A stretch of 64,000 nucleotides of DNA, taken from the sequence record MN047793.1, one strand, 5' to 3'. Below the pieces are notes generated by a model. The model saw nothing but the letters and a program-made list of their open reading frames with translations. It was not told the DNA's origin and searched no databases. Shown here piece by piece: positions 1-64,000 of the stretch (positions within the stretch are counted from its first letter, which is position 1; every line of letters begins with the position of its first letter). Position numbers and translations under genes: made by a program.

Positions 1-203
1 AGCCTGGGGGTACGGGCTGTTTAGTTTGTAAATAAAAAGTAACTCATTAATATCCCAAACTTGTTTTCAGTGTAGGACAGGGGGGTACCCCTAGGGTATG
101 AGTTGTGGCTACTAGTTAACTGTACGGTGGCATAGTTGGTATCTCTAGTGACTGTGTAGATACTATAGCACCAACGTACTGCGATGTCAACTACTATCTT
201 CTA

Positions 204-292
204 TTGACATTGTGTAGAGTTTATTATAAGATGGATGGGAGGACGGGGATATAGTTAGGGGCTACAATAAACCCCAGCATTGTGCTAGGGTT
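204..292 (+). repeat. Promoter/mini-RNA module copy 1 of 8
   Basis: TTGACA-17-TAAGAT, GGATGGG, AGGACGGGG, then the CCCCAGC..GCTAGGG hairpin. Confidence 0.8.
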
Positions 293-303
293 ATGTGGTA
301 TAC

Positions 304-705
304 TTACGGCAGTGAGTCGATGGCTTTGTTAAACATGTCAACAATGAGTTGAGGGGATTGACGTTTAATATCATTGAATCTGAATATGATATTAGAAGGT
401 GAGCAATAACCGTCATTCACATCACGTGGACTAATGGTATTGGCTAGGGCTTTCACAGCTTCTAACCTATTGAGTGCAGCATAGTTAGTATCAAACGCTA
501 TATAGTTGCCATATTCATCTTCTGGATTAATGACTACCTTACATCCAGCAGCCTTAGCGATATGTCCAAGGGCACAGAAGCATAGGCCACCATCAGCATC
601 AGGGTTACGTGCTACTAGCAACCCTTTCCCTAAGTTGTGAGGATTAGCGAGGATGGCATCACGGGCTTCGGTGAGGATTTGCTTAGTGGTCTTCATAGTA
701 GTCAT
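304..705 (-). CDS. Hypothetical phage protein (CFCALG motif)
   Basis: 133-aa ORF with translational coupling to the upstream gene (TAATG). Confidence 0.75.
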   Translation of the reverse strand: MTTMKTTKQILTEARDAILANPHNLGKGLLVARNPDADGGLCFCALGHIAKAAGCKVVINPEDEYGNYIAFDTNYAALNRLEAVKALANTISPRDVNDGYCSPSNIIFRFNDIKRQSPQLIVDMFNKAIDSLP

Positions 706-869
706 TAACCTAAATCAAGAGCGTTAGAAGTTTTGGTAACCACCGATTCATATACTTGATACGCTTCGGAGTTGTGTTTATTATCCCGTTGCAGCTGAAT
801 CATCCGCGAGCCGACCAGCACAGCAATGGCGTTCAGTTCTTGCTCAGTGAGTTCGATGGTCTTAATCAT
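705..869 (-). CDS. Small hypothetical protein (54 aa, MIKTIELTEQ...)
   Basis: Hand-translated; AGGA RBS; stop overlaps the next start. Confidence 0.6.
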   Translation of the reverse strand: MIKTIELTEQELNAIAVLVGSRMIQLQRDNKHNSEAYQVYESVVTKTSNALDLG

Positions 870-1083
870 AAAAGTCCTGTGCGTAGTATTCTTGTTCGCT
901 CCGCTTATCGGAAGCTGCGTAACGGAATCGGCGGGATGACTGGCGTGTCATCTTGGTGATGTTGGCGGCATCGGATGTGGAGATATTAAGACCACCGACC
1001 ATCGTATACACCTTGGCCTTACGTGACTTAGTAATCTCCTGATACATTTTACGATTGGACTTACGTCGTTCACGATTGGACAT
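862..1083 (-). CDS. Basic hypothetical protein
   Basis: Start moved to MSNRERRK, downstream of the sigma70 promoter at ~1110-1140. Confidence 0.55.
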   Translation of the reverse strand: MSNRERRKSNRKMYQEITKSRKAKVYTMVGGLNISTSDAANITKMTRQSSRRFRYAASDKRSEQEYYAQDFYD

Positions 1084-1144
1084 GATGGTCACGGTGTTTG
1101 GTATGGGTGTATGGTACTTGACTCTATAATTTAAGTCAAGTAGT

Positions 1145-1564
1145 TTAGAGTTTATACCATCCCAATGCATCGAGTGCTTTGGTATTCAGGCCATACTGTT
1201 GAGCCACGTCACGCATGGTTTCATCATATTCTTTTTTGAATGCCTTACCCTTTTCAGGGATAACATTGTCATGTGCATTCTGCAAATCCGCCATAAACTT
1301 ACGATGGGTATTAGGGACCATACCGGATTGAGCTAGTGCACCCCACACGCTATTGCCACCATTTTCCACCTGTCCCATGAGGTCAGCCGACTTACGACCT
1401 TCGTTCGTGAGGAATGGGGCAGCGTTGCAACCTGTGCCACCATACTGGCATGCTCCATTCTTATTGATGGACTGCTTACCAGTGGTTCCGATATGCTTAA
1501 CAGCGGTATCGAAAATGGTCTGTTCACTCATTTGCGAGAAGTTGCGGACAGTGATGAAAGGCAT
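1145..1564 (-). CDS. Hypothetical protein, paralog family A copy 1
   Basis: FDxAVxHIGxTG..CxYxGxGCNAAP..LQxxHD shared with 2692 and 3618 ORFs. Confidence 0.8.
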   Translation of the reverse strand: MPFITVRNFSQMSEQTIFDTAVKHIGTTGKQSINKNGACQYGGTGCNAAPFLTNEGRKSADLMGQVENGGNSVWGALAQSGMVPNTHRKFMADLQNAHDNVIPEKGKAFKKEYDETMRDVAQQYGLNTKALDALGWYKL

Positions 1565-1754
1565 GATGGTTGCTCGATTGATTTTGTGTTATTGTACTAG
1601 TCTTAACTTATAACGTCAAGCGCTTAAGATGTCCCAGTTATAGGCATCCTGCAATTCGAATGCATCCATGGTATCCAGTGCGTCATTAAACTGGTCATGG
1701 GTTGGATTGTTTGCCAACCACTTGGTAAGTTCATCTTTCGACATACGCGAGAAA

Positions 1755-1973
1755 TTAATCACGAAGCCCCCGGATTGCGTCAGGAATTTGTGTAACGGAT
1801 TCATCCAGCTTCAGGAAAAATGCGACAGGATACCTCGCCGCGACAGTGTTGGCGAAATGCTCATCATTGTCGAAACGGTACCACTTATAATCGCTACCTT
1901 GGTAGCACCAGTGGCCTTGTGCATTGGTGTGATGGACGTTGGACGTGTGCAGATGTTGGAAGCGACGAGCCAT
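1755..1973 (-). CDS. Hypothetical protein
   Basis: 72-aa ORF, GAAGGA RBS, own promoter. Confidence 0.6.
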   Translation of the reverse strand: MARRFQHLHTSNVHHTNAQGHWCYQGSDYKWYRFDNDEHFANTVAARYPVAFFLKLDESVTQIPDAIRGLRD

Positions 1974-2026
1974 GTTACCGTTCCTTCAGTGTATGTGTTG
2001 TCAGTATACCACGATTTTACTACTTG

Positions 2027-2293
2027 TCAATATTTCTTGTGGCTTTGTTTGGTATACTTGCGCCAGTTGGGATGCCGGGCTTCGAACGGAGTAAACTCAC
2101 GGGTCACCGGCCCTTCTACCAGCTTGATATGCGCATCACGGAGAATCGTACCGTTGGACTTAATCGAGGCCTTGCCCACGATGGTGACGATGTAGACACG
2201 ACCTTCATACATGCTTTCGAACGTGTCACCGGGCTTCTTTCCGGGATACGTACCGAAAAAGTCAACACTGACGGGTGTGGTATATTCGAGCAT
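2027..2293 (-). CDS. Hypothetical protein
   Basis: GGAG RBS before MLEYTT. Confidence 0.6.
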   Translation of the reverse strand: MLEYTTPVSVDFFGTYPGKKPGDTFESMYEGRVYIVTIVGKASIKSNGTILRDAHIKLVEGPVTREFTPFEARHPNWRKYTKQSHKKY

Positions 2294-2307
2294 GTCTGAG
2301 CACTCCA

Positions 2308-2526
2308 TTATTGTGGAATTCCAACCAAATCAGTGAAGATGTAACGATTGTCCTGTTTCGTCAGTCGCCACAAGACTAGTTGCGGCTGATACGTGTGTAT
2401 GAAATCACGCAATACTTTTTTGTCATATCCGCGATGGACCACCATATGCTCAGTGAGTGCATCAAGGGGTTCGCCCTGTAATGCTTGCTGGTCTTCATCT
2501 TTGTGGACTGCGCAATAGTATTCCAT
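2308..2526 (-). CDS. Hypothetical protein
   Basis: 72-aa ORF with TTGACA-16-TATAAT promoter at 2553-2580. Confidence 0.65.
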   Translation of the reverse strand: MEYYCAVHKDEDQQALQGEPLDALTEHMVVHRGYDKKVLRDFIHTYQPQLVLWRLTKQDNRYIFTDLVGIPQ

Positions 2527-2594
2527 GGGAGTAGTCTTGTTGGTATGTGTAAATTATAGCAGCATAAAAAGTATTGTCAACTATAATTTTGGGG

Positions 2595-2682
2595 TTGACA
2601 TGATCTAAATTATAATGTAAAATGGATGGCAGGACGGGAGAGTACACTGGCCCAAAAAGAAACCCCAGCTTGTGCTAGGGTT
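2595..2682 (+). repeat. Promoter/mini-RNA module copy 2
   Basis: TTGACA-17-TAAAAT GGATGGC AGGACGGGAG, then the hairpin. Confidence 0.85.
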
Positions 2683-2691
2683 TGAGGTGTA

Positions 2692-3072
2692 TTACCATCC
2701 TAGGTTGTCGAGGATGGTACTATCCAGTCCGTAGGTTTTTGCAAGTTTTAGCATTCTACTGTCATAATCACTTTTGAATGTAATGGGGTCTGAGTCATCA
2801 TGTGCAGATTGCAGTTGTTCAATGAATGCAGCATTATTTTTCGGGACATACTTATTTACAGCGAGTTGCGGCCATGAGCCATAGATGTCTGCAAGTTCGC
2901 GCACATCTTCACGCAACAGCGGTGCAGCATTGCAGCCAGACCCACTATACAGACATTTACCAAACGTATTAACCGACTTGACCCCAGTGCTGCCAATATG
3001 CGTGACCGCCATGTCGAAAAGCTTCTGTCTGGTCAGCTTGGAGAATCCGGGAATGGTGAGATAGTTGGGCAT
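2692..3072 (-). CDS. Hypothetical protein, paralog family A copy 2
   Basis: Clear similarity to 1145 and 3618 ORFs. Confidence 0.8.
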   Translation of the reverse strand: MPNYLTIPGFSKLTRQKLFDMAVTHIGSTGVKSVNTFGKCLYSGSGCNAAPLLREDVRELADIYGSWPQLAVNKYVPKNNAAFIEQLQSAHDDSDPITFKSDYDSRMLKLAKTYGLDSTILDNLGW

Positions 3073-3109
3073 AGCTAGTTGTCTTTAAAGGATGAGGGTA
3101 TTATAGCAC

Positions 3110-3553
3110 TTATTCAGGGTCACTGCCATTACATGTTTTGCGAATCAGCAATTCAATTGCCAATTGCATGACCAGTGGCATTGCCTTATATTCCGGACCA
3201 ATAACAGGACAACTGTAGACCAAATCGTATGGTTTGGTGCTATCCACATTATCGATGAAAATCTGGAGACGTGCGCTATTCGTATCCAAGCCTACCGTGT
3301 CATATTGTGCATCCCATGGGAGCATCAAACGCCACCGCAAGCGGGCAGGGTCAATATCCAACAGATAACCAGTTTCATTAATAGCTTTGATGACGGTTGT
3401 CCGCACATAACTATCAATTACCAAATGCGTGAATCCTTCACGCACTAAATCAGCAGGATACTTATGGCTCGAACAATTCGGTGATACTTTACTATGATAC
3501 TTCCATCTATTAGCGCATTTGACGGAAGCCAACAGAAGAGGATACATGGACAT
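3110..3553 (-). CDS. Hypothetical protein
   Basis: 147-aa ORF. Confidence 0.6.
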   Translation of the reverse strand: MSMYPLLLASVKCANRWKYHSKVSPNCSSHKYPADLVREGFTHLVIDSYVRTTVIKAINETGYLLDIDPARLRWRLMLPWDAQYDTVGLDTNSARLQIFIDNVDSTKPYDLVYSCPVIGPEYKAMPLVMQLAIELLIRKTCNGSDPE

Positions 3554-3617
3554 GTTACAATCCTTACGCGTAGGTATTGATGGTGAAGGGTTTGAGGTGT
3601 ATTACCATCCTAGGTGA

Positions 3618-4028
3618 TTATACTTTCCACTTGATACGGAGAGCATCTAGTTCGGTGCTATTGAGGTTGTGGGATTTTGCCAGGGCTTGCATATTAATTA
3701 GATATGCCTTACGGAATGATGCAGTCAAATTGCTTGCATATTTCCCACTATTATCATGTACCTCTTGAAGTTCTACAATAAATTTGACGTTATGTGCAGG
3801 AGCCATATCCTCTCCTACCAATTCAGACCATGAACCATACGCGTCAGCATCCTGTCGCATATCTTCACGCAACATCGGTGCAGCATTGCAGCCAGTCCCA
3901 CTATAGATACACTTACCATGTACATTAACCGACTTGACACCAGTGGTACCAATATGCTTGACTGCCATATCGAACATCTTCTGTTTGGTCAGCTTGGTGA
4001 ATCCGGGGATAGTGATATAGTTAGACAT
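3618..4028 (-). CDS. Hypothetical protein, paralog family A copy 3
   Basis: Start set at MSNYITIPG by alignment with paralogs. Confidence 0.8.
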   Translation of the reverse strand: MSNYITIPGFTKLTKQKMFDMAVKHIGTTGVKSVNVHGKCIYSGTGCNAAPMLREDMRQDADAYGSWSELVGEDMAPAHNVKFIVELQEVHDNSGKYASNLTASFRKAYLINMQALAKSHNLNSTELDALRIKWKV

Positions 4029-4038
4029 GTTGCATGCC

Positions 4039-4263
4039 TTATGCGTAGGTATTGATGGTGAAGGGCTTGATGACATTGACGGGAATGCTGTACACACAGC
4101 CATCGCCGTTCACTTTGAGCATGGGGATATGTTCAACACCAGTGCGGCGAGTATCGGAATGCGACATATCTGCCATCGGATTGTGATTCTTGGATTCAAC
4201 CATCACGGTTCCAGCAGCCAGACCCATACCATCGTGCTTATGAGTCAGAGTGAAAAGTGCCAT
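4039..4263 (-). CDS. Hypothetical protein
   Basis: 74-aa ORF with own promoter and RBS. Confidence 0.65.
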   Translation of the reverse strand: MALFTLTHKHDGMGLAAGTVMVESKNHNPMADMSHSDTRRTGVEHIPMLKVNGDGCVYSIPVNVIKPFTINTYA

Positions 4264-4321
4264 GATGTTGTTCTCTTGTGGTGTGGGTTAATTATAGCAC
4301 CACAAAATGGATTGTCAACAC

Positions 4322-4876
4322 TTATTGTACAGCAATTAGCATTTCTTGCAGTTCACGATTTTCGATGACAGCAGTCAGCTTGTATACACTGAACGTACCA
4401 TCAAAGTGTGCGATGATATCGAACGCTTCACCCTTAGCATTGATGTGGCGGGTTACCTTGGGCGCAGCAGGAGTTTCCGGCTGATTGATATCGTACTGTT
4501 CAGTTTCATCTTTAAGTGAAGTAGAAAACTGATTAATGAAGCTATCTAGCTGTTCCAGAGCATCATCGAAATCGCGTGGAGTAGTGTTAAACAGGTCATC
4601 ACTTCCCGGACCAAAGTAGAAGGGAAGTAATGCCTTAACTTCGAGCCAACGGCCAAACATTGACGCTCTGGCAATTCTATAGATTGATTGTTGCAGTTCA
4701 TCAGGAAGCACACCACCGGCATGAAATGCTCGGTGGATAAAACACCCGGAATTACTAGCATCTTCAGCATCAAACTGAACATTTCCCCCATTGAAATATT
4801 CAGGGTCGATATTATCGGCAAACTTTCGCAGTTTTACCAGATTAGCTAGTTGTTGCTCGGCAGTTAGTGTAGTCAT
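4322..4876 (-). CDS. Hypothetical protein
   Basis: 184-aa ORF. Confidence 0.7.
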   Translation of the reverse strand: MTTLTAEQQLANLVKLRKFADNIDPEYFNGGNVQFDAEDASNSGCFIHRAFHAGGVLPDELQQSIYRIARASMFGRWLEVKALLPFYFGPGSDDLFNTTPRDFDDALEQLDSFINQFSTSLKDETEQYDINQPETPAAPKVTRHINAKGEAFDIIAHFDGTFSVYKLTAVIENRELQEMLIAVQ

Positions 4877-4905
4877 TTTAGTATTCCGTTATAATAGGGA
4901 TTATA

Positions 4906-5352
4906 TCAATTGGTAGTTATATTGCGTAACATTTCCTCTCGCTTACTCAAGTCAATGAGCTTAGCGCTGTACTTTTTAATTTCATTCGCTGCTAACGCCT
5001 GGGCGGTTAGATTCAAGGTATTAATGGCAGTCTTCATATTGTTCATTGCAAGTTCAAGCGACTGCTTAGCGTCATTAATTTCTTGCTCGATACGCGTCAT
5101 ATCATAGTTTACGGATTTGACGGGTGTCGTAACATACTCGATTGTAGCAACCTTGATATCAGTCGCTTGACGATACATGTATTCGATGTCAACACCACAA
5201 ACTGCATGCTCAGCGCTATCAAACAAGTGTGCACGGGTAATGATATCCTGCCAAAACGGATACCCGCCACTACTGGCGTCAATATCAACATACACCACTT
5301 TACCCGCAAAGGGGGCAGAAACACCAATACCCATAACGATAAATTTATTCAT
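4906..5352 (-). CDS. Hypothetical protein with coiled-coil C-terminus
   Basis: GGAG RBS before MNKFIV. Confidence 0.7.
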   Translation of the reverse strand: MNKFIVMGIGVSAPFAGKVVYVDIDASSGGYPFWQDIITRAHLFDSAEHAVCGVDIEYMYRQATDIKVATIEYVTTPVKSVNYDMTRIEQEINDAKQSLELAMNNMKTAINTLNLTAQALAANEIKKYSAKLIDLSKREEMLRNITTN

Positions 5353-5382
5353 GGCGACATGACTCCAATAGTTTATTATAAT

Positions 5383-5418
5383 ATAATAAAAGGCTTGACA
5401 TGTCAAGCCTTTTATTAT
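5383..5418. repeat. 36-bp perfect palindrome (terminator overlapping a -35 box)
   Basis: ATAATAAAAGGCTTGACA|TGTCAAGCCTTTTATTAT. Confidence 0.85.
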
Positions 5419-5802
5419 GTGATGTTGGGTTTACTTGACCAGATACTTCGCGACGGTATCATTTTCAATCGTTTCGAAGATAGCCCAAAATTCTTGAATC
5501 TTGGGCGGGAATGCTCCCGCTGTCGAATGCAGTGACCCCATATCATCCCCCTGCGTTTGATTGGGGGTGTATGCCTTATCACTCAGGACCAATGACGATG
5601 GACCATGTACAGCTTCGAAGGCTTGAATAGCGACCGCATAACGCATCAAACTGGTAATGCAGAAGTTCGTAATCAGAGTGCCACCCCCATAGATATGATT
5701 ATGGTTAAGGTCGGATTCGGTAAGGTGCATGACGTAGGCCAATTGGGTTAGTGTGTGCTCATTATAACGCATCAAAATCAAATGTCAACTATAATTTTGG
5801 GG

Positions 5803-5893
5803 TTGACGTGATCTAAATTATAGTGTAAAATGGATGGCAGGACGGGAGCATAGGCTAACCCAAAATAAAACCCCAGCTGCTACGCCAGGGTTT
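5803..5893 (+). repeat. Promoter/mini-RNA module copy 3
   Basis: TTGACG-17-TAAAAT GGATGGC AGGACGGGAGCATAGGCTAA. Confidence 0.85.
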
Positions 5894-5898
5894 ACATA

Positions 5899-6090
5899 TT
5901 ACTTGGATTGCGGGAAGATGATTGCAGCAGCTTCATTGACACTATTGGCATACCCCAAGACTTGATAGACCTCTTCCCCCTTGGCGTTTTGTGTGGGGTT
6001 CTGGCTGACGTTCCGGATGAGGAAGCCAGGGCTATTCGGGGCATCGATGGACTTGATGACAACGAACCTTGCATATTTCTGCGGCAACAT
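5899..6090 (-). CDS. Hypothetical protein
   Basis: AGGAG RBS before MLPQKY. Confidence 0.65.
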   Translation of the reverse strand: MLPQKYARFVVIKSIDAPNSPGFLIRNVSQNPTQNAKGEEVYQVLGYANSVNEAAAIIFPQSK

Positions 6091-6140
6091 GGCTAACACT
6101 CCTGTGATGTGAGTTAATTATAGCATTCTATTGCTAAATG

Positions 6141-6320
6141 TCAAGAGGCTTTTAGAGATAGTTCGTGTATTTTTGTCTTAGCATCGATAACGCTATTGGC
6201 GTAATCTACCACCTCACTGCCGATAGTTCCATCTGACAACATTGTATGGTCTTCGCCATCATTGTTGGTAAAGTAATACGTCCCTGTTGACAAAACTCGG
6301 ATAATGATGTACGGCGACAT
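6141..6320 (-). CDS. Hypothetical protein
   Basis: Short ORF with upstream promoter. Confidence 0.5.
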   Translation of the reverse strand: MSPYIIIRVLSTGTYYFTNNDGEDHTMLSDGTIGSEVVDYANSVIDAKTKIHELSLKAS

Positions 6321-6534
6321 TACGATTCTCAATTATTAATTAATGTGATTGGCGTTCCTTAGTATGTGATAATCATACTCGATTATAATTTAACTGTCAA
6401 GCATTTGACGCTTGATTTTATTGAGAAAATGTGATCAGGTTCACATTGTCAGGCCCTTGGCTAGGTTAACTGATTCACATAACAGAAAGGCCAGGATTGC
6501 TCCCGGCCCTTGAGTGTGCTATAATTGATGTTAC

Positions 6535-6750
6535 CTATGCCTGAATGGAACGGAAGTATTGACGCAGTTGGGTTTCGACCTGATGCAGGGTGTAGCACAG
6601 CCGTCCCTCAATCTTAACGATGTTGGCCGGGTGCCTATCCATATGCTTTGCACACAGGTCATAACCATATCGCTCATTAATCATTTCATGCCGTTGCAAC
6701 TCTTTACTGTACCGGTTATAACGAATGATGGTGGCAGTACGCTTAGACAT
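6535..6750 (-). CDS. Hypothetical protein
   Basis: AAGGA RBS before MSKRTAT; terminator at ~6485-6512. Confidence 0.6.
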   Translation of the reverse strand: MSKRTATIIRYNRYSKELQRHEMINERYGYDLCAKHMDRHPANIVKIEGRLCYTLHQVETQLRQYFRSIQA

Positions 6751-6775
6751 GCAATTATCCTTGAATATGAACGAC

Positions 6776-7015
6776 TTAGAAGCAGCGGTGTGACTTCGAT
6801 TCAGCGCGCGAACGCTTCCAGCCTTCCAGCGTGTACAGCTTGTTGCGAATGTCGTTTTCCACCAGCACGTATTCAGGACGATATCGCATAGCGAACAAGT
6901 CCCGCAGCATCGTGTAATGCTCAATCAGAATGTCTAAATCGGCATCATTGATGGGGGTAACGGTGGTGTGAAAATCACTGTCGATTTTCTGGAAATGAGC
7001 ATTAGCGTCTTTCAT
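6776..7015 (-). CDS. Hypothetical protein
   Basis: AAGGA RBS before MKDANAH. Confidence 0.6.
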   Translation of the reverse strand: MKDANAHFQKIDSDFHTTVTPINDADLDILIEHYTMLRDLFAMRYRPEYVLVENDIRNKLYTLEGWKRSRAESKSHRCF

Positions 7016-7037
7016 GGCGGTATCCTTGGGATTCGTA

Positions 7038-7346
7038 TTACAGTGCATTTTTAATCAGTCGCATGATTTCGAGTGAATCATTGCGATAGAATTTAACGAA
7101 GTGATGAACCCCATGAACGTCCACGAAAATATAATATGCCGTGGCTTCCGTATCATCTTGCTCATCCCAATCAGCAACCCCAATATTGTCATATGGGATA
7201 ATGAAGTAATCTTCATCTTCACCATCATCAAAATTGAACATAAAACATTCATTCGATGGGACATACGCCACACCAGTAATCGTTCTCCCATTCATAATGA
7301 TGAGAAATTGATTAAACAATTTTAGCACTGCTTCAGCATTGTTCAT
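7038..7346 (-). CDS. Acidic hypothetical protein
   Basis: AGGA RBS before MNNAEAV. Confidence 0.65.
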   Translation of the reverse strand: MNNAEAVLKLFNQFLIIMNGRTITGVAYVPSNECFMFNFDDGEDEDYFIIPYDNIGVADWDEQDDTEATAYYIFVDVHGVHHFVKFYRNDSLEIMRLIKNAL

Positions 7347-7518
7347 ATTAGCTGTCCTGCTTGTTGCGATGTTTGGCATTACGCTTATAATCATTCTTAC
7401 GGTCACGATGGGTCGCGGCCTTGTTGAATTTGTGTGCGTGCTTGGCGACCGGGTTATTCATGACACTCTCCGTGGTTGATGTGTGTCATTATACTTATAA
7501 TTTACCAGTTGTCAAGCA

Positions 7519-7896
7519 CTATTTGTTAGCATTAATGATTTTTACGGCCAGACTTTCAAAGTCATCAAAGAAGCTACGAACCTCGCTGAGTCCAGCACTA
7601 TGACCACGTTCATATGCAATATCCATTACAATGGCATAGGTAACATCATTGAGGGTCATATTTTGCTTACGATGCAGCGCATTCCACCGTTCGATAATAT
7701 CATTACGACGGTTGCGAGCCTCAACACACGCAGCCTCAAATTCGGCCATTTGCGCTTCATATTTACGCATTTTTACGGCAAGGTCTTCAGCGTCTTTTGA
7801 CGTGGTGATGAGAGTAGATGGACGTTTAGGGCGAGAAACTGCGGCAGTATCGCGTTGCCGCAATTCAGCTTCCAGAGATTCCAAAGTGTCATTCAT
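7519..7896 (-). CDS. Coiled-coil hypothetical protein
   Basis: AAGGA RBS before MNDTLES. Confidence 0.65.
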   Translation of the reverse strand: MNDTLESLEAELRQRDTAAVSRPKRPSTLITTSKDAEDLAVKMRKYEAQMAEFEAACVEARNRRNDIIERWNALHRKQNMTLNDVTYAIVMDIAYERGHSAGLSEVRSFFDDFESLAVKIINANK

Positions 7897-7898
7897 TA

Positions 7899-8060
7899 TC
7901 ACTTTCCTTGATTGAGGGCAAAAAGGGTGAGGGTACCGACGAACCACAACAGCGAGATAAATGCCCAGCTGGTCACCTTGGGAAACCTGCAACCATTGTT
8001 ATTAGCTTCACGCAGGGTCAGGATGACAAGAATGAGGCTGATAAGGTTCCAGAGAAGCAT
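7899..8060 (-). CDS. Small two-TM membrane protein (53 aa)
   Basis: Hand-translated MLLWNLISLILVILTL...WAFISLLWFVGTLTLFALNQGK; own promoter. Confidence 0.6.
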   Translation of the reverse strand: MLLWNLISLILVILTLREANNNGCRFPKVTSWAFISLLWFVGTLTLFALNQGK

Positions 8061-8290
8061 GGTGGTGTGTCCGTTGTTGGTATGTGTTAATTATACTGGA
8101 TCACACTACGATGTCAAGCACTTTTTGCAAATAAAAATGCCGGCTAATATAGCCGGCATTGTGTCTATAGAGTAAGATAAGTATGTTCATGTTACATGAC
8201 TCTAACCCCCTCAATTGAAATTGCTCAGGTTTATGGGAATGTACCCGCCTCAAGAAACATTAGATTACGATGGTGAGTCTAGTTTGTCAA

Positions 8291-8557
8291 CTACTTTTTA
8301 GCGTTCTGTGCTTCGTCTGCGAGGAATGCTGCACGACGCAACTCATTGTAATTTTCCGGGATATCAATGAACGGTACGATTTTGTCAATTTTCGCCCATG
8401 CATTGATAGAATGTGCACACGGCCTGCAATAATATGCTTGGGTCTCGCGGTTATAGCAGAATGCCGTGTTAGGAGCCTGACACTGTGTGCGGTTGCAACT
8501 GCCACCTTTCTTGCCCTTGTCGTCACGAATGGTCTTGGCATGTGGATTGGTAAGCAT
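8291..8557 (-). CDS. Cys-rich zinc-finger-like hypothetical protein
   Basis: CNRTQC...YYCRPC. Confidence 0.65.
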   Translation of the reverse strand: MLTNPHAKTIRDDKGKKGGSCNRTQCQAPNTAFCYNRETQAYYCRPCAHSINAWAKIDKIVPFIDIPENYNELRRAAFLADEAQNAKK

Positions 8558-8595
8558 GGTGGCAATTCCTTGTGGTGTGTTAATTATAGCGCTTA

Positions 8596-8967
8596 TTATG
8601 CAAGCGGTCTCGAATTCATGCATTGTACAGCAGTCGCAGAAATAACCAAATCAATCACTTGAGTGATGTCGCTAGCCACTCCAATATGGGTTTCCAACGA
8701 CACCACGAACGTACCGCCATCACCCGGAGTCACCACGAAACGATTACCATTCGGCAGCGTATGATAGCTCGGAGAAAGTTTAGCTTCTTGCCGTACACTA
8801 TCGCGATAAGCCTCTACCACGTCTTTTACTTCTTTCAAGCTACGACCATGCAATTCAGCACGAAGTGACTTGATAGCCGGAACCATGTGGTTATTGCGAG
8901 CGTACAGCTTCCATTGAGCACTGCTAGTAAATGAATTGATGATATCAGTGATGTCAGTCGGATTCAT
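8596..8967 (-). CDS. Protein with a ribosomal L7/L12 C-terminal-like motif
   Basis: VPAIKSLRAELHGRSLKEVKDVVE resembles the bL12 CTD pattern AIKxxRxxTGxGLKEAKxxVE. Confidence 0.5.
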   Translation of the reverse strand: MNPTDITDIINSFTSSAQWKLYARNNHMVPAIKSLRAELHGRSLKEVKDVVEAYRDSVRQEAKLSPSYHTLPNGNRFVVTPGDGGTFVVSLETHIGVASDITQVIDLVISATAVQCMNSRPLA

Positions 8968-9029
8968 GATAATGTCCTTGTTAGTTTGTGTGTTAATTAT
9001 AACACTACAAATCGTAATGTCAACACATA

Positions 9030-9416
9030 TTATGAAAAATGTGCAGCGCGCGCCATACGCGATTCACTTGCACGATTCCAGTATGTGTCTTTACAATTCG
9101 CCCGGCCCTTGTTAGAACAGAATGCCTGCTGATACGACTTCTTAACGAATGACTTGCCACACGCAGGACATGTGCAGGTTGCACCAGTCTTTGCAGCCTT
9201 GCTCGCCTCGTACACACTCAGGGCATGGATTTTGGCGATGGTTGCAGCAGCTGGACGTTGTGACGTTGGTCGTAGGGAATCCACCGACCGCGAAGTTAAT
9301 GAGCCACATCGGCCATAGACATAAACGAATTCACCCGGACCATCGTGAGAAAATTCGTCATCATCGTCCATATTGTCAGAAAAGGCTTGGCCTTCAGTTC
9401 CGTCCCACTCACGCAT
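9030..9416 (-). CDS. Zinc-finger-containing hypothetical protein
   Basis: CPACGKSF..FCSNKGRANC; AAGGAG RBS. Confidence 0.7.
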   Translation of the reverse strand: MREWDGTEGQAFSDNMDDDDEFSHDGPGEFVYVYGRCGSLTSRSVDSLRPTSQRPAAATIAKIHALSVYEASKAAKTGATCTCPACGKSFVKKSYQQAFCSNKGRANCKDTYWNRASESRMARAAHFS

Positions 9417-9437
9417 AACATTCTCCTTACATGTGTG

Positions 9438-9857
9438 TTACATCATAGATTGTGGCATTGCTTTTGTCAACAGCCGACTAACTGAAATCTTCTTGAACGA
9501 TGTTGCGTCAGCTGGTATAAACGCCACCTGTGTGCCCGACTTGCCAAACTTCACTAAGTCAGCATCAATCGTATAGGCATAGATGTGCATATTCATGCTT
9601 TGCAGCACTTCCACCGTCTCACGACTGGGGAACCAGTGACGAAGTTGACGGATACTTTCGGTCCCGCAGCAATATTGCCTATTCTTATTACCTAATCCTC
9701 CCATTTCTAGACCAACATCACGGCCAATCAGTGGATGATACTTAAGGTCAGGAATGGAAGATGTCAGCACCATACGAACCTCATCTGGTGTTGAGCCATC
9801 ACGAAACGGACCAACATTATTATCGTTTTGAACTCGATAGATGGTGATGGTGTTCAT
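9438..9857 (-). CDS. Hypothetical phage protein
   Basis: IYRVQN..GPF..CGTES..QLRHWF. Confidence 0.65.
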   Translation of the reverse strand: MNTITIYRVQNDNNVGPFRDGSTPDEVRMVLTSSIPDLKYHPLIGRDVGLEMGGLGNKNRQYCCGTESIRQLRHWFPSRETVEVLQSMNMHIYAYTIDADLVKFGKSGTQVAFIPADATSFKKISVSRLLTKAMPQSMM

Positions 9858-9984
9858 GATACATACTCGGTGGGTATGTGTGTAACTATACACTATAATT
9901 TTATGTTGTCAACTATTATTTTCATCTTGACAAATAAAAAAGCCCCAGCGATGCTAGGGCTTCTTACGCAATACCGGTATCGGT

Positions 9985-10257
9985 TTACTTGCGGGTGATG
10001 GCGAAGTTCAGCGGGCCGACCTTGCCCGACACGTCACTGGCGGTCTTGGGCAGCTTCAGGCCAGCACCGACCTTCAGCGAGGAACGCACACGGTCTGCGT
10101 TGATGCGAGCGGTGGCCTTGGGCGAACGATACAGACCATTACGCACCGGCTTGGCGAGCGATTCAGCCAGATTGTACGCGGCGGTCTTAACCACTTCCTT
10201 GGCAGCGGCGAACGAAGTGGTGTCGGTGGACTTGTTGTTGATGGTCACGTCGTACAT
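9985..10257 (-). CDS. Basic hypothetical protein
   Basis: AAGGA RBS, own promoter, downstream terminator. Confidence 0.7.
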   Translation of the reverse strand: MYDVTINNKSTDTTSFAAAKEVVKTAAYNLAESLAKPVRNGLYRSPKATARINADRVRSSLKVGAGLKLPKTASDVSGKVGPLNFAITRK

Positions 10258-10277
10258 GGGTGTATCCTTTGTTGGTT

Positions 10278-10317
10278 GGTGTGTGGTTAGTATACAGCGT
10301 TAAATCGTATTGTCAAC
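10278..10317 (-). promoter_or_regulatory. Shared early promoter cassette type C (second copy 16699-16738)
   Basis: 40-bp near-identical repeat containing TTGACA-16-TATACT. Confidence 0.75.
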
Positions 10318-10325
10318 TACTTTTT

Positions 10326-10520
10326 TCAAAAACTTCCTGCGTTTTCTGCAACGATTGTCTGCAACCGGGTCAAATATTCTTCAGCCAAGGCTTCTGCTTC
10401 AGCCTGACTCATTGCCTGACGGTAGTAATGCACTACCATCTGACGAATTGTTGGCTCAGGACCATCTTTGATAGGAACGCTAGGGAATTGAACCGAAACA
10501 TCGGCGAACGGGATAAACAT
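10326..10520 (-). CDS. Hypothetical protein
   Basis: 64-aa ORF. Confidence 0.6.
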   Translation of the reverse strand: MFIPFADVSVQFPSVPIKDGPEPTIRQMVVHYYRQAMSQAEAEALAEEYLTRLQTIVAENAGSF

Positions 10521-10523
10521 GGT

Positions 10524-10616
10524 TTAGGCTTCCTCAATGGAGCCGAATTCTTCGTCATCACCAAAATACTGGTCAGCGAAGTCGTTGGCGTCAAAGCTGA
10601 ATTCATTCTCATCCAT
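10524..10616 (-). CDS. Highly acidic 30-aa micro-protein
   Basis: MDENEFSFDANDFADQYFGDDEEFGSIEEA; AAGGA RBS; promoter cassette upstream. Confidence 0.6.
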   Translation of the reverse strand: MDENEFSFDANDFADQYFGDDEEFGSIEEA

Positions 10617-10637
10617 GGTGCAGTTCCTTTGATTGGT

Positions 10638-10678
10638 GGTGTGAGTGCTATTCTACACGACTAAATTATAAAGTCAAC
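10638..10678 (-). promoter_or_regulatory. Shared early promoter cassette type A (copies 11107-11147, 14499-14539)
   Basis: 41-bp repeat TTGACT-16-TAGAAT followed by the CACTCACACC leader. Confidence 0.8.
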
Positions 10679-10682
10679 TGTT

Positions 10683-11087
10683 TTATTCAAAATAATTGCG
10701 CGAAAGTGAATGGGGACCAAATTCGATATCCGGGACAATCACGCGAGCCGCTGCATCTTCACCAAATGCATCATAAAGCCCCACACCGTGACCCATGGCC
10801 TGCATTGCCAGATAGTGGCCGAACATCGCAGCAGTCGGTTCACGGTCACCAGCAGCAACCTGTTGAATTTCGGTCAGCAATTCAACAGGTTGCTGCAAAT
10901 TCTTCTGAAAAATTGTATCAAGCAAATCATCGGCGGCAGCCAACGCTTCAGAATCAATTTCATCCGGAAGCTGATTCATAATCTCACCATGCATCGGCTG
11001 TTCAGCCTCATCCGCTTGATCCGCGAAAGCCGAACCAAAGAATGCCAGTGCAGCATGCTTACGAATTTCATCACGGATGGTATTCAT
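10683..11087 (-). CDS. Hypothetical protein
   Basis: 134-aa ORF behind a promoter cassette. Confidence 0.75.
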   Translation of the reverse strand: MNTIRDEIRKHAALAFFGSAFADQADEAEQPMHGEIMNQLPDEIDSEALAAADDLLDTIFQKNLQQPVELLTEIQQVAAGDREPTAAMFGHYLAMQAMGHGVGLYDAFGEDAAARVIVPDIEFGPHSLSRNYFE

Positions 11088-11142
11088 CGGTTCGGCCTTG
11101 TTAGTTGGTGTGAGTGCTATTCTACACGATTAAATTATAAAG

Positions 11143-11361
11143 TCAACCAATAATTCTAGTCGTATGTGAGAAATACGTCAGATAAATGGTGTCAAAATAG
11201 TCTTCCACTTCCTGTTCAGTTTTCAACGCAACGATTTCAGCGTACTGTTTATGGGTAGATGGTATGGTGACCATATCACCCGACACCATGCCGATACGAA
11301 CAGACCCATCATCACAATGCATGGTGAAGTAATCAGCACCACTTACAATCATTTTCGACAT
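11143..11361 (-). CDS. Hypothetical protein
   Basis: 72-aa ORF, AGGA RBS. Confidence 0.65.
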   Translation of the reverse strand: MSKMIVSGADYFTMHCDDGSVRIGMVSGDMVTIPSTHKQYAEIVALKTEQEVEDYFDTIYLTYFSHTTRIIG

Positions 11362-11375
11362 AGTGTTATCCTGTA

Positions 11376-11618
11376 CTATCTGAGCGAGCCAATGCCATAC
11401 ATCTGAATGAAATTCGTCATCACGTCACGGTCATTCAGAATCTCATAATCCGTGAACGTATCGGCAAAACAGAACGTCAATTCCTTTTCACGATTCACAT
11501 GAATGGTGGAGGTGAATGCAACACGCTTAGACTCGGTTTCAGGTTCGTGAGTGATTTTGACCGTGTGCCAATGCATCAACTGAAACTTGCCGAGGTGGGT
11601 ATAGGTGTTGGTGCTCAT
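11376..11618 (-). CDS. Hypothetical protein
   Basis: 80-aa ORF ending in TAG. Confidence 0.65.
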   Translation of the reverse strand: MSTNTYTHLGKFQLMHWHTVKITHEPETESKRVAFTSTIHVNREKELTFCFADTFTDYEILNDRDVMTNFIQMYGIGSLR

Positions 11619-11685
11619 CGCGTCATTCCCTGTTGTGTGTGCTCATTATAGCTGATCGAAACGCAATGTCAACTATAATTTAGTG

Positions 11686-11773
11686 TTGACAGGACCTAAA
11701 TTATAGTGTAAAATGGATGGCAGGACGGGAGCATAGGCTAAGCCTAAAGAAAACCCCAGCTTGCGCTAGGGTC
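11686..11773 (+). repeat. Promoter/mini-RNA module copy 4
   Basis: TTGACA-17-TAAAAT GGATGGC AGGACGGGAGCATAGGCTAAGCCTA, then the hairpin. Confidence 0.85.
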
Positions 11774-11787
11774 TTCAGTGGGATAGA

Positions 11788-11961
11788 TTACTTTGCAGCC
11801 AATACGATGTCCATTATTTCATCGGAAGCAACATTTTGTGCAGATGCCGCCCCCTTTCTATATGCGTCTGCATGTTCGTGGTCATTCATGTCGGCTTGAG
11901 TACGCTTTTTGATAACCCATGCTTCCAGCATTTCAACGATTTGTTCAGCAGACAGATTCAT
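11788..11961 (-). CDS. Small hypothetical protein (57 aa)
   Basis: Hand-translated MNLSAEQIVEMLEAW... Confidence 0.55.
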   Translation of the reverse strand: MNLSAEQIVEMLEAWVIKKRTQADMNDHEHADAYRKGAASAQNVASDEIMDIVLAAK

Positions 11962-11995
11962 ATGATATTCCGGTATATGAGGAGAAGGAAACTAC

Positions 11996-12289
11996 TTAGA
12001 CGACAGGCTTGAGCGTTTCGCCTTCAGCAATCAGGCCGGCTTCCTGCATTTTGGTGAACAGGGATTGCAGTGCCGCGTTGCGAGCCTTGACGGTCATACG
12101 GCCCGGAATGTCTTCCTTCACTGTCCGATTGGAAAACATTTCAAACGTGAAGGATTGAAACTTGGAATCAACGTTTTCCAGTTCCCCCTCACATGCGAAG
12201 GCATAGCCCGGACGGCCTTGCGGCTTATAGGTGTAAAGGTTCCAATGCTTGTTCTCGGCAGTGGACTTGACGTACTGGGAATCGCTCAT
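11996..12289 (-). CDS. Hypothetical protein
   Basis: 97-aa ORF with own promoter. Confidence 0.7.
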   Translation of the reverse strand: MSDSQYVKSTAENKHWNLYTYKPQGRPGYAFACEGELENVDSKFQSFTFEMFSNRTVKEDIPGRMTVKARNAALQSLFTKMQEAGLIAEGETLKPVV

Positions 12290-12358
12290 TGTTGTGGCCT
12301 TGTTTGTTGTGGTGTGAGTTAATTATAGCAGGTTAAATCGTACTGTCAACACTTATTT

Positions 12359-12889
12359 TCAACGTATGCCGTAATCGTATGCGACCAATTTACCCTTGCG
12401 ATTGTAGCCGACTTGTGCACAATCGACATAACCCACCCAATCCGGTAGAACCTCATAAGGCTCATCCGTGGACTTCACTTGTTCCATGAACAGAATTGGA
12501 GTCTTTTCAAAGTAGGCCAGACGGGTTCTAGCATACTGTACGTTATCAGGGTTATAATCCGGTTCGTCTTCCTTTGCGTTGGAAATACTGCCCTCCCAAT
12601 CGTTATCTGCGTGACCATCCCAGCTAATAGGGAATTTGATAACGTATGGCCCCATCAATAGAACGACACGATTGCGACCATTCGTGACGCCTGAAGCACG
12701 CTTAAAATACTGAACGAATTTGCTTGCGACTTTGGGACCACAACACCCTTTAATAAACTCAACACATTTTTTCATAGTCTCCAGCGTATTGGATTCTACG
12801 GAGTACCATTCTCCAGAATCTGCACGGCCTTGCACCATGTAATGTTGAATCGGGAATTTGTATTGGCGACGGCAACCAATCTTGTGCAT
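12359..12889 (-). CDS. Putative protein-kinase-like (APH/STK fold) protein
   Basis: GRNRVVL..YVIKFP, NxWE, ILFMEQV, DCAQVGY..GKLVAYDYG (DFG-like DYG). Confidence 0.55.
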   Translation of the reverse strand: MHKIGCRRQYKFPIQHYMVQGRADSGEWYSVESNTLETMKKCVEFIKGCCGPKVASKFVQYFKRASGVTNGRNRVVLLMGPYVIKFPISWDGHADNDWEGSISNAKEDEPDYNPDNVQYARTRLAYFEKTPILFMEQVKSTDEPYEVLPDWVGYVDCAQVGYNRKGKLVAYDYGIR

Positions 12890-13127
12890 GGTCAATTCCT
12901 TAATGAACCGACTTAATCTTGCGGGTCGAATATCCACACGACATGGCAAAGGTTTTGGCTTCGCTGTAGCTGGTGAAATACTTCGTAAGTGTGGGACCGC
13001 AGACGATTTTGTACATGGCTGGCTCCGTTGGTATGTGTGTAGTATACACCATCAAAATCACTTGTCAATAAAAAATCCCACTATTTCTAGTGGGATTTTG
13101 TGTTAGTCTATTGGAATCCTGAACAGA

Positions 13128-13880
13128 TTAACCGTTCAGGATGTCGGCCGGAATCCCTGCGACATCTTCCGGCAAATACGACTTGCGGGAGACAATCAGA
13201 CGCTCAAAATTGTCTTCCTTCAGGGAAAGCGCCTTCAGGCTGACAGACTTGGAATTCAGGACCTTGGCGATGCAGTTAGACATGAGCACCGGGGCACCAG
13301 ACTTCACCACCTTATATTCACCCGGAACGCGAACAGTCTTGTTCAGTTCCAGAATGGTGACCATGATGCTATCCACGGTCGGCAGACCATCGGTCAACAC
13401 CGGTTCCTTATGTTCGCCCACCTTTTCCGTGACGTAATGCACCCGGATACCATCGGCCATCTTGGCATAGCAGCGGTCATGTGCGGCACGGTGTGCATCG
13501 CTGCGGTCGGTGCTGGTAAGGGTCTTAGTCATGCTGGCGACTTCTTCAGCCTTGCGAGTATTGAACAAGGCCATTGCTTCGACTTCGGACAGCTTAGACA
13601 GAATGGGGTCCTTTTCCACATGCTCGCGAATGTCCGAAAACTTGATGTCGGACAATGCAGCGACCTTGCGCTGATACAGGCGTTCGGTGCTGAAGCGAGT
13701 CAGAACCTGCATATCTTGCACCGGACTCTTACCGGCAACATAGCCGCTGGTCGGACGATAGCCGTAAACCGTGGCAATACCACCAGCACGGGCTTCAGTC
13801 AGCGAGGCGATGGCTTCAGCCTGCGATTCCGTGGCGCGAAACTTGGTGCCGTTCAGGTCGGTGAGGATGACAAATGACAT
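13128..13880 (-). CDS. Hypothetical protein (250 aa)
   Basis: Long ORF, AGGA RBS, terminator at ~13072-13100. Confidence 0.8.
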   Translation of the reverse strand: MSFVILTDLNGTKFRATESQAEAIASLTEARAGGIATVYGYRPTSGYVAGKSPVQDMQVLTRFSTERLYQRKVAALSDIKFSDIREHVEKDPILSKLSEVEAMALFNTRKAEEVASMTKTLTSTDRSDAHRAAHDRCYAKMADGIRVHYVTEKVGEHKEPVLTDGLPTVDSIMVTILELNKTVRVPGEYKVVKSGAPVLMSNCIAKVLNSKSVSLKALSLKEDNFERLIVSRKSYLPEDVAGIPADILNG

Positions 13881-13945
13881 TGCGATTCCTAGTTAGTGTG
13901 TATGGGTGTCATTATACAGGATAAAACGATGTTGTCAACACCTAA

Positions 13946-14092
13946 TTAGGTGAAATGCGTCACCAATCGATAGATTCCCCAAATGATAGTACCCACGAAG
14001 GCAATACCCAACACACCCACAAACAACATCCACAACACCATCAACAATTCAACGACGGTATAGCCTTTCTGATACTTACGCATGCTTTTCAT
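13946..14092 (-). CDS. Type IV pilin-like micro-protein with prepilin cleavage motif (48 aa)
   Basis: MKSMRKYQKG|YTVVELLMVLWMLFVGVLGIAFVGTIIWGIYRLVTHFT; AGGA RBS; basic leader, G-1, E+5, hydrophobic helix. Confidence 0.75.
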   Translation of the reverse strand: MKSMRKYQKGYTVVELLMVLWMLFVGVLGIAFVGTIIWGIYRLVTHFT

Positions 14093-14133
14093 GTATAGTT
14101 CCTAGTTAGTGAAAATTATTGTGTACCGGTGTG

Positions 14134-14481
14134 TTAATCAATCATGGTCGAAACTGTGCAAGGTATGCCAGCATCCTTAAGACTCATAGCCATCGCCGTT
14201 AGGCATCGTGCGGCATAATCCATGCTTTGGCTCATGCCTTCAGCATACATGAACGACGGCATACGGTATTGATAGCACTTTTCATAATCCGACCAACGAA
14301 AATCATGTGCCAATAGGGTTTTCGCTAGGGCACCATTCTTGCGAATTTTGATATTCAGCCGTGCGAACCCACACGGATACCAATGCGGTTCAGGCGTCAC
14401 GCTTTCCCTCACAAGACATCCCTTGGCATTGGTAAGATGTTCAGACAACGCTGCGGCAGTCATCGAGGCGGGGAAAGTCAT
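14134..14481 (-). CDS. Hypothetical protein
   Basis: 115-aa ORF behind promoter cassette A. Confidence 0.7.
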   Translation of the reverse strand: MTFPASMTAAALSEHLTNAKGCLVRESVTPEPHWYPCGFARLNIKIRKNGALAKTLLAHDFRWSDYEKCYQYRMPSFMYAEGMSQSMDYAARCLTAMAMSLKDAGIPCTVSTMID

Positions 14482-14541
14482 TGGATAATCTCTGTGTTGG
14501 TGTGAGTGCTATTCTACACGACTAAATTATAAAGTCAACCC

Positions 14542-14757
14542 TTAAATGGCCCAATTGAGGGCCGTAGAAAGGCATTCATTGGGCGTACCGCATTGCAGGT
14601 TACGAATGCACTTGTTCGTTTCGATGCTATATTCATCCAAGCCAGTGTAACCATTACGGCGGGTTTCCTTCAGATAGGTCGTACCACCACGCTCCTTCGC
14701 AATCTCATTGATGCCCTTCAGGTCGTGGTCCAGCATTTTGTTAGTGTAGCGTGCCAT
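14542..14757 (-). CDS. Hypothetical protein
   Basis: 71-aa ORF with own promoter. Confidence 0.65.
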   Translation of the reverse strand: MARYTNKMLDHDLKGINEIAKERGGTTYLKETRRNGYTGLDEYSIETNKCIRNLQCGTPNECLSTALNWAI

Positions 14758-14830
14758 CTGAATGCCCCTAATTGTCTTAGTGTGTGGGCATTATAACGCA
14801 TCAAAATCAAATGTCAACTATAATTTAGTG

Positions 14831-14924
14831 TTGACAGGGCCTAAATTATAGTGTAAAATGGATGGCAGGACGGGAGCATAAGCTAAGCCCAAAAGAAAAC
14901 CCCCAGCCTTGCGACCAGGGGTTT
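14831..14924 (+). repeat. Promoter/mini-RNA module copy 5
   Basis: TTGACA-17-TAAAAT GGATGGC AGGACGGGAGCATAAGCTAAGCC. Confidence 0.85.
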
Positions 14925-15026
14925 AAAAGGATTCGCCGTATGTCCCAACTAATTTAGCTATGATTGTTGGCGGGTTCAACCTGACGCCATAATGTCACAA
15001 GCTAAACCATTTGTCAATAGACGTTG

Positions 15027-15356
15027 TTAGCGATAAAGTCCGTTACCATACATATCGCAGGGCTTACCCTTGCCAACGTCGCACCCATCATTCCAAATGG
15101 AACCACGGACTCCCTTAGTGGGTGACTTCCAGCTTGCAGCCTTACGAATTGACCCATCGGTCAGGTCCACGAAGCAATAGACCGACCTAGAACCGCCAGT
15201 TTCGACCACGATGCGTGCATACTTTTGGCCGTATTCCACCGTGAACGGCTTCACATAATTGGGGGTATTCAGGTGCGCCAGCGCAATGCTGTACATTTTG
15301 AACAGCGCTTCCAGAAACTCATTGATGCGGTTTTCTATTCCGGGCTGACGTGCCAT
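15027..15356 (-). CDS. Conserved phage hypothetical protein
   Basis: KYARIV..SVYCFVD..G.I.KAASWKSP motif. Confidence 0.75.
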   Translation of the reverse strand: MARQPGIENRINEFLEALFKMYSIALAHLNTPNYVKPFTVEYGQKYARIVVETGGSRSVYCFVDLTDGSIRKAASWKSPTKGVRGSIWNDGCDVGKGKPCDMYGNGLYR

Positions 15357-15387
15357 GATATGTGTCCTAAGCAGTTTAATGGTTGGA

Positions 15388-15693
15388 TTACGCCGCTGCG
15401 TTAATTCGGTTAGATATCGTTTGCAAGTCCGTCAAATGTTCAACAGACTTCATATTGTCAGGAGTGCCATGATATACGATGCTGTAACCGATATAGCCGC
15501 GCTTCTTACATTCGTCAGCGGCAATAGCTTTCCAAGTGAAATAACTCTGGCGTGCATCCAGAATGACCACGCTGCGGTCACCAGTGGCATGGATGGGCTT
15601 GCGTTCCCCAAACTGGGGCGGGATAGAACCTTCGACATAGCCGGTGGACAACTGCCAAAATTGAACGTAGGCTTTGACGGTACGAAGGTTCAT
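15388..15693 (-). CDS. Hypothetical protein
   Basis: 101-aa ORF behind promoter cassette B. Confidence 0.7.
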   Translation of the reverse strand: MNLRTVKAYVQFWQLSTGYVEGSIPPQFGERKPIHATGDRSVVILDARQSYFTWKAIAADECKKRGYIGYSIVYHGTPDNMKSVEHLTDLQTISNRINAAA

Positions 15694-15709
15694 GGCATGT
15701 TTCCGTTGT

Positions 15710-15750
15710 GGTGTGTGGTCAGTATACAGGACTAAATTATAAAGTCAACT
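15710..15750 (-). promoter_or_regulatory. Shared early promoter cassette type B (identical copy 15941-15981)
   Basis: 41-bp direct repeat containing TTGACT-16-TATACT. Confidence 0.8.
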
Positions 15751-15984
15751 TAAAAAGTTGTCGTGGTTACATTTACATTTTCTTCACAATCCTGACAAAA
15801 TGTGTCGTCGTATACTTCACCCGTTCGCACCCATTCCTGTTTAGTGACATCCCACATGCATGGTGCATCGCTAACCAAATTTACGCCATTACATTGCGCA
15901 CAATGAAAAATGATGTTGTTCATGGGCTTTATTCCGTGTTGGTGTGTGGTCAGTATACAGGACTAAATTATAAAGTCAACTGTT

Positions 15985-16257
15985 TTAGTGAAATTTTGCC
16001 TCACGTGCTTTAACCAATGCACGGCGGTCGGCCTTAATTTCAGCCTTGAATTTACGGTTGAATTCCCCATTGAACTCGCGTAGCTTTTTGAATGCCAAGT
16101 CAAACACATACTTAGCAAACTTGAATTCTGGCGTGGCCTTCACATGGTCAGGAGTCAACCCCATGGGACCCTTGGGGAACTTTTGCAGTTCCGCACTCAA
16201 CGTGTCCACCATCAATTCCAATGACTTTTTGTGTGCCTTGGATTCTTCGTAGTTCAT
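15985..16257 (-). CDS. Hypothetical protein
   Basis: 90-aa ORF, GPMGLTPD motif. Confidence 0.7.
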   Translation of the reverse strand: MNYEESKAHKKSLELMVDTLSAELQKFPKGPMGLTPDHVKATPEFKFAKYVFDLAFKKLREFNGEFNRKFKAEIKADRRALVKAREAKFH

Positions 16258-16260
16258 GGC

Positions 16261-16449
16261 TTATGCCCTAGCGTTAATGATATTGAGTGCGTCGGCGAAA
16301 ACTTCGCTTGCCATGTCCCGGCTAAGCCATTGCGCAGAAGTGCCCAATTCAACTGCCGCTTCTGCAATCAAGGTATCTGCATCCATTTCGTTCGTGGTGT
16401 GTGCAATGATTTCCTGCATCGTTTCACGCCATGCCCGATTGCTTGCCAT
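16261..16449 (-). CDS. Hypothetical protein
   Basis: AGGA RBS before MASNRAW. Confidence 0.6.
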   Translation of the reverse strand: MASNRAWRETMQEIIAHTTNEMDADTLIAEAAVELGTSAQWLSRDMASEVFADALNIINARA

Positions 16450-16508
16450 GATTGCGTTCCTGTGTGGTGTGTGTAAATTATAACTCACTTCTGAAGATGC
16501 TGCAACTA

Positions 16509-16682
16509 TTATTTGCGGGTCCAGTTGTGATATTGTGCGTCCGTAATCTCACCACTACGGTGCAGGCTGTCCGTCCAGTCATTGAATGCCGTATTGAGGG
16601 CGATGGTGTCGTTCCCATACTGCTTAATCACGGCCGGCTTGATATTTTCGTTGAAATTCTTACGGGCTTCGCGAAGGGTCAT
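16509..16682 (-). CDS. Small hypothetical protein (57 aa)
   Basis: Hand-translated MTLREARKNF..AFNDWTDSLHRSGEIT..QYHNW. Confidence 0.65.
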   Translation of the reverse strand: MTLREARKNFNENIKPAVIKQYGNDTIALNTAFNDWTDSLHRSGEITDAQYHNWTRK

Positions 16683-16777
16683 GATGGTATTCCGTGTTGG
16701 TGTGTGGTCAGTATACAGCGTTAAATCGTATTGTCAACACCTACAGGCATAAAAAATGGGCCTTTCGGCCCACTTTC

Positions 16778-17143
16778 TTACTTGAGAGAATCCAGCAGAT
16801 TCCGGGATTCATCAATCCGCCGATTCCAGTATTCCACGTCAGTGATGACCGACAACACTTCACCAGTCGGGCAATAATCAGCATTGAACTCCGCCGCCAA
16901 TTTCTCGGCATCTTCTTTGGTGAACAGCATTGGGGTATTGGTAATACCAACAGCCCAGCGGTTCACACCCTTGGGACGGTGCACAATCCGTGCGACATTC
17001 AGCGAGGACACCACCACAAAACTTTCGGCCTTCAGTACGTTAGCCGTACGCTGCAAGTATTCCATGCCCATACGAATGACGTTGTTGCATTCATCGGCAA
17101 CAACCTTGCGGGCTTCTTCGATTTGGCTGGCGGTGTAGGTCAT
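16778..17143 (-). CDS. Hypothetical protein
   Basis: 121-aa ORF with promoter and terminator. Confidence 0.7.
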   Translation of the reverse strand: MTYTASQIEEARKVVADECNNVIRMGMEYLQRTANVLKAESFVVVSSLNVARIVHRPKGVNRWAVGITNTPMLFTKEDAEKLAAEFNADYCPTGEVLSVITDVEYWNRRIDESRNLLDSLK

Positions 17144-17214
17144 GATGGTGTCTCGTTGGTGGTGTGAGTGCTATTCTACAGCATCCACACCACTTGTCAA
17201 CATGTTTTGAGGAA

Positions 17215-17469
17215 TTATTTTTTGGATTTACGTTCAGTCATTGCGATATACTTCGTGACAATATCCCGCAAATTCTTGTTATTCAACAGGTGGTCTAGCA
17301 ATTCGTGAATCGGAATCACGTATTCCGTTCCGTCCCTGTAGCCGTCCTCGCTCAGGACCTTTTCCAGAGTCGTGCGAGCTAGGATGTATTCTTCATACAC
17401 GACAGCTTCATCACGGGTATGGAATTCCGTACCATCGTGTGCCACCCATTTTTCAACGGCCCTAACCAT
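17215..17469 (-). CDS. Hypothetical protein
   Basis: 84-aa ORF coupled to the upstream gene. Confidence 0.65.
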   Translation of the reverse strand: MVRAVEKWVAHDGTEFHTRDEAVVYEEYILARTTLEKVLSEDGYRDGTEYVIPIHELLDHLLNNKNLRDIVTKYIAMTERKSKK

Positions 17470-17855
17470 TAGCGTAGCCCCAGTGCGAGAAATTTAGTAC
17501 CATTCTTCTTAAACCATTCCACCAGCTTGATAGCGCAGGCCATTTCAGTCGTCCCCTTAATCTTGCGGAACGTAACCCCCGCATTCTTCAGCGGACGGCC
17601 ATGCGACGTGGGCGCATCAATGTAATAACTACCATTGGAGCGGTCTTTATCGATACTGAACATCATGAACGCCGGGTCATTTTCCAGAATGCCACTCTGG
17701 CAGTCGTCTTTACTCGCCGCATTGGTGTAGTACAGATAGACATTGGTTTCACCAATGATATTACGGGTCAGCGGACGAATTCCCGAAGTCGGGAAAATCT
17801 TACGCAGTTCCGTGGCGAGGAAGTTGATAACGTCGGTTTGTGCTTGGGTTTCCAT
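17469..17855 (-). CDS. Hypothetical protein
   Basis: GAGG RBS before METQAQ. Confidence 0.65.
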   Translation of the reverse strand: METQAQTDVINFLATELRKIFPTSGIRPLTRNIIGETNVYLYYTNAASKDDCQSGILENDPAFMMFSIDKDRSNGSYYIDAPTSHGRPLKNAGVTFRKIKGTTEMACAIKLVEWFKKNGTKFLALGLR

Positions 17856-18044
17856 GTTAGCGCTTAGCCTCGAAATCCTGCTGCACCTTTTCGTCGCGAC
17901 GTGTCGGCCCATGAGCTTGACGGCTGGGGATGAATCCGAACATGATGGCGAGGTTACGGAGAAAGGTGCGCATGTGGATGTTTCCGTGTTGGTGTGTGGT
18001 CAGTATACAGCTATTTTTCGTACTGTCAACGTCTTTTTTCAAAA

Positions 18045-18383
18045 TTATGCAGGCTCAACTGTCCAGATGTAGGCCGCTGGATAGCCTGCACAGCTGTTAT
18101 ATACTTGCTCATACGACCCTTCACGGATAATATCCCATGAGCTAAAGCCATCCCACACCCTGATTTTCCAACGCTCCAGAATGAAAAAGTCTTCAGGAAG
18201 GTAATCACTGGTAACACCATCGGTCCAGTACAGGCCAACCGTGTGACCATTATGAAACGATACGTACCACATGCCGGCATTTCCATGAACGCGGTAGCCT
18301 GAATTTTTCCAACACACCACAACTCCTGCTTCCACTGCTGTCGTGACTTCTTTCAGGGTCTTGAATTCGGAAGTGGTAGACAT
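18045..18383 (-). CDS. Hypothetical protein
   Basis: Start at MSTTSEF; V.WK..GY.V motif. Confidence 0.65.
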   Translation of the reverse strand: MSTTSEFKTLKEVTTAVEAGVVVCWKNSGYRVHGNAGMWYVSFHNGHTVGLYWTDGVTSDYLPEDFFILERWKIRVWDGFSSWDIIREGSYEQVYNSCAGYPAAYIWTVEPA

Positions 18384-18489
18384 GTTTGCGTTCCGTGTGT
18401 GCTGTTGATGTGTATAGATTAGCACACTAAATTATAATGTCAACATCTTATTTCAATTATTTTCGTTCAGGTTGTTCAGTCTCACGGGC

Positions 18490-18540
18490 TTATGCTCCCG
18501 GCCTGCCATCCATTTTACACTATAATTTAGGTGAATGCAA
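18490..18540 (-). repeat. Promoter/mini-RNA module copy 6
   Basis: Reverse strand TTGCAT-17-TAAAAT GGATGGC AGGCCGGGAGCATAA. Confidence 0.8.
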
Positions 18541-18674
18541 GGGGTTGACAACAGAAAATATCATGGTAGGCTGTCAAATCGTACAGGCAAAAAGAAACCC
18601 CACGACCAGAGTCATGGGGTTCCGGTTCGGGACACCACTCCCGACCCTACCACACTGGGCACCACCCCAGCATG

Positions 18675-18929
18675 TTACTTGCGGGCCACCGCCATCGGCG
18701 CGTTCAGGTTCAGTTCCCAAATCTTGGGAGCCGGCCCGCGAATACCTTCCGGCTTATCAGCCGTACCGACTTCAGTAGCGAAGCCCAGGCGAGTCATGAC
18801 CGACAGTTCCGGCTGACCGACAGTGCGACCATTGATGGTGATGGAGCCAGCCAGTTCGGCAATCGTACCACGAACGGTGGTCTCGGTGAACTCGGCGGTG
18901 GTGGCAGTAGCGACCTTCGACATATGCAT
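18675..18929 (-). CDS. Hypothetical protein
   Basis: 84-aa ORF, AAGGA RBS, terminator at ~18595-18620. Confidence 0.7.
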   Translation of the reverse strand: MHMSKVATATTAEFTETTVRGTIAELAGSITINGRTVGQPELSVMTRLGFATEVGTADKPEGIRGPAPKIWELNLNAPMAVARK

Positions 18930-19004
18930 TTCCTTGGTTAGTTAGAATGATCTTGACTATGTGGATATGATATCTAAATTATTGTTGTTGTCAACACTTA
19001 TCTG

Positions 19005-19029
19005 CAAATAAGTCCTAACGCAAGCGTTA
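19005..19029. repeat. 25-bp intergenic hairpin repeat (copies 21742-21766, 26360-26384)
   Basis: CAAATAAGTCCTAACGC(A/T)xGCGTTA. Confidence 0.8.
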
Positions 19030-19145
19030 CTCCTTACATGCATGCTGGTGAACTAGCTATCCCAGCTACCCGGTAGTTATCAGCGGAGGTTACTGACTAT
19101 CCGGTTTTCTCACTTAAGGGTGCGCCAACACTTGTCTTAAGTGGT
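19030..19145 (-). ncRNA. Candidate promoter-driven structured ncRNA
   Basis: TTGACA-16-TATTAT at 19179-19152 (reverse); no ORF; hairpins 19111-19143 and 19044-19084. Confidence 0.45.
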
Positions 19146-19182
19146 GAATCTATAATACCATGGCAAATTGTATTGTCAAGTA

Positions 19183-19380
19183 TTATTGTTTGGGAACGAA
19201 TGCAGGAACACAGACAACATTGCGAGGAAGTGCAGATTCACAAGTCTTCTTCATGTCCCTCAGTTCATAGATTGTAACGCCAGTGTCCAAAGGAATGAAT
19301 GTGCGAATGGCAATACCAAAAACCGAGCCAATAGAAATCCCTACAAGAATACATGAGATAGCAATTTCACGAGATGTCAT
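19183..19380 (-). CDS. Small membrane protein
   Basis: N-terminal TM helix. Confidence 0.6.
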   Translation of the reverse strand: MTSREIAISCILVGISIGSVFGIAIRTFIPLDTGVTIYELRDMKKTCESALPRNVVCVPAFVPKQ

Positions 19381-19442
19381 GTTATAATTCCTTGGTTGAT
19401 GTGACTATCTTAGCACACTAAATTATAAAGTCAACAACTAAT

Positions 19443-19676
19443 TTACTTTCTTTTCTTATTCTTGCGGTGCTTGGCACGTTCAGCGCGCGCAGCAGCATGC
19501 TTGCTGGCCGGCTTGCTGTTGTACCAGTCAAGGTATTTCGCCATCAATGCTGGGTCGATGCCCGTGCTCTTGCCAACATTGGAGGGGTAATACCGGCGAC
19601 CTTCCTGTTCAGTTGCTTCAGCTTCGAGCATATCAGTCATGATTTTTGCCATGTTGGTGTCGTAGTTAAGTTCCAT
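19443..19676 (-). CDS. Hypothetical protein with basic tail
   Basis: 77-aa ORF. Confidence 0.6.
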   Translation of the reverse strand: MELNYDTNMAKIMTDMLEAEATEQEGRRYYPSNVGKSTGIDPALMAKYLDWYNSKPASKHAAARAERAKHRKNKKRK

Positions 19677-19737
19677 GATACGATTCTACAATACTTTATA
19701 GGATGTGGCAACTACTTTGCGAAAATTTCTATCGCAG

Positions 19738-19745
19738 CATAAATA
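19738..19745 (+). promoter_or_regulatory. T4-like late promoter motif CATAAATA (also reverse 58442-58449; CTAAATA before several tRNAs)
   Basis: Resembles the T4 late consensus TATAAATA; sits just upstream of start codons and tRNAs that lack sigma70 boxes. Confidence 0.5.
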
Positions 19746-19751
19746 AGGTTT

Positions 19752-20171
19752 ATGCTACTAGAAGACATCCGCCCTCAATCCATCCGACGCGATAACTCCG
19801 CAGAACGCCTGTACCATAAGGATATTGGCTTCCCGGACAACGTGAACATGCCCCGTGGTTTTACACCAGTAATCAAACTGCGTTATGGCGGTCATGCCCG
19901 TGAGGAAGCAATGTTAGACAAGTATGGCAACATCAAGTTACCAGATGTCGTAGACGTGCGTAAGGGTGATGTGGTTGAGGTCGGCGTTACTAACAACGTC
20001 GTTACAAAAATGGTGGTACGCTTCCACTATGATGATAGACGTGACATCGTTCTAGTGATCAATCCTAGCGATGGTTTCGTACGTACAGTATGGGCTAACG
20101 ACAAGAATGACAAACACAAGTCATTGAATCGGGCCAAATACGTTGACCCGAAACAAGACCGTAATCGTTAA
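19752..20171 (+). CDS. Conserved hypothetical protein, possible BECR/RelE-like RNase fold
   Basis: HA..D.YG.I.LP...K.VVR..YD..DIVLVI..G.V.TVW.N...D.H pattern; lone plus-strand gene behind a late motif. Confidence 0.55.
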   Translation: MLLEDIRPQSIRRDNSAERLYHKDIGFPDNVNMPRGFTPVIKLRYGGHAREEAMLDKYGNIKLPDVVDVRKGDVVEVGVTNNVVTKMVVRFHYDDRRDIVLVINPSDGFVRTVWANDKNDKHKSLNRAKYVDPKQDRNR

Positions 20172-20467
20172 GCTTCGCCCCGGCTGATTCGATACAATTG
20201 GCCGGAATACTTCAGCATACACTTCCGAACAATAGCAATTTGTCGCTTGCTCAAAAATGCAGTGCGCTTATACTGCTTTGCCATGTCAGATAGAATCGTG
20301 GCATCGAATGCATTGAATCCGATACCATTTGATTCCTTTGTGACATCTGCATTTTGCTCCTCGTCAGTCTGTCGAGCGTAGATAGCCAACAGACCACGAA
20401 TCAACCACTTGTCATCTGTCTTAAGCTTGGCGTGAATCTCTTCCTTAGTCCAGTATTGGCCCGCCAT
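20168..20467 (-). CDS. Conserved phage hypothetical protein
   Basis: DKWLIRGLLAIY.RQT.EEQ...NGIGFN.FDA. Confidence 0.75.
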   Translation of the reverse strand: MAGQYWTKEEIHAKLKTDDKWLIRGLLAIYARQTDEEQNADVTKESNGIGFNAFDATILSDMAKQYKRTAFLSKRQIAIVRKCMLKYSGQLYRISRGEA

Positions 20468-20501
20468 CTTATTAGTTCCGGTAGGTGTTGTGAATACTAT
20501 A

Positions 20502-20879
20502 CTAAATTATAGTTTTGGTGTCAACCCTTACGCCAATAATTTTTTCAAGTATGTCAATCAGCTTCTGAGTGTGCAAGAATTCGGACAGGTCAAAGATAGT
20601 TCCGCCATGGATTTGAGACCACAACTCATGGAAGCGAATAACTTCTTCACGAGTAGGCAGGTAATCCCCTTTTTTACGGTTACACTTCCCACACGATAAG
20701 ACGGTGTTACGTGTCAGAGTGTTACCCATGGCCTTGGGAAAGAAGTGGTCACGTGTGTATCCCTTACGCACTTCATTTGTCCAACCCATTTGAACCAATG
20801 CTGTGCCACAATAGAAGCATCTCCCCTGCTGCAAGTTGTACAATAGGGGTAATGAATAATACGGAGGTTTATTGGTCAT
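20502..20879 (-). CDS. HNH endonuclease
   Basis: CFYCG..TRDHFFPKAMG..N.VLSCGKCNRKKG. Confidence 0.85.
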   Translation of the reverse strand: MTNKPPYYSLPLLYNLQQGRCFYCGTALVQMGWTNEVRKGYTRDHFFPKAMGNTLTRNTVLSCGKCNRKKGDYLPTREEVIRFHELWSQIHGGTIFDLSEFLHTQKLIDILEKIIGVRVDTKTII

Positions 20880-21127
20880 TTGGAAAACTTATAAAGCAAT
20901 TCGGCTGCGCATTTTGTGGTGTAGAGATACCCATACACGGCCGATAGCTTCATTGGTCCTAAGTGATAGTAGATGTATGGACAACCGCCAAGATATGCCA
21001 TATCCTCGCACCACTCAATATAATTGTCAAGTTCGGCTTGAGTCACACTAGCAACATATTTCTTCAATCCCATGTAAACATGGTAAGGGATTTGAACTTC
21101 AGTCGTCAGAGGTTGGTGTGCAGACAT
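20876..21127 (-). CDS. Hypothetical protein
   Basis: GAGGA RBS before MSAHQP. Confidence 0.55.
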   Translation of the reverse strand: MSAHQPLTTEVQIPYHVYMGLKKYVASVTQAELDNYIEWCEDMAYLGGCPYIYYHLGPMKLSAVYGYLYTTKCAAELLYKFSK

Positions 21128-21217
21128 GGCGTTGTCCTCGTGTGTAATCTGACTATAAAGCCACCATATCGTATTGTCAAGTATTATTTTCATTCAGTTT
21201 CGGTCTGATCACTCGGC

Positions 21218-21268
21218 CTATGCTCCCGTCCTGCCATCCATTTTACACTATAATTTAGGTGAATGCAA
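21218..21268 (-). repeat. Promoter/mini-RNA module copy 7
   Basis: Reverse strand TTGCAT-17-TAAAAT GGATGGC AGGACGGGAGCATAG. Confidence 0.8.
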
Positions 21269-21335
21269 GGGGTTGACGAAAAATATTTTGATGTTACACT
21301 TTATGAATCGACATTGATGAACGCCACGAACCTGA

Positions 21336-21755
21336 ATGAATTCACCATTGTTAACCTATGTTTTATACCCATCGGTTCATGAAATGGAACCGAAAGTGAG
21401 AGGTGCGGTCAAAAAGATGGGGTTAAAGGATGATTGTGGACAATTAATTGACGTGGCTAAGGGAAAGATTAGCATTCAATATGGTGCTATTGTTCTGTTT
21501 GAAGATGATAGGCCAGTTGGTTGGGCAGCTTGTTATAGTAAGCCGACCAGCACTACCAGTAATCCGATTGAATATTCTGCCATGAGTGTATGGGTCAATA
21601 TCAAAGACCGATGCAAGGGGTATGGCTACCAGTTAACAACGTTGGCCTATCGATATTGGTACCAGAAATATGACCCTGATACATTTCGTAGAGTCAATGA
21701 TTGGTGGTATAAAAAGGAACAAGCTTCACTAAGACGTAGGGCAAATAAGTCCTAA
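21336..21755 (+). CDS. GNAT-family acetyltransferase-like protein
   Basis: PVGWA...SVWVNIKDRCKGYG (R/QxxGxG/A acetyl-CoA motif). Confidence 0.6.
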   Translation: MNSPLLTYVLYPSVHEMEPKVRGAVKKMGLKDDCGQLIDVAKGKISIQYGAIVLFEDDRPVGWAACYSKPTSTTSNPIEYSAMSVWVNIKDRCKGYGYQLTTLAYRYWYQKYDPDTFRRVNDWWYKKEQASLRRRANKS

Positions 21756-21779
21756 CGCAAGCGTTAGTATTAGGTACCC

Positions 21780-22052
21780 ATGCAGTATTGTAAGGTGGTC
21801 CTTATCCCACCAGATAAAAACATTATCTTAATTAAGACTAATGATGGACAACGTGGCACCATCGAACGAAGTAAAGCAATGTTCCTTCGTGTGGGTGACG
21901 TGTTTACGGTTCAAGGGAATAAGTTTAAACTATTGACAGACGATGACGATGTGGTTATCATGTCACACCCAGACCGTAGGCAGTTGGTTCCGTATGGATT
22001 TTTTGGACCCAAGCCCCGGCCACCGGAACCCATCCAAACTCCAAGGTCTTAA
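21780..22052 (+). CDS. Hypothetical protein
   Basis: 90-aa ORF. Confidence 0.55.
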   Translation: MQYCKVVLIPPDKNIILIKTNDGQRGTIERSKAMFLRVGDVFTVQGNKFKLLTDDDDVVIMSHPDRRQLVPYGFFGPKPRPPEPIQTPRS

Positions 22053-22053
22053 C

Positions 22054-22548
22054 ATGTATAAGCTTACCCTGATTCTTATCTTGAGTGCTGCCAGCTTTAG
22101 CGCTGTTGCACAGTCATACACCCAACGTGGTGGCATTACTACTAGTCGTTATCCGGTCTATGACCGTGTGTACGAAGGTAGTCGCGAAGAATGTCATGAT
22201 GTCATCGTGCAGGACAATCGTCCCAATGTTGGTGGGGTCATCGTTGGCTCCGTGATTGGTTATGCCATTGGTCGTGAGATTGACAGGGGCACTGGCTATC
22301 GTGGTGGGTATTACGGTCATCGTCGCCATGATTACTATCGCCAGCCTGAGAGCCGTGTAGGCCGTTACGGTGGTGCAGTGGCCGGTGGGTACATTGGTAG
22401 TCAGGTTGGCTCTGGCGGCTCATCTGTGCAGCGTGTATGCGATTCTAACCGTAGCTATCCGAACTATCGTGAAGTGCTGACAGGTTATCGTGTGGTCATT
22501 CGCTATCCGAATGGTCAGATGGATGAATACTTCGAACCTGCACGATAA
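22054..22548 (+). CDS. Secreted glycine-zipper 2TM (YcfJ/SlyB-like) protein
   Basis: Signal peptide MYKLTLILILSAASFSAVA; GGVIVGSVIG..GGAVAGGYIGSQV; VQRVC..GYRVVIRY. Confidence 0.75.
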   Translation: MYKLTLILILSAASFSAVAQSYTQRGGITTSRYPVYDRVYEGSREECHDVIVQDNRPNVGGVIVGSVIGYAIGREIDRGTGYRGGYYGHRRHDYYRQPESRVGRYGGAVAGGYIGSQVGSGGSSVQRVCDSNRSYPNYREVLTGYRVVIRYPNGQMDEYFEPAR

Positions 22549-22608
22549 GTGTTGACACCAACAAAATCTTATCTTATAATTTAGTCATTCCAAACGACAG
22601 AGAACGTT

Positions 22609-23631
22609 ATGCAAAAGTTTAGCTCTATTGAACAGTTCCGCCATGTCATCAAGACTGTGCGTGAGAACAGTGCCTATCACGGCCAGCCGATTCCGACCAT
22701 CGAATACGAAGGTACGGTGAAGCTGCATGGAACTAATGCTGGTGTCCGTGTGTATGAGGATAAGGTGCAGGCACAGAGCCGTGAAAACCTTATCAGCATT
22801 GAAAAGGACAATGCAGGCTTTGCCCATTATGTGGCGCGGAGTGAAATTGCATTCCATCACTTGGTTGCAAATATTGCATTGCACTTTGACCACGCAAGCC
22901 AACATCGTTACACCATCTTTGGTGAATGGTGTGGTGGCAATATTCAGAGCAAGGTTGGCCTGAATACGCTTGAAAAGCATCTTGTCATTTTCAATGTGTA
23001 TGACCACGAAATTCAGAGTTACCTGCCACGTACGTGGATGGATAGCCTGATGGAAAGTAATGCCGTTATGCAATCGCTTCACGACTATAACATCCATCTC
23101 ATCAAGGAAATTCCGACGTTTAATATCAGCATTGATTTTACGCAGCCGGAACAGTACATTGAAGAGTTGGAGCGTCTGACTTTGGAAGTGGAAGAGTCGT
23201 GCCCGTGGACCACGTATCGTGGTGGTACTGGTATCGGTGAAGGCATCGTGTGGGTTAAGAAAGATGCTCCCGGTGATAACCGTTATTGGTTCAAGACCAA
23301 AGGCGTGAAGCACCAGGGCAAGGGCGAAAGTAAGGTGAAGACCTTGAATGTGGACCCTGTGCGTACTGGTAAGATTCGTGATTTGGTGCTGGTACTCACT
23401 CCGGAATGGCGTTTGGAGCAAGGTGTAACCTATCTGCGTGAGAATGGTTATTCGCTTGACCAAAAGGCCACTGGTCAGTTCCTGCAATGGGTGATGAAGG
23501 ATGTTATTAAGGAAGAGTCTGACACCATTGCTGCGAATGAATTCACTTGGAAAGAATTGACCGGGTTGATGACTACTCGCATTCGTGACTGGTATTTTGC
23601 TCACCTTACTTCTGAAGCATTGAAGGCATAA
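22609..23631 (+). CDS. rnlB: RNA ligase, Rnl2 family
   Basis: Motif I KLHGTN, FGEWCG, EGIV, FKTK nucleotidyltransferase motifs; C-terminal helical domain. Confidence 0.85.
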   Translation: MQKFSSIEQFRHVIKTVRENSAYHGQPIPTIEYEGTVKLHGTNAGVRVYEDKVQAQSRENLISIEKDNAGFAHYVARSEIAFHHLVANIALHFDHASQHRYTIFGEWCGGNIQSKVGLNTLEKHLVIFNVYDHEIQSYLPRTWMDSLMESNAVMQSLHDYNIHLIKEIPTFNISIDFTQPEQYIEELERLTLEVEESCPWTTYRGGTGIGEGIVWVKKDAPGDNRYWFKTKGVKHQGKGESKVKTLNVDPVRTGKIRDLVLVLTPEWRLEQGVTYLRENGYSLDQKATGQFLQWVMKDVIKEESDTIAANEFTWKELTGLMTTRIRDWYFAHLTSEALKA

Positions 23632-23632
23632 T

Positions 23633-23866
23633 ATGTCGTGCGAATGCGATAGTTGTGTAAGAACCGCCGAGTTTAATCGGCGGCTCTCACTAATCCCTGA
23701 AGAACATCGGGAGTATTTCGATTCGATTTACGAAATGCTATTGAATGTTGAAATGGATAATGACTTTAACAGTTCCGTACTAGATGGTTCATGGCCCACG
23801 GCGGTTGAATATCTAAAAAATAGTGCTGAAAAATGTGGATATAAGTTGGTACCTATTGACAGTTGA
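23633..23866 (+). CDS. Hypothetical protein
   Basis: 77-aa ORF. Confidence 0.6.
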   Translation: MSCECDSCVRTAEFNRRLSLIPEEHREYFDSIYEMLLNVEMDNDFNSSVLDGSWPTAVEYLKNSAEKCGYKLVPIDS

Positions 23867-23906
23867 TTTTTAACTGTTAAAATGACGGCTCAAATACAGG
23901 TGTAAT

Positions 23907-24233
23907 ATGTCTGATCCGTCACAAGAATCTCCACAGCCAGTTAGTAATGTTATTGATATGGCTACCTATATCATTAGCCTCGCTCTTCCAATGCGTATTA
24001 AGTATCAAGAACTACGTGAGAAGGCTAAGAAGTGTCCTAATCAAAAGCTTGCCGAACGATTCAATAAGGAAGCAGATGATATTGCAGAAAAGGGCATTGC
24101 ATTATCTAAACATTTGAATTTCTTGAGAGGGATCAAGAATCCTGCCCCGCCAATCCAGCCACCAACACCGATTGGCATGTATGGTGCACCACCGCCAGTA
24201 ACATTAACGGTCAGTCAACCAACAAATTCGTAA
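23907..24233 (+). CDS. Hypothetical protein with Pro-rich tail
   Basis: 108-aa ORF, terminator downstream. Confidence 0.6.
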   Translation: MSDPSQESPQPVSNVIDMATYIISLALPMRIKYQELREKAKKCPNQKLAERFNKEADDIAEKGIALSKHLNFLRGIKNPAPPIQPPTPIGMYGAPPPVTLTVSQPTNS

Positions 24234-24343
24234 AATCAAGAGTCCGAAGATGAAAATCTTCGGATTTTTTGTTGACATTCAGTTTTGTAGTCATTATAAT
24301 CCAAAAATAGTCTCAAAACTATAAAAACCACAGGAGCATAGTA

Positions 24344-24706
24344 ATGAATCTAGACCTAGAGTCTGCAAGGCTGGATGACATCCAGTTAGATGCAGTATCA
24401 GGGGAAGTCTCGATCAGTCTCGTACCGCAGGAAGCGGCTACAACCACTGTGACAGAAGTCCAGACTGTTACCGCAGTAGAACCCGAAACAGTCTCCCCCG
24501 CTGTTTCTCCACGTAGTCGTGCCGGCCGTAAGGTTGACACTACAGGTAGTACGAATTTGGGAAAGGCTCGCATTCTATATGCTGCCAATTCCTCATTCTC
24601 CCCTAAGCAGTTGAAGCAGTTGTTTGAAGCAGAGCTAGGCATCAAGGCTAGTGTGGCTCAAGCGTATGCCAGTATTGTACGTAGTAAGGCCAAAGCTGTA
24701 GGTTGA
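24344..24706 (+). CDS. Hypothetical protein
   Basis: AGGAG RBS; own promoter and terminator. Confidence 0.7.
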   Translation: MNLDLESARLDDIQLDAVSGEVSISLVPQEAATTTVTEVQTVTAVEPETVSPAVSPRSRAGRKVDTTGSTNLGKARILYAANSSFSPKQLKQLFEAELGIKASVAQAYASIVRSKAKAVG

Positions 24707-24825
24707 TACTATAGCTTTACATGAATGAATTGTGGGTGAAAAATTTTGCCCACAAATTCAAATTTATTGTTGACATCTTGGATTCTTGAGTTATAATTTA
24801 CTCATCGAATCACGGAGCAACAACA

Positions 24826-25590
24826 ATGCAGACCACCAATACCCGTCGTCTCCTTTCCGTTGCAGCTGACGCTAAGACCATCAAAGGCAGCAAGAAAGGC
24901 TTTCTGACGGGAGTTCTGTATCTGGCACCTCACACCATTTCGGGCTATCAGGTCTGCCCGCAGGCTAGTGATGGGTGCCGTGTGGCATGTCTGTACACCG
25001 CTGGTCGTGGCGTTTACAACAATGTCCAAAGCTCCCGTATTAACAAAACTCAGTTGTTCCACGAACATCGTGACGAATTCATGGCGTTACTGGTTAAGGA
25101 CATCGAAGCCTTGATTCGTAAGGCAGCGCGCGAAAATATGATTCCGGTAGTACGTCTGAATGGTACGTCTGACTTGCCGTGGGAAAAACTCAAGGTAATT
25201 CGTAATGGCATTTCGTATGCATCCATGATGGAAGCATTCCCTGACATCCAATTCTATGACTACACCAAAGTGCTTGGCCGCACTAAAGCGCTGTCACTTC
25301 CTAATTACCATTTGACGTTTAGTCTGGCCGAAGACAATGACAAGCGTGCAGTGAAGGCGCTTGAACAAGGTTACAATGTGGCAGTGGTCATGCACACGCA
25401 TCGTCGTGCAGACCCGAAGCCGGCTATGTGGTCCGGCTATCCGGTTGTCAATGGCGATGAAACGGATTTGCGTTTCCTTGACCCCAAGTCGGGACACATT
25501 GTGGCTCTGTTTCCCAAGGGTAAGGCTCGCAAGGATTCCATTGGCTTCGTACGCCAACAAAATTCGGGATTTAATCTGCACAATTCATAA
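24826..25590 (+). CDS. GP88-like protein (radical-SAM-related phage family)
   Basis: CPxASxGCxxACL, VRLNGTSD, FYDYTK, YHLTFS, GDETDLRFLDP. Confidence 0.8.
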   Translation: MQTTNTRRLLSVAADAKTIKGSKKGFLTGVLYLAPHTISGYQVCPQASDGCRVACLYTAGRGVYNNVQSSRINKTQLFHEHRDEFMALLVKDIEALIRKAARENMIPVVRLNGTSDLPWEKLKVIRNGISYASMMEAFPDIQFYDYTKVLGRTKALSLPNYHLTFSLAEDNDKRAVKALEQGYNVAVVMHTHRRADPKPAMWSGYPVVNGDETDLRFLDPKSGHIVALFPKGKARKDSIGFVRQQNSGFNLHNS

Positions 25591-25653
25591 TTTCATCCTT
25601 GATAATTAAATCGAAGTGAGGCATCATTCATCCTAGCAACGATACATACTAGG

Positions 25654-26157
25654 ATGAATGATAAACCCCCCACTCACAATGTAATTATAAAATGCTCTCA
25701 CAACAAACGTTCTGAAGAAGTAGAAGTTTTACATGAGGCAATGATCTTTTTCCTTGACGACCTACTAAAAAGGTGTACAATAGGCTACAAGTTAAATGTA
25801 GAGGTGAAGTTACGAAGTAACAAAAGATTGGTGAGTGATGATGGAGCAGAGAATGTGGGTCTAGCGCATTCATCATTCAAAAAGGGTCAACGATGGTTTC
25901 ATATTGAACTAGCGAATGACCGACCGTTTCTGGAACTGTTGTCAACCCTTGCACATGAAAGCATTCATGTTAGTCAACTAGCCACCGGCCGGTTGCAGAT
26001 CACAGATTCTGAATGGATTTGGGAAGGAACAAGTTACGGCGAAGAACCTTACATTGGCGAAGATAGTGATCATCAACTTCCTTGGGAGTATGATGCATAT
26101 TCTAAAGAAATTGATCTTACTAAGAAGTTTGTTAAAAAATACTATTCCAGTTGGTAA
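25654..26157 (+). CDS. Putative HExxH metallopeptidase
   Basis: TLAHESIHVSQ...PWEYDAY. Confidence 0.7.
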   Translation: MNDKPPTHNVIIKCSHNKRSEEVEVLHEAMIFFLDDLLKRCTIGYKLNVEVKLRSNKRLVSDDGAENVGLAHSSFKKGQRWFHIELANDRPFLELLSTLAHESIHVSQLATGRLQITDSEWIWEGTSYGEEPYIGEDSDHQLPWEYDAYSKEIDLTKKFVKKYYSSW

Positions 26158-26167
26158 CCACACATAA

Positions 26168-26347
26168 ATGAGCAACATCGCAAACATTTCTAATCAAATT
26201 GCAAAGCTTAGCCGACAGCTGACGGATGCCCGTGCTAATGGTGACGCAGAATTGGCCGAGCAACTTGAAGATGCGTTGAATGATCTTGAAGATGCGTTGT
26301 CTGATGCTGAAGAAGATGCTCGCGGCACTGGCTACGGCTGGTCCTAA
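26168..26347 (+). CDS. Small acidic coiled-coil protein (59 aa)
   Basis: Hand-translated MSNIANIS...LEDALNDLEDALSDAEEDARGTGYGWS. Confidence 0.6.
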   Translation: MSNIANISNQIAKLSRQLTDARANGDAELAEQLEDALNDLEDALSDAEEDARGTGYGWS

Positions 26348-26401
26348 TTCTAATCCATTCAAATAAGTCCTAACGCATGCGTTAGGTAAAAGGACATTAC
26401 A

Positions 26402-26836
26402 ATGTGCCTGTGTGTTAGTTCCGAAATCCACGAAAAGGTTAAACCCTCGTATATTCCAAAGGTAGCGGAACGCCCCTACCAAGTCTGGAAAGTGCTGCGT
26501 ATGGATAATGGTAGTGGATGGAGGTCTCCTATCCGGCTTACGCGATTTGACCTGAATGTTATCCATACTGCCGAATTCTCCTTTGATGATGATGGTGACG
26601 TTGAAGCAGGCCTGCATGGTCTATTTGGTGCGGAACAAAATGCTCTCGATAATTGGGATTTGGATGCTGAGGAAAAAATGTTTCCGGCATTGATTCCTGC
26701 TGGTGCTGAATTTTATATTGGTGATGACAAGGAATTTGCATCTAACCAGTTGATTGTATTCCCCGCCATGGACGCCTTGTTGGCCTATTGTGGTGTCGAT
26801 GAGCTTGATGCTCCTGTCTTTGCCTATAGACTCTAA
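26402..26836 (+). CDS. Hypothetical protein, paralog family B copy 1
   Basis: MCL..VWK.L..SP..VEAGLH..PA.IP.GAE.YIG. Confidence 0.8.
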   Translation: MCLCVSSEIHEKVKPSYIPKVAERPYQVWKVLRMDNGSGWRSPIRLTRFDLNVIHTAEFSFDDDGDVEAGLHGLFGAEQNALDNWDLDAEEKMFPALIPAGAEFYIGDDKEFASNQLIVFPAMDALLAYCGVDELDAPVFAYRL

Positions 26837-26847
26837 GATATAATATC

Positions 26848-27294
26848 ATGTGCCTAATAATTAACGATAAGTATCATACTGACCGCACTCCCAAGGTTGC
26901 GACACAACCGATTCTTGTCTGGAAAGTATTGGAAAGCGCAACGGAAAAACAAGCAGTATCTCCATACCAGGGCGCTACGTGGCGATTTGGTGTACAGAAG
27001 AAAGTTAATTTCTCATTTACCCAAACTGGTGATATTACCTCAGTGGGGGCTGGCCTTCATGCATTTATTTCTAAGGATTGCCGTAGTATTTCACGAATGG
27101 TTATAAATTGGTACCATGTGTATGCAACGGTGTATCCAGCCGTCATTCCCGTTGGTGCTGAATATTTCATTGGTAGTAATGATGAAATTGTCTCAACTCA
27201 GTTGACAGTTTATAAGACCGTTGCAGAGTGTCTGGCCGCGTTTGGTGCTACTGAATTTGCCCCTGGTATCCCTCTCAACTCATTGATGGTGTAA
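26848..27294 (+). CDS. Hypothetical protein, paralog family B copy 2
   Basis: Same motifs as flanking paralogs. Confidence 0.8.
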   Translation: MCLIINDKYHTDRTPKVATQPILVWKVLESATEKQAVSPYQGATWRFGVQKKVNFSFTQTGDITSVGAGLHAFISKDCRSISRMVINWYHVYATVYPAVIPVGAEYFIGSNDEIVSTQLTVYKTVAECLAAFGATEFAPGIPLNSLMV

Positions 27295-27298
27295 TATT

Positions 27299-27712
27299 AT
27301 GTGCCTTACTATTGACGCTAAATTCCACACTAAACGTGTCCCCCATGTTGCTACTGCACCAATTTTGGTGTGGAAGTGGTTGGAATGTCCCACTTACGCA
27401 GCTGCTAGCTCTCCTTACATGTACACGCTGTGGCACTTCGGTGTAGCGAAGACTGCTAAGTTTTCATATAGGTGTCATAAGAAAGTGGTAGAAGCTGGCC
27501 TTCATGCATTTTTCTCAAAGAACCCTAAACGTATTACTGGACATGGAGTCAGCTTGTATCCCGCAGTAATTCCCGTTGGTGCGCAGTATTGGATTGGCGA
27601 AAATGGTGAAATTGTTAGCAGTAAGTTGACTGTGTATCGAAATGATGAAGAATGCTTAGCCGCATTCAATGCCAAAAAGTACGGCAAACCCATTCGTCGC
27701 CCTAAGAACTAA
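27299..27712 (+). CDS. Hypothetical protein, paralog family B copy 3
   Basis: Same motifs as preceding paralogs. Confidence 0.8.
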   Translation: MCLTIDAKFHTKRVPHVATAPILVWKWLECPTYAAASSPYMYTLWHFGVAKTAKFSYRCHKKVVEAGLHAFFSKNPKRITGHGVSLYPAVIPVGAQYWIGENGEIVSSKLTVYRNDEECLAAFNAKKYGKPIRRPKN

Positions 27713-27713
27713 T

Positions 27714-28286
27714 ATGAATACTCAATACGGCACTGAAGAAGCAATCGCATTCTTGAATGGTACTGGCACTGATGCCAAGGGTCGTACCGTTGCAGAATAT
27801 TTGCAATTTACTCCTGATAAGTGGGAAGAATGCCACGACCATATTCAATGGGCGTTCCCGAGTCATATCCCATCTCAATTTAATCCTAATGCACCAGTGG
27901 TGAATATGGATGAGTTTACTAAGAACCTTCCGGTGAAGGGTCTTGTAAATATGATGAATTTAGTTGTCAAGTATTTGGAGTCTCTTGGATTTACTGAAAC
28001 CATGCAATATGGCGAGGTGCATTGGAGTCCTCCACTTTCTGATGCATATTGGCTGACACCACGGAACCATAACTACCAACGTATTAGTCGCCTACTGAAT
28101 CTATTGGCATGGGTTAATCCTACATTAGGTCGTCATTTGTTAAAGCAGTTTTTGAATCTTGCAGAATTAGTAGCTAACAAGACCCACATCCACTATCGTA
28201 GTGATGCGGTAGGATATGTCACGTCCCCAATTATCACAGTTGACACTGTGGTATACTGGTCTAAAGCAGCCATCGGACATCTTTAA
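27714..28286 (+). CDS. OGFr (opioid growth factor receptor) conserved-domain protein
   Basis: WEECHDHIQWAFP..S.FNPNAP..W..NHNY.RISRLL. Confidence 0.8.
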   Translation: MNTQYGTEEAIAFLNGTGTDAKGRTVAEYLQFTPDKWEECHDHIQWAFPSHIPSQFNPNAPVVNMDEFTKNLPVKGLVNMMNLVVKYLESLGFTETMQYGEVHWSPPLSDAYWLTPRNHNYQRISRLLNLLAWVNPTLGRHLLKQFLNLAELVANKTHIHYRSDAVGYVTSPIITVDTVVYWSKAAIGHL

Positions 28287-28287
28287 T

Positions 28288-28575
28288 ATGTTTCAGGAAC
28301 TTCTACGCAAATTGAATCTGGTCCATGAGCCAGTCTCTTATAAACATGGCGACATTCTGGATGCATGGGAGAAGGTGAATGCAGTTCTGAAAACTGCTAA
28401 TACGGAACAGCATGTGGATGCAGCACAACGTATTTTCAATTCGATGTTGAATTATTTTGGTTTCACTGAAGAGCAATCTCAGGCTCCTATCATTCATGAT
28501 ATGCAGAATCGCATTGTGGCTAAGCGTGCAGAGATTCAGCTTTCACTTCAGGATTACCAAACGGTTGAAGCGTGA
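28288..28575 (+). CDS. Hypothetical protein
   Basis: Start at MFQELL next to the OGFr stop. Confidence 0.6.
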   Translation: MFQELLRKLNLVHEPVSYKHGDILDAWEKVNAVLKTANTEQHVDAAQRIFNSMLNYFGFTEEQSQAPIIHDMQNRIVAKRAEIQLSLQDYQTVEA

Positions 28576-28615
28576 GTATTCTTAATGTATACTCACGTTT
28601 TCAAATAGGAATCTT

Positions 28616-28963
28616 ATGTCAGACAACACACTAGCAGCACGAAAGGAAGGGCTGAACAACACCCTACGCACCCTCAAGAACTACGATATCGATAACGATA
28701 GTAACTATAAGTTCATGAATCTGCTGCGTTCTCGTCTATTGGAAGAACAAATTCCAGTCGCCGTTGCCACTCAAATCATTGCCAATCTTGATTACGATTT
28801 GTCCGCAGTCAATGAAGATGATGATTACATTGGAGATGTTGCACTAGCCTATGCCGAATTCGCGTCTGCTGTGTATGTCAAGCTGGAATCCACTGGCTGG
28901 CATCGCAACCTCACCGATAGCATGATTCGTAAGTATTTTGGGCACTACCGCATTCAGTTGTGA
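28616..28963 (+). CDS. Hypothetical protein
   Basis: 115-aa ORF, AGGA RBS. Confidence 0.7.
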   Translation: MSDNTLAARKEGLNNTLRTLKNYDIDNDSNYKFMNLLRSRLLEEQIPVAVATQIIANLDYDLSAVNEDDDYIGDVALAYAEFASAVYVKLESTGWHRNLTDSMIRKYFGHYRIQL

Positions 28964-29036
28964 CCCATACAGGTACGCGATTGACAGTAGTCTCAATTCG
29001 TACTATAATTTAGGCATACCAAACAGGAATGCCTAA

Positions 29037-30401
29037 ATGTCTTCTAGCATCGCACTTGGAAAAATCATCGATACCAATTATCGCATTGGGATTTTGTCCA
29101 AGCTTGCCAATCGACATGGCCTGATTGCTGGTGCTACGGGTACCGGCAAGAGTGTGACCCTGATGACCTTGGTGGAATCGTTCGCTAAGGCAGGAGTCCC
29201 GGTGTTCATCTCTGATGTTAAGGGTGACATTTCTGGTCTGGCTAGCAATCAGTCGCTCTCTACTGTCTTCTGGGACATCTATGGCAAGAAGGGTTTGCCC
29301 ATCAATGTCTCGTTGGAGAATGTGGGTAGCCTGATGCTGTCCAAGATTCTCAACCTCAACGAAACGCAGTCGGGTGTCATCACCATTGCATTCAAGTATG
29401 CAAAGGACCTCGGCACTAACATCGTTTCGTTTGAAGATTTGCGCAGCATCTTGAACCAGATGAATACCAATCGTGCAGACCTGTCGGTCAAGTATGGACT
29501 GATTAGTTCCATGACTGTGGCCGGCATCATGCGTGCAATTCTGGTCTTCACTGAAGAGAGTGGAGAAGACTTCTTTGGTCATCCGTCTTTCGACCTGATG
29601 AAGATGATTCGGCATGATGACAACGGTAATGGTGTCATCAACATCATGGATAGCACTCAGCTGGTGTTGAATCCTTCGTTGTACTCGACGTTTCTTCTGT
29701 GGATGCTGACCGAGTTGTTCCGCAAGTTGCCCGAACTGGGTGATGTGGCAAAGCCTAAGTTCGTGTTCGTGTTCGATGAAAGCCATTTGCTGTTCCGTGA
29801 TGCCACTCCGATGCTGTTGCAGAAAATTGAGCAAGTCGTTCGTTTGATTCGTTCGAAGGGTGTAGGTATCTATTTCTGTTCTCAGGTCCCGGACGATATT
29901 CCGAATGAGATTCTGGGTCAGTTGGGCAACAAGATTCAGCATGCTTTGCGTGCATTCACTCCTCGCGACCAGAAGATGATTAAGAGTTGTGCCGAGTCAT
30001 TTGCTCCCAATCCGAACATCGATACGTTGGCAATGATTCAAAGTCTGGGCACGGGTGAAGCATTGGTGTCGTTCCTGTCTGCCAAAGGTGTTCCGCAGCC
30101 AGTCCAGCACGTTAAGGTGCAGATGCCAGAGTGCAAGCTTGGGGAATTGAGTGAGGAAGCACGTCAGGCCATTATCAAGGCTACCGATTTCTTGGTGACG
30201 CGTAAGACTGAGACTCCGGCACCGACTATGGTTGCTCCAGCGCGCGTGTCTCCTGCCACTCCTTCGTTTCCTTCTGGTAGCTTTCAGACCAGTGTGATGC
30301 GTGGAATGCTTGGTGTGGTCTCGCCCAAGGAGCCGACTCAGTTGACGGAAGTCCGGTTGTCCTTTGTGCAGCGGATGCGTCGGATGTTCAAAACCGCTTG
30401 A
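29037..30401 (+). CDS. yjgR: HerA-like P-loop ATPase, YjgR/DUF853 family
   Basis: LANRHGLIAGATGTGKSVTL, DVKGDISGL, FVFDESHLLF, RLIRSKGVG, LGNKIQHALRAFTP. Confidence 0.9.
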   Translation: MSSSIALGKIIDTNYRIGILSKLANRHGLIAGATGTGKSVTLMTLVESFAKAGVPVFISDVKGDISGLASNQSLSTVFWDIYGKKGLPINVSLENVGSLMLSKILNLNETQSGVITIAFKYAKDLGTNIVSFEDLRSILNQMNTNRADLSVKYGLISSMTVAGIMRAILVFTEESGEDFFGHPSFDLMKMIRHDDNGNGVINIMDSTQLVLNPSLYSTFLLWMLTELFRKLPELGDVAKPKFVFVFDESHLLFRDATPMLLQKIEQVVRLIRSKGVGIYFCSQVPDDIPNEILGQLGNKIQHALRAFTPRDQKMIKSCAESFAPNPNIDTLAMIQSLGTGEALVSFLSAKGVPQPVQHVKVQMPECKLGELSEEARQAIIKATDFLVTRKTETPAPTMVAPARVSPATPSFPSGSFQTSVMRGMLGVVSPKEPTQLTEVRLSFVQRMRRMFKTA

Positions 30402-30431
30402 CTTTAAGAAAATAGGATGTAAACTATAATT

Positions 30432-31073
30432 ATGAAAACTACTCTTCCTACCAGCGTTGTCATCCCCGAGTTCATTCAGAACAATGATGTCTTTCTGCAT
30501 GCCGCAGAATTTGCCCATATCCATCATCATGGTGTTGGTCAGACGCGCGAAGCATCGGGTCAGCCGTACATTGTCCATCCTCTTGAGGTGGCGAGTCTGG
30601 TGTATGCCCTTGGTGTGGAGTTCCAGTATCCGCCTGAATGGCTCTCTGTGGCCGTCGTAGCTGCACTGCTACACGACACCATCGAAGACACGAAATGCAC
30701 GTACAACTTGATTGAGACCGATTTTGGGGTGGTTGTACGTGATACTGTCTTCTGGTTGACGGATGTGGTGGATAAGAAGCATGGTAATCGCCGAGTTCGT
30801 AAGGAACTTGAGCGTGTCCGTCTCACTGCTGCACCGGGTCGGGTGAAGTTTGTCAAGTGTTGCGACATCATCGCCAATGCCCGTACGGTACTGGCAGACA
30901 AGCCGGAATCGGCTCAGATGTTCCTCACGGAGAAGATGGCATTGATTGATGCATTCGTGAGTCACAACCGTCTGTATAAGGGTGTAGATGAGCCGAGCAA
31001 GCTGGATAAGCAGATGCTGGCTAAGTGCCGTAATGTACTAGTCGAAATGATGGATAGTGTTTCTAAACCTTAA
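30432..31073 (+). CDS. HD-domain phosphohydrolase, Mesh1/SpoT-hydrolase-like
   Basis: H..QTR..SG.PYIVHP.EVA, AALLHDTIEDT, VKCCD..AN. Confidence 0.85.
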   Translation: MKTTLPTSVVIPEFIQNNDVFLHAAEFAHIHHHGVGQTREASGQPYIVHPLEVASLVYALGVEFQYPPEWLSVAVVAALLHDTIEDTKCTYNLIETDFGVVVRDTVFWLTDVVDKKHGNRRVRKELERVRLTAAPGRVKFVKCCDIIANARTVLADKPESAQMFLTEKMALIDAFVSHNRLYKGVDEPSKLDKQMLAKCRNVLVEMMDSVSKP

Positions 31074-31081
31074 GGATTGTT

Positions 31082-31324
31082 ATGATAGTAGTAGCCCAAA
31101 AACAGGTTTACCCTATTATCCTAAGTAAGTGTATGTCTGATAGTACTTGGCGACATGAGGTCGTGGGGGTTGCATATTCACGTGATGTAGCGGACAACGA
31201 AGTTACTCGCCTGAATTCAGCTATTCCTAAGAACTATCCAGAATCGATTACGTATTCCGTTGGTGTAACTATTCCACTGTATACCAAATTGTTGCGTCGT
31301 AAGGTAGATTTAAATAATGAATAA
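31082..31324 (+). CDS. Hypothetical protein
   Basis: 80-aa ORF in an operon. Confidence 0.55.
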   Translation: MIVVAQKQVYPIILSKCMSDSTWRHEVVGVAYSRDVADNEVTRLNSAIPKNYPESITYSVGVTIPLYTKLLRRKVDLNNE

Positions 31325-31676
31325 ATTTGACCAAAAAATTCAACGGTTGACGCGAATGGAAGAACTGACGGGACATGTCAGGAGTGAACTTCAAGACCTG
31401 TTGGAACCATTATTGAGCAAATTTAGTAGTAGAGTTGGCTTTATTGAAAAGGTGTCCCGTGGGAATGGATGTGTTACCATTCATACGGTAGAATATTTCC
31501 GTGGCGAGAGCTATTGGGAAGACATTAATATTCCATATAATGTCTGGAACGCTGAAGACCCTGTGGCCGAAGCTACTAAGTACCTTGCCGATAAGAAAGC
31601 TACTGAAGAAGCTGCCAAACAGTTATCCATTCAAAAAGAAATTGACCGTTTACAAAAACAGTTAACTTCAAAATGA
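31317..31676 (+). CDS. Hypothetical protein
   Basis: 119-aa ORF overlapping its neighbour. Confidence 0.65.
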   Translation: MNKFDQKIQRLTRMEELTGHVRSELQDLLEPLLSKFSSRVGFIEKVSRGNGCVTIHTVEYFRGESYWEDINIPYNVWNAEDPVAEATKYLADKKATEEAAKQLSIQKEIDRLQKQLTSK

Positions 31677-31686
31677 AAAATGAAAA

Positions 31687-32022
31687 ATGAAACGTAACGA
31701 CATTGTTTTCTCAAAAGAAGAGCAACAGAATGGATGGATTCTGTATGGTCGCGTCTGGAAAGTTCTTAAGGATGGCCGTCTAGTTGTAGTATGTGGTGGG
31801 TCGCATGTATCCATCTATAATCCTGATGAATTAGTGCTGTCGGATTACAAAGGATACTTCCGACGTGGCCGATGGGTTCCTATGGATTCCCTGAAACGTC
31901 TTAAATTATATGCATCTATGTTTAATCCCTATTTTGCAAAAGGTAAGAGATGGTCTAAAGACAAGCGAAAGAAAGCGCTTGCTGCTTTGGAAGATGGAAT
32001 CCACTGGATTGATATGAAATGA
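31687..32022 (+). CDS. Hypothetical protein
   Basis: 111-aa ORF. Confidence 0.65.
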   Translation: MKRNDIVFSKEEQQNGWILYGRVWKVLKDGRLVVVCGGSHVSIYNPDELVLSDYKGYFRRGRWVPMDSLKRLKLYASMFNPYFAKGKRWSKDKRKKALAALEDGIHWIDMK

Positions 32023-32222
32023 GCGCGATTGTACAGCCACCAATGGTAACTCTTAAATTTGGGTATCACTCTCAGTATTTGGGAAGAATGAGTACACTTC
32101 CACGTATTGGTGAAAGTTTCTGTTGTGATGCACAGAATTATAAAGTAATTGATGTGGAATGGTCCTACAATGACGGAGCACGTGAGTGGGAAGTGACAGT
32201 TTCTCTTGACAGTTTCTATTGA
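32019..32222 (+). CDS. Hypothetical protein
   Basis: ATGA overlap. Confidence 0.6.
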   Translation: MSAIVQPPMVTLKFGYHSQYLGRMSTLPRIGESFCCDAQNYKVIDVEWSYNDGAREWEVTVSLDSFY

Positions 32223-32229
32223 GTAATAC

Positions 32230-32634
32230 ATGACCACTAAAGCAAAATTCTATGTTTACCGCAACCTTAATGCTGGCGGCTTTTCTATCAAACATCGTGG
32301 TAAAGTAATATACCGGTTTGGTAGTGATGGATTGGGATGGGTGTGCAAACCCCAGTTTCAAGTGTCAGAAGTAGTTAGTGCCAAGGTTAAGGCTACTAAG
32401 ACACGCTCAGTTCATGCATATGTGGTGTCAAATAATTATGGCTATATGAGTTTTGAAGGCAGTGAACCTCTTGACAAATTCCCAACACTTCGCTATAATC
32501 CTCACCATGATACAGAGTTTAGTGCAAGTGATGGTAGTGATTTGTCACTAGTCGAATATGCTGCATTCTTTAATGATAAAGTATATTTGATGTCATCTAA
32601 AGATTTTAGCGACTTGCCAAAATGGTGGTCATAA
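32230..32634 (+). CDS. Conserved phage hypothetical protein
   Basis: YVYRNL..GFSI..FQVSE..VHAYV. Confidence 0.7.
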   Translation: MTTKAKFYVYRNLNAGGFSIKHRGKVIYRFGSDGLGWVCKPQFQVSEVVSAKVKATKTRSVHAYVVSNNYGYMSFEGSEPLDKFPTLRYNPHHDTEFSASDGSDLSLVEYAAFFNDKVYLMSSKDFSDLPKWWS

Positions 32635-32647
32635 ATAAGTTCATATT

Positions 32648-32737
32648 GGAAGTGTGGCCGAGTGGTTTAAGGCACCGGTCTTGAAAACCGACGACCCCGG
32701 AAGGGGTCCGTGAGTTCGAATCTCACCGCTTCCGCCA
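32648..32737 (+). tRNA. tRNA-Ser(TGA)
   Basis: Type II cloverleaf, loop CTTGAAA, CCA. Confidence 0.95.
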
Positions 32738-32759
32738 AATTCAACATACCGTGAGCATC

Positions 32760-33056
32760 ATGGAAATCAACTTCCCCGAAGCGTTTAATGAACTGATAAC
32801 TTCTGAACGCATTAAAATGCAGAAGTTGTTTTTAAAGCAAGTTGCTCAGAACGTTATAGCACATGACCGCGCTGTCATTGCTCGCGAAAATCCTACCAAT
32901 AGAAATCTGGACCGTGCATTCACTGCAATCTCTCGTGCGTCTATGGGGATTGGCTTCATGAATCGGCATGCCAAAAATCTATGGGGTCTCAGCCGGCCAA
33001 AATACTGGAGTGAATTTATCATTCAAGAAACCAATCGAATCCGAGAAGTATCATGA
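32760..33056 (+). CDS. Hypothetical protein
   Basis: ORF after the tRNA. Confidence 0.55.
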   Translation: MEINFPEAFNELITSERIKMQKLFLKQVAQNVIAHDRAVIARENPTNRNLDRAFTAISRASMGIGFMNRHAKNLWGLSRPKYWSEFIIQETNRIREVS

Positions 33057-33262
33057 ATCGTAATGTAGATGGTATTCTACCATGCCCATTCTGTGGGTTT
33101 GATGTTGGTAAAGCCTTTAATTTCGAATCACAAGATATTTCTTATCCAGTCAGTGGTAACGTGTGGCAGTTTGGTTGCAATGCTACCATTGGTGGATGTG
33201 ATGCAACCATGCTTGGTGTCAGTGAAAAAGATGCCATTAAAAATTGGAATAAACGTGCCTAA
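33053..33262 (+). CDS. Lar-like restriction-alleviation zinc-ribbon protein
   Basis: LPCPFCG...C..GGC.A...EKDAIKNWNKR. Confidence 0.65.
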   Translation: MNRNVDGILPCPFCGFDVGKAFNFESQDISYPVSGNVWQFGCNATIGGCDATMLGVSEKDAIKNWNKRA

Positions 33263-33373
33263 ACTTACTAAAAATGTGTGGGATTCATTTCTTGATACCA
33301 CCTACAAATTGCGTTGGGTGTACATTATTGGTGTTCCTGTGGCATTTGTAGTGGGTCTATACCTGCGATAATT

Positions 33374-33562
33374 ATGGTCACTGACTACTATGAGATGTGG
33401 AAATGGGCGGATGCTGATCGGCATCGGCTCATTGGTGCTGAATGGGTTGCCACAAAGCGTGCAATCCGTGCTGAAGCTGAAGTCAAAGAATTGAAGAAGA
33501 AAATCCTTGACATGCAGCGGCAACCTGAATTATTATTCCCATCTATTAAACATAAAGGTTAA
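33374..33562 (+). CDS. Hypothetical protein
   Basis: Coiled-coil ORF. Confidence 0.5.
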   Translation: MVTDYYEMWKWADADRHRLIGAEWVATKRAIRAEAEVKELKKKILDMQRQPELLFPSIKHKG

Positions 33563-33567
33563 TTCAC

Positions 33568-33777
33568 ATGTCTGATGATGCTATAAAGCGCCAACGAAAT
33601 GAATTTGATGCGGTACTTGATCTAGTCAATGCCTATAATAGTCTGGCACCTATTGTAGATGATGATTATCCGGAAACCCGCTATCGTTATGAAATGGCTC
33701 TCGGTGGACTAGTAGAGGCAATGAAGGCCAATGAACGATTCGTAGCAGGTAATCGTTTTCACCTAGCAGTTAAATAA
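33568..33777 (+). CDS. Hypothetical protein
   Basis: 69-aa ORF. Confidence 0.6.
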   Translation: MSDDAIKRQRNEFDAVLDLVNAYNSLAPIVDDDYPETRYRYEMALGGLVEAMKANERFVAGNRFHLAVK

Positions 33778-33819
33778 AAGTTGACACCGGCAACTGATTC
33801 AAGTAGTATAGCAGTCATT

Positions 33820-33915
33820 GGGGAGTTAGCTCAGTTGGTAGAGCATCGGGCAATAAACCGGCCGGTTTGCTAGAAGTCCCGAGGGTCGATGGTTCGAGAC
33901 CATCACTCCCCACCA
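33820..33915 (+). ncRNA. tRNA-like RNA with a 27-nt anticodon loop
   Basis: GGGGAGT/ACTCCCC-A-CCA, canonical D and T arms, TCGGG/CCCGA stem enclosing 27 nt. Confidence 0.8.
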
Positions 33916-33933
33916 ATATTATCGAGATTAATA

Positions 33934-34146
33934 ATGACTTACCTTGTAAATCAACCCCTTCGCAAAGGTGATATTGTCAAGGTTGTAGGTAATAAAACTG
34001 GGGTAGACAATGCAATTGGAGTAGTTCATTATATGAACAACCTTACTGCTATTGCAACTATTGACTTTAGACGTACTCGTAAAGAATTACACATTAGTAA
34101 ATTGGAATTAATTGATAGGAAAAATAATCAATTAAATTTATTTTGA
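33934..34146 (+). CDS. Small SH3/KOW-like hypothetical protein
   Basis: LRKGDIVKV..G.V. Confidence 0.55.
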   Translation: MTYLVNQPLRKGDIVKVVGNKTGVDNAIGVVHYMNNLTAIATIDFRRTRKELHISKLELIDRKNNQLNLF

Positions 34147-34254
34147 CAATTTAATACAGAAACACTAAATAAGAATTATGAACAAACTTTATTACAAACG
34201 ATATTATAAAAAGCTTCCGTAAGGATTGCGTACGTTTGTATGCGGTCCTGCAAC

Positions 34255-34330
34255 GGGACCGTAGCTCAATGGTTAGAGCATTCGCCTCTTAAGCGACAGG
34301 TTGTGAGTTCGAGTCTCACCGGTCCCACCA
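34255..34330 (+). tRNA. tRNA-Lys(CTT)
   Basis: Loop CTCTTAA, CCA. Confidence 0.9.
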
Positions 34331-34352
34331 AATTCCACCCAAAGATACCACC

Positions 34353-34592
34353 ATGTATACACTAGAACAGTTAGCGCTTTTTGATAGATGCTTGTTCCCT
34401 GGAGATTTTCAGACTCAGTTGATGAATGTTGGTATGTCTGGGTTCCAAGCAGCTGTGATTAGTGGATTCATAGAATCGAATCGACGTAAGGGTAACATGG
34501 TAGGAATTATTCAAGTGTATCAAGAATTTATCGATAGTGAAGAAATAACCAAGGCAATCGATGCCGTTGTAAGTGAGTTCGTAAACAAGTAA
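34353..34592 (+). CDS. Hypothetical protein
   Basis: 79-aa ORF between tRNAs. Confidence 0.55.
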   Translation: MYTLEQLALFDRCLFPGDFQTQLMNVGMSGFQAAVISGFIESNRRKGNMVGIIQVYQEFIDSEEITKAIDAVVSEFVNK

Positions 34593-34599
34593 AGAATAA

Positions 34600-34675
<76 letters not shown>

Positions 34676-34764
34676 GTTTCTTGCAAGAAGAAAGCTCGTG
34701 ACCCTGCGTAAGACTGGGGCACCGTATCAAGAGGGGTACAAGTCCTCAAGTCTTACTCAAATTC

Positions 34765-34851
34765 GGATGAGTATGCAAGCGGTCAAAGCTCGGGGACTGT
34801 AAATCCTCTCCCTTAACGGGTTCGTAGGTTCAAATCCTACTTCATCCACCA
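34765..34851 (+). tRNA. tRNA-Tyr(GTA)
   Basis: Type II, loop CTGTAAA, CCA. Confidence 0.92.
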
Positions 34852-34936
34852 AATCAGAAGTCAAGTATCGAAAGGTGCTTGACTTTTTTATTTTCTATCG
34901 TTATAATTTAAATATCACTCAACTAGGAAATTTTAC

Positions 34937-35332
34937 ATGGGCACTCGGTCTACCACTCTCATCACTCTTGATGGCGAACCTCTGGTCAAGTTGTACCGTC
35001 AATACGATGGGTACCCCTCCAGACATGGTTCGGAACTCGCTGAATTCATGGATGGTTTCACCTATGTAAATGGTATTAGCCGTGATATTACCGGTAAGAT
35101 TGCCAATGGCGTTGGCTGCTTTGCGGCTCAGTTGATTAAGCACTTCAAGAAGGATGCTGGTGGGGTGTATATCATCCCGATGACATCAGGCGGTCAAGAT
35201 TTCGACTATGTGATCAAATTTGTCACTGTCGATGAAGGGTTTGAATATCTGGAAGCACTGGATACGATTGAAATTGTGGACCACTTCTCCGGTAATCTCG
35301 TTGAATTCACGGAGTTTTGTAGCAAAGATTGA
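34937..35332 (+). CDS. Conserved phage hypothetical protein
   Basis: MGTRS..LYRQYDGYP..G. Confidence 0.75.
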   Translation: MGTRSTTLITLDGEPLVKLYRQYDGYPSRHGSELAEFMDGFTYVNGISRDITGKIANGVGCFAAQLIKHFKKDAGGVYIIPMTSGGQDFDYVIKFVTVDEGFEYLEALDTIEIVDHFSGNLVEFTEFCSKD

Positions 35333-35580
35333 CTTGACTTCTTTCGTTTTCGTGTTATAATTTACTAATAGTTAATAAGGGAGTAGTCATGAGCAATGAA
35401 TTTATTCTTTCCCAGATGGAATACTACAAGAACAACTTGAACTGTGGTCCGTCACGTGACTGGAACCTGATTTCTGGCCTGTATCAGCATTATCGTAGCG
35501 TAGCAGTGGCCCGTGGTTTGATTGCTTGACTTCTTTCGTTTTAGTGTTATAATTTATGCATACCAACCGGAGATACTGAC

Positions 35581-35829
35581 ATGGGTTACTACAAAGATAA
35601 TCAAGGCATTGACTGTTTCAGCCCGGATAACACCGAAAATACATTGTATATCGAGATAGGCAACGGTGAAAAAAGTGCAGATGCACTTACGGAAAGTATT
35701 CACGAACATTTCGGCGATATCGGTAATGCGTACAGCATTTCTGCCGAAAAGATTCATACCCGTTGCCTTGGGTATGACCTGTATGATTCCAGTGATTACG
35801 ATATGTTCCTTATTATTACGAAGGATTGA
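35581..35829 (+). CDS. Hypothetical protein
   Basis: GGAG RBS, own promoter. Confidence 0.65.
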   Translation: MGYYKDNQGIDCFSPDNTENTLYIEIGNGEKSADALTESIHEHFGDIGNAYSISAEKIHTRCLGYDLYDSSDYDMFLIITKD

Positions 35830-35864
35830 GTTGACACTACAACTTAATATGATAAGATGAGGGT

Positions 35865-36227
35865 ATGAAATATATCCTCATTCTATTACTATTAATGTTG
35901 ACCGGCTGCAACAGACCACATTGGAGCCGTCAGATGTCTGATCTTGAAGTGAAAATTGCGACTGACAAATGCACTAAAAATCATCATGGAACAACTGAAT
36001 TAGCTGTTCGACAGATACGCCGTGGTTCTGATGAAACGTATGCCGTCAGATGCTATACTGAAGATGGATTAGTCAGTGTGACGTATTCTTATGTAGTTGA
36101 ATATGATCGGTGGGAACTTATATGCAAAGAACAACATTCAACGGTCGAAATGACCCCTAATGGATTGGCATGTAAGAATGATATTAGTAAGACTTCACTA
36201 GAAACTATCGCAGAAGATCATCTATAA
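35865..36227 (+). CDS. Putative lipoprotein
   Basis: MKYILILLLLMLTG|C lipobox. Confidence 0.65.
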   Translation: MKYILILLLLMLTGCNRPHWSRQMSDLEVKIATDKCTKNHHGTTELAVRQIRRGSDETYAVRCYTEDGLVSVTYSYVVEYDRWELICKEQHSTVEMTPNGLACKNDISKTSLETIAEDHL

Positions 36228-36264
36228 TTGTTGACATCTCAATTCGTTGTGTTATAATTTATCC

Positions 36265-36555
36265 ATGCCTACGATAACATACGACCAAACGTACATTAAT
36301 CTTCAGCGCGCATATGAAGTGTTGAAGTTACTGGCTGATCATAGTGATGAACCAGTAGTAGTGAATCGGTCATACATTCGTGACGATACGATTGGTTTGA
36401 ATTTCAAGTTCAAACGGTTGAATTATCTATTGGTCATGTCTAATGATAAAGAACGTAACTTTGCAGTGTGGTATACTTCCCGTCAAGGGCATGTAATTAA
36501 GAAGCCATATACAACAATTGAAATCTACACTCAAAAATTTATTGACAAGTCATAA
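36265..36555 (+). CDS. Hypothetical protein
   Basis: Start at MPTITY after the promoter. Confidence 0.55.
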   Translation: MPTITYDQTYINLQRAYEVLKLLADHSDEPVVVNRSYIRDDTIGLNFKFKRLNYLLVMSNDKERNFAVWYTSRQGHVIKKPYTTIEIYTQKFIDKS

Positions 36556-36593
36556 TTTGTGTAGTTAAATACTATCGTATCGGCATTATAACC

Positions 36594-36779
36594 ATGAAAA
36601 ATATTAAATTTCGCGAAAATTGGTCTAATGGTAAGGTTGATGTTTATCTTGATGACAGAGTAGTATATTCTTCGCGGGAATATAAATTTGCCGCAGAATA
36701 TGTAATGAGAAATCATGGTGTAACCGAGTCACAAATGCACGAGATTTACACCGATTATAAAGAAGATTACGACTCGTAA
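36594..36779 (+). CDS. Hypothetical protein
   Basis: 61-aa ORF. Confidence 0.5.
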   Translation: MKNIKFRENWSNGKVDVYLDDRVVYSSREYKFAAEYVMRNHGVTESQMHEIYTDYKEDYDS

Positions 36780-36790
36780 ATACAATATTT

Positions 36791-36866
36791 GGCCTTGTAG
36801 CTCAGCGGTCAGAGCAGGAGCCTCTAAAACTCTAGGTCGTGGGTTCGATCCCCACCAAGGCCACCA
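36791..36866 (+). tRNA. tRNA with CTA anticodon (amber suppressor-type), Lys-like body
   Basis: GGCCTTG/CAAGGCC-A-CCA; arm GGAGC-CTCTAAA-ACTCT; T arm like the neighbouring Lys(TTT). Confidence 0.85.
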
Positions 36867-36884
36867 AATTACAGGTACCCCAAC

Positions 36885-37508
36885 ATGCCTATAGGTAATA
36901 GCAAAGTAATGGTTACCAAGCATGTTATGGAACGGATTCAACAACGCTTCCCTAATTTGTTTGGAAAGTATTTCGGCAACGAAACCATGTTGCGAAATCT
37001 GATCATTGCTCAGGTTTCGACTGGTGAACGCTTAGAAGACTGGAAGCGGGTTCCATTTTATAAAAACAAAATGGATACCGAATATGGTCCAGGCACTGAG
37101 ATTGTTCGTAAGTCTGGTGTCTACTATCTGTGTCAGCTAACCGATAACAGTAAGTACCTTCGGGTGTTGACAGCAGTTCCAGGGACGCTCTATTACCCTA
37201 GAGCTGACTCCATTGCGGTCGGTACGAAGGGTGGAGCTAGATACTTCAATGTGAATGAGTACATTAACCGGTTGCATGGTGAGGCTCTAAAAGAGTATCG
37301 AATCCGTAGCAATGGGGTTAATCCCGCTCAGAAGCATGCTGGACACTCTTCATCGGCGGAATTTGCTCAAGTAAATGCACTAAAGCAGTCACTTAGACAA
37401 AATATCTACAACTCGCGGAAGAAAATGCTAAAGAATCCGCGTGATGTAGTAGGGCGATTGAAGCACGAAGAAAAATCGCCAAATTGCAAAAACAGCTTGA
37501 CGAATTAG
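36885..37508 (+). CDS. Hypothetical protein
   Basis: 207-aa ORF; N-terminal TKHVMERI.QRF resembles RelE-like folds (weak). Confidence 0.6.
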   Translation: MPIGNSKVMVTKHVMERIQQRFPNLFGKYFGNETMLRNLIIAQVSTGERLEDWKRVPFYKNKMDTEYGPGTEIVRKSGVYYLCQLTDNSKYLRVLTAVPGTLYYPRADSIAVGTKGGARYFNVNEYINRLHGEALKEYRIRSNGVNPAQKHAGHSSSAEFAQVNALKQSLRQNIYNSRKKMLKNPRDVVGRLKHEEKSPNCKNSLTN

Positions 37509-37534
37509 AAAAAAGTGGTAAATTATAGATGTAC

Positions 37535-37631
37535 GGGGAGTAAGCACATTGGTTATGGGCATCGACTGAGGAGGGAGTGAAACCTAACTCCGGCGAAGGT
37601 AGTGAGGTTCGATTCCTCATACTCTCCACCA
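37535..37631 (+). ncRNA. tRNA-like RNA with expanded anticodon domain
   Basis: GGGGAGT/ACTCTCC-A-CCA, T arm TGAGG-TTCGATT-CCTCA, internal GGAG/CTCC hairpin; own sigma70 promoter. Confidence 0.7.
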
Positions 37632-37666
37632 ATTAACGATCTTATTTAACACATTAGAGCGTACTA

Positions 37667-37978
37667 ATGAACGAAGTCCTCCAGAAAATGTTCCCCACCG
37701 GTGTCCTTAATGGACATGGTACCGAAGTGAATGGACTGAACGCTGGTGTGATTCCGCAAGGGGTCATCCTGAAACAGGCCCAGAGTAGTTTTGACAAATA
37801 TAACCGCAGGGAATGGTTTCTTGTGGAATCTGATGGATACACAGCATTACTGCGGGTATGCACTGCTAGTAAGGGTGCAGGTTATGATGAATTCGCGGTC
37901 ATTCGCGGTATTGTGCCTAGCAGTGATGCAACGCAAGTGGCTGAATTTCACAGGTTCTTTGAACAACAGACTAGCTAA
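37667..37978 (+). CDS. Hypothetical protein
   Basis: 103-aa ORF. Confidence 0.65.
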   Translation: MNEVLQKMFPTGVLNGHGTEVNGLNAGVIPQGVILKQAQSSFDKYNRREWFLVESDGYTALLRVCTASKGAGYDEFAVIRGIVPSSDATQVAEFHRFFEQQTS

Positions 37979-38081
37979 AAAGTAGTTGACAATTTGAAGA
38001 AACGTGGTAAAGTAGTTACATGAGGTGACGGCATCGAGGCCACTCACCAGTTCTTTTACAATTTGAGCGGTAATGAACGAA

Positions 38082-38296
38082 AGTTCATATATGGGAGCGG
38101 CTTCGGTAGGTTCGAATGCCAATCCATCGGATGTTGTCATGGTGAACGGCGTAAGCCCTATCCACTAGCTAGGAAAAAATGGCAGCAAGTTGAGATAACG
38201 CCACTAGCCCGGTATCTCTCTATTCACTATCAGGACTGTGTGCACGCTAATGTCCGGCGAATCCGAAAGCCAGAGGCCAATCCCATATATGATCTT
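38082..38296 (+). ncRNA. Multi-branched structured RNA cassette
   Basis: Perfect 12-bp closing helix TCATATATGGGA(38085-96)/TCCCATATATGA(38281-92); GNRA and T-loop-like hairpins inside. Confidence 0.65.
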
Positions 38297-38348
38297 AACA
38301 ACCACAAGAGGGCAATGAGTAATCATCCTGGCGGGGTTGTTGTGTTTA

Positions 38349-38472
38349 CGGCAGGTAAGCAAGGGGCCAAAGCTGGGCGCTTAAGGTGTAGATACTTGAA
38401 AAGGTATCAGAGATGGTAGAGTCTCCCACAAGCACCTCTAATTCGTAGGTTCGAATCCTACCCTGACGACCA
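38349..38472 (+). ncRNA. 124-nt tRNA-like RNA with a two-hairpin insert in the anticodon arm
   Basis: CGGCAGG/CCTGACG-A-CCA; Tyr-like D arm; T arm GTAGG-TTCGAAT-CCTAC. Confidence 0.7.
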
Positions 38473-38479
38473 AGTTAGT

Positions 38480-38563
38480 ATACACATTTGCTAGAAGGTG
38501 AGCCTTCGAAGTAAGCTAAGTAAGAAATACCGGAGAAAGCCCGAGCTTACAGCAGATGTGTAT
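38480..38563 (+). ncRNA. Stem-closed structured RNA cassette
   Basis: 13-bp helix ATACACATTTGCT/AGCAGATGTGTAT with inner GAAGG/CCTTC and GTAAGCT/AGCTTAC stems. Confidence 0.55.
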
Positions 38564-38669
38564 CTAAAAACGTAGGAATACTGCCCAAAGCCGGTTCCTA
38601 TTGTCTGGAATGCGATAAAAAATTGCCGAGCTAGCGTTTCTAGCCCATGTCCAGACACCCTTTTTAAAT

Positions 38670-38819
38670 ATTTTGGTGGCGAAAGTGGTATACGCGGGGG
38701 CCAAGGCCAATATGATGTGGGGAGCTAAACATTCTCCATGCTGCTCATGGCCGAAAACTGCTGTCTTAGACGTTGCAGCTATACGTGACGACATGTGGGT
38801 TCGACTCCCACCCAAAATA
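38670..38819 (+). ncRNA. 150-nt tRNA-like RNA (Leu-type D arm, ~100-nt insert, no encoded CCA)
   Basis: ATTTTGG/CCAAAAT; TGGCGAAAGTGGTATACGC; GTGGG-TTCGACT-CCCAC. Confidence 0.65.
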
Positions 38820-38894
38820 CTATATAAGTTATACTGTGACTTTCTACGGTAGAGTACTTGGAAACAAGCTCCGAATGTAGACACAGTTGCAATA

Positions 38895-38998
38895 TCAAAA
38901 ATACTCACGTATTTGGCACAGGAAAACCAGACGGAGTAATCGGTCGCTTATTTTCTCGGGTGCGTCCCCAGGATTTAGAGTGGTTAGAGTATTTTTGA
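38895..38998 (+). ncRNA. Stem-closed structured RNA cassette
   Basis: Perfect 12-bp IR TCAAAAATACTC/GAGTATTTTTGA. Confidence 0.5.
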
Positions 38999-39002
38999 AC
39001 AA

Positions 39003-39083
39003 TATGACTGTAGAGGGATTCGTCCCTCAGATGTTGAAATGAAGGACAGGAACACGGGAGTTCGATTCTCCCCAGGTCCACCA
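39003..39083 (+). ncRNA. ssrA: tmRNA acceptor piece (3' part of a permuted ssrA; 5' boundary approximate)
   Basis: GGGAG-TTCGATT-CTCCC T arm, CAGGTCC-A-CCA; pairs with GGGCCTG at 39231 giving G3:U70. Confidence 0.85.
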
Positions 39084-39230
39084 AAAATATATTACCCTAC
39101 CCAAGGGGTTGTCAGCAGGGTTGGAAGGACTGACACATGCAAAAACTATTCAGCCGTTGTAATGGCGTGTTGTTGGGAAGGTTCAAAATCCCGGTATAAA
39201 TGAATAGCGAATCCGTAATGTATTTTTGAT

Positions 39231-39410
39231 GGGCCTGCACTGGTTTCGACTCTTGGAGATAATGGAGATTGACAGTTGGTCACACAAGACTTTAAAATGA
39301 AGACAGAGAAGTCTCTAATCACAAAGAATTAAACGACAACGTTGATTCATTCGATTTCGCCATGGCGGCCTAATCCCAAGCACATCTAGCACTTGGTCAC
39401 CCGACGCTAG
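39231..39410 (+). ncRNA. ssrA: tmRNA coding piece (5' acceptor strand plus tag ORF; 3' boundary approximate)
   Basis: GGGCCTGcaCTGGTTTCGAC start; tag reading frame ...NDNVDSFDFAMAA* at 39332-39373. Confidence 0.88.
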
Positions 39411-39432
39411 AGCAATATGTAGTCTCGACTGC

Positions 39433-39534
39433 ATATTGTCCTACAATCTTGTGATATGTGTGGCTTCGTCTCCATACTCATAATCATGAATGTTATTCGG
39501 CCATGTCGATGTGGCTTAGATTGTAGGACAATAT
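39433..39534 (+). ncRNA. Stem-closed RNA cassette
   Basis: Perfect 17-bp IR ATATTGTCCTACAATCT/AGATTGTAGGACAATAT. Confidence 0.55.
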
Positions 39535-39542
39535 ACAGTTTT

Positions 39543-39686
39543 AGAGTGTATATTAAAGCCAAAGTTGCTATTAAATCTCGATAACTGGTTTAGGTCTTGC
39601 TCACCTTCCAGATAAACGAGAGCCTTGAGCGAGAAGGAATGAGGGGACGGCAGTCGCCCTCCAATGGAGGCTTTAATATACATTTT
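39543..39686 (+). ncRNA. Stem-closed RNA cassette
   Basis: 15-bp helix GTGTATATTAAAGCC(39546-60)/GGCTTTAATATACAT(39669-83). Confidence 0.55.
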
Positions 39687-39688
39687 AT

Positions 39689-39768
39689 GCGATAGTAGAT
39701 GTAAGCCAAGAATGGTAATGGTGGGGCTGTAGGGCTACGCATGCATGGTTCGAATCCATGCCATCGTC
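39689..39768 (+). pseudogene. Degenerate tRNA-like element
   Basis: GCGATAG/CCATCGT acceptor, CATGG-TTCGAAT-CCATG T arm, no clear anticodon arm or CCA. Confidence 0.4.
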
Positions 39769-39890
39769 AATCTATCGAAGTCAGAGCGGTCATTATGGCA
39801 CTCATATTTGATTTGAGTAAACGGCGTAAATGGTCTAACGGGACCTAGCTCTGGCGGTACTATTCTAGGAGAAGTGATATGGGTTGTGGA

Positions 39891-40160
39891 ATGAGTGCAG
39901 TACGTGATGATCAAGACGAATTAGCCGATATTTTAAAGCAATTTCGTCTCAATAATCATCCTGAATTTGGTAACATTGACGTTTATTCACATGAAGCACG
40001 ACTATTAAAGTCGTTAAGTCGTGATGTAACAGTAACGACAGAACAAGCAATTGAAAAGCTAGTGTGGGATAAGCATGAACGTGCAGCTAAGGCCGCGTTC
40101 GCCAAGGAAATGGAAGAGCGTAAGACTCTTGCCGAACTCCGTACTAAATACGGTAGTTAA
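39891..40160 (+). CDS. Hypothetical protein
   Basis: 89-aa ORF. Confidence 0.55.
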   Translation: MSAVRDDQDELADILKQFRLNNHPEFGNIDVYSHEARLLKSLSRDVTVTTEQAIEKLVWDKHERAAKAAFAKEMEERKTLAELRTKYGS

Positions 40161-40168
40161 AAGTTTAT

Positions 40169-40243
40169 GCGAGCTTAACTCAGTGGTAGAGTGTCAGCCT
40201 TCCAAGCTGTTCGTCATCGGTTCGAATCCGATAGTTCGCTCCA
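40169..40243 (+). tRNA. tRNA-Gly(TCC)
   Basis: Loop CTTCCAA, U73, CCA. Confidence 0.93.
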
Positions 40244-40247
40244 CATT

Positions 40248-40884
40248 TTGATGGGTGGTCGGTAGCTCTACAAGGCCCTATTATTACTCCATATCTTTAG
40301 CGAAAGTGCACGCCCGGAATTAACTGGGTCTGCGGTATGCAGAGGGAGATTGATTATTATCTACACATGACCCATCAATTTTTAATTGGATAGAGTGCAG
40401 TTAGCCGGTATCATTGGAAATATCCAAGCATCGCAAAGTGACAATGCCGATGATATCCTGATGCACATAATCCATACTAATACTGATGCGATAAAGTGTA
40501 AGTGGCTACATACAAGGCTCATAACCTTGAGTGCCGGTTCGACTCCGGAATTCGCTACCAAATTGTAAACATCATGCAAAATGTGTAAAAATAGTGATCA
40601 CTGATCGGCTAGTGAAACAGATTAGGATGTTGTTTACAACCAAATACCATCAGGTCAAAAGTTAACGACTAGTATTAACGAGTATGTGTAAGAACATATA
40701 CCTATGGTACCCAAATCAAAGCATGTGATTCATGCCCCGCCACATGGGAAGCGTGGCTCTGCTCTATCATTGCAAACTGTATATGATATGCGTTTTGATG
40801 GTTTCAAGTAAACCATTGGTGCTAAGCCGGTTTTGGGAGTCATTTTCTGCACCCGATAAAGAAAACTCCACATGGTCTGGTATT
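40248..40884 (+). ncRNA. Second block of stem-closed structured RNA cassettes
   Basis: Closing helices 40248-56/40370-78, 40563-70/40632-39, 40643-49/40878-84; T-loop+ACCA end at 40533-40560; no credible ORF. Confidence 0.5.
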
Positions 40885-40940
40885 GACAAATGCTTATACT
40901 GATGATAAAGTATTGGCTACTAAATTTCTAGGACATCTTT

Positions 40941-41204
40941 ATGAATATTCAAGCACGTGTTGTAAGTACGCACCAAGGCCATAAAGGTGATGGACAGCAA
41001 ATCCTCGACGCAGGACTCAATATCAATGACATCGTGGATGTTGATAAAATTGATATGGGTGGCTCCTATACCACAATCACTCTGAAAGGCCATAAGGGCT
41101 ATTTCAATAGTGTGAACTTCGAATTTTTGGAAAATGGTAAGATGCTGGATATCTACCAAGATAAGCGCTTCTTTTCTAACGATTATTTTATTAGTTCACA
41201 ATAA
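40941..41204 (+). CDS. Hypothetical protein
   Basis: AGGA RBS, promoter upstream. Confidence 0.65.
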   Translation: MNIQARVVSTHQGHKGDGQQILDAGLNINDIVDVDKIDMGGSYTTITLKGHKGYFNSVNFEFLENGKMLDIYQDKRFFSNDYFISSQ

Positions 41205-41839
41205 TTATATGTGAGGTAGTTGTTGGCTTTCATGAGGCCAGCCAAACCTTAAATGGTTGCTTCACCCCCAATTCGTAATAACATAGGAATTCAACATGAT
41301 GTATGAAGGCGGTCCCGTCTATCCTGAGATGACCAGCATCCCTAAAGACCACTTGGACCAACTCAAAAAGGTATTGAAGTGGGTCAAGGACAATCCAGGG
41401 ATTCATCCGGAAAATATCAAAACCGAATTGCGTAATTTGGAAAAACTTTTCGGAGTGTAATAAATAGAAATTCATAGAGGAGTACATTATGAAAAATCTA
41501 AGCGATAAAGATACAATGGTAGATACTGCGGTAGGTGAAGGCATTGCTTGCGAAGAGATTCGTAAGGTAGAACCAGATTGGACAATTAGCCAAGATAAGC
41601 AAGGCTAGTAAGTAAACTGCGACTATTTGTCGAACTGCTCCGGTGGAGTGGGCTTATGTAGGGCCAAAGTGTGCAGGGAGTTCCCCTAGTATCTCATTGC
41701 AACGACGTTACATAAGTTATGGACTAGGAATACCTCACGTTCTCAATTAGTAGTCTGACGAACGGTTGATTAATGACTATTCAAAGTGCCTTGTGGTAAA
41801 AAACTTTCGGTGATGAAAAGGCTATAACCGAACATATTT

Positions 41840-41924
41840 GGGCTGGTGGCGGAATTGGTAGACGCGCCAGATTTAGGTTCTGGTACCGAAAGGTGTGAGG
41901 GTTCGATTCCCTCCTAGCCCACCA
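41840..41924 (+). tRNA. tRNA-Leu(TAG)
   Basis: Type II, loop TTTAGGT. Confidence 0.95.
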
Positions 41925-42117
41925 ATAGATGATGGCGAACGATGTAAGGGCATCAAGTAGTCTAGCGAAGTGTATTCTAGTTGGAGCACAATAGCGAAGT
42001 GGCCTCGGAACACATGGGGAGAGACTAGATAGGCCGCATCCTAACTGCGTATGGTAATTCATATGAGAGTATTGAACACTGAAATAGCCGTTCGCGGTCC
42101 CCACTCTCACTAATTTT

Positions 42118-42192
42118 GGACCCTTCGTCTACTGGCTAGGATAGGAGCCTTTCAAGCTCTTGAAAGGGGATCGAAACCCCTAGGGTCTACCA
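42118..42192 (+). tRNA. tRNA-Glu(TTC)
   Basis: Loop CTTTCAA, CCA. Confidence 0.9.
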
Positions 42193-42254
42193 ACAATACT
42201 TGACAGATACGATTTGTTCGTATAAGATATCTATCAAGTAATCAAACATGTACC

Positions 42255-42301
42255 AGTGAGCAAGATTTCGCGGGTTATAGCTCACTCGGATGTAAACCCG
42301 C
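42255..42301 (+). ncRNA. H-type pseudoknot RNA element
   Basis: P1 AGTGAGC/GCTCACT, P2 GCGGGTT/AACCCGC interleaved. Confidence 0.6.
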
Positions 42302-42588
42302 CAATTTTTAAGTCTAGAGACCTTTGTGCAGACGGCCATTAAAGTGGGCTATGCATAGAATCGACAAAATTGCAATGATGCTACTCATTGTGGACAAAGC
42401 GATTGCTCTCGTAGCAGAGAGAACGGGTAGAAAAGTGAAGTTGGCCTGAATGCGGTTTGCTAGTATGGTTCGGAAACGCCGAAAGGGTTTGCCCAAGAAG
42501 ACAACACTGACTAACCAAGGTACTGTAGATTTTATTTGACAACTCCTGTGTTCTGATCTATAATTTAGAAAATCAAACGAGAACACCC

Positions 42589-43299
42589 ATGCTTATCAAG
42601 AATATTTCCCCAACTACTCTCATCACCAGTGGTGTTGGTGTTGCAGTGTCTTGGGTTATTGGTCTTATGACCGTTTCTGTTCTCTTCGTAGTGTTCAGCT
42701 ATCTCAACGATGCTCGGAACAATTACAACGCTGTCAAGCAACTGGATATTGTGTCTGTTGGCCGAATCCATACCTTCAGTGGTATTACGTCTAAGAATGG
42801 CTCCAACATTGTCCACCATGATTGTGTAGCTGTTGAAGTAAACAACGACGTTATGATGCGCGATAAGAGCGCTCCGTCCGGGTCAAGTGCTTATTGTAAT
42901 AATCTATTCATTGAATATCTTCCTAACTGGAAGTTGCTGGCTAGTCCGGATTCGATGAAGATTATTGAACGGTCGTTCTGGTCGGTGGCTATCTGTGTGG
43001 TCGTCATTGCTGGCTTCTATCTTGCTTTGCGTATTCCTGCAATCCTCATCTGCTGTGTCGTTAAGCCGTTGATGCCTTATTACAATTTGGTTACGTTTGT
43101 CTTCCTGCTTCCTGTGTTCTATGTCCTGGCTTTGTTCCTCAGTAGTGCATGGGAGTATCATCCTAAGCTCTGGGTGACGCCTGACGGCCGTGGCGTGAGT
43201 ACTGAAGCCATCTACGTCACTAAGGACGGAAGCCTCTACAATCGCCCGGAATCGTCCTTTGAGTGGACTCAGGCAAAAGCAGGTAAGCCGATTCGATGA
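42589..43299 (+). CDS. Multi-pass membrane protein
   Basis: One N-terminal and two C-terminal TM segments. Confidence 0.75.
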   Translation: MLIKNISPTTLITSGVGVAVSWVIGLMTVSVLFVVFSYLNDARNNYNAVKQLDIVSVGRIHTFSGITSKNGSNIVHHDCVAVEVNNDVMMRDKSAPSGSSAYCNNLFIEYLPNWKLLASPDSMKIIERSFWSVAICVVVIAGFYLALRIPAILICCVVKPLMPYYNLVTFVFLLPVFYVLALFLSSAWEYHPKLWVTPDGRGVSTEAIYVTKDGSLYNRPESSFEWTQAKAGKPIR

Positions 43300-43715
43300 G
43301 TACTGAGTTCCTTTCCGTACCGAGTCGTCGTGAAGAACGGTTTTTCAAGCGAGCACGTGAAATTAGTCTCAAGTCTGACCATACCAAATGTAAGATTGGT
43401 GCTGTCATTGTTTTGGGCAATTATGTGGTGTCATCTGGCGTAAATCGGATGAAAAGCCACACAATTCAGGCAAGATATGACAAGAAAATGAACTATTATG
43501 GCCTTTTTCAGCGTTTGCACTCTGAAATTGATGCCCTGATTAGTAGTTCTAGGGTTGATTTGGGTGATGCAGAGATTTATGTGTACCGCGAATCTAGCCT
43601 TGGACAGATTGGCAACTGTAGGCCTTGTGTCAGCTGTACACAGGCCATTAGGGATGCTGGTATCCGTCATGTGTTCTATACCTTGCCCGAAGGGTTTGCA
43701 TACGAACATTGGTGA
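43296..43715 (+). CDS. Cytidine/deoxycytidylate deaminase-family protein
   Basis: IGAVIV..SGVN, HSEIDAL, PCVSC zinc motifs. Confidence 0.85.
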   Translation: MSTEFLSVPSRREERFFKRAREISLKSDHTKCKIGAVIVLGNYVVSSGVNRMKSHTIQARYDKKMNYYGLFQRLHSEIDALISSSRVDLGDAEIYVYRESSLGQIGNCRPCVSCTQAIRDAGIRHVFYTLPEGFAYEHW

Positions 43716-43812
43716 TTGACATTGTGGCAACTAGTTGCTATTATAGATTCATAGTCACTGACTAGATACATGAATAAACAGCAATACTAAATAGATTCAC
43801 AATTAAACTCAT

Positions 43813-43889
43813 CCGGGTTTAGCGCAGTCTGGTAGCGCGTCTGCTTTGGGAGCAGAGGGTCGCAGGTTCGAATCCTGCAATCCGGACCA
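43813..43889 (+). tRNA. tRNA-Pro(TGG)
   Basis: Loop TTTGGGA. Confidence 0.95.
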
Positions 43890-43932
43890 AATTCAAAAGT
43901 GAGCCACTACTTAATGTGGCCCTAAAATATAC

Positions 43933-44009
43933 GCCGGTATAGCTCAGCCCGGTAGAGCAACCGCCTTGTAAGCGGTAGGTCCACAGTTCGAATCTGTGTG
44001 CCGGCACCA
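43933..44009 (+). tRNA. tRNA-Thr(TGT)
   Basis: Loop CTTGTAA. Confidence 0.95.
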
Positions 44010-44037
44010 AATAACACACCTTAATAAGGTATAACTC

Positions 44038-44706
44038 ATGTCTACGCTCGGTCTTGACTTCGCGCCCTCTCATAAATCCACACGTACTGTCACTATTGCT
44101 CGTCAAGCATACTTGGAGCTATTGCATACTGAGTTAGAGCCTCTTAAGCTATTGCGTGATGCCCGTGAATTGGAAATTGAAACATGGATATCTTCTCCCG
44201 AACGTAAGGAAGAAGCCAAGAAATTATTGGTTCAGAGTGTGTTGAAAACATGCTATAGTGAACTGGTTAGCTTTACTTTGAAAAAATATCTGTACCCAAA
44301 GCTTAACCTTTTTCAAAAGGTAAAGTGGAATTGGGGATTTGCGTATACCCAAAAAGTTGACTATGCTGAATCTGTAGGGTTTAATTATCCAGTTGAAGGG
44401 TTCTATAAACATTACTCTTATTGGATGGATAACGGACTTCAGCAAGTATATGGTGTGTATCAAGAGTACGCTGACACCAATCTAACGTATGATGAATTTG
44501 CACAACAACTGTTAGATGAATACATGGCTAAGCACGAAATTGAAGCATGGCAAGTAGTTTGCCGACTGAACCATGTATGGCATCATGCTAGAAATGTATA
44601 CAGCGACAAAGTTAAAACCATCGAGACTTTGGCAGCATCAATTGATAAAGTGACAGATGCAACATTTACTATCTCTGAAAACGAATTTATCAATCTAACT
44701 AAATAA
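44038..44706 (+). CDS. Hypothetical protein
   Basis: 222-aa ORF. Confidence 0.75.
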   Translation: MSTLGLDFAPSHKSTRTVTIARQAYLELLHTELEPLKLLRDARELEIETWISSPERKEEAKKLLVQSVLKTCYSELVSFTLKKYLYPKLNLFQKVKWNWGFAYTQKVDYAESVGFNYPVEGFYKHYSYWMDNGLQQVYGVYQEYADTNLTYDEFAQQLLDEYMAKHEIEAWQVVCRLNHVWHHARNVYSDKVKTIETLAASIDKVTDATFTISENEFINLTK

Positions 44707-44716
44707 GCAGTATTAT

Positions 44717-44971
44717 ATGCAATTGGATTCAATCGTAAAACTAAAAGCTAAAGACCGTGACAAATTTGTTGATGAAGTATATGGTGGTTGGAGTCTTGCA
44801 GACCAACTCCCTGAAATCTTCACTACGGGAGTAGAAGTTGTCAAATATAAAAATGGCAACTATTACCTAATCAATGAGCACGGTAAGCCGCTTGATAAGG
44901 TTCATTCGTTTGAGGCAAGTACGTGCTTCTTCACGCAAGAAGAAGTTGACAGCTGCATGCAATTCGTTTAA
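44717..44971 (+). CDS. Hypothetical protein
   Basis: 84-aa ORF. Confidence 0.6.
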   Translation: MQLDSIVKLKAKDRDKFVDEVYGGWSLADQLPEIFTTGVEVVKYKNGNYYLINEHGKPLDKVHSFEASTCFFTQEEVDSCMQFV

Positions 44972-45048
44972 GGGTACCTAGCTCAATCCGGCAGAGCATT
45001 CGCCTCCAAAGCGAACGGTTGGGGGTTCGATTCCCTCGGTGCCCGCCA
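44972..45048 (+). tRNA. tRNA-Trp(CCA)
   Basis: Loop CTCCAAA, G73. Confidence 0.92.
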
Positions 45049-45253
45049 AATTCCGGCTCCTTTATTCAACTAAGTGAATAAACTGAGACTTCCGGATACA
45101 AATATGAGTGAATGCGTAGGCTGATACGTGGCTGAACATACATAAAGCAGGGTCAGGTTGTATGGAATCAGGGATAGTCCTGAAAATGGAATCTCCTGAT
45201 AAAGAATCCTGAATGTTAGGGATATTGCAGTACCTAACCACTCATTAAAACAT

Positions 45254-45328
45254 AGGGGTATAGCCAAGCGGTTACGGCAATGGGTTTTGATCCCATCATC
45301 CTAGGTTCGAATCCTAGTACCCCTACCA
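45254..45328 (+). tRNA. tRNA-Gln(TTG)
   Basis: Loop TTTTGAT. Confidence 0.92.
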
Positions 45329-45411
45329 AATATGACTTCTGCACACAGTTGATGGACGCATCAACGGGTTGATGACATACCGGAAAAGAGTCATCCAGAA
45401 GTCCCCTTCAC

Positions 45412-45454
45412 GCCTCAGTCACATCGATTAACCGTCGATTACTGAGGCTTTTTT
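45412..45454 (+). terminator. Intrinsic terminator
   Basis: GCCTCAGT..ACTGAGGC followed by T6. Confidence 0.75.
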
Positions 45455-45503
45455 ATGCCCGTAGATATCAATCTAAATAAATTTACAATATAGGAGCTAC
45501 ACA

Positions 45504-45653
45504 ATGTTTACTACCGTTTGTCTATTCGTCGCTTTCATCATCTTCGTAATCGCTGCTGCCATCACTGGTCCTACATGGAACCGTCTACTCGCTGGTGGTC
45601 TCGCGTTCCTGGCTGCTGGCCTAGGTGCACTAAAACTTCTCGGTCTTGGCTAA
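45504..45653 (+). CDS. Small hydrophobic two-TM protein (49 aa)
   Basis: MFTTVCLFVAFIIFVIAAAITGPTWNRLLAGGLAFLAAGLGALKLLGLG; AGGAG RBS; late motif CTAAATA. Confidence 0.65.
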   Translation: MFTTVCLFVAFIIFVIAAAITGPTWNRLLAGGLAFLAAGLGALKLLGLG

Positions 45654-45719
45654 ATTATAGTTGACAAGTCGGAAAATGCTGGTATAGTTGTCACATCACC
45701 TAACAACTGGTACCAGCAA

Positions 45720-46091
45720 ATGAATCTTGCCGCACAAGTCCAAGCCATTGTAAAGCCGGATATTACTTCCATCCTTGAAAGCCTGAAGGATAAGTCTATC
45801 TGGATTGAAGAACGCTGGTATGCATTCACCTTGCTCGTTACTAGTAATCTTCTGGTATCGAACGAAAGTTATGGTGATGGATTTGTTAATTTGCTAGTGT
45901 CTGAAAATAATGCTGGCTATGAATATGAATTGTATGATGATTTTCATATTGACCGTGGCGAAACAATTTCATATGTAGATTTGTATCGTAAAATTTGTAA
46001 CATCAGTAATCACGTCACAACTGAAAGTATTGTTAAGTGGCAGGAAAAGGTTCTTGAGTCTGGTCGGTCTGGGTTTCGGCACGACTGGTAA
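45720..46091 (+). CDS. Hypothetical protein
   Basis: 123-aa ORF with promoter. Confidence 0.7.
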   Translation: MNLAAQVQAIVKPDITSILESLKDKSIWIEERWYAFTLLVTSNLLVSNESYGDGFVNLLVSENNAGYEYELYDDFHIDRGETISYVDLYRKICNISNHVTTESIVKWQEKVLESGRSGFRHDW

Positions 46092-46406
46092 TATAAGTTG
46101 ACAAGTGAAGTTAGTCTGCTATAATGACTGACATCGGGTAAGCCTTCTAACCGACCAGTGAGTCTGAGAGAAGGAGAGGCATAGGCCGGGTAAGCTGGGG
46201 GCGCTATGAACCAATCAGGAATTCAAAATGGCTAAGATGAAACAACTACAGATTGACGAATTCGAAAGTCAGGTTCAAGATGAATGGTCGTATGACTTTC
46301 CTGACCATCCCATCTTCATCACTAAACCCCTCACATTCTGCAACGGAAAATCCGTAGAACGTGACGTTCAGTCCTCAGATGATTCTGAGTAACATTTAAC
46401 ACATTC

Positions 46407-46493
46407 GGCTCGTTGGCGGAACTGGTATACGCAACAGACTTAAAATCTGTCGCCCGAAAGGGCATGAGGGTTCGAATCCCTCACGGGCCACCA
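46407..46493 (+). tRNA. tRNA-Leu(TAA)
   Basis: Type II, loop CTTAAAA. Confidence 0.95.
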
Positions 46494-46509
46494 TTTAAGG
46501 ATTTAACTC

Positions 46510-46692
46510 ATGCCATTGGAATTTGCTGACGAAGTGCCCAACTATACAGAAGGCCGTAAGCTTAATCAGGCCTTTGACCTGGGATGGGCTATGGCATGCC
46601 GATGGGCAGAGCGACGCGATTTGATTGATGATATCGGCTCTCCTGCATATATGAAAGCTCGTGGTGAGTTACTAGATTCAGAAATACCATAA
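46510..46692 (+). CDS. Hypothetical protein
   Basis: AAGGA RBS. Confidence 0.55.
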   Translation: MPLEFADEVPNYTEGRKLNQAFDLGWAMACRWAERRDLIDDIGSPAYMKARGELLDSEIP

Positions 46693-46697
46693 TTTAT

Positions 46698-46774
46698 GGG
46701 CCTATAGCTCAATTGGTTAGAGCGCGCGACTCATAATCGTTAGGTTCCCGGTTCAAGTCCGGGTTGGCCCACCA
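46698..46774 (+). tRNA. tRNA-Ile2/Met(CAT), Ile2-like body
   Basis: Loop CTCATAA; GCGACTCATAATCG arm typical of the lysidine tRNA-Ile2. Confidence 0.85.
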
Positions 46775-46953
46775 CTTTTGGACACCCATATGACCCGACC
46801 ATATTACCTTGAATGGGAAAATGCTCCACCATGGGCAGGCTGGTTAGGCTGGAACGATGATGGGGTATATGAATTCACCTTGTTTGACCCCCGACCATGG
46901 CATGCATTGAAATGGCAACATGTAGAGAAGCGACCCAAACATAAAAAATTGCT

Positions 46954-47334
46954 ATGACAACTGAATATACTCCACCTGAAACCATTTCGGTTGACGACCT
47001 TCCGTTCCCACGTCTAGAATTACGTTGGCGTGAGCAAGATGAGACCGAACATTATTACAATTGGGTATGTGACTATTTTCTAGTGTTGGCTCCACGTACT
47101 GTGTCGGATATTCGGTCCAGTACATACGTTGATGACAATGAAAAATTTCATACCACGGATGTAGAATATCTACTAGCTAGTAGTCAGCGTAAAAGTGTGC
47201 GAGAACCATATCCTGGCGACACTCCATATCGTGATGGCTCTCATGCAGGATGGGATAGCTGTGCATTGAATATTCCTGCATATGTGACATACAAAGGAGT
47301 TTCAGTATTAGTTCCTAATAAGGAAAGGGTATGA
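46954..47334 (+). CDS. Hypothetical protein
   Basis: 126-aa ORF. Confidence 0.7.
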   Translation: MTTEYTPPETISVDDLPFPRLELRWREQDETEHYYNWVCDYFLVLAPRTVSDIRSSTYVDDNEKFHTTDVEYLLASSQRKSVREPYPGDTPYRDGSHAGWDSCALNIPAYVTYKGVSVLVPNKERV

Positions 47335-47480
47335 AACCTTTCCATGAGTGGAAAGAAGAACAAATTGCTAGTCACACTCGTGAAAATAATGGGGTTAAAA
47401 CATTTAAAGAGCGCGAGTGGTACTGGAAAGAATATGGGAAGTACTGCACTAAAATGCGAAAGCAATCTAAATAGAAAAAT

Positions 47481-47556
47481 GGTACAGTAGCTCAGTTGGT
47501 AGAGCGACGCTTTCATACGGCGTTGGTCGAGTGTTCGATTCACTCCTGTACCACCA
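47481..47556 (+). tRNA. tRNA-Met(CAT), elongator-type
   Basis: Loop TTCATAC; paired 1-72. Confidence 0.88.
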
Positions 47557-47562
47557 AAATTC

Positions 47563-47664
47563 AGTCCTGTTGCTAATGTTGGCCGTAGGGGCACCCTTAT
47601 ACAGTGCTAGAGCAATCTCCAGATAAGAGATGTAACGTGGGTTCGATTCCCACCGGGACTACCA
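47563..47664 (+). tRNA. Atypical tRNA-Ile(TAT)-like RNA with a 29-nt variable region
   Basis: AGTCCTG/CGGGACT-A-CCA; GCACC-CTTATAC-AGTGC; ATCTC/GAGAT extra hairpin. Confidence 0.65.
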
Positions 47665-47729
47665 AATTCGCTTGACAGCCTCATAAGAGGCTGTTATAAT
47701 TTTGTTTATATCAAAATTGAGTACGACTC

Positions 47730-48434
47730 ATGACACCGCACACCTTCATCGACGCTGATAATAACAAGACAATCAAGGCTAACCAGCCTGAACCATATAT
47801 CAATGTGAAGTGGCCGGCTATGTTGGTGACTGGTGATAAAGTTACGCCGGAACAGGCTCGGGATATCATTTTTAGAACCAATGGCTCGTATATCAGCACC
47901 AATGACCGTGATTTTGAAGCTAAAGTCATGGAATATCTTGGTATCCCTAAAGGTGAATATGGATATTACAACGGATATGATAAACTCAGGGAAAAATTCC
48001 AATCCCTTTCTCTACATTATCTTAATAATGACCGTATTTCATCTTGCTGGGTTGGTGGGTTTCATGGTTGGATGAATTGGGATGGTACGGTATTCAGTAA
48101 TAATTACAACATTGGTAAATGGCCGAGTGTTGAGGAAGTGTTAGAAGACTGGGCCGCGATTGCTCAGGCATTCCCTTACCTCAATCTGCGATGCCAGTTG
48201 CTTAACCATGAATCTTCTGAAGATATTGAAGAACCTAAAGTAACGGTTGAGTATGTTGTTAAGGATGGCACCGTTGCTATGTTTCTTCCTGAAGATGTTT
48301 CAAAGCTTGTGGTTTCTATTAAGCCGTTGAGCGATGATGACATCCTGCCAATGTTTGACCTCAATTACAAAGATAATATTGGTTTCACTCGCTTCAAAAG
48401 TGAATTTGAAAAATTCAAGAAACAAAATCCTTGA
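47730..48434 (+). CDS. Hypothetical protein
   Basis: 234-aa ORF. Confidence 0.75.
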   Translation: MTPHTFIDADNNKTIKANQPEPYINVKWPAMLVTGDKVTPEQARDIIFRTNGSYISTNDRDFEAKVMEYLGIPKGEYGYYNGYDKLREKFQSLSLHYLNNDRISSCWVGGFHGWMNWDGTVFSNNYNIGKWPSVEEVLEDWAAIAQAFPYLNLRCQLLNHESSEDIEEPKVTVEYVVKDGTVAMFLPEDVSKLVVSIKPLSDDDILPMFDLNYKDNIGFTRFKSEFEKFKKQNP

Positions 48435-48471
48435 CACGTACAAATAGTAGAGTTAAAGTAACAACTTAAAT

Positions 48472-48560
48472 GGCTAGGTGGCGGAGAAGTCGAACGCAGG
48501 GGACTGCAAATCCTCATGGAGAAATCCTCATCACAGGTGCAAATCCTGTTCTGGCCTCCA
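48472..48560 (+). tRNA. tRNA-Cys(GCA) with long variable arm
   Basis: Loop CTGCAAA, U73, 17-nt variable region. Confidence 0.85.
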
Positions 48561-48764
48561 AATTTCAGAGAAATAGATGAAAACCTTCATTCAATCATTA
48601 TTTTGCTTGCCACTCACTGCATTTGTTGGTATCATCTTTCACCAAGAGCCAGCAGTTATCTGGCAAGCTGCATTAACATTCTGGCCGGTCTGGTGGTTGT
48701 TATTGCATCTGGATAATCGAACGGTTACACCTGTTGTACAAGAAAGCTAAATAGATTCATAATT

Positions 48765-48851
48765 GGGTCAGTCGCTCAGCGGCCGAGAGCACGAGACTGT
48801 TAATCTCGCGACGAAAGTCCATCGCTGGTTCGAATCCAGCCTGTCCCTCCA
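48765..48851 (+). tRNA. tRNA-Asn(GTT) with long variable arm
   Basis: Loop CTGTTAA; GAC-GAAA-GTC extra arm; U73. Confidence 0.82.
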
Positions 48852-49078
48852 AATTCGCAACATCGTTACACAAACACTATATAAGACTATGACACTCTCT
48901 GAATTCCAAAATATTAAGGCAGACTTTACCGCCATTCTTGCAGACGCTTTTGAGCGGAAACTGCGAGATATGGGCGACGATGCCAAAGGTATTACTTGGT
49001 TTTCGTCAGTAGCAAAGAGTCATAGTAAGAACAAGCAAGAGTAAAGCATCGAAAACATTCCGGTGCTTTAAGTAACAC

Positions 49079-49154
49079 GGGAATGTAGCTCAGTTGGTAG
49101 AGCAGTCGCTTGAAAAGCTTCGTGTCATAGGTTCAATTCCTATCATTCCCACCA
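49079..49154 (+). tRNA. tRNA-Phe(GAA), weak anticodon stem
   Basis: GTCGC-TTGAAAA-GCTTC (two mismatches). Confidence 0.75.
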
Positions 49155-49174
49155 ATTTTGTTGTATGATATAAC

Positions 49175-49249
49175 GGAGCCGTAGTTTAACGGTCAGAATA
49201 GAGGCTTGTCACGCCTTTGGAAGGGGTTCGATTCCCCTCGGTTCCGCCA
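49175..49249 (+). tRNA. tRNA-Asp(GTC)
   Basis: Loop TTGTCAC, G73. Confidence 0.93.
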
Positions 49250-49263
49250 CATTTAGGATAATT

Positions 49264-49506
49264 ATGTTATTCAGGTCTAAAAACACAGGCAAGGTTGTAG
49301 GAGAGATTCAAGACCCGCAGCTGTTGCGGATTGGACCATGTACTGCAATTGATGTTACATGCATCACTGCCGTGTACAAAAAGAATGGTAATCTGATTAT
49401 CCGTTTCGGTGGAATTGGAACTATTGAAGTTCCACCGGCAGAGTTGTACAGCACAATTCAGCTTACTGTGGAAAAGTTGCTGAAGTATGTGAAAGTTATT
49501 GTATGA
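49264..49506 (+). CDS. Hypothetical protein
   Basis: AGGA RBS. Confidence 0.55.
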   Translation: MLFRSKNTGKVVGEIQDPQLLRIGPCTAIDVTCITAVYKKNGNLIIRFGGIGTIEVPPAELYSTIQLTVEKLLKYVKVIV

Positions 49507-49691
49507 TTATTCAATGTGATAGCAAATTGACACGTACACTTGATTCTCTTGGTAAGAATCGGTTTACTCGGGCTGAAATCATTCGCCAATCAATTGCTTT
49601 ACTGAAAATGGTCGTAGAAGCCAATAATCTGGGTAACAAGGTAGTTCTAATTGCCAAGGATGGCAGGGAAAGAGAGATTATTGTAAATTAA
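49503..49691 (+). CDS. Ribbon-helix-helix (CopG-like) DNA-binding protein
   Basis: LDSL..TRAEIIRQSIALL..G.KVVL..G..REI. Confidence 0.6.
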   Translation: MIIQCDSKLTRTLDSLGKNRFTRAEIIRQSIALLKMVVEANNLGNKVVLIAKDGREREIIVN

Positions 49692-49694
49692 TAT

Positions 49695-49770
49695 TGGACT
49701 GTAGCTCAGGGGTTAGAGCGTCCGGCTGATAACCGGGAGGTCGATGGTTCGAAACCATCTAGTCCAACCA
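49695..49770 (+). tRNA. tRNA-Ile(GAT)
   Basis: Loop CTGATAA. Confidence 0.95.
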
Positions 49771-49926
49771 AATTCGCTTGACAAATCGTAAAATTAGTCT
49801 ATAATTGGCTAATCACTTAAAAAGTTCTCGGACTTATAACCGAGTGGTGGAGGCGACTGCTAGGAAACTAGTGTACCGCCCTGGTCCGGTAGGGGACTTG
49901 AAAGTTCCTACCAAAATTTGAGGTTT

Positions 49927-50003
49927 ACGGGTGTAACCGCCAACGCTACGAACGTTGAGTCAGGTAATGGATGAAAATGCAGGTTCGACCCCTGCCACCC
50001 GTG
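49927..50003 (+). ncRNA. D-armless/rearranged tRNA-Arg(ACG)-like RNA
   Basis: ACGGGTG/CACCCGT; CAACG-CTACGAA-CGTTG directly after a 7-nt linker; GCAGG-TTCGACC-CCTGC. Confidence 0.65.
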
Positions 50004-50153
50004 CATTAGAGCACTATGGTAATGACTAGACCGGCCACCAGAATTGCGCAAGAAGAGTCGAACTAGTGACAGCGGGAGAGTGCCGCACAATATTAACAGG
50101 AGAACATCATGTCTAACCTTATGCTGTAACGTAACACCCAACTAAAGGAAAAC

Positions 50154-50576
50154 ATGATGGAAACAGTAACCCCGCTACAAAATGAATGGCTACGTAAGCT
50201 CGTACCAGATGAATTCTCCGATGTAGACTACCTCTTCGAAACAGTACTCTTCGAAGGACTAATCTTCTTCTGGGAAAAGGATAGAGGCCTAGAGACCTTA
50301 GAGTTCAACGCCGACCCCCAATCCTGGGAAGATTCGAACTGCGATGGCTGGTCACAGGAAAGAGTAGATTGTTTCGAAGCAATGAAAGCTGCGTATGAAT
50401 GGGCTAAAGCGCGAGACTCAACCGAGCCGCAACCCCCACCATACGAATTGGTACGCGATAAAGAGCAATACATGAAGTTGGCAGATGTATACCAACAAGA
50501 CCTCCAGAAATGGGATGCAGAGAAAGATTTACACGTACTAAATATCGTAAAATACCGTAAGTACCTGTGGTCATAA
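50154..50576 (+). CDS. Hypothetical protein
   Basis: AAGGA RBS, 140 aa. Confidence 0.7.
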   Translation: MMETVTPLQNEWLRKLVPDEFSDVDYLFETVLFEGLIFFWEKDRGLETLEFNADPQSWEDSNCDGWSQERVDCFEAMKAAYEWAKARDSTEPQPPPYELVRDKEQYMKLADVYQQDLQKWDAEKDLHVLNIVKYRKYLWS

Positions 50577-50650
50577 TCTAAAGGATATAACATGAACGTA
50601 TATGAGGGCTATTTCAAGGGTTAAGTTACTTCAAAAAGGAGACTTAACAA

Positions 50651-51334
50651 ATGAAATACAAAACAGTAGAAACCGTTCCGTTTAAGACCACCTACATGCT
50701 TGTGAGTCGTTATCACAAGAAACAATATGGTCCGTTCGATAGCATCACTGAAGTAAAGGTTTTCCACCGAACATTAAATTGGTGGTACAATCCCTTCATT
50801 GATAAAGTCGAACTTACGGAAAAGGAACAACGTCATTTTAATTTTCTGAAAAGCATCCTCCGTGTAGAGGAAGTTTATCGCCTTGAACACCAGTATTGCA
50901 TTACCGATTTATACGGAAATGTAATACCGATTGCCGAGGTAAATGCTGCCGCTGGTGGTCGAACTTACCGAAATCATAACTGGGAAGTTCGAGAACTCAA
51001 ATGGGACCAAACCGTCCAACGCTTGGTGAAAGTCAAGGGTGATGGTAAGAAGATTAAAAAGGATTGGGCGTACACAAATAACGGTGGTTATGGGTTTGGC
51101 CGTTATTGTGAATATGCAAACCGTGCAGTAGGTTCCATCCGTTACGTCCGTACACAGGCAGAGCGTCGTGCAAGCGCTGCTCATGATGCTGATTACGGGC
51201 AGGGTCTGGTTCGTGCTGCACGTCGAGGACGCCACCTTCCACATTCTTGGGATGACCCACGTTGTGGAATGTACGACCTGCAAATCTGCTGGAAGCACAG
51301 CACGAAGCGTCGTAAGCAGTGGATTCCTAAATAA
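50651..51334 (+). CDS. Conserved phage hypothetical protein
   Basis: C-terminal R.TQAERR..R..R.LP.SWDD..CWK..TKRRKQW. Confidence 0.75.
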   Translation: MKYKTVETVPFKTTYMLVSRYHKKQYGPFDSITEVKVFHRTLNWWYNPFIDKVELTEKEQRHFNFLKSILRVEEVYRLEHQYCITDLYGNVIPIAEVNAAAGGRTYRNHNWEVRELKWDQTVQRLVKVKGDGKKIKKDWAYTNNGGYGFGRYCEYANRAVGSIRYVRTQAERRASAAHDADYGQGLVRAARRGRHLPHSWDDPRCGMYDLQICWKHSTKRRKQWIPK

Positions 51335-51340
51335 GAATGA

Positions 51341-51416
51341 GGGGCCTTAGCTCAGCTGGGAGAGCGTCGCACTTGCACTGCGAAGGTCATCGGTTCGAAC
51401 CCGATAGGCTCCACCA
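51341..51416 (+). tRNA. tRNA-Ala(TGC)
   Basis: G3:U70, loop CTTGCAC. Confidence 0.95.
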
Positions 51417-51466
51417 AAAAGTGCTTGACAGATTTAAAGTAATCTGTCATTCTATATCTACAGTTT

Positions 51467-51541
51467 GGCCGGTTAGCTCAGTGGTAGAGCGTCTCCTTTA
51501 CACGGAGAGGGTCGGGGGTTCGAAACCCTCACCGGCTACCA
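51467..51541 (+). tRNA. tRNA-Val(TAC)
   Basis: Loop TTTACAC. Confidence 0.95.
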
Positions 51542-51550
51542 ATTTTCTAT

Positions 51551-51601
51551 GTCGATGTTGGGAAACGCCAGGGGCGCGTACCCCTGCCCACATCGGCTCC
51601 A
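51551..51601 (+). ncRNA. CCA-ended minihelix-like RNA
   Basis: GTCGATGT/ACATCGGC-T-CCA with inner CAGGGG/CCCCTG hairpin, between two tRNAs. Confidence 0.5.
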
Positions 51602-51606
51602 ATTAT

Positions 51607-51696
51607 GGAAGTGTGGCCGAGTGGCTTAAGGCGGCTCCTTGCTAAGGAGTTGACCCCGTAAGGGGTCCGGGAGTTCGAATCTCTCCACTTCCGCCA
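51607..51696 (+). tRNA. tRNA-Ser(GCT)
   Basis: Type II, loop TTGCTAA. Confidence 0.95.
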
Positions 51697-51720
51697 ATTT
51701 GATCCCTTTATCTATTTGGA

Positions 51721-52062
51721 ATGTATAACATGTATCGATTCTTTCTCGCGGTTGTCATTCTTGCTATTGGCATTCCTGTTGGGTTGTACAACGCATGGCT
51801 ATTCATCGATTTGTGGAAGTGGTTTGTTGTCCCCCTCAGTCCTGAAAATATTCCGGTACTGACGGTATGGTGGGCATACGGTCTTTTGTATGTGATTGGA
51901 TGGTCACATATGACGACACTGGTGTCTTTGCCGGGTAATGTATCTGACGAAGATATTGGTGAATGTTTTGCTAATAAGATTGCGACAATTCTAGCTATTG
52001 CTGTGGTATACACTCTTATGTGGGTGGTTGCCAAATTCATCGTTTACCCTGCTGCTTTCTAA
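51721..52062 (+). CDS. Membrane protein (three hydrophobic segments)
   Basis: Hydrophobic ORF. Confidence 0.65.
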   Translation: MYNMYRFFLAVVILAIGIPVGLYNAWLFIDLWKWFVVPLSPENIPVLTVWWAYGLLYVIGWSHMTTLVSLPGNVSDEDIGECFANKIATILAIAVVYTLMWVVAKFIVYPAAF

Positions 52063-52069
52063 GAACAAT

Positions 52070-52145
52070 GGGTGGTGTATCTCAACGGCTAGAGTCGCGC
52101 ACTGTGACTGCGTGTATGAGGGTTCGATTCCCTCCACCACCCCCA
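52070..52145 (+). tRNA. tRNA-His(GTG)
   Basis: G-1:C73, loop CTGTGAC. Confidence 0.93.
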
Positions 52146-52210
52146 AAATAAATGTTGACGATATAAGATGGTGATGCTATAATAGCGTCACCATTTTACT
52201 TTTAGGGATT

Positions 52211-52807
52211 ATGAAAATGCCACGCGCCAATAGCCGCATTAATTTCTCTAGTGAGACCAAGGAACGTGCACAGAAAGCGGAATGGTTAGACCTTGATGCA
52301 CTCCTGCGTCAGGACTTCCCTGAATTGGTTGAGAATGATGAAGTTGACTTCGTTCACCTTCAGATGCTGAATGCGACATCGTTCGTCCCACTCAAGTCTG
52401 AGTTCTCTATCTGGATGCTGCACGACGACGATGCTGACATGAACGACTTCCTCTACTGGAAGCGCTTTGAGGCCATCACCTTCAACGTGTTTGGTACCGG
52501 GACGGTCCATGAGCAGTTGATGTGCCAGATTTACACCTTAGAGATGCTTCGCAAGCATGACCAACCCAGCTTTCGCTCTAGCCGGCGCAATCTGAAGTCG
52601 TTCATGGATGCACAGGACAAGGTGTCTTCGGATTGGGGGCTGCGGTCAACCGAGGAAGCTGCCGAACGTTTCATCACTGAGGGGTATGGAATGTTCATGT
52701 CGTCCCAACGTGGATATGGGGCACCAAAGATTGTTGCCGGTGAGGACTATAGCCTGTCCTTCACCGAGAAGATGGCCTTTAAACGGTTCAGTTTGCGCAG
52801 AATCTGA
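52211..52807 (+). CDS. Hypothetical protein
   Basis: 198-aa ORF with promoter. Confidence 0.7.
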   Translation: MKMPRANSRINFSSETKERAQKAEWLDLDALLRQDFPELVENDEVDFVHLQMLNATSFVPLKSEFSIWMLHDDDADMNDFLYWKRFEAITFNVFGTGTVHEQLMCQIYTLEMLRKHDQPSFRSSRRNLKSFMDAQDKVSSDWGLRSTEEAAERFITEGYGMFMSSQRGYGAPKIVAGEDYSLSFTEKMAFKRFSLRRI

Positions 52808-52840
52808 GCCTGCATCTAAGTTTCATAAGTAAGCGTATAT

Positions 52841-52917
52841 GCGTCTGTAGCTCAACTGGACAGAGCAGCGAGCTTCTACCTCGCGGGTTGGGGGTTCGAA
52901 TCCCTCCAGGCGCACCA
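52841..52917 (+). tRNA. tRNA-Arg(TCT)
   Basis: Loop CTTCTAC. Confidence 0.95.
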
Positions 52918-53057
52918 TCTCAAGATGAACACGTTCAGATAATTGTTGGTCCTATACCCCTGAAAGCGTGAAAGATTTGTGGACAAGGCGTTATGACTAT
53001 GGCAACATAGCTTCACGGTCACCGCACTAACGACCGGAACTAACTTGAGACCATTTT

Positions 53058-53327
53058 GTGAACGACACTTCCTCTTCTCTTTTAAACGCACAGCACGTCG
53101 AACAACTGATCGAGCAATACGAAGCCATGTGTAATGTAGACAGTGGCAATGAAGAAGCCGATGAGAGCTTCCGCCACGCTGTCCAGATGATGGTTTCTGA
53201 TCTTAAATCGTTGATGAACAACATCAACCCGCTAGACGAATACACCGCCGAATTCGCCAACGAAGTGGACAACTCGCGCCCCTTCATCCCGGTCGGCTTC
53301 AAAATGCACTCTGTCGCAATTCATTGA
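53058..53327 (+). CDS. Hypothetical protein
   Basis: 89-aa ORF followed by a terminator at ~53333-53365. Confidence 0.55.
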   Translation: MNDTSSSLLNAQHVEQLIEQYEAMCNVDSGNEEADESFRHAVQMMVSDLKSLMNNINPLDEYTAEFANEVDNSRPFIPVGFKMHSVAIH

Positions 53328-53543
53328 TTTACAAGGGGTTCTCTCTCAAAATGAGAACCCCTTTTCACTGAAAGACATTTTTTCTCCAAAAAGTTCGAAA
53401 AAGTGTTGACAAGACAAAACTAAAGACTTATAGTTTCTCCACCGTAAGGTTTCGGGGAAACACAATAGTTTCCTCCGGATTGTAAATCGGAGTTTTAGGT
53501 CCATTCTTGTAACACTTTCTAACTAGCCCTTTGGAGTATCAAA

Positions 53544-53954
53544 ATGAACAAGCAGTACAACATTAAGTCCATCCCCCAGACCCTAACCCACATCCCGGCG
53601 AAGACTCGTACTGTTACGACCCCTCCGCTGGAAGCCAAGATGAAGTCGATGAAGGTCAACGAATCCTTCATGCTTGAAGGCGCTGAAATGAAGTCCGCCG
53701 CACCGAATTGCTATGCAACTGCACGTCGATTGGGGATCAAGGTCACTCTGCGTCAACTTGATGATGGTGTTGGTGTGTGGCGCGTCCGTAACGCAACCCC
53801 ACGTACCGAACTGGAAGAACGTAAGGAAGAAACTGCAACTCCTTCCCGTCGTGGTCGCCCTCTGGGCAGCAAGAACAAGCCGAAAGAGGCTGTTCAAGCT
53901 ACTACCGGTCGCCGTACCCGCCAGACCCAGCATCAGCAAGTGGCAAACGCCTAA
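53544..53954 (+). CDS. Putative DNA-binding protein with AT-hook
   Basis: ESF..A.R.G.K..LR...GVGVWR domain plus RRGRPLGSKNKPK; GGAG RBS; terminator at ~53983-54013. Confidence 0.7.
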   Translation: MNKQYNIKSIPQTLTHIPAKTRTVTTPPLEAKMKSMKVNESFMLEGAEMKSAAPNCYATARRLGIKVTLRQLDDGVGVWRVRNATPRTELEERKEETATPSRRGRPLGSKNKPKEAVQATTGRRTRQTQHQQVANA

Positions 53955-54128
53955 TCCAATCGTAAAACCTATCTCCGACTTAGAAAGCCCCGGTCTAGCC
54001 CACCGGGGCTTTCGTTTGTGTGCCTTTGGTGAAGCAAATATTAGGGTAGTGTGAGGGACTTGTCAAGAACTTTTTTCTATTGACATGTACGATTTGTTGG
54101 ATTATAATTATTCAAATACAAGATTAGG

Positions 54129-54509
54129 ATGAACCCCATGCCTCGCAAGAATTCCAAGACTAAGCAACCCAAGCCGTTTATCGAGAACTGGAGCGTCGCC
54201 ATTCAACACCTCCATGGGCCGCACGACGCTGAAGAATTGATTCCCACCGTGGACGACTCTCCCGTAGACCCCATGCCTCCTGAACCTCAAGCAGAAGAAC
54301 TGCCAGCAGTATTCACCGAAGCACAGGAAGAGCGGATTCGTGCAATTATCCGCGAAGAGATTACGGAAAAACTGTCGATTTCTGATAGCTCTTTCTCTGG
54401 CTACTACGGGGAGAATGGTGTCAACCTTTCGTTGAATTATGGGGAAAGCTATCGCTATGGTGAATATCAAACTCTCTCTTCCATTTCCATTAACATCCCC
54501 AAGGGCTAA
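54129..54509 (+). CDS. Hypothetical protein
   Basis: 126-aa ORF. Confidence 0.65.
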   Translation: MNPMPRKNSKTKQPKPFIENWSVAIQHLHGPHDAEELIPTVDDSPVDPMPPEPQAEELPAVFTEAQEERIRAIIREEITEKLSISDSSFSGYYGENGVNLSLNYGESYRYGEYQTLSSISINIPKG

Positions 54510-54515
54510 TCCTCC

Positions 54516-55103
54516 ATGATTCCATACATCAATACCCATCTGAGTCTGCCTGACCAGCCCGAACTGCTCCAGCAGCCACATCGCTACCTTGTTGCTCTAA
54601 CCGAGAATGCCACGAACAAGTCAGCGTCCCGTGTCATCATCTATGGTCAACACGCACAACAGGGGGTACATGCCCTGGTGAAGGAGATGGTGGCCGAGAT
54701 TAACCCAGAATATAAGAGTGCTGAACTCTCTCGTGGGACCTTGGATTGGTTCTTGGATGATGCCTTCCTTTACCCTGAGCGCTATGAGTGGCGTGATAAC
54801 GATGATAGACCCGAGAATCGAAGGGACAATTTCGATGGCTTTGACTCCTTCAGTCTAAATGAGTCAGTGCTGGTGCTGACAGATAAATCATTGATTCGTT
54901 TCAAGATGCGAGGCTTCTGTAAGTGGTCCTATGCAGAATTCACTCTCATTATCACGGATATGGGAGAATTCCTGGTGGACTGGTTAGAACAGAAAAATAT
55001 CCAGAATACACGTGAGTGGACCGAGGCAGCTATTGCTAAGGTGGAAGCACACTCAACCAAGGTGATTGCCGAACTGAAGAAGTTTCATGCCACGCTAAAA
55101 TAA
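54516..55103 (+). CDS. Hypothetical protein
   Basis: 195-aa ORF. Confidence 0.7.
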   Translation: MIPYINTHLSLPDQPELLQQPHRYLVALTENATNKSASRVIIYGQHAQQGVHALVKEMVAEINPEYKSAELSRGTLDWFLDDAFLYPERYEWRDNDDRPENRRDNFDGFDSFSLNESVLVLTDKSLIRFKMRGFCKWSYAEFTLIITDMGEFLVDWLEQKNIQNTREWTEAAIAKVEAHSTKVIAELKKFHATLK

Positions 55104-55129
55104 ATAAGCTTCACAGACAGGAATTATCT

Positions 55130-55492
55130 ATGAAGCTTGACCTATTTAACAAATGGCGTGACATCACTAAGTGGGACGGATTGACCTTGCAGTCTCAGTC
55201 AGTACGAAAGGGTGACGTATATGCCACCTACATCCGTGACAAAGACAGCAAGGCCAATATCACCTTTGCAATCAGTCGTGAGTCAAAGGAACAATCACTA
55301 GAACGTGCTATCGCTAAGCTACGTCAAATCGGCACCGATGGCGTTCGTAAGGCTATCCAGACTGGTCAGATGGTTCTACCTCGTGACGAACTGGCTCCAG
55401 CAAACGAGAAGGATGTTCAATGGCGTGATGGTGCAAACCACAGCCATCGTGCCCAGCGTGACATTGTAGACCGTGAACGCGGTTACAATTAA
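55130..55492 (+). CDS. Hypothetical protein
   Basis: AGGA RBS, 120 aa. Confidence 0.7.
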   Translation: MKLDLFNKWRDITKWDGLTLQSQSVRKGDVYATYIRDKDSKANITFAISRESKEQSLERAIAKLRQIGTDGVRKAIQTGQMVLPRDELAPANEKDVQWRDGANHSHRAQRDIVDRERGYN

Positions 55493-55575
55493 AAGATAAA
55501 AATACGTTTTAACAGTTGACTCCGGGTGAAGTTGTCCCTATAATTTAGGCACACCAACCAACCCGGAGCATCAAC

Positions 55576-56175
55576 ATGACCACTTCTGGTCGTATTGCCG
55601 TCCTGATTGCAGCCTTGGCCGCAGCTTCTTGTTCTTTCTTACACAAGAAATCACAGGATGAAGTTATCGATATCTCTCACATCAAGCCCATCACGGAAGT
55701 CATTTTGGTCGATGCCAGTGACTTTCTCGTCAAGATCGACCCGGTTGAGTACGATTGCATGCGTACCAACATGTACTACGAAGCCCGTAACCAACGTACT
55801 GACACTGCTTACATCGCAGTTGGCTATACCGTGTTGAATCGCACTGCATCCAAGCGGTATCCCAACACCGTATGTGGTGTGGTGACCCAAGCACGTCGTG
55901 ACATCAAGGGCAACCCGATTCGTCATAAGTGCCAATTCTCGTGGTATTGCGATGGCAAGTCGAACAAGCCCAGGCTGGACAATGTGATTGAACAGCGCGC
56001 GTGGGACCGAGCTAGCCTACTTGCCCTCAAAGTAATGAGGAAAGAAGTTGACAATCCGATTGGGTCAGCTACAATGTATCACGCTAATTATGTAAAACCA
56101 TTTTGGAAGGATTCGTACCGGCAAGTTGCAGTGATTGAATCCCACATCTTCTATACCAAACCTACAAAGGCATAA
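55576..56175 (+). CDS. Cell wall hydrolase, SleB/Hydrolase_2 family
   Basis: C...NMYYEARNQ, AVGYTVLNR, YPNTVCGVV.Q, CQFSWYCDGK, ATMYHANYV.P.W. Confidence 0.9.
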   Translation: MTTSGRIAVLIAALAAASCSFLHKKSQDEVIDISHIKPITEVILVDASDFLVKIDPVEYDCMRTNMYYEARNQRTDTAYIAVGYTVLNRTASKRYPNTVCGVVTQARRDIKGNPIRHKCQFSWYCDGKSNKPRLDNVIEQRAWDRASLLALKVMRKEVDNPIGSATMYHANYVKPFWKDSYRQVAVIESHIFYTKPTKA

Positions 56176-56179
56176 GGCC

Positions 56180-56647
56180 ATGCAATTCAATTCTAATTCG
56201 TGGTTCTTTCGTACGTATCTGCGCAATTACATGCTTCCATGTACCGTATGCGAATTGCTGACTACCACCTTTCGCGCTACTGCTAGGTATGCAGCCGTAA
56301 TTTGGTTCATAACCCTGCTGGTGCTATCACCAATCATGGTAGGTTTAATAATTTTTGAAGTCCCTATGGCAGTGGGCTTTCCCCCAATACTGAAAACAGT
56401 ATTCACCGGGATTGGTTTTCTTGAAGCATTATTTGGTATAGCTTTCGTAGTAGGTTACTTATTTCTGAAAATTGAAGCTTATATTGTGGAAAAGACTTGC
56501 GATAGTTGGACCGACTGGGGATACGTGCCTAAAGCTAGGACTCCTGGCAAAGTATATAACTTCTTTCTTACCCTGAAGAACCTGACCAAAGCGGTATATG
56601 CCCGTGTCAAGGACAAGACTTGCGTCATGATTGAGTACAAGGATTAA
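56180..56647 (+). CDS. Two-TM membrane protein
   Basis: Two hydrophobic helices. Confidence 0.65.
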   Translation: MQFNSNSWFFRTYLRNYMLPCTVCELLTTTFRATARYAAVIWFITLLVLSPIMVGLIIFEVPMAVGFPPILKTVFTGIGFLEALFGIAFVVGYLFLKIEAYIVEKTCDSWTDWGYVPKARTPGKVYNFFLTLKNLTKAVYARVKDKTCVMIEYKD

Positions 56648-56737
56648 AAAAGTTTTGACAAATCCTTGACAGAATCGAATTCAAGTAGTAATCTACAACC
56701 TCTCCCAACAACATCAACAACAAACGGTAATCACAAT

Positions 56738-57067
56738 ATGAATCTTGTCCGTTATGCACATGTCCAGAAGCCTCGTCTTCGCTATACCGTCGCCTACAAC
56801 TTCAAGCGTGAAGGTGACAAACTCGAAATCAACTATGGTATCGCCCAGTGTAGTAAGGAAGATACTTTCACTCGCGCTGAGGGTCGTAATGTCGCCGAGG
56901 AGCGCCTACGCATCGCTAGTTCGGCTAGCCAGAGTACCAGTGCTAGTACCCCCGCGCTTCGCCTCGGAACGCTTGTGGTGAAGGATACGGACGGTCTGAA
57001 CGTCTCTAAGACCATCCGTGAGCACTTCGAAGCACAGCGTAAGGCTGTTCTTAACAACTCCAAGTAA
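56738..57067 (+). CDS. Conserved phage hypothetical protein
   Basis: YTVAY..YGIAQCS.ED.F.R.EGR.VA..R. Confidence 0.7.
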   Translation: MNLVRYAHVQKPRLRYTVAYNFKREGDKLEINYGIAQCSKEDTFTRAEGRNVAEERLRIASSASQSTSASTPALRLGTLVVKDTDGLNVSKTIREHFEAQRKAVLNNSK

Positions 57068-57158
57068 TACTAACAACCCGGTGTCGTGATATGGCTTCCT
57101 GCACGACACCGGGCCTCCTGTTAGGAAGCCACTATTTTATTACTTGGATTTACTTTAA

Positions 57159-57353
57159 ATGATTAAGAAAGAACTGATCTTTACATACCACAGTGATGGT
57201 ACTTACTTCTCATTCGCTCCCTTCAAGAGCGTTTATGATCGTCAAGCTAGGAAGCAGCGTTATCAGCTTGATATGTACCGTGATCTTGTAGCCGAACGTG
57301 ATTCTGCGTCGGTTTTCATTCTGGATAACACCGGGCACGAACTAGCTAAATAA
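57159..57353 (+). CDS. Hypothetical protein
   Basis: 64-aa ORF. Confidence 0.55.
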   Translation: MIKKELIFTYHSDGTYFSFAPFKSVYDRQARKQRYQLDMYRDLVAERDSASVFILDNTGHELAK

Positions 57354-57378
57354 GATTCCCATCCCCAAGAGAGGAATC

Positions 57379-57576
57379 ATGAATACTTTTCGTACGACGC
57401 TACTAGAAACCTTCGGAATCGAACACGACTTCACTGCAATTGGTCATACGGACATTAAGCTCCAACACTTAAATGCCGAGGAACCTTTTGGTGAAATTGT
57501 AACAAATGACAAAGGCAAGACTACATTGCGAGTAGGGCACGTTCTGTCAAACGGCCCCACACTTACTATCAAGTAA
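57379..57576 (+). CDS. Hypothetical protein
   Basis: GAGGA RBS. Confidence 0.6.
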   Translation: MNTFRTTLLETFGIEHDFTAIGHTDIKLQHLNAEEPFGEIVTNDKGKTTLRVGHVLSNGPTLTIK

Positions 57577-57581
57577 ATCGG

Positions 57582-58436
57582 TTAATTTGATGTGGCAAGG
57601 CGGTGAAAATCCTTCACCGCCTTTTTCCATTTTAGTGGATTATTACGGTATAAGGATTTGAAGAACCGACTATGAAAGTTCGGCTTATACTTCAAAAATC
57701 CTTCAGGCATTGGTGCTACTGGATTCAAGAATGCTCGCATCAGTGCAGTAGCCTGTTCAGGCGATACTTCTTGACGTTTACGCACAGCAGCCAATGTTCG
57801 CTTGAAATCTCCAACCGCTGTGGTAATCTGGGGCTGGAATTCAATCTGTGAATTTAGATACGTATCTTCATCGTCATCAGCCTTTGGCATTGCCATCTGA
57901 CTCGGATGAAACTTGCGGAGTACGACATCTTGTGTTGCGTGTTGCATTTCGTGGGAAATCATGTTCTCTAATTCTTTTAAATCATGGGCGATAGATTGTG
58001 CATCTCCAGGGTTATCAGTGATACCGGGAACTGCATTAAGATTGACGAATATACTGGCTGAACTGCCTCGACTCATCTGGTAATATTCTGCCCCATTCTT
58101 TGTGTTCGTTGCGTGAGCATCTACCACAATCTTGATAGGATAACTTTTCTGAAGTCTTACTGTCTTCTTGCGATAGTTATCTGGTAATTCAGATGGATTG
58201 TATGATACAGTGCCTTGAATGGTATCACTATCATACACCTTGAACGTCCCATACTTCTGTCTAGCAGCCTTCAGAGCTTGTGTGAATTCCTTGCTCGGTT
58301 GCTCACCACTCTCTCGCATCAATCTCGAAATGTAACTAAAGTATCCACATGCCACAATGTTCATGGCCTGTTGAACTGCTGAAGTAGGTACAGCAATGCG
58401 AAATTCTAAAAGATATTGGGAGAAGGTCTGTTTCAT
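57582..58436 (-). CDS. HExxH protein, possible late/internal head protein
   Basis: SHEMQH motif; N-terminus MKQTFSQYLLE; CATAAATA upstream. Confidence 0.7.
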   Translation of the reverse strand: MKQTFSQYLLEFRIAVPTSAVQQAMNIVACGYFSYISRLMRESGEQPSKEFTQALKAARQKYGTFKVYDSDTIQGTVSYNPSELPDNYRKKTVRLQKSYPIKIVVDAHATNTKNGAEYYQMSRGSSASIFVNLNAVPGITDNPGDAQSIAHDLKELENMISHEMQHATQDVVLRKFHPSQMAMPKADDDEDTYLNSQIEFQPQITTAVGDFKRTLAAVRKRQEVSPEQATALMRAFLNPVAPMPEGFLKYKPNFHSRFFKSLYRNNPLKWKKAVKDFHRLATSN

Positions 58437-58451
58437 CCCAATATTTATGGG

Positions 58452-58502
58452 ATACATCCCCGTCCTGCCATCCATTTTACACTATAATTTATACAAATGC
58501 AA
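58452..58502 (-). repeat. Promoter/mini-RNA module copy 8
   Basis: Reverse strand TTGCAT-17-TAAAAT GGATGGC AGGACGGGGATG. Confidence 0.8.
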
Positions 58503-58634
58503 TAGACAGAAGCTAACCAGGGCAGGTTGCAATAGGAACCGTTGAGTGTATAGTGGGTAGTAAGTAGTTTATGACGCCCATAAAAAAGTCCCCCAGACCA
58601 CAAGGGACTAGGGGGACAACGCACTGCTACTGTC

Positions 58635-59357
58635 TTACTGTGTCAGGAACGCTGTGGGGTTCACCAGCGACCCATTGCGCCGTACCTCTACGTGTACGTG
58701 CACACCTGTTGCTACACCGGTCCTACCGGCTTTAGCAATTACCGTTCCTGTGTCCACCACGTCTCCCACCTTCACAAGGATGGCAGAATGGTGTGCAAGA
58801 AGAGAAGTGTAACCGTTCTCATGATCGATTTCAACAACCATTCCGTAACCGTTACGGAATCCTGCGAACACGACAACTCCAGCGGCTGGAGCCATCACTG
58901 GGGTTCCAAGCTTCGCTGCTAGATCAATTCCATCATGGTGACGGACTCTGCCACGTACAGGGTGCTTCCTGTATCCAAATGCAGAAGTAATCATGCCGGT
59001 GATTAAAGGGATGCGGGAAGAGGCTTGTGATGGATCATCACCCAGAATATTCTCTGGCTTCCTAATGAATGTGGCTAGAGAGTTTTCTTCTAGCTTTGGC
59101 AAATTACAATTGAATTCCCTTGGGGGAAGTTTCTTCGGGAGTTTAAATAAATCACTCACTGTAAAATGCGGACTACCCGTAAATACATATGGTGATGATG
59201 TTGCTGTTGCTGTTGCGGCAATCGCATTAACGTTATCTTGTGCTTTCGCTTCGTTAAATGCGCTTCCAATAAACGTCATGGTTATTGAAAGGAATATCGC
59301 TGCTGCCTTCTTACTTACGGAACGATGTTGCTGTTCCTTGGTTAATATTTCATGCAT
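58635..59357 (-). CDS. M23-family peptidoglycan endopeptidase with N-terminal TM/signal
   Basis: HDGIDLA, GYGMVVEIDH, HHS, TGVHVHVEV (HxxxD, HxH). Confidence 0.9.
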   Translation of the reverse strand: MHEILTKEQQHRSVSKKAAAIFLSITMTFIGSAFNEAKAQDNVNAIAATATATSSPYVFTGSPHFTVSDLFKLPKKLPPREFNCNLPKLEENSLATFIRKPENILGDDPSQASSRIPLITGMITSAFGYRKHPVRGRVRHHDGIDLAAKLGTPVMAPAAGVVVFAGFRNGYGMVVEIDHENGYTSLLAHHSAILVKVGDVVDTGTVIAKAGRTGVATGVHVHVEVRRNGSLVNPTAFLTQ

Positions 59358-59654
59358 AGAGTTTCCTTAATAATCTAAGCCTTGCGGGGCTTATAATTTT
59401 TCCTCATAAAGTAGATATTTAGTAACAAAGAAAGAAGGCCTAGTGTATCATCACTAAGCCTTCATTACAACTTCATGTCATATTTTAAGTGTATTAGCTA
59501 AGCCAGCCCTTCAAATGCTGACGCTCACTATTACTGAGTTCCCGTTGCAGAAACCCTTCAAGCTCAAACAGGGTGGTCATTTGCGCCACTTCTTGAGTCT
59601 CAGATTGACTCAATTCTTTCCCCAACATGCCTTCAACGATAAAAGGTAAATCAT

Positions 59655-60080
59655 TCATAAAACCATGTCCTCAGTCTTATACGAATATGCGCTTTCGTTA
59701 CCATCAAACTCTTCAAACGCGACCAAATATCCAGGCCGTCCCCACTGTACACACAATTCATGCGCAGACCAATAAGCATCCGGCCACTTAGTATTGGCGT
59801 AGTTAATGATTTCAATATAACGACGCTTCAATTCCGGGTGCTTAGCAGAATCCCAATTACGCTTTTCCGCATGTGCCAATACATCTTCATTGGCTTTAAT
59901 CCAATCCCATACGTTTAACACCATCCTAATCAAGGTGGGGTCTGTTCCGCAATCTGGATACGTATCACCATTTTGACTAAACCAGCCAACTCCATAGCCA
60001 GGGGATACAATGTATCCCACTTCACCCTTGTCATTATAATATCGATTAGTCTGCCGTGGAAGATTCATCAGTGATTCCAT
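59655..60080 (-). CDS. Conserved phage hypothetical protein
   Basis: SPGYG.GWFS..EFDGNES. Confidence 0.7.
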   Translation of the reverse strand: MESLMNLPRQTNRYYNDKGEVGYIVSPGYGVGWFSQNGDTYPDCGTDPTLIRMVLNVWDWIKANEDVLAHAEKRNWDSAKHPELKRRYIEIINYANTKWPDAYWSAHELCVQWGRPGYLVAFEEFDGNESAYSYKTEDMVL

Positions 60081-61215
60081 AAAGCTTATAGTTCTTAATC
60101 AAATGTTCCTTCAGGCCCATATCACGACCAATATACAGGTTCATCGCCAGAGAGAATACACCATCTGCCTTAAGCACTTCCTGTCCCTTGATTGCATAAT
60201 CCTTACGAGACAGCCCAGCATTTTCATTGTAGAATTCTTCCACCACACGATGCAGTCGGTTATACAGGGTCCGCCCCTTTTCTTCCATCTGTTCGATACG
60301 CAGAATTGCCAGCGGGTCCGCCACAAACAGCGCCTTGAGGTCATCCGACTGTTCCATGATGACAGACTCAAACAGACGACGCGGGTTGTTAATCTGGTCC
60401 TTTTGCAGATGCAGATTGGAATACCAGTTAGTCTTAAGCTTTACCTTGAGACCATTCTGGAAAGTGAACACATATCCTTCGATACCCGTCATCTCCCGCA
60501 CTTCCTCCACAAACGCTTCCATGTCGGCCGGCAGCGGATGTTCCTTACGCGTGAACCATTCCGGGAAGCCAGACGTTGCAAGGTCCACATATTCGCCAGT
60601 ACCATTGTGACGAATGTTCAGAACGCGAAGCGTCGGCTTGGAATATCCGATAACAATCTGGTTATCCGGAGCCATGTATTCCATGTTGACAGTGCAGCCA
60701 AGGTCCACATAGCCAGCAACCAACTTCTGAAATTCCCAATACTCTTCAGTCTCGATAAGAGCCTGTGCCGCAACTGCCTGAGCAGACGACAGAGAAGTCT
60801 TAGACTTCAGAATGAAACTGCGACCAGCATTGACAGCCTGACGCGGCAATGCCACCGTTGAGATAAGCGAACCGTCCAGCTTGTCTTCAATGGAAACCAC
60901 CTTGGTCCAATCAAGGTCCATGGTGAACGGGTTCTCACCCACATTGAAAAACTTCTGCATCGGCAGCGAAACCAGAATCGGCTCTACCTGTGCATAGCCA
61001 CCATTCTCAGAAACTGCCACGGTGTCCGTATCATTATACGGAAGCAGGAAGGTATGACCACGGCATTCCAATGCACCCGGCTTCAGGAATTCGGTGTAAG
61101 ACGCAAGACGATACGTGAACACGCGAAACGTCCGGCCATAGCGAACATGGTCCACAAAATAGAACGCATCAGTGTCTGCACACAAGGCCATCAGTTGGGA
61201 GTAAAGGTTACGCAT
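60046..61215 (-). CDS. rnlA: RNA ligase, T4 RnlA (Rnl1) family
   Basis: Y.LAS..F..GALECRG, MQKFFNVGE, KLDGSLIS, EGYV, KLKT.WY.H. Confidence 0.9.
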   Translation of the reverse strand: MRNLYSQLMALCADTDAFYFVDHVRYGRTFRVFTYRLASYTEFLKPGALECRGHTFLLPYNDTDTVAVSENGGYAQVEPILVSLPMQKFFNVGENPFTMDLDWTKVVSIEDKLDGSLISTVALPRQAVNAGRSFILKSKTSLSSAQAVAAQALIETEEYWEFQKLVAGYVDLGCTVNMEYMAPDNQIVIGYSKPTLRVLNIRHNGTGEYVDLATSGFPEWFTRKEHPLPADMEAFVEEVREMTGIEGYVFTFQNGLKVKLKTNWYSNLHLQKDQINNPRRLFESVIMEQSDDLKALFVADPLAILRIEQMEEKGRTLYNRLHRVVEEFYNENAGLSRKDYAIKGQEVLKADGVFSLAMNLYIGRDMGLKEHLIKNYKLYGITDESSTAD

Positions 61216-61314
61216 ATAAGTTCTTCCTGTCATTTGATGGATAAATTATAGAACAAAAAATGGGCCGTGTCAATAAGACACAGCCCATGAAGTACAACAA
61301 ATTGGGATTTTGTA

Positions 61315-62394
61315 TTACTTGACGTGGGTGTACGTCTCACCATCACGAATACGTGCTACGGTGCGAGCACTTGTGCCAATTGCACGAGCAATCGATGCAA
61401 GCGGCCACTCTTCAGCCAACATGCCGCGAATATCACGCACTTGCTGGTCGGTCAGTGACAAGCCGGCAACATATGAAGTCTTCAGCGTCGGAGCAGAAAC
61501 GGGAGGTGCTGACGTAGCCAACGGGGCCGGGGCAACAATACCGAACGTATTCGAAAGAATCTGAACTACTTCTTCTTCACTTAGCTCGATGTCGTCGTTA
61601 TCATCATCTTCATCTAATTCGTCATCATCCTGAGCAACGGATTGACCATATGAAGAGGTATAGCCAGACTTGATATCTTCCAGTGGCTGTAGGGTATCGG
61701 TCAGACTGAGTTCGTCAACTACCTCATAGCGCCAGCAGCGGCCCTTGGCATCATTGTAGTCGGCAGGAATCGACACGACATCAGCCGGGTTAATCTTGAC
61801 TACGACGATACGTTCACCACCAAAGTGAGCCAGATACGACTTCGAACAGAAGTGCAGACCCGCAGAACAGGTGCGGTTACGGTCATCGTCAACAGCATTT
61901 CGCGGCATTTCGCAAATCTTGCCAACGCTGTTATCGAACGTACCGCTATGCACGTCGGTGTAGTCACTACGAACACGCTTGTACGCCAGGAAGTGACCAT
62001 CATCCGTAATCGGAAGGTCGCACTTGCTCAGGAAGCTATACAGTTCGTCCACTGCACGCTTGGACGGATTCTGCATCAGGTTCTCTAGGAACGTCAGCAG
62101 CGGAGCCACGTTGCCAGCTTCTTCCAATACTGCCAGAATGCGGTCGGTTAGAGCGCCATGAATCGGACGACCGTTGTACATGAGGCGTGAGCCTTCAAGG
62201 GTAACCAGACCCTGAGACACCTTGACGATTTCCTTACGGATTTCTACAGCACTACGGACGGCTTCAATGTCGCCAGCAGTGATTGCAGTAATCACTAGGT
62301 CGTACTGCGGAGTATTTGATGGAATAATATAATCGGTACCGTCAATAAAGACGGTCACGTTCTGTGACGATTTAATATGTGGGATATGCGGCAT
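61315..62394 (-). CDS. rIIB: rIIB-like protein with C-terminal HTH
   Basis: DGHFLAYKRV, FDNSVG..MPR..VDDD..TCS.GLH, NPADVVSIP.DY..KGRC..YEV. Confidence 0.9.
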   Translation of the reverse strand: MPHIPHIKSSQNVTVFIDGTDYIIPSNTPQYDLVITAITAGDIEAVRSAVEIRKEIVKVSQGLVTLEGSRLMYNGRPIHGALTDRILAVLEEAGNVAPLLTFLENLMQNPSKRAVDELYSFLSKCDLPITDDGHFLAYKRVRSDYTDVHSGTFDNSVGKICEMPRNAVDDDRNRTCSAGLHFCSKSYLAHFGGERIVVVKINPADVVSIPADYNDAKGRCWRYEVVDELSLTDTLQPLEDIKSGYTSSYGQSVAQDDDELDEDDDNDDIELSEEEVVQILSNTFGIVAPAPLATSAPPVSAPTLKTSYVAGLSLTDQQVRDIRGMLAEEWPLASIARAIGTSARTVARIRDGETYTHVK

Positions 62395-62452
62395 TGAAAC
62401 TTCCTTTATAAGTTGAAAGAATTATACAGAGTTATTTGTGTTACGTCAACAA

Positions 62453-64000
62453 TTACTTGTCAAAATGATTTACATATGCTGCCATGTGTACTGCTTCCGC
62501 TTCTTCAAACGCGCCCCAGCTACCACGTGTCGCCGTAACCAGTAGTGGAACCTTTTCATACAGATTTTCTGAATACGTCTGAATAATCTTCAGCGCAGGA
62601 TGTCCACCAACGTCATGTGACGCAATATTCATCTGATAGCTATTGACTTGAGCACGTTCCACATAATCCTTCACACGACGGTGCAGCATGCCCATACGGC
62701 GAATCTTACTACGGGTTTCCAACTTATCCACCAGACTATTCAAGCGGTCCGTCACAACTCCACGCAATACAGTGTGCATCTTGAGAGCAAGAGCATACCG
62801 CTTAACCTTCGGGTCTTCCAGAATTTCCTGACGCTTCTGTTGAACAAAGTCGCTCAGTTCAATCCATTTGATATTGGTCTTTGCCAACTTATCCAAATCA
62901 GAAGTACGAATTGCATACAACGGAATATCATTCACCATGCCAGCCATTGTCAACTGGTAGAAGATTCCGGCGGCACCAGCATATGGCGTAGACGTGCGCT
63001 GACGTTCTACCGTCATATAAATGGCTTCGGTTACCGGGTCACCATTCTCATCTTCAAGGGCATCCAGCTTATCATATACACGTTCCCAATTTGCCACCGA
63101 ATCCAAATCATTTGAATTAGTATTGAGATATGCAGTTGGACGGGTGTAATCACGTGGGGTCGTACTCGATGCATAGACAGCCTTTGGTGCATCCGGAAGT
63201 TCACTGTCCAGAATGACTGTAATACTATTCGAACCCAAATAATTCTTAAGGCTCTTAACCAGTTGCTTATCTACCAGCACTTCCTTTGACACCGCTACTG
63301 AATACAGACGGTCCAAAGAATTGTCCAAGAAATAATGGCGCATCTTTGCAATAGGTGCTCGCACGTCATCACTACGCAATACAATTGCATACTTCGTTGT
63401 GTTGTCAGGAGTAATCAGACCCCTGGATTCCGATGAACGAGAACCAGAGAATCCAGAATTTCCATTCGGAGTATATTCAGTAATAGACGCGGCATTACGC
63501 GTACGTGTCACCGTTTGGCCGTTAACATCGGTTGAGTCATAAGATACCGTGAATTCGGGCAGAGCAACAATACTAAAGTAATATTCACCCGCAGTACTAC
63601 GCTTAGCCGGCTTCAAATCCATTTCGTTATCAATGAATTTGGAAAACATGGTGTTGGTATTGATAAAGCGAGCCTTATCATACACATTGGTGAATCGTGC
63701 TAGTTCACCCTTCAGCCACGCAATAACTTCCAAGCGAGCCGTGTCAATCTTATTCTTAATATTGAGGATGGTAAAATCGTTGTATTCCACACCCTCACGG
63801 CTAGCAGTAACACCAATATCACCAATATTAAACTTCAGATGAATACCATAAGGATTCACCACGTCCATGAATGCACGTAGCTCAGCATTCAAATGTGGCT
63901 TCACCAAATCGTAATCCATGGCATAACCTACAGGTCCCTGCACAATGTAATTACGATTACCATAGCGATTCGGTGACACATTCATAACACGAATGTTTTC
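62453..64000 (-). CDS. rIIA: rIIA-like protein (5' part outside the window)
   Basis: Open frame to the window edge directly upstream of rIIB; F.IGDI..TASRE...Y motif. Confidence 0.8.
   Translation of the reverse strand, partial: ENIRVMNVSPNRYGNRNYIVQGPVGYAMDYDLVKPHLNAELRAFMDVVNPYGIHLKFNIGDIGVTASREGVEYNDFTILNIKNKIDTARLEVIAWLKGELARFTNVYDKARFINTNTMFSKFIDNEMDLKPAKRSTAGEYYFSIVALPEFTVSYDSTDVNGQTVTRTRNAASITEYTPNGNSGFSGSRSSESRGLITPDNTTKYAIVLRSDDVRAPIAKMRHYFLDNSLDRLYSVAVSKEVLVDKQLVKSLKNYLGSNSITVILDSELPDAPKAVYASSTTPRDYTRPTAYLNTNSNDLDSVANWERVYDKLDALEDENGDPVTEAIYMTVERQRTSTPYAGAAGIFYQLTMAGMVNDIPLYAIRTSDLDKLAKTNIKWIELSDFVQQKRQEILEDPKVKRYALALKMHTVLRGVVTDRLNSLVDKLETRSKIRRMGMLHRRVKDYVERAQVNSYQMNIASHDVGGHPALKIIQTYSENLYEKVPLLVTATRGSWGAFEEAEAVHMAAYVNHFDK

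What the first reader, a model, noticed from the sequence alone, without database searches (positions are those of the whole stretch)
38349..38472. 124-nt tRNA shell carrying a two-hairpin cargo
It has a 6/7-bp acceptor with ACCA and a D arm nearly identical to the phage Tyr tRNA (TAAGCAAGGGGCCAAAGCT versus TATGCAAGCGGTCAAAGCT). A GGGCGCTT/AAGCACCT stem encloses the hairpins GATAC-TTGAAAAG-GTATC and GAGA/TCTC, followed by a perfect T arm. One cargo loop mimics a Phe/GAA anticodon loop, a plausible decoy for an anticodon nuclease (speculative).
Basis: partly seen in the sequence, partly recalled or inferred. Interest (0 to 1): 0.7.

Follow-up and report, generated by a model that had tools for sequence, protein, structure and literature searches.

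The report
Phage tRNA-like RNA with branched insert
A jumbo Xanthomonas phage carries an unannotated, conserved 124-base RNA gene that keeps the outer shape of a tyrosine tRNA but has a branched two-hairpin module where the anticodon arm should be, so it very likely acts as a tRNA look-alike and not as a decoder; its job is unknown.

Summary
Window = Xanthomonas phage Xoo-sp13 (MN047793), bases 1-64000. Bases 38349-38472 (+) have a 7-position acceptor stem (6 pairs, G3xA70), A73-CCA, a UUCGAAU T arm, and a D region 16/19 identical to the phage's own tRNA-Tyr. An 8-position stem carries two hairpins. ARAGORN and Rfam do not call it.

Four clear homologs exist (XacN1 and three metagenome/SRA contigs), plus one diverged copy. 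On five sequences 91% of pair cells are standard pairs, and 13 pairs change on both sides (2-3 in slid controls).

The element lies in a non-coding RNA island. The order is: conserved promoter, hairpin plus boxA-like antitermination leader, an RNA enclosed by a long stem, this element, other tRNA-like shells, a permuted tmRNA. Several relatives also have GOLLD there.

The Phe-anticodon-loop likeness is literal in Xoo-sp13 (9/9 with its own tRNA-Phe). However, it is marginal by chance (p about 0.05) and absent in every relative, so the anticodon-nuclease decoy idea has no comparative support.

Best reading: a tRNA-Tyr-derived, non-decoding tRNA mimic matured like a tRNA. Its partner and function are unknown. 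It is a new, narrowly distributed RNA family. The nearest known analogue is T4 RNAC.

The parts
38349..38472 (+). The whole tRNA-like RNA gene (124 nt), from the first acceptor base to the encoded CCA
   Evidence: Full-length homologs score 102-133 bits with models R1/R2. Not called by ARAGORN. Rfam tRNA gives only 16.2 bits, partial.
38349..38355 (+). Acceptor stem, 5' strand (CGGCAGG)
   Evidence: Pairs with 38462-38468. Columns 1, 4 and 6 change on both sides in relatives. Position 3:70 is unpaired in Xoo-sp13 (GxA) and L131 (AxA).
38356..38374 (+). U8 A9 plus D region: weak D stem (38358-38360 with 38372-38374) and D loop AAGGGGCCAAA with the G18G19 pair of Gs
   Evidence: 16/19 identical to the window's own tRNA-Tyr. 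The D stem has only 1-3 pairs in relatives and RNAalifold does not predict it.
38375..38382 (+). Pedestal stem P, 5' strand (GGGCGCTT), at the place of the anticodon stem
   Evidence: Pairs with 38430-38437. The 5-pair core is kept in four of the five sequences (one GxG in L131); two columns change on both sides.
38383..38390 (+). Junction strand J1 (AAGGTGTA), holding the conserved AAGGUG motif
   Evidence: Segment table, and alignment A11. Its GG can pair with the CC at 38426-38427 (both pairs in 3 of 5 sequences, one in the other two).
38391..38408 (+). Hairpin H1 (GATACTT-GAAA-AGGTATC), with conserved 3' arm GGUAYC
   Evidence: 100% of cells paired and 3 columns changed on both sides. The apical loop varies among relatives.
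38410..38425 (+). Hairpin H2 (GAGAT-GGTAGA-GTCTC), with conserved 6-nt loop GRUWGA
   Evidence: 100% of cells paired and 3 columns changed on both sides. The loops are GGUAGA, GGUUGA and GAUUGA (three times).
38426..38429 (+). Junction strand J3 (CCAC)
   Evidence: It begins CC in five of the six sequences (CCA in three) and CU in L130.
38430..38437 (+). Pedestal stem P, 3' strand (AAGCACCT)
38438..38444 (+). 7-nt linker (CTAATTC) between P and the T arm
   Evidence: Length is 7-8 nt in all six sequences, with similar sequence.
38445..38461 (+). T arm GTAGG-TTCGAAT-CCTAC
   Evidence: The loop is invariant in all homologs, and two stem columns change on both sides.
38462..38472 (+). Acceptor 3' strand (CCTGACG), discriminator A, encoded CCA
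   Evidence: The discriminator is A in five sequences and G in XacN1. CCA is encoded in all, as in all 26 ARAGORN-called tRNAs of the window.
37986..38013 (+). Context: sigma-70-type promoter TTGACA-16-TAAAGT that probably drives the RNA island
   Evidence: 10/12, TG extension. The same element sits at the same place in XacN1, CM1, L105, L106, L130 and L131.
38024..38060 (+). Context: leader hairpin (GGTGA...TCACC, 38024-38048) followed by the boxA-like GTTCTTTTACA (38050-38060)
   Evidence: The published gamma-proteobacterial boxA consensus is GYTCTTTAANA (PMC5725501). It matches exactly at the orthologous site in XacN1, CM1, L105, L106 and L130, and with one mismatch in Xoo-sp13 and L131.
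38083..38294 (+). Context: RNA 'a', about 210 nt, enclosed by a 12-bp long-range stem (38085-38096 with 38281-38292)
   Evidence: Read. The same arrangement is seen in XacN1, CM1, L105, L106, L130 and L131. No Rfam match at E<=10.
39030..39373 (+). Context: permuted (two-piece) tmRNA gene downstream in the same island
   Evidence: Rfam RF04321, 65.7 bits against a gathering score of 47. Also found in XacN1, L105, L106, L125, L127 and L131.

Best explanation
It is a real, selectively maintained gene for a tRNA-derived, non-decoding structured RNA.

Origin (inferred): a copy of the phage's class-II tRNA-Tyr. The anticodon and variable arms were replaced by a pedestal helix (5-8 bp, plus usually one or two G-C pairs above an internal loop). 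The pedestal carries two hairpins at a three-way junction.

Biogenesis (inferred): it is transcribed from the conserved promoter at 37986-38013 as part of a long untranslated transcript. That transcript is protected from Rho by an rrn-type hairpin/boxA leader. The element would then be released like a tRNA: RNase P at C1, and 3' trimming to the encoded CCA.

Shape (shown, and inferred): comparison shows that the acceptor, T arm, D-loop GG and UUCGAAU T loop are retained. I infer from this that it forms a tRNA-like L with an intact elbow and acceptor end. The other limb is about twice as long and branched, so it cannot reach a codon while its CCA end sits in the peptidyl-transferase centre.

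Function (inferred only): a stable tRNA mimic. The shell would give processing, stability and access to tRNA-binding factors. The conserved junction motifs (AAGGUG, GGUAYC, loop GRUWGA) would bind a partner that is not yet identified, probably within the phage's translation and tRNA-maintenance conflict with the host.
For: - Homologs: five clear ones plus one diverged copy, in Xoo-sp13, XacN1 and four metagenome/SRA contigs.
- Conservation: Xoo-sp13 against XacN1 is 71% identical over the element, 62-85% over five orthologous canonical tRNAs, and 49-53% over the 60-nt flanks. The insert (68%) is about as conserved as the shell (74%).
- Covariation: 90.9% of pair cells are standard pairs. 13 pairs change on both sides, against 2-3 when partners are slid, and 0/500 shuffles reach the observed value. 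RNAalifold predicts the acceptor, P, H1, H2 and T arm from the same alignment and from my manual 4-sequence alignment.
- tRNA-Tyr link: 16/19 and 19/20 identity to the window's own tRNA-Tyr. tRNA-Tyr genes are the top canonical hits (40-50 bits) of models R1/R2 in Xoo-sp13, XacN1, CM1 and L131.
- Not coding: no ORF is conserved over it.
- Operon context: promoter, hairpin and boxA are conserved in seven sequences. The element starts 3-4 nt after the closing stem of RNA 'a' in four of the six. The permuted tmRNA lies downstream in the five members whose contig extends that far.
- Phage investment in tRNA upkeep: 26 tRNAs in the window. XacN1 encodes Pnkp/Hen1, a CCA-adding enzyme, Pth and three Rnl2 ligases (PMC5852040; PMC7824862).
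Against: - There is no expression, end-mapping or probing data.
- The common fold is not the MFE in any member (7-16 kcal/mol above it) and energy z-scores are weak.
- The D stem is poorly kept (1-3 bp).
- An alternative rod-like pairing of the insert is 9/9 compatible in Xoo-sp13 and XacN1, though only 4-6/9 in the other three.
- The alignments used for the pair counts were fitted to the model, and the five sequences form only two subgroups.
- The element is missing from some close relatives that keep the island (CM1, L125, L127/128), so it is dispensable.
- The boxA-like site in the window is not significant on its own: 5 one-mismatch sites against 8.3 expected.
- No partner or function is shown.
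Confidence: 0.72

Rival explanations
1. Decoy or sponge for a host tRNA-targeting defence enzyme. The shell attracts an anticodon nuclease or another tRNA-modifying toxin. Hairpin H1 either offers a sacrificial anticodon-like loop, or the missing anticodon makes the RNA an uncleavable competitor.
For: - In Xoo-sp13 the H1 apex is 9/9 identical to the anticodon-arm apex of the phage's own tRNA-Phe.
- H1 can be drawn as a 5-bp stem with a 7-nt loop CYNNNAG, in which only the three middle bases vary between relatives. That is what changing specificities could look like.
- The phage group invests heavily in tRNA supply and repair.
- The element is accessory, as counter-defence genes often are.
Against: - The Phe match is marginal (107/2000 shuffles).
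- The Xoo-sp13 loop has 8 nt, not 7.
- No relative's H1 or H2 loop matches any anticodon loop of 99 phage tRNAs better than 6/9.
- U33 is C in three of the five clear members.
- The loops equally fit RNRA tetraloops closed by two further pairs.
- The most conserved bases are in the junction and in the H2 loop, not in the H1 loop.
- No nuclease is known or identified here.
Confidence: 0.12
2. No function of its own. It is either a decaying tRNA-Tyr duplicate, or only a punctuation mark: an RNase P/3'-processing signal that separates RNA 'a' from the downstream RNAs of the island.
For: - It is absent from CM1, L125 and L127/128, which keep the island.
- Acceptor position 3:70 is unpaired in two members.
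- The D stem is weak.
- It sits directly after the RNA 'a' stem.
- Other shell-only tRNA-like minihelices lie in the same islands, for example L002:6745-6810.
Against: - The insert is about as conserved as the shell (68% against 74%).
- H1 and H2 are 100% paired, with three columns each changed on both sides.
- Junction and loop motifs are conserved.
- A punctuation signal needs none of these, and a pseudogene would keep none of them.
Confidence: 0.1
3. A tRNA that still takes part in translation: either an intron-containing precursor that is spliced to a normal tRNA, or an aminoacylated tRNA-like molecule used outside the decoding site.
For: - In Xoo-sp13, the first five pairs of P plus the loop CUUAAG..G would give an anticodon loop with UAA after removal of 38386-38431 (read).
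- All members keep a discriminator and CCA.
- XacN1 encodes RNA ligases and Pnkp.
Against: - The would-be anticodon loops differ in every member (UAA, AAU, AGG, GGG) and lack a constant U33/R37 (read from the sequences).
- The insert is conserved and structured in its own right.
- At 46 nt it is far below the size of self-splicing introns, and Rfam finds no intron family.
- No splicing endonuclease was seen.
- The discriminator and the 1:72 pair differ in XacN1 (G73, U1:A72), so no single aminoacylation identity is kept.
Confidence: 0.05

Closest known systems
The phage's own class-II tRNA-Tyr(GTA) (window 34765-34851)
   Same: The D region is 16/19 identical and the T region 19/20 identical. 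Both have a 7-position acceptor stem, A73 and an encoded CCA. It is the top canonical hit of the element's covariance models in the window, and the tRNA-Tyr genes top the hits in XacN1, CM1 and L131.
   Different: The element has no anticodon arm and no long variable arm. Instead there are 63 nt of pedestal plus two hairpins. It starts C1:G72 instead of G1:C72. It fails Rfam tRNA (16.2 bits against a gathering score of 29) and ARAGORN.
Phage T4 RNAC/RNAD: small stable RNAs from the T4 tRNA cluster, roles unknown (PMC3014915, PMC9697503)
   Same: It is a small non-tRNA RNA encoded inside a phage tRNA region. In a T4-type phage the RNAC locus holds a 7-bp acceptor-type closure plus a GGGTTCGAATCCC T arm around a non-canonical interior (L123:1526-1620). 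Its function is also unknown.
   Different: There is no sequence homology beyond the generic shell (23 bits, like any tRNA). CCA is not encoded there, and the interior is different. The exact ends and fold of RNAC are from my memory of older literature and were not checked here.
tRNA-like domain of tmRNA
   Same: It has an acceptor stem, a T arm, a reduced D region and CCA, with a long helix where the anticodon arm would be. A permuted tmRNA gene lies 560 nt downstream in the same island.
   Different: There is no G3-U70, no mRNA-like tag reading frame and no pseudoknots. The length is 124 nt against more than 300. Rfam tmRNA models do not match it.
tRNAs linked to GOLLD and ROOL RNAs in phage tRNA islands (bioRxiv 10.1101/2024.12.08.627333; PMC6582537)
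   Same: Same genomic setting. GOLLD lies 1-3 kb downstream in the same island in XacN1, L106, L127 and CM1.
   Different: The element is separated from GOLLD by the tmRNA. It is present without GOLLD (in the window and in the held stretch of L131) and absent where GOLLD is present (CM1, L127).
Engineered tRNA scaffolds for recombinant RNA (cargo placed in the anticodon stem; from my own knowledge, not checked here)
   Same: Same design: the tRNA body gives processing and stability, and a foreign structured RNA replaces the anticodon loop.
   Different: This one is natural, conserved and of unknown purpose.
YrlA / bacterial Y RNA tRNA-like module (from my own knowledge; mentioned in PMC7824862)
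   Same: A tRNA mimic with a T arm and D arm, used to engage a protein partner. It is also found in some phages.
   Different: The topology is permuted: YrlA has its ends at the Ro-binding stem and no CCA end. There is no Rfam match here.

Membership tests
Canonical tRNA (Rfam RF00005; ARAGORN) | Score at or above the family threshold, or a call by a tRNA finder | tested here: not met
   ARAGORN makes no call. Rfam gives 16.2 bits, against a gathering score of 29, over a partial and different register, 38402-38464.
Canonical tRNA (Rfam RF00005; ARAGORN) | 7-bp acceptor stem, T arm with UUCRANY loop, discriminator plus CCA | tested here: met
   The acceptor is 94% paired and the T stem 100% paired over five sequences, both with compensatory changes.
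Canonical tRNA (Rfam RF00005; ARAGORN) | 5-bp anticodon stem with a 7-nt loop (U33, R37) at the canonical distance from the elbow | tested here: not met
   A 5-8 bp stem at that place opens into a three-way junction of 47 nt. No conserved 7-nt loop is present.
Canonical tRNA (Rfam RF00005; ARAGORN) | D stem of 3-4 bp | tested here: inconclusive
   There are 3 bp in Xoo-sp13 and 1-2 bp in the others. 75% of cells are paired, and RNAalifold does not predict the stem. The D-loop GG and A14 are kept.
Intron-containing tRNA | Removing the insert leaves a canonical anticodon loop that is conserved among homologs; a self-splicing or enzyme-recognised intron structure is present | tested here: not met
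   The residual loops differ in every member (sequences). No intron family matches at E<=10. The insert is 46 nt.
tmRNA (RF00023, RF01850, RF04321) | Match to a family model; G3-U70; tag reading frame | tested here: not met
   tmRNA models match 39008-39411, not this element. Position 3:70 is GxA, G:C or AxA.
tRNA-Sec (RF01852) | 8/5 or 9/4 acceptor/T architecture, UCA anticodon, model match | tested here: not met
   No match on this element at E<=10. The architecture is 7/5.
Anticodon-stem-loop mimic (decoy) of tRNA-Phe | The anticodon-loop likeness is kept among homologs | tested here: not met
   9/9 in Xoo-sp13 only. The likeness is at most 6/9 to any of 99 phage tRNA anticodon loops in the other four members tested (XacN1, L105, L106; L131 has the same apical 9-mer as XacN1). 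The chance estimate is p about 0.05.
rrn-type Nus antitermination leader (context) | boxA matching GYTCTTTAANA, downstream of a promoter and a hairpin | tested here: met
   The consensus comes from PMC5725501. It matches exactly in XacN1, CM1, L105, L106 and L130, and with one mismatch in Xoo-sp13 and L131, all at the orthologous site. Binding of NusB/E cannot be tested with these tools.

The most novel reading that the evidence does not exclude
Some jumbo phages have turned tRNA genes into carriers. A tRNA shell gives RNase P processing, CCA-end chemistry and elbow recognition, and it holds up a conserved branched RNA module. That module would inhibit or titrate a host tRNA-directed immune or toxin enzyme, or another translation factor. 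This element and the other insert-bearing shells in the same array (33820-33915, 37535-37630, 38670-38818, 47563-47664) would then be one class of RNA-based counter-defence expressed from a Nus-protected operon.
Probability: 0.12. Interest if true: 0.85.

Novelty: new variant of a known kind. Interest (0 to 1): 0.55.

Why it matters
Phage tRNA islands are known to hold enigmatic RNAs (T4 RNAC/RNAD, GOLLD, ROOL) whose roles are still open after decades.

This finding adds a small, well-defined family with clear covariation. It has a clear origin from tRNA-Tyr and a clear setting: a promoter plus boxA-led non-coding operon that also contains a permuted tmRNA. At 124 nt it is easy to probe, sequence and solve.

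It also shows that tRNA finders and the GenBank records of these phages miss a whole layer of tRNA-derived genes. Neither the Xoo-sp13 nor the XacN1 record annotates anything across the island.

If the shell-plus-module design proves to be a way of engaging tRNA-binding host factors, it would be a natural counterpart of engineered tRNA scaffolds. It would also be a new kind of phage-host RNA interaction.

Tried and rejected
- **Exact-pattern scans for the element in IMG/VR.** GGTATCAGAG..GAGTCTCCCA gave 0 hits. GGTAAGCAAGNGGNCAA gave 76 hits, all chance. Two further patterns, taken from the neighbouring Leu-like element and the leader, gave 20 and 3 hits, all chance.
- **First metagenome scan**, with a pattern from the neighbouring Leu-like element: 0 hits.
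- **Leader pattern in GTDB genomes:** 3 hits, none matching model R2 at E<=1e-6. L108 from the metagenome scan was inspected and is unrelated.
- **Protein search with the upstream ORF alone** found only itself. An alignment of two sequences was needed.
- **MAFFT alignments** of the element misplace the hairpins and the diverged L106 copy. Model R2 also aligns L106 badly, so L106 was aligned by hand and left out of the formal pair counts.
- **Alternative inner folds.** The Xoo-sp13 MFE pairing AGGUGU/GCACCU is 3-6/6 in relatives. The XacN1-type rod is 9/9 only in Xoo-sp13 and XacN1.
- **Nested second tRNA** (Rfam partial hit 38402-38464, 16 bits): the stems do not pair.
- **Hammerhead-type junction:** the junction strand lengths and order do not fit, and the core motifs are absent (by eye).
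- **Intron reading:** rejected, see the rival explanations.
- **XacN1 'tRNA pseudogene' of the published paper:** it has anticodon TTC, so it is a different locus.
- **Neighbouring proteins:** no Pfam domains, and only PHROGs of unknown function.
- **CM1 77-nt tRNA(CAA)-like gene (L099:13805-13881).** It shares the acceptor (CGGCGGG/CCCGACG-A-CCA, including G3xA70), but its D and T arms are unlike. It scores 33 bits, no better than other tRNAs. I leave its homology open.

Full report
**Identity of the window**

The 2.1 kb around the finding is 100% identical to Xanthomonas phage Xoo-sp13 (MN047793.1) at the same coordinates. The only relatives in the phage collection are XacN1 and Stenotrophomonas phages CM1 and RAS14.

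The finding lies in a 1.9-kb stretch, 37979-39878, in which the GenBank record annotates nothing. This stretch sits inside an array of 26 tRNA genes called by ARAGORN. It is 560 nt upstream of a permuted tmRNA (RF04321, 65.7 bits).

**The observation**

All listed features are present at exactly 38349-38472:
- acceptor CGGCAGG/CCTGACG, 6/7 pairs with G3xA70, then A73-CCA;
- a D region 16/19 identical, and a T region 19/20 identical, to the phage's own tRNA-Tyr(GTA);
- an 8-position stem GGGCGCTT/AAGCACCT with 7 pairs;
- two hairpins, and a perfect T arm.

Neither ARAGORN nor Rfam calls it. Rfam tRNA gives 16.2 bits over a different partial register.

A T arm plus NCCA with an acceptor closure at 95-180 nt is expected 0.13 times per shuffled window. 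However, a 6/7 closure upstream of a real T arm is expected about once, so a single sequence does not fix the acceptor register. Folding energy is unremarkable.

**Homologs**

- XacN1 has a 125-nt copy at L002:6611-6735.
- Four IMG/VR pattern scans and one metagenome scan found nothing real.
- A pattern from the conserved leader upstream (see 'Genomic setting' below) retrieved two metagenome contigs with copies: L105:1853-1973, and a diverged one at L106:269-399.
- A profile of the upstream 103-aa ORF found further contigs. Two of them carry copies: L131:6831-6953 and L130:6752-6872.
- CM1, L125 and L127/128 keep the surrounding island but have no copy.

Covariance models built from the element score the full-length copies at 102-133 bits. 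The next best hits in the window, XacN1, CM1 and L131 are always the tRNA-Tyr genes, at 40-50 bits.

**Structure**

On the five-sequence model alignment A11:
- 90.9% of pair cells are standard pairs;
- 13 pairs change on both sides, against 2-3 when the 3' partners are slid by 1-3 columns;
- no shuffle of 500 reaches the observed value.

Every helix except the D stem has such changes. RNAalifold predicts the acceptor, a 6-bp pedestal P, H1, H2 and the T arm on that alignment. It predicts the same on my hand-made four-sequence alignment that includes L106.

The D stem has only 1-3 pairs. The D-loop AAGNGG and the invariant UUCGAAU T loop with its G-C closing pair are kept, so the tRNA elbow probably forms.

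Inside P the junction strand AAGGUG, the H1 3' arm GGUAYC, the H2 loop GRUWGA and a CC after H2 (CCA in three members) are conserved or nearly so. Two G-C pairs can extend P above an internal loop in three of the five sequences, and one in the other two.

Two alternative inner folds were tested. The Xoo-sp13 MFE pairing holds in 3-6 of 6 positions in relatives. A rod-like fold is 9/9 in Xoo-sp13 and XacN1 but 4-6/9 in the other three.

Caveats:
- the alignment was fitted to the model;
- the sequences fall into two subgroups;
- the common fold is 7-16 kcal/mol above each MFE.

**Selection**

Between Xoo-sp13 and XacN1 the element is 71% identical. Five orthologous canonical tRNAs are 62-85% identical, and the flanks 49-53%. 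The insert (68%) is about as conserved as the shell (74%). No ORF is shared across it. It is therefore a maintained RNA gene and not a decaying duplicate.

**The anticodon-mimic idea**

CUUGAAAAG at the H1 apex equals the apex of the phage's own tRNA-Phe anticodon arm. A match of that length to any of the 26 anticodon arms occurs in 107 of 2000 shuffles of the insert.

The loop would have 8 nt, or four (GAAA) after two further pairs. The other members have GUGA, GUGA, AAGA/CAAGA, AUAA and UAUGG. None resembles an anticodon loop of 99 tRNAs from these phages better than 6/9. The loops fit either RNRA tetraloops or a 7-nt loop CYNNNAG, and comparison cannot decide between these. The decoy-for-anticodon-nuclease reading therefore has no comparative support, though it is not excluded.

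**Genomic setting**

- A TTGACA-16-TAAAGT promoter lies at 37986-38013.
- It is followed by a hairpin (38024-48) and by GTTCTTTTACA (38050-60).
- The published gamma-proteobacterial boxA consensus is GYTCTTTAANA (PMC5725501).
- That consensus is matched exactly at the orthologous site in XacN1, CM1, L105, L106 and L130, and with one mismatch in Xoo-sp13 and L131. The window site alone is not significant.

This is the layout of an rrn-type Nus antitermination leader, which would let a long untranslated transcript escape Rho. That reading is an inference.

Downstream come, in order:
- an RNA of about 210 nt enclosed by a 12-bp long-range stem;
- this element, 3-4 nt after that stem in four of the six members;
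- in most relatives a 65-nt acceptor/T-arm minihelix;
- a Leu-like shell with its own insert (38670-38818);
- the permuted tmRNA.

XacN1, L106, L127 and CM1 also carry a GOLLD RNA in the island. The element occurs with and without GOLLD, so it is not tied to it. The literature places GOLLD and ROOL near phage tRNA islands, sometimes with linked tRNAs, and their function is unknown.

**What it most likely is and does**

- Shown: a conserved tRNA-Tyr-related shell with a conserved three-way-junction insert, encoded in a conserved non-coding island.
- Inferred: co-transcription from the leader, release by RNase P and 3' trimming to the encoded CCA, and an L-shaped body with an over-long branched limb that cannot decode.
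- Guessed: it acts as a stable tRNA mimic whose junction and loop motifs bind an unknown partner, in the context of a phage group that carries tRNA repair, CCA-adding and peptidyl-tRNA hydrolase genes.

The rivals are a decoy for a tRNA-directed enzyme, a mere processing signal or pseudogene, and a spliced or charged tRNA. They are weighed in their own sections.

**Comparison with known things**

It is not a member of Rfam tRNA, tRNA-Sec, tmRNA or any intron family. The nearest functional analogue is T4 RNAC/RNAD, small RNAs from the T4 tRNA cluster with unknown roles. At the RNAC locus of a T4-type phage there is a 7-bp acceptor closure and a T arm around a non-canonical interior. There is no homology beyond the generic shell. 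The XacN1 paper does not mention this element, the tmRNA or GOLLD, and its 'pseudogene' is a different locus.

**Verdict**

This is a real, unannotated, narrowly distributed new RNA family of the tRNA-mimic kind. The structure is well supported and the function is unknown.

None of these was used as data. The boxA test rests on the consensus printed in PMC5725501. The 30-nt query was copied from the Methods of PMC9697503.

Noticed in passing
window 37986-39680 (+): The whole unannotated gap looks like one non-coding RNA operon. In order it holds a conserved promoter, a hairpin plus boxA-like leader, RNA 'a', the finding, a Leu-like shell and a permuted tmRNA. The only terminator-like + strand site after the tmRNA is at 39658-39670. 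The same layout is seen in XacN1, CM1 and five metagenome/SRA contigs.
   Followed up: partly
window 38083-38294 (+): RNA 'a' is about 210 nt and is closed by a 12-bp long-range stem, like an RNase III processing stem. It has conserved blocks (CUUCGGUAGGU, CACUAUCAG, GGCGAAU..GAAAGCCAGAGG) in all relatives, including CM1. There is no Rfam match at E<=10. Its identity is unknown.
   Followed up: partly
window 38670-38818 (+): A second insert-bearing shell, 149 nt. It has a 7-bp acceptor (ATTTTGG/CCAAAAT), a tRNA-Leu-type D arm, a T arm and no CCA. An inner stem GGCCA../..TGGCC carries a hairpin with the 7-nt loop CUAAACA. It is 81% identical to XacN1 L002:6821-6979 and is also present in L106.
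   Followed up: partly
window 39030-39373 (+): A permuted (two-piece, beta-proteobacterial type) tmRNA gene, not annotated in the GenBank record. It is present in every related island examined except CM1, where Rfam found none at the gathering threshold.
   Followed up: partly
window 33820-33915 (+): ARAGORN's 'tRNA-Tyr(ata)' is a canonical shell (Rfam 57 bits). Its anticodon stem UCGGG/CCCGA closes a 27-nt loop that contains the hairpin AAACCGG/CCGGUUU. This is another tRNA body with an insert in place of the anticodon loop.
   Followed up: partly
window 37535-37630 (+) and 47563-47664 (+): Two more uncalled tRNA-like genes end in ACCA. One is 96 nt with an 8-bp acceptor (Rfam tRNA-Sec only 20.9 bits). 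The other is 102 nt with a 7-bp acceptor, an insert in the D loop and an anticodon-like loop CAGAUAA.
   Followed up: no
window 39744-39760 and 49979-49995 (+): Orphan perfect T arms without CCA. The second has a counterpart in CM1 (L099:29915-29931).
   Followed up: no
window 36791-36866 (+): An amber-suppressor tRNA (anticodon CUA; ARAGORN labels it Pyl). XacN1 has two, and CM1 has one plus a tRNA with anticodon UUA.
   Followed up: no
L002:8325-8738, L106:2184-2596, L099:17526-17951, L127:3132-3547: GOLLD RNA (RF02032, 197-232 bits) is present in the same island in XacN1, CM1 and two metagenome/SRA contigs. No feature is annotated over it in the XacN1 record, and the XacN1 paper's discussion of its tRNA-related genes does not mention it. 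No GOLLD match reaches the gathering score in the Xoo-sp13 window.
   Followed up: partly
L099:13805-13881 (phage CM1): A 77-nt class-I tRNA called Leu(CAA), with the odd loop CACAAAG (A at position 33). Its acceptor is nearly identical to that of the finding (CGGCGGG/CCCGACG-A-CCA, same G3xA70 mismatch). It sits just upstream of the island's promoter. It may be a compact relative.
   Followed up: partly
L002:6745-6810; L105:~1980-2045; L106:~503-568; L131:6961-7028; L099:14453-14520: A conserved minihelix of about 65 nt (7-bp acceptor-type stem GCACAGG/(T)CTGTGC plus a GGTGG-TTCGATA-CCAC T arm, no CCA) directly follows the finding's homolog in relatives. No clear counterpart was seen in Xoo-sp13.
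   Followed up: no
window 31500-45600 / MN047793.1: In this stretch the GenBank record of Xoo-sp13 lists only CDS features. None of the tRNA genes found here is annotated.
   Followed up: no
L124 (Logan SRR12606159 contig, 3972 nt): A public sequencing run assembles a contig 100% identical to window 36348-40319, which is the RNA island plus its flanking tRNAs. The library type is unknown. If it is RNA, it bears on expression.
   Followed up: no
window 38375-38424 and L002:6637-6686: In Xoo-sp13 and XacN1 only, the insert can also fold as a rod (9/9 pairs, one changed on both sides) that competes with P and H2. It could be an alternative conformer or a coincidence.
   Followed up: partly
window 49079-49154 (+): The phage tRNA-Phe has only 3 of 5 pairs in its anticodon stem (GUCGC/GCUUC), yet scores 63.6 bits in Rfam.
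   Followed up: no

Follow-up and report, generated by a model that had tools for sequence, protein, structure and literature searches.

A conserved 150-nt gene beside the tmRNA of Xanthomonas jumbo phages probably encodes a non-decoding small RNA derived from tRNA-Leu

The genome of the Xanthomonas jumbo phage Xoo-sp13 (MN047793.1, 309 kb) carries a 150-nt tRNA-like gene that, with a probability we put at about 0.6, encodes a non-decoding small RNA of ~150 nt, derived from tRNA-Leu and putatively tRNA-processed and stable. We analysed a 64,000-nt stretch of this genome (the window), in which the element and all its features lie on the + strand at 38670–38819; element position p corresponds to window coordinate 38669+p. 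The object described in the initial annotation is present in the sequence. Of a tRNA, the element retains the upper half, with the acceptor, the T arm and a D arm that has the elbow nucleotides. The lower half has ceased to be an anticodon arm and consists of an irregular 48-nt hairpin with an invariant 7-nt loop, followed by a decayed arm that can be refolded into, or knotted with, a 5-bp hairpin. Because the element is conserved as well as the phage’s real tRNAs, it is probably a working small RNA, as opposed to a tRNA that is broken or carries an intron. A 1.2-kb stretch around the element matches the Xoo-sp13 record with 100% identity and unchanged coordinates; among phage records, it has one further match, XacN1 (AP018399.1, 385 kb), where the ortholog lies at 37067–37214 and occurs in two identical copies, one per terminal repeat.

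The tRNA shell combines a 7-bp acceptor, a D arm with GG and a T arm with a TTCRANY loop. As the initial annotation had claimed, the acceptor stem is 7 bp long, pairing positions 1–7 (38670–38676) with 143–149 (38812–38818) as ATTTTGG/CCAAAAT. The 3’ strand and the discriminator A together span 38812–38819. Comparison with XacN1 reveals two compensatory changes in this stem, from U-A to C-G at 4–146 and from G-C to A-U at 7–143. The D arm (TGGCGAAAGTGGTATACGC; 38679–38695) has a stem at 10–12/24–26, which is invariant in XacN1, and a loop with G18G19. With 16 of 19 bases as in the D arm of Xoo-sp13 tRNA-Leu(TAA), it is indeed of the phage Leu type that had been proposed for it. The T arm, GTGGG-TTCGACT-CCCAC (38795–38811; 126–130/138–142), is as perfect as originally described and identical in XacN1; it gives a local match to the tmRNA/tRNA T-arm consensus (12 bits, Rfam tmRNA). 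Whereas all 26 tRNAs detected by ARAGORN in the window have an encoded CCA, the element has none, and the bases that follow the discriminator read CTATAT. The XacN1 ortholog has an A1.A72 mismatch and a discriminator T, compared with A-U and A in Xoo-sp13. The differing discriminator and 1–72 pair argue against one conserved aminoacylation identity.

Below the D arm, the first nucleotides form a G-rich linker (GGGGGCCAA; 38696–38704, positions 27–35) that has the appearance of the ancestral anticodon stem’s 5’ strand; at the equivalent place, the sequence of a normal phage tRNA-Leu (L164) is GCG-GGGGA. The G-run at 27–33 has no conserved partner, and its candidate pairs with 89–96 are weak. 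A P2-like helix between the G-run and the 3’ linker was rejected, as the GGTC/GACC pairing is found in XacN1 only.

The linker leads into hairpin A, an extra arm of three stacked helices (38705–38752; 36–83). These pair 36–40 with 79–83 (GGCCA/TGGCC), 44–46 with 76–78 (TGA/TCA) and 49–55 with 63–69 (7 bp, including GGAG/CTCC). The 7-nt apical loop CTAAACA (38725–38731) is invariant together with its flanks and lies in a 15-nt invariant block, GGGAGCTAAACATTC, common to both phages. The internal loop TGCTGC (70–75) is also invariant between Xoo-sp13 and XacN1. In the helices, pair 50–68 shows a compensatory change from G-C to A-U in XacN1, and one-sided changes at 37–82, 46–76 and 52–66 keep the pairing. 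We considered a K-turn in this hairpin and rejected it, since there is no GA beside the C-stem.

The remainder of the lower half comprises two hairpins, B and C. Hairpin B (38758–38778; 89–109) is closed by CTGC/GCAG (89–92/106–109) and is extendable to seven pairs. Its outer pairs are invariant; its loop reads CTTAGAC (7 nt) in Xoo-sp13, GAAAGC (6 nt) in XacN1 and CACTAC (6 nt) in a metagenome relative, and pair 93–105 is U.U in Xoo-sp13 and U-A in the metagenome relative. Hairpin C (38770–38786) pairs 101–105 with 113–117 around the 7-nt loop GCAGCTA (GCAGCNN across versions). Over three sequences, its pairs read A-U, G-C and A-U at 101–117, U.U, U-A and A-U at 105–113, and U-A, U-A and U.G at 104–114. 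Hairpin C, which has covariation of its own, either competes with hairpin B or forms a knot with its CTGC/GCAG helix; an H-type pseudoknot could accommodate all of C along with the outer pairs of B. The GCAGC of the hairpin C loop is complementary to GCUGC (71–75) in the internal loop of hairpin A and to CUGC (89–92). A linker before the T arm (38787–38794; 118–125) varies in sequence and length, measuring 8 nt in Xoo-sp13, 7 nt in XacN1 and ~2 nt in the metagenome relative.

All four nested helices named in the initial annotation are therefore present, its ATGA/TCAT corresponding to the TGA/TCA helix at 44–46/76–78. The ~100 nt of extra material between the shell arms is there as well. It does not constitute a single insert, being made up of a ~60-nt arm at the 26/27 hinge and then the decayed anticodon arm.

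The initial annotation had called for a covariance analysis, and we based ours on two full orthologs, one near-identical variant and one partial divergent variant. In the two-sequence alignment of 39 pairs, including hairpin C and the outer part of B, 96% of cells are paired, versus 36–47% with slid partners. Double-sided compensatory changes occur at four pairs, which belong to the acceptor, hairpin A and hairpin C. Among 500 control shuffles, 27 reached the observed score. As there are only two full sequences, the covariation is suggestive of the fold and not proof of it. The folding energy of the element is unexceptional compared with shuffled sequence (z = –0.55), and thus it is conservation and covariation, not thermodynamics, that support the structure. 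The acceptor, the D stem, the T arm and hairpin A are well supported.

To which tRNA the shell belongs is evident from searches with a covariance model of the element. The best non-self matches are the phages’ tRNA-Leu genes with 30–40 bits (best 37–40, E ~1e-6), as expected from the Leu-type origin first ascribed to the shell. On IMG/VR contigs, tRNA-Leu genes score 40–51 bits, and the T4 tRNA-Leu scores 36.5 bits. By these model matches, the body of the element descends from tRNA-Leu. When aligned by cmsearch to the T4 tRNA-Leu, hairpin B (89–109) falls on the anticodon arm and positions 110–125 on the variable arm. The Xoo-sp13 loop of hairpin B reads as a Leu(UAG)-type anticodon loop on a stem that is two pairs too long. 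Judging from this alignment, hairpin B is the decayed anticodon arm of the ancestral tRNA-Leu. In the simplest history, a tRNA-Leu gene would have gained a ~60-nt arm right after nucleotide 26; decoding would have been lost after this gain, and the new lower half would then have come under selection.

The site of the element is unannotated in both GenBank records. The Xoo-sp13 record has no feature of any kind at 37978–39879, and in the XacN1 record the same is true of the interval from ORF088 to tRNA-Gly. The ‘pseudogene’ of the XacN1 paper has the anticodon TTC (PMC5852040) and is therefore a locus other than the ortholog of the element. An Rfam scan of the element matched no family. The upstream 103-aa ORF (37667–37978) has no relatives but itself in a collection of 5.8 billion proteins.

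The element lies on the same strand and in the same island as other tRNA-like RNAs. In Xoo-sp13, this 2.4-kb ncRNA stretch contains structured RNAs, tRNA-like shells, the element and the tmRNA, among them a 215-nt structured RNA, a Tyr-type tRNA shell with an insert (38349–38472) and a further tRNA-like RNA of 190 nt. GOLLD RNA is found in the same island of XacN1, and in RAS14 too, and is absent from Xoo-sp13. At the head of the island, the promoter scan revealed a sigma-70-type promoter on the + strand, TTGACA-16-TAAAGT (37986–38013; 10/12 matches, extended TG), within a block conserved in XacN1 (37969–38111). This promoter is the probable source of the element transcript. The setting is one of heavy investment in tRNA supply and tRNA repair, in a phage lineage with a full tRNA set and several repair enzymes. 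A T4 Rnl1-type tRNA-repair ligase is encoded in the window, and XacN1 encodes a CCA-adding enzyme, PNKP/Hen1, a peptidyl-tRNA hydrolase and further ligases (PMC5852040, PMC7824862).

The synteny of the element with the tmRNA gene is clear. In both phages, it lies directly upstream of the two-piece (permuted) tmRNA gene, a conserved downstream neighbour that is found at 39030–39373 (+) in Xoo-sp13 (Rfam RF04321, 65.7 bits) and scores 123 bits with the same model in XacN1, where it starts 16 nt past the ortholog. This proximity raises the question of whether the element acts mainly in cis for the tmRNA gene, either as a tRNA-shaped processing signal for the 5’ end of the precursor, as a carrier of the tmRNA promoter in its 3’ part, or both. 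In line with such a role, a conserved ACTATATAA past the discriminator aligns in XacN1 with the leader –10 box TATAAT of the Rfam beta_tmRNA model. The conserved ACTATATAAG downstream of the element (38819–38828, +) is a possible –10 box of the tmRNA gene, for which the T-loop TCGACT, at a –35-like distance, could act as the –35-like box. However, the promoter scan yielded no + strand site there, and in Xoo-sp13 a spacer of ~200 nt separates the element from the tmRNA, with large indels in this spacer among close relatives. Moreover, a plain tRNA or hairpin would suffice for such a function, which leaves unexplained why the 100-nt lower half has invariant loops and helices that covary. We consider a chiefly cis-acting element unlikely. 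Part of the 3’ conservation may nevertheless serve tmRNA expression, given the alignment of ACTATATAA with the beta_tmRNA leader. Neither RNAduplex, which returned meaningless full-length duplexes, nor a short complementarity to the end of the tmRNA tag, which is not conserved, indicated pairing between the element and the tmRNA.

A second question is whether the element could give rise to a decoding tRNA. ARAGORN in default mode does not call it as a tRNA. The Rfam tRNA model (RF00005) gave no match at E≤1, nor at E≤10 on the short stretch, where the T arm was the sole match of a relaxed-threshold Rfam scan. Directly after nucleotide 26, there is no 5-bp anticodon stem with a 7-nt loop, U33 and a conserved anticodon. 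As encoded, the element is thus predicted to be unable to decode. Standard tRNA finders miss it or mislabel it: when introns are allowed (-i), ARAGORN reports a poor Ser(gct) with a 58-nt intron in Xoo-sp13 and a Cys(aca) with a 73-nt intron in XacN1.

Since the phages encode RNA ligases, we retain splicing as a minor rival. The element would then be a tRNA gene with an unconventional intron or removable arm, and excision and ligation, for example by a nuclease and the phage ligases, would produce a decoding tRNA. Rnl1/Rnl2-type ligases are present in the phages and PNKP in XacN1 (PMC5852040; PMC7824862). We deleted every segment of at least 30 nt within 27–125 from both orthologs and ran ARAGORN on the products, which mostly differ between Xoo-sp13 and XacN1. 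Deletion of 28–100 gives the one product common to both phages, a 76–78-nt cloverleaf labelled ‘Ala(agc)’ in which the covarying hairpin C serves as an anticodon arm with a 5-bp stem and a 7-nt loop. Deletion of 27–88 gives a Leu(tag)-like tRNA in Xoo-sp13 alone; this solution is missing in XacN1, where the loop has 6 nt.

Several observations speak against splicing. The common product has C33 in place of the near-universal U33, G32, a U37 in Xoo-sp13, a variable loop of 7–8 nt and U-A at 3–70, which is no Ala identity pair. The would-be intron is conserved equally with its exons, and hairpin A has its bulges in the reverse arrangement of a bulge-helix-bulge motif. We know of no splicing endonuclease in such a phage setting. 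The spliced product implied by the initial annotation finds no support, as the isotypes and intron positions proposed by ARAGORN disagree between the orthologs and the anticodon-like loop of 89–109 is unconserved. Its judgement that the material is too short for a group I intron was correct. We rejected a group I intron because the extra 61–100 nt fall short of the ~200 nt or more needed and no core match was found; Intron_gpI, group II and ribozyme families of Rfam all remained unmatched, at E≤10 on the short stretch. An intron or removable arm is accordingly improbable. Were excision at the 26/27 hinge to occur, it would represent a new non-canonical intron position for bacteria or phages, possibly handled by the phage repair ligases.

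An argument for a working RNA comes from the comparison of the two phages. The element is 81% identical between Xoo-sp13 and XacN1 (152 aligned columns), with 85% identity in the shell and 79% at positions 27–125. Lack of conservation of the insert had been named beforehand among the findings that would refute the initial annotation, and the insert turned out to be conserved. Orthologous tRNAs of the two phages have a median identity of 77% (range 60–91%; 23 pairs of like anticodon), and by this measure the element, insert included, is as well conserved as the phage’s real tRNAs. A sensitive comparison of the two 2.4-kb islands yielded five conserved blocks, most of the island being unalignable. 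The block with the element, which extends to 38827, is by far the top-scoring one (162 nt, E ~1e-37), above the promoter region and the tmRNA pieces. Purifying selection acts along the whole element.

These values also bear on whether the gene might be a decaying, functionless tRNA-Leu pseudogene, similar in the two phages by common descent alone. The lack of an anticodon arm and of a CCA, a 1–72 pair that is weak or mismatched and the confinement of the element to a narrow phage lineage would all fit a pseudogene. Yet at 81% identity it stands in a region where its flanks and most of the island have diverged past alignment, between phages whose rIIA proteins are merely 41% identical. Furthermore, the differences that have accumulated preserve pairs, with four compensatory changes. 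Decay without function is therefore a poor explanation, and we regard it as quite improbable.

Relatives beyond XacN1 are few. Public sequencing runs contain close relatives of the stretch, invariably on DNA contigs; a run with the label RNA-Seq, probably DNA as well, does not extend over the element. A near-identical metagenome variant has three changes in the element, two in the D loop and the third A40G in hairpin A, which converts A-U to G.U. A divergent contig from a phyllosphere metagenome holds the 3’ part of the element only, seemingly in two tandem copies, and its loose end provides the third version of positions 89–126. In these metagenome variants, substitutions leave the pairing intact. 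We searched IMG/VR, JGI metagenomes and GTDB genomes for four conserved motifs and screened the matches by flanking motifs or the covariance model. No further orthologs emerged; every match was due to chance or belonged to an ordinary tRNA-Leu gene. The element is also absent from RAS14 and CM1, related jumbo phages of Stenotrophomonas.

Other phages encode RNAs of comparable design. The IMG/VR contigs L160, L162 and L163 carry a 119-nt RNA and L158 a 138-nt RNA, which share with the element the Leu-type shell and possibly also the bottom of hairpin A. We count them as analogues or very distant relatives and not as orthologs, because the remainder of their sequences is unalignable. L163 is one of the IMG/VR phage contigs in which a Leu-type shell has a foreign lower half; its RNA (11357–11475) has a TTGACA/TTAATAT promoter of its own upstream and another unusual tRNA-like RNA downstream. 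Small RNAs with a tRNA shell thus seem to be a recurrent phage invention.

The complementarities of the hairpin C loop allow for a self-masked, switchable tRNA. Hairpin C would be a genuine AGC anticodon-type arm whose loop GCAGC is held by the tandem GCU-GCU (71–75) or by CUGC (89–92), and rearrangement or excision of the 73-nt arm would free it. We think this very unlikely. If it were true, the molecule would either have a Leu body and read or sense GCU as a tRNA, or serve as a leucylated carrier outside the ribosome.

That the stretch encodes a small protein, through the 59-codon ORF at 38673–38852 or a shorter one, is hardly credible: the ORF is listed and its first ~20 codons from the ATG at 38712 are alike in XacN1, but two of nine substitutions fall at third codon positions (manual count), downstream indels shift the frame, the conserved nucleotides 102–110 are in different frames in the two phages, and the ORF crosses the T arm and the acceptor strand.

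How might a non-decoding small RNA of this kind be made and what could it do? We hypothesise that the promoter at 37986 drives joint transcription of the element and the structured RNAs next to it. RNase P would cut its 5’ end, and the 3’ end would be trimmed as for a CCA-less pre-tRNA. A CCA may be added by a host or phage enzyme, such as the one annotated in XacN1, and the RNA is expected to accumulate as a stable species. The tRNA shell would provide a handle for processing, stability and recognition, whereas the conserved lower half would be the working part. The likeliest action is that of a tRNA mimic, which would bind or distract a factor that recognises tRNA. This decoy or scaffold mechanism is proposed from context and analogy.

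Stable non-tRNA RNAs in phage tRNA clusters, namely RNA C and RNA D of T4, have been known for fifty years. RNA C (species 1) is the nearest analogue of the element. Both are phage tRNA-cluster genes on the tRNA strand, of 139 nt (RNA C) and 150 nt (the element), without an encoded CCA. In both, an acceptor-like stem of seven positions and a canonical T arm enclose ~100 nt with an irregular hairpin and a second hairpin. The T arm of rnaC, CCGGG-TTCGAAT-CCCGG, is perfect, and its acceptor-like stem has two U.U mismatches. Its predicted fold (z = –4.6) places a long irregular hairpin and the second hairpin between acceptor and T arm. A Leu-type D arm and remnants of the anticodon arm are present in the element, whereas a D arm cannot be recognised in RNA C. 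No sequence homology between them was detected; the covariance model of the element reaches 10.4 bits on part of rnaC (L258:2910–3001), below its scores for ordinary tRNAs. RNA C is an abundant late RNA, and the roles of RNA C and RNA D are still unknown (PMC3014915, PMC9697503). The element offers a cleaner case than either, as it has a readable descent from tRNA-Leu and a conserved, structured lower half and belongs to a promoter-driven island with a two-piece tmRNA. Should it prove to be a tRNA mimic directed at a host or phage factor, this would be the first function for such RNAs.

When comparing the element with tmRNA, the general architecture is similar. Both have a tRNA-like upper half, end in an acceptor stem and contain a larger structured lower domain with a possible pseudoknot, and they share a locus. 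On the level of identity elements, they differ. The element lacks G3.U70 (3–70 is U-A in both phages), has no conserved tag frame or frame with a conserved stop, possesses a true D stem and matches the tmRNA model through its T arm alone, at the 12 bits given above. We rejected a mini-tmRNA on these grounds. In neither phage genome, Xoo-sp13 or XacN1, did we find an SmpB gene of the phage’s own.

The resemblance to class II tRNA-Leu extends over the acceptor/D/T architecture, the sequence of the D arm and the start of the anticodon stem, GCG-GGGG. The element deviates from it by the ~60-nt arm after nucleotide 26, the unconserved anticodon loop and the missing regular long variable arm. In addition, it has no encoded CCA, an A at position 1 and an unconserved discriminator.

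Bacterial Y RNAs (YrlA), which have a tRNA-like domain, are likewise non-coding, imitate the elbow of tRNA and are found in settings of RNA repair. However, Y RNA ends in a Ro-binding stem and the element in an acceptor stem. As TROVE/Ro (PF05731) is also absent from both phage genomes, we rejected its classification as a Y RNA.

In design, the element resembles engineered tRNA scaffold RNAs. In these, the anticodon arm is swapped for a cargo RNA, which results in stable, RNase P-processed transcripts in E. coli. Both retain the tRNA shell and carry another structured RNA in the lower part. Unlike the engineered scaffolds, the element is natural and its cargo is conserved. As a tRNA mimic, it would be the natural counterpart of the engineered tRNA scaffold.

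The tRNA-Leu-derived element lies in a 2.4-kb ncRNA island together with an unannotated two-piece (permuted) tmRNA gene at window 39030-39373 (+), which scored 65.7 bits. An equally unannotated two-piece tmRNA gene scoring 123 bits is present in the related Xanthomonas phage XacN1 (AP018399.1), at positions 3166-3531 of the sequence stretch L002, and neither phage genome encodes its own SmpB. Unannotated GOLLD RNAs (Rfam RF02032) occur in the tRNA/ncRNA islands of XacN1 (38570-38983, corresponding to L002:4505-4918, with a second copy at 357365-357778) and of the Stenotrophomonas phage RAS14 (301163-301588, (-)), with scores of 227 and 218 bits, respectively. Unlike these two phages, Xoo-sp13 is devoid of a GOLLD RNA.

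Several other tRNA-like RNAs are encoded as well. A 124-nt RNA with a Tyr-type D arm (38349-38472, (+)) reaches only 24.8 bits with the Rfam tRNA model. Its T arm is identical to that of the phage tRNA-Tyr, its CCA is encoded and it carries an internal insert of ~50 nt. Its XacN1 counterpart (L002:2790-2915) has diverged much more than that of the element. Oversized bodies combined with good T arms characterise a 190-nt RNA (39579-39768, (+)) and a 99-nt RNA (47563-47661, (+)), the latter not called by ARAGORN despite an Rfam tRNA score of 35 bits. Immediately 5' of the element's ortholog, XacN1 has a 75-nt mini tRNA-like unit (L002:2916-2990) consisting of a GCACAG/CTGTGC stem and a GGTGG-TTCGATA-CCAC T arm, for which Xoo-sp13 has no counterpart.

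Three spacer segments between the structured RNAs (38473-38568, 38887-38999 and 39084-39245) are missing or replaced in close metagenome relatives, in one of which the element's 3'-terminal 100 nt seem to be tandemly doubled. Leu-type shells also occur on the IMG/VR contigs L160, L162 and L163. On the 141-kb L163, which shares the protein of window ORF 22609-23631, the segment 11290-11585 comprises a TTGACA/TTAATAT promoter followed by two RNAs: the first, of 119 nt, has the Leu-type shell but lacks an anticodon arm, and the second is a 103-nt tRNA-like RNA with a below-cut-off Rfam tRNA-Sec score of 36.5 bits.

Enlargement extends to tRNA-Cys (89 nt, 48472-48560) and tRNA-Asn (87 nt, 48765-48851), which have class II-like long extra arms, and to the tRNAs for Gly (86 nt), Thr (91 nt) and Lys (89 nt) of XacN1; such forms are uncommon for these isotypes. 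An amber-suppressor-type tRNA (anticodon CTA) is located at 36791-36866 (+). XacN1 has two in tandem, for which its authors found no target genes (PMC5852040).

Adjoining rIIB/rIIA, a gene at 60046-61233 (-) encodes a 395-aa protein that combines a T4 Rnl1 ligase domain with the Rnl1 C-terminal (tRNA-binding) domain. The position of this Rnl1-type ligase beside rIIB/rIIA suggests that tRNA-cleaving host nucleases exert selective pressure on the phage.

What the first reader, a model, noticed from the sequence alone, without database searches (positions are those of the whole stretch)
39003..39410. Circularly permuted (two-piece) tmRNA encoded by a phage
The 3' half (T arm, CAGGTCC-ACCA, ends 39083) lies upstream of the 5' half (GGGCCTG..., starts 39231). 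They pair to give the alanine G3:U70 identity, and cross-pairings TCTTG/CAGGA and ACAGTT/GACTGT rebuild helix 2. No downstream complementary 3' end exists. The tag frame ends NDNVDSFDFAMAA*, a typical proteolysis tag, but lacks the usual GCA resume codon. Permuted ssrA is established in alphaproteobacteria and some cyano- and betaproteobacteria. A phage copy with a ~147-nt intervening segment is unusual.
Basis: partly seen in the sequence, partly recalled or inferred. Interest (0 to 1): 0.8.

Follow-up and report, generated by a model that had tools for sequence, protein, structure and literature searches.

The report
Two-piece tmRNA gene in Xanthomonas phage
The jumbo phage Xoo-sp13 carries a real but unannotated "circularly permuted" tmRNA (ribosome-rescue RNA) gene; this is a diverged copy of a type already known from bacteria and many phages, so it is a sound annotation but not a new kind of thing.

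Summary
The window is Xanthomonas phage Xoo-sp13 (MN047793). At 39005-39438 (+) it holds a permuted tmRNA gene. The 3' half of the tRNA-like domain (T arm, CAGGUCC-ACCA) comes first. A 147-nt intervening segment follows, and then the 5' half (GGGCCUG, G3:U70) with the tag frame.

Rfam tmRNA_permuted scores 65.7 bits against a cut-off of 47. ARAGORN calls it "Permuted" only just below its default threshold. Against the sister gene in phage XacN1, 44 homologous pairs show 12 compensatory changes and none broken. An independent family alignment recovers the same helices.

By homology the resume codon is GAC (Asp), which aligns with XacN1's GCC. The tag is therefore (A)DNVDSFDFAMAA.

The "unusual" part does not hold:
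- Phage two-piece tmRNAs are published (Melnitz; 53 in a 2022 survey that lists XacN1).
- I found 81 viral contigs with the same layout. All that passed a lineage-specific model were beta-type, and their intervening segments span 25-194 nt.

New details are a gene end at 39438, two lineage-specific hairpin inserts, a covarying stem that closes the intervening segment, and a tag ending that resembles the host's. Verdict: new member of a known kind, modest interest.

The parts
39005..39011 (+). Distal P2 helix, acceptor-piece strand (UGACUGU). This is the approximate 5' end of the acceptor piece.
   Evidence: Pairs with 39272-39278 (7 bp). The homologous XacN1 helix UGGUCGU/GCGACUA differs by 3 compensatory double changes. 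Recovered by RNAalifold on the family and by automated alignment, 6/6.
39013..39028 (+). Xoo-sp13-specific inserted hairpin A (GAGGGA-UUCG-UCCCUC).
   Evidence: 6/6 pairs with a UUCG tetraloop. Absent from XacN1 and the family alignment. It shifts the distal P2 strand about 15 nt further from the T arm.
39047..39051 (+). P2a helix, acceptor-piece strand (CAGGA).
   Evidence: Pairs with UCUUG 39251-55. There are 4 double changes relative to XacN1 CGUUC/GGGCG. In the family, cognate strands pair 6.75/7 against 4.52/7 for non-cognate, across 27 duplex types.
39056..39072 (+). T arm (GGGAG UUCGAUU CUCCC).
   Evidence: Rfam alignment. 5/5 pairs, with 2 compensatory changes relative to XacN1.
39073..39083 (+). 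Acceptor 3' strand CAGGUCC, discriminator A, encoded CCA (3' end of the acceptor piece).
   Evidence: Pairs with GGGCCUG 39231-37, including G3:U70.
39084..39230 (+). Intervening segment (147 nt), excised from the precursor. Its two ends (39083-39095 and 39215-39227) pair and extend the acceptor stem.
   Evidence: The family consensus has 11 covarying pairs here, and Xoo-sp13 keeps 11/11. The fold of 39073-39237 gives -55 kcal/mol, z = -3.68, with 0/200 shuffles as stable. XacN1 behaves likewise.
39231..39250 (+). 5' end of the coding piece: acceptor 5' strand GGGCCUG plus the D-loop analogue (CACUGGUUUCGAC).
   Evidence: GGUUUCGA is nearly invariant in the family. Supported by Rfam and ARAGORN.
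39251..39255 (+). P2a helix, coding-piece strand (UCUUG).
   Evidence: See P2a above.
39272..39278 (+). Distal P2 helix, coding-piece strand (ACAGUUG).
   Evidence: See distal P2 above.
39278..39291 (+). Xoo-sp13-specific inserted hairpin B (GGUC-ACACAA-GACU).
   Evidence: 4/4 pairs. XacN1 has no counterpart; its single hairpin matches the next one (read directly from the sequences).
39301..39314 (+). PK1-position hairpin (AGAC-AGAGAA-GUCU), orthologous to XacN1 AGCC-AGAGUA-GGCU.
   Evidence: One compensatory change (A-U to C-G). The family hairpin at this position covaries. A second pseudoknot stem was not demonstrable.
39335..39373 (+). Tag reading frame: resume codon GAC (Asp), giving DNVDSFDFAMAA, then stop TAA (39371-73).
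   Evidence: ARAGORN -ps. Gap-free alignment to XacN1 GCC AAC ... UAA, 12 codons each. The upstream UAAAC matches the family motif GUAAA[U/C] before GCA.
39376..39411 (+). Post-tag pseudoknot: S1 CCAAG/CUUGG (39376-80 / 39392-96); S2 UCUAGC/GCUAGA (39385-90 / 39406-11).
   Evidence: This is the most conserved block relative to XacN1. S2 has one compensatory change (U-A to C-G). S2 corresponds to a helix of the beta_tmRNA model.
39413..39438 (+). 3'-terminal hairpin of the coding piece (CAAUAUGUAG-UCUCGA-CUGCAUAUUG); probable gene end.
   Evidence: 10/10 pairs. Corresponds to the last helix of RF01850 as aligned to XacN1.

Best explanation
This is a functional ssrA gene of the circularly permuted, betaproteobacterial (RF01850-like) type, carried in the tRNA array of jumbo phage Xoo-sp13.

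Inferred mechanism:
- The region of about 39005-39438 is transcribed as one precursor. In that precursor the ends of the 147-nt intervening segment pair and extend the acceptor stem.
- Host tRNA-processing enzymes cut 5' of G39231 (RNase P) and trim to the encoded CCA at 39083, releasing the intervening hairpin.
- This leaves an acceptor piece of about 79 nt and a coding piece of about 208 nt. They are held together by the 7-bp acceptor stem and the P2a and distal P2 helices.
- The complex is charged with alanine through G3:U70 and A73. With host SmpB it enters stalled ribosomes and resumes translation at GAC 39335, adding (A)DNVDSFDFAMAA. The hydrophobic ...AMAA end of that tag should direct host proteases.
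- For the phage, it most likely keeps ribosomes recycling late in a long infection, alongside the phage's own set of 26 or more tRNAs.

Shown: the gene anatomy, its homology and selection on its structure. Inferred: processing, charging, tagging and the benefit to the phage.
For: - Rfam RF04321 scores 65.7 bits (cut-off 47, E = 2e-10) over 39030-39373.
- ARAGORN -ps gives a single 'Permuted' call with tag DNVDSFDFAMAA.
- The orthologue in XacN1 passes RF01850 (107.8 bits against 84) and RF04321 (123 bits), and default ARAGORN calls it tmRNA*.
- Xoo-sp13 against XacN1: 44 homologous pairs in 8 helices, of which 29 are the same, 3 changed on one side, 12 compensatory and 0 broken.
- RNAalifold on 24 independent relatives recovers the distal P2, P2a, T, acceptor, intervening-segment stem and PK1 hairpin. 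31 of the 42 pairs show compensatory changes.
- An automated projection onto Xoo-sp13 gives 6/6, 5/7, 5/5, 8/8 and 11/11 for distal P2, P2a, T stem, acceptor and intervening-segment stem.
- The tag is the same length as XacN1's, with a conserved C-terminal half FD[FY]A[ML]AA.
- The same layout occurs in 81 viral contigs, many internal to contigs over 100 kb and inside tRNA arrays.
- No downstream 3' half exists.
Against: - The gene fails the lineage-specific RF01850 cut-off (17.8 bits, local match only) and ARAGORN's default threshold.
- P2a has only 5/7 pairs, with an A·C next to the T-arm linker.
- The resume codon is Asp rather than Ala.
- No second PK1 stem could be shown.
- Two inserts are absent from all relatives.
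- No promoter was identified upstream.
- There is no expression, processing or charging data.
- I did not test whether the phage or only the host supplies SmpB.
Confidence: 0.85

Rival explanations
1. The gene is a decaying relic. It descends from a working permuted tmRNA but no longer functions in Xoo-sp13.
For: - It has the lowest model score of all relatives: 65.7 bits against 88-140 for the others.
- It misses ARAGORN's default threshold.
- It has a non-Ala resume codon, an A·C mismatch in P2a and two extra hairpins.
Against: - None of 44 homologous pairs is broken, and 12 are compensatory.
- The T loop, D-loop analogue, G3:U70 and CCA are intact.
- The tag frame is open, has the same length as XacN1's, and its C-terminal half is conserved.
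- The inserts are themselves perfect hairpins.
- L120 and L121 share the AACAC junction.
Confidence: 0.07
2. The two halves are separate transcription units and not one precursor. The acceptor piece would end at a terminator inside the intervening segment, and the coding piece would start from its own promoter.
For: A weak terminator-like hairpin lies at 39153-39166 within the intervening segment. The segment is longer than the roughly 30-nt consensus of the bacterial beta model.
Against: - The two ends of the intervening segment pair with each other, with strong covariation across the family, and 11/11 in Xoo-sp13. That only makes sense on a single transcript.
- The scan found no promoter in the segment on the + strand.
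- Single-precursor processing is the established route for permuted tmRNA (PMC11915505).
Confidence: 0.05
3. The RNA acts mainly as a competitor or decoy for host tmRNA-SmpB and does not tag proteins. This would resemble the tRNA-like-domain-only RNA of mycobacteriophage DS6A.
For: Phage tRNA-like-domain-only molecules that inhibit host tmRNA are on record (PMC4131195; PMC11915505). The atypical resume codon could reduce tagging.
Against: A complete coding piece is conserved and covaries. It includes the resume context UAAAC, a 12-codon frame, a post-tag pseudoknot and a terminal hairpin. A decoy would not need these.
Confidence: 0.03
4. The permuted order is an assembly artefact of a normal one-piece ssrA gene.
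For: None found.
Against: The same order occurs in the independently sequenced XacN1 genome and in 81 viral contigs. There is no downstream 3' half. The intervening-segment stem covaries.
Confidence: 0.005

Closest known systems
Permuted tmRNA of Xanthomonas phage XacN1 (AP018399, about 37177-37596; two copies, in the terminal repeats)
   Same: It is the orthologue. It sits in a syntenic position in the tRNA array, between a tRNA(CUA) suppressor and tRNA-Gly(UCC). It has the same helices, a 12-codon tag, a nearly identical post-tag pseudoknot block and a long intervening segment of 114 nt.
   Different: XacN1 has the canonical Ala resume codon (GCC; tag ANANTFDYALAA), lacks hairpins A and B, and passes RF01850 and default ARAGORN. 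It was listed as 'Permuted' in a supplementary table but is absent from its genome paper and from its GenBank record.
Betaproteobacterial two-piece tmRNA (Rfam RF01850; third permuted lineage, Sharkady & Williams 2004 as cited in PMC9004378)
   Same: The gene order, tRNA-like domain, P2 architecture, post-tag helix and terminal hairpin are the same. 16 of 20 viral relatives, and XacN1, pass this model.
   Different: Xoo-sp13 itself reaches only 17.8 bits, as a local match. The host is a gammaproteobacterium with a one-piece-style tag, ANDDNYGSDFAIAA. The intervening segment is 147 nt against about 30 consensus positions. The acceptor has C4:G69 where the model consensus has G4:C69.
Two-piece tmRNAs of marine phages (Methylophilales phage Melnitz, pelagimyophages, cyanophages; PMC9004378)
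   Same: These are phage-encoded permuted ssrA genes, proposed to sustain or exploit host translation.
   Different: They belong to the alpha or cyano lineages, come from marine hosts, and some sit behind a glutamine riboswitch. Rfam found no riboswitch here.
One-piece tmRNAs of mycobacteriophages (Bxz1 group) and Bacillus phage G; the tRNA-like-domain-only RNA of DS6A (PMC4131195)
   Same: They are phage-borne ssrA genes in large, tRNA-rich genomes.
   Different: They have the standard, unpermuted gene order, or lack a tag frame altogether.

Membership tests
tmRNA (any form) | tRNA-like domain: 7-bp acceptor stem with G3:U70, discriminator A, 3' CCA, and a T arm with a GUUCGANUC-type loop | tested here: met
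   GGGCCUG/CAGGUCC-A-CCA and GGGAG-UUCGAUU-CUCCC.
tmRNA (any form) | Conserved D-loop analogue (GGUUUCGAC) directly after the 5' acceptor strand | tested here: met
   Located at 39242-39250. It is nearly invariant in 64 relatives.
tmRNA (any form) | Short internal reading frame with a resume-codon context, ending in a hydrophobic Ala-rich C-terminus plus stop | tested here: met
   UAAAC|GAC ... GCC AUG GCG GCC UAA gives DNVDSFDFAMAA. It aligns without gaps to XacN1's tag. The resume codon is Asp rather than Ala. Non-Ala resume residues (G, V) occur in known tags (table in PMC12493166).
tmRNA (any form) | Pseudoknot PK1 upstream of the resume codon | tested here: inconclusive
   The hairpin at 39301-14 is orthologous to XacN1's and covaries in the family. 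No convincing second stem was found in either Xanthomonas phage.
Permuted (two-piece) tmRNA, Rfam RF04321 | The 3' half of the tRNA-like domain lies upstream of the 5' half on the same strand, joined by P2 pairings; score at or above the gathering cut-off | tested here: met
   65.7 bits against a cut-off of 47. The P2a and distal P2 helices covary.
Beta-type permuted tmRNA, Rfam RF01850 | Score at or above the gathering cut-off of 84 bits | tested here: not met
   17.8 bits, a local match to the tag and post-tag helix only. The sister gene in XacN1 scores 107.8 bits, so lineage membership rests on orthology and not on the model score.
Beta-type permuted tmRNA, Rfam RF01850 | Post-tag helix and 3'-terminal hairpin in the model's positions | tested here: met
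   S2 at 39385-90/39406-11 and the hairpin at 39413-38 correspond to the last two helices of the model as aligned to XacN1.
ARAGORN tmRNA call | Detected at the default threshold | tested here: not met
   Not reported by default. It is the only call at -ps (95% threshold).
Two-piece tmRNA (functional definition) | The precursor is cleaved into two RNAs, the RNA is alanylated, it binds SmpB, and it tags proteins on stalled ribosomes | not testable with these tools
   This needs northern blots or RACE, an in vitro AlaRS assay, and reporter tagging with mass spectrometry.

The most novel reading that the evidence does not exclude
The two Xanthomonas jumbo phages inherited a betaproteobacterial-lineage two-piece tmRNA and re-tuned it to a gammaproteobacterial host. 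Among 61 phage tags, only theirs end D-[F/Y]-A-[L/M]-A-A, like the Xanthomonas host tag ...SDFAIAA. Xoo-sp13 additionally resumes on Asp. On this reading the phage tmRNA is a host-matched module that feeds stalled-ribosome products into the host's own degradation pathway, or that rescues ribosomes after mRNA- or tRNA-cleaving defences act. It would be more than a passive passenger.
Probability: 0.2. Interest if true: 0.55.

Novelty: new member of a known kind. Interest (0 to 1): 0.3.

Why it matters
- It adds a missing RNA gene to the Xoo-sp13 record, which lists no RNA features in this stretch.
- It shows that default ARAGORN, and surveys based on it, miss diverged phage tmRNAs that the newer merged Rfam model catches.
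- It links two soil Xanthomonas phages to a large, mostly uncultivated set of phages carrying beta-type permuted tmRNAs. A lineage-mismatched gene (beta-type in a gammaproteobacterial host) is a marker of past host shifts or phage-to-phage exchange.
- The covarying stem that closes the intervening segment, and the host-like tag ending, are small, testable leads on how phage tmRNA precursors are processed and why phages keep them.
- None of this changes the general picture of trans-translation.

Tried and rejected
- A motif scan for GGTTTCGAC...TAAACGACAAC in viral contigs returned only ordinary one-piece tmRNAs, which are not relatives.
- Exact scans for the conserved post-tag block found nothing in viral or metagenome contigs.
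- A scan for the acceptor-piece signature of the Xoo-sp13/XacN1 pair found only two ordinary beta-type phage tmRNAs. XacN1 therefore remains the only close relative.
- The single genome-contig scan (GGGCCTG-N4-GGTTTCGA) was swamped by chance matches. Of 120 rows, 0 were permuted and 9 were standard, and spot checks found no tmRNA. The bacterial source of this subtype is unresolved.
- Thermodynamic cofolding of the two pieces recovered the acceptor stem and T arm but not P2, and the binding gain was not significant against shuffles (z = -1.2). P2 therefore rests on comparative evidence.
- Rfam's own alignment of the window mis-registers the distal P2 helix and the PK1 hairpin. I corrected this through the XacN1 orthologue.
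- A family covariance model could not be calibrated within the time limit. I used MAFFT --add with projection of the RNAalifold pairs instead.
- The Sharkady & Williams 2004 paper is not in the library.
- No GOLLD or other large RNA was found in the window's ORF-poor flanks.

Full report
IDENTITY OF THE WINDOW. The window is 100% identical to Xanthomonas phage Xoo-sp13 (MN047793.1, 309 kb, host X. oryzae pv. oryzae) at the same coordinates. The GenBank record lists only protein-coding genes between 35900 and 42600, and nothing at all between 37979 and 39878. ARAGORN finds 26 tRNA genes between 32.6 and 52.9 kb, so the finding lies inside the phage's tRNA array.

CHECK OF THE OBSERVATION.
- T arm: GGGAG-UUCGAUU-CUCCC at 39056-72.
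- Acceptor 3' strand CAGGUCC at 39073-79, followed by ACCA at 39080-83.
- Acceptor 5' strand GGGCCUG at 39231-37. This gives seven pairs with G3:U70 and discriminator A.
- D-loop analogue GGUUUCGAC at 39242-50.
- A frame ending ...DNVDSFDFAMAA-UAA, with the stop at 39371-73.

Rfam's merged model for permuted tmRNA (RF04321) matches 39030-39373 with 65.7 bits against a gathering score of 47 (E = 2e-10 for the whole window). ARAGORN does not report the gene at its default threshold. At -ps it gives exactly one call, "Permuted", spanning 38988-39464 with tag DNVDSFDFAMAA. No alternative 3' acceptor strand lies within 2.2 kb downstream.

THE ORTHOLOGUE IN XacN1. The only other record in the phage collection that matches this stretch is Xanthomonas citri jumbo phage XacN1. 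There the syntenic gene passes both RF04321 (123 bits) and the lineage-specific betaproteobacterial model RF01850 (107.8 bits against 84). Default ARAGORN calls it permuted, with tag ANANTFDYALAA. The two genes align along their whole length.

I used the RF01850 structure on XacN1 as a guide and mapped eight helices in Xoo-sp13. Across 44 homologous base pairs, 29 are identical, 3 differ on one side, 12 are compensatory double changes and none is broken. Rfam's automatic alignment of the window had slipped at the distal P2 helix and at the PK1 hairpin.

THE WIDER FAMILY. I scanned IMG/VR viral contigs for the shared T-arm/acceptor signature.
- Of 20 diverse loci tested, 16 pass RF01850 and all 20 pass RF04321.
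- Default ARAGORN calls nearly all of them permuted, with canonical tags such as ANDERFALAA.
- Many lie inside tRNA arrays and well inside contigs of 90-286 kb. They are therefore phage genes and not host ssrA at a prophage edge.

Covariation in the family supports the structure.
- P2a pairs 6.75/7 with its cognate strand against 4.52/7 with non-cognate strands, over 27 distinct duplexes.
- RNAalifold on 24 relatives, excluding both Xanthomonas phages, recovers the distal P2, P2a, T arm, acceptor stem and PK1 hairpin. 31 of the 42 pairs show compensatory changes.
- After Xoo-sp13 was added automatically to that alignment, it keeps 6/6, 5/7, 5/5 and 8/8 of the distal P2, P2a, T stem and acceptor pairs.

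INTERVENING SEGMENT. The family consensus contains an unexpected extra helix. The first bases after CCA pair with the last bases before G1, which extends the acceptor stem. This helix has 11 pairs with strong covariation. Xoo-sp13 keeps 11/11 of them (39083-95 with 39215-27). The stretch 39073-39237 folds into one long hairpin (z = -3.7, with 0 of 200 shuffles as stable), and XacN1 does the same.

This argues for a single precursor whose intervening hairpin is excised. The segment's length of 147 nt is not exceptional: in 65 unique relatives it ranges from 25 to 194 nt, with a median of 87. It is, however, longer than the roughly 30 consensus positions of the bacterial model.

TAG AND RESUME CODON. 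Without gaps, Xoo-sp13 UAAAC GAC AAC GUU ... GCC UAA aligns to XacN1 UAACU GCC AAC GCA ... GCC UAA, with 12 codons each. The family motif before the resume codon is GUAAA[U/C].

53 of 61 inferred family tags start with Ala. Known bacterial tags starting with G or V show that this is not disqualifying (table in PMC12493166). The C-terminal half is conserved between the two Xanthomonas phages (FD[FY]A[ML]AA). Among the 61 tags, only these two end D[FY]A[ILMV]AA. That resembles the X. campestris tag ANDDNYGSDFAIAA. This hints at tuning to the host, but it rests on two sister genes only.

FEATURES SPECIFIC TO Xoo-sp13.
- A perfect UUCG-capped hairpin (39013-28) is inserted in the acceptor piece.
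- An extra hairpin (39278-91) lies ahead of the PK1-position hairpin (39301-14).
- An A·C juxtaposition sits at the inner end of P2a. Relatives L120 and L121 share the same AACAC junction.
- After the stop codon come a pseudoknot (39376-39411) and a 10-bp terminal hairpin (39413-38).

MECHANISM. The gene anatomy, its homology and purifying selection on its structure are shown here. The following steps are inferred from established tmRNA biology (summarised in PMC11915505 and PMC9004378):
- transcription as one precursor;
- RNase P cleavage before G39231 and 3' maturation to the encoded CCA;
- a two-piece RNA held together by the acceptor stem and P2;
- alanylation through G3:U70;
- SmpB-dependent entry into stalled ribosomes;
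- addition of (A)DNVDSFDFAMAA.

I found no convincing upstream promoter. Flanking tRNA-like genes suggest co-transcription with the array. I did not test whether the phage encodes SmpB.

WHAT IS ALREADY KNOWN. Permuted tmRNA is established in three bacterial lineages. Phage tmRNAs have been known since the mycobacteriophages. Buchholz et al. 2022 described the two-piece tmRNA of phage Melnitz and counted 53 two-piece tmRNAs among 18,146 phage genomes, 50 of them aquatic. Their Table S1 lists XacN1 as "Permuted, soil" but does not list Xoo-sp13. The XacN1 genome paper never mentions a tmRNA. The 2025 tmRNA database holds 79 phage sequences.

VERDICT. The finding is correct and is a useful annotation. 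It is a diverged new member of a known kind, with a few lineage-specific variations. Interest is modest.

Noticed in passing
window 38349-38472, 38670-38820, 39579-39768 (+): With introns allowed, ARAGORN calls three interrupted tRNA-like genes in the ORF-poor flanks of the tmRNA: Leu(UAA) with a 36-nt insert, Ser(GCU) with 58 nt, and Trp(CCA) with 101 nt. The first coincides with a sub-threshold Rfam tRNA hit of 24.8 bits. Uninterrupted genes for the same anticodons exist at 46407, 51607 and 44972. They could be pseudo-tRNAs, insert-bearing tRNAs or false positives.
   Followed up: partly
window 39083-39095 with 39215-39227; family alignment A2 columns 77-88 / 147-158: The two ends of the intervening segment pair and extend the acceptor stem in the precursor. 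The helix has 11 pairs that covary strongly across 24 phage relatives and is kept 11/11 in Xoo-sp13. The Rfam permuted models do not annotate this helix.
   Followed up: yes
window 36791-36866 (+); L002 54-212; L028 672-1059: Xoo-sp13 has an amber-suppressor-type tRNA (anticodon CUA) about 2 kb upstream of the tmRNA. XacN1 has two such tRNAs in the same position, and an unrelated viral contig (L028) also has two beside its permuted tmRNA. The recurrent pairing of suppressor tRNA with tmRNA is unexplained.
   Followed up: no
L002 2577-2990 (XacN1 record 38570-38983): XacN1 has a GOLLD RNA (227 bits, cut-off 150) between its tmRNA and tRNA-Gly. It is unannotated in the record. Nothing comparable was detected at the syntenic place in Xoo-sp13.
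   Followed up: partly
window 39269-39298 (+): A near-consensus sigma-70-like site (TTGACA, 18 nt, TAAAAT; 11/12) lies inside the coding piece. It overlaps the distal P2 strand and the Xoo-specific hairpin B insert. It may be chance or an internal start.
   Followed up: no
L035, L048, L071, L081, L111; L020, L074, L093 (viral contigs): Some phage beta-type permuted tmRNAs encode unusually long tags of 28-31 residues. They share cores such as ...KVSMGRGFRFARGTEALAA or ANADTFDFSAMSFTGN...ALAA.
   Followed up: no
window 33820-33915 (+): ARAGORN reports a 96-nt tRNA-Tyr with the unusual anticodon AUA. Rfam also scores it as a tRNA at 57 bits.
   Followed up: no
window 35900-42600 (MN047793 annotation): The GenBank record lists only CDS features in this stretch. 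None of the tRNA genes found here (for example 36791, 40169, 41840, 42118), nor the tmRNA, is annotated.
   Followed up: partly
L014 934-1161 (-): A group I intron (59.6 bits) lies a few hundred bases from the permuted tmRNA, within a tRNA array of an 87-kb viral contig.
   Followed up: no
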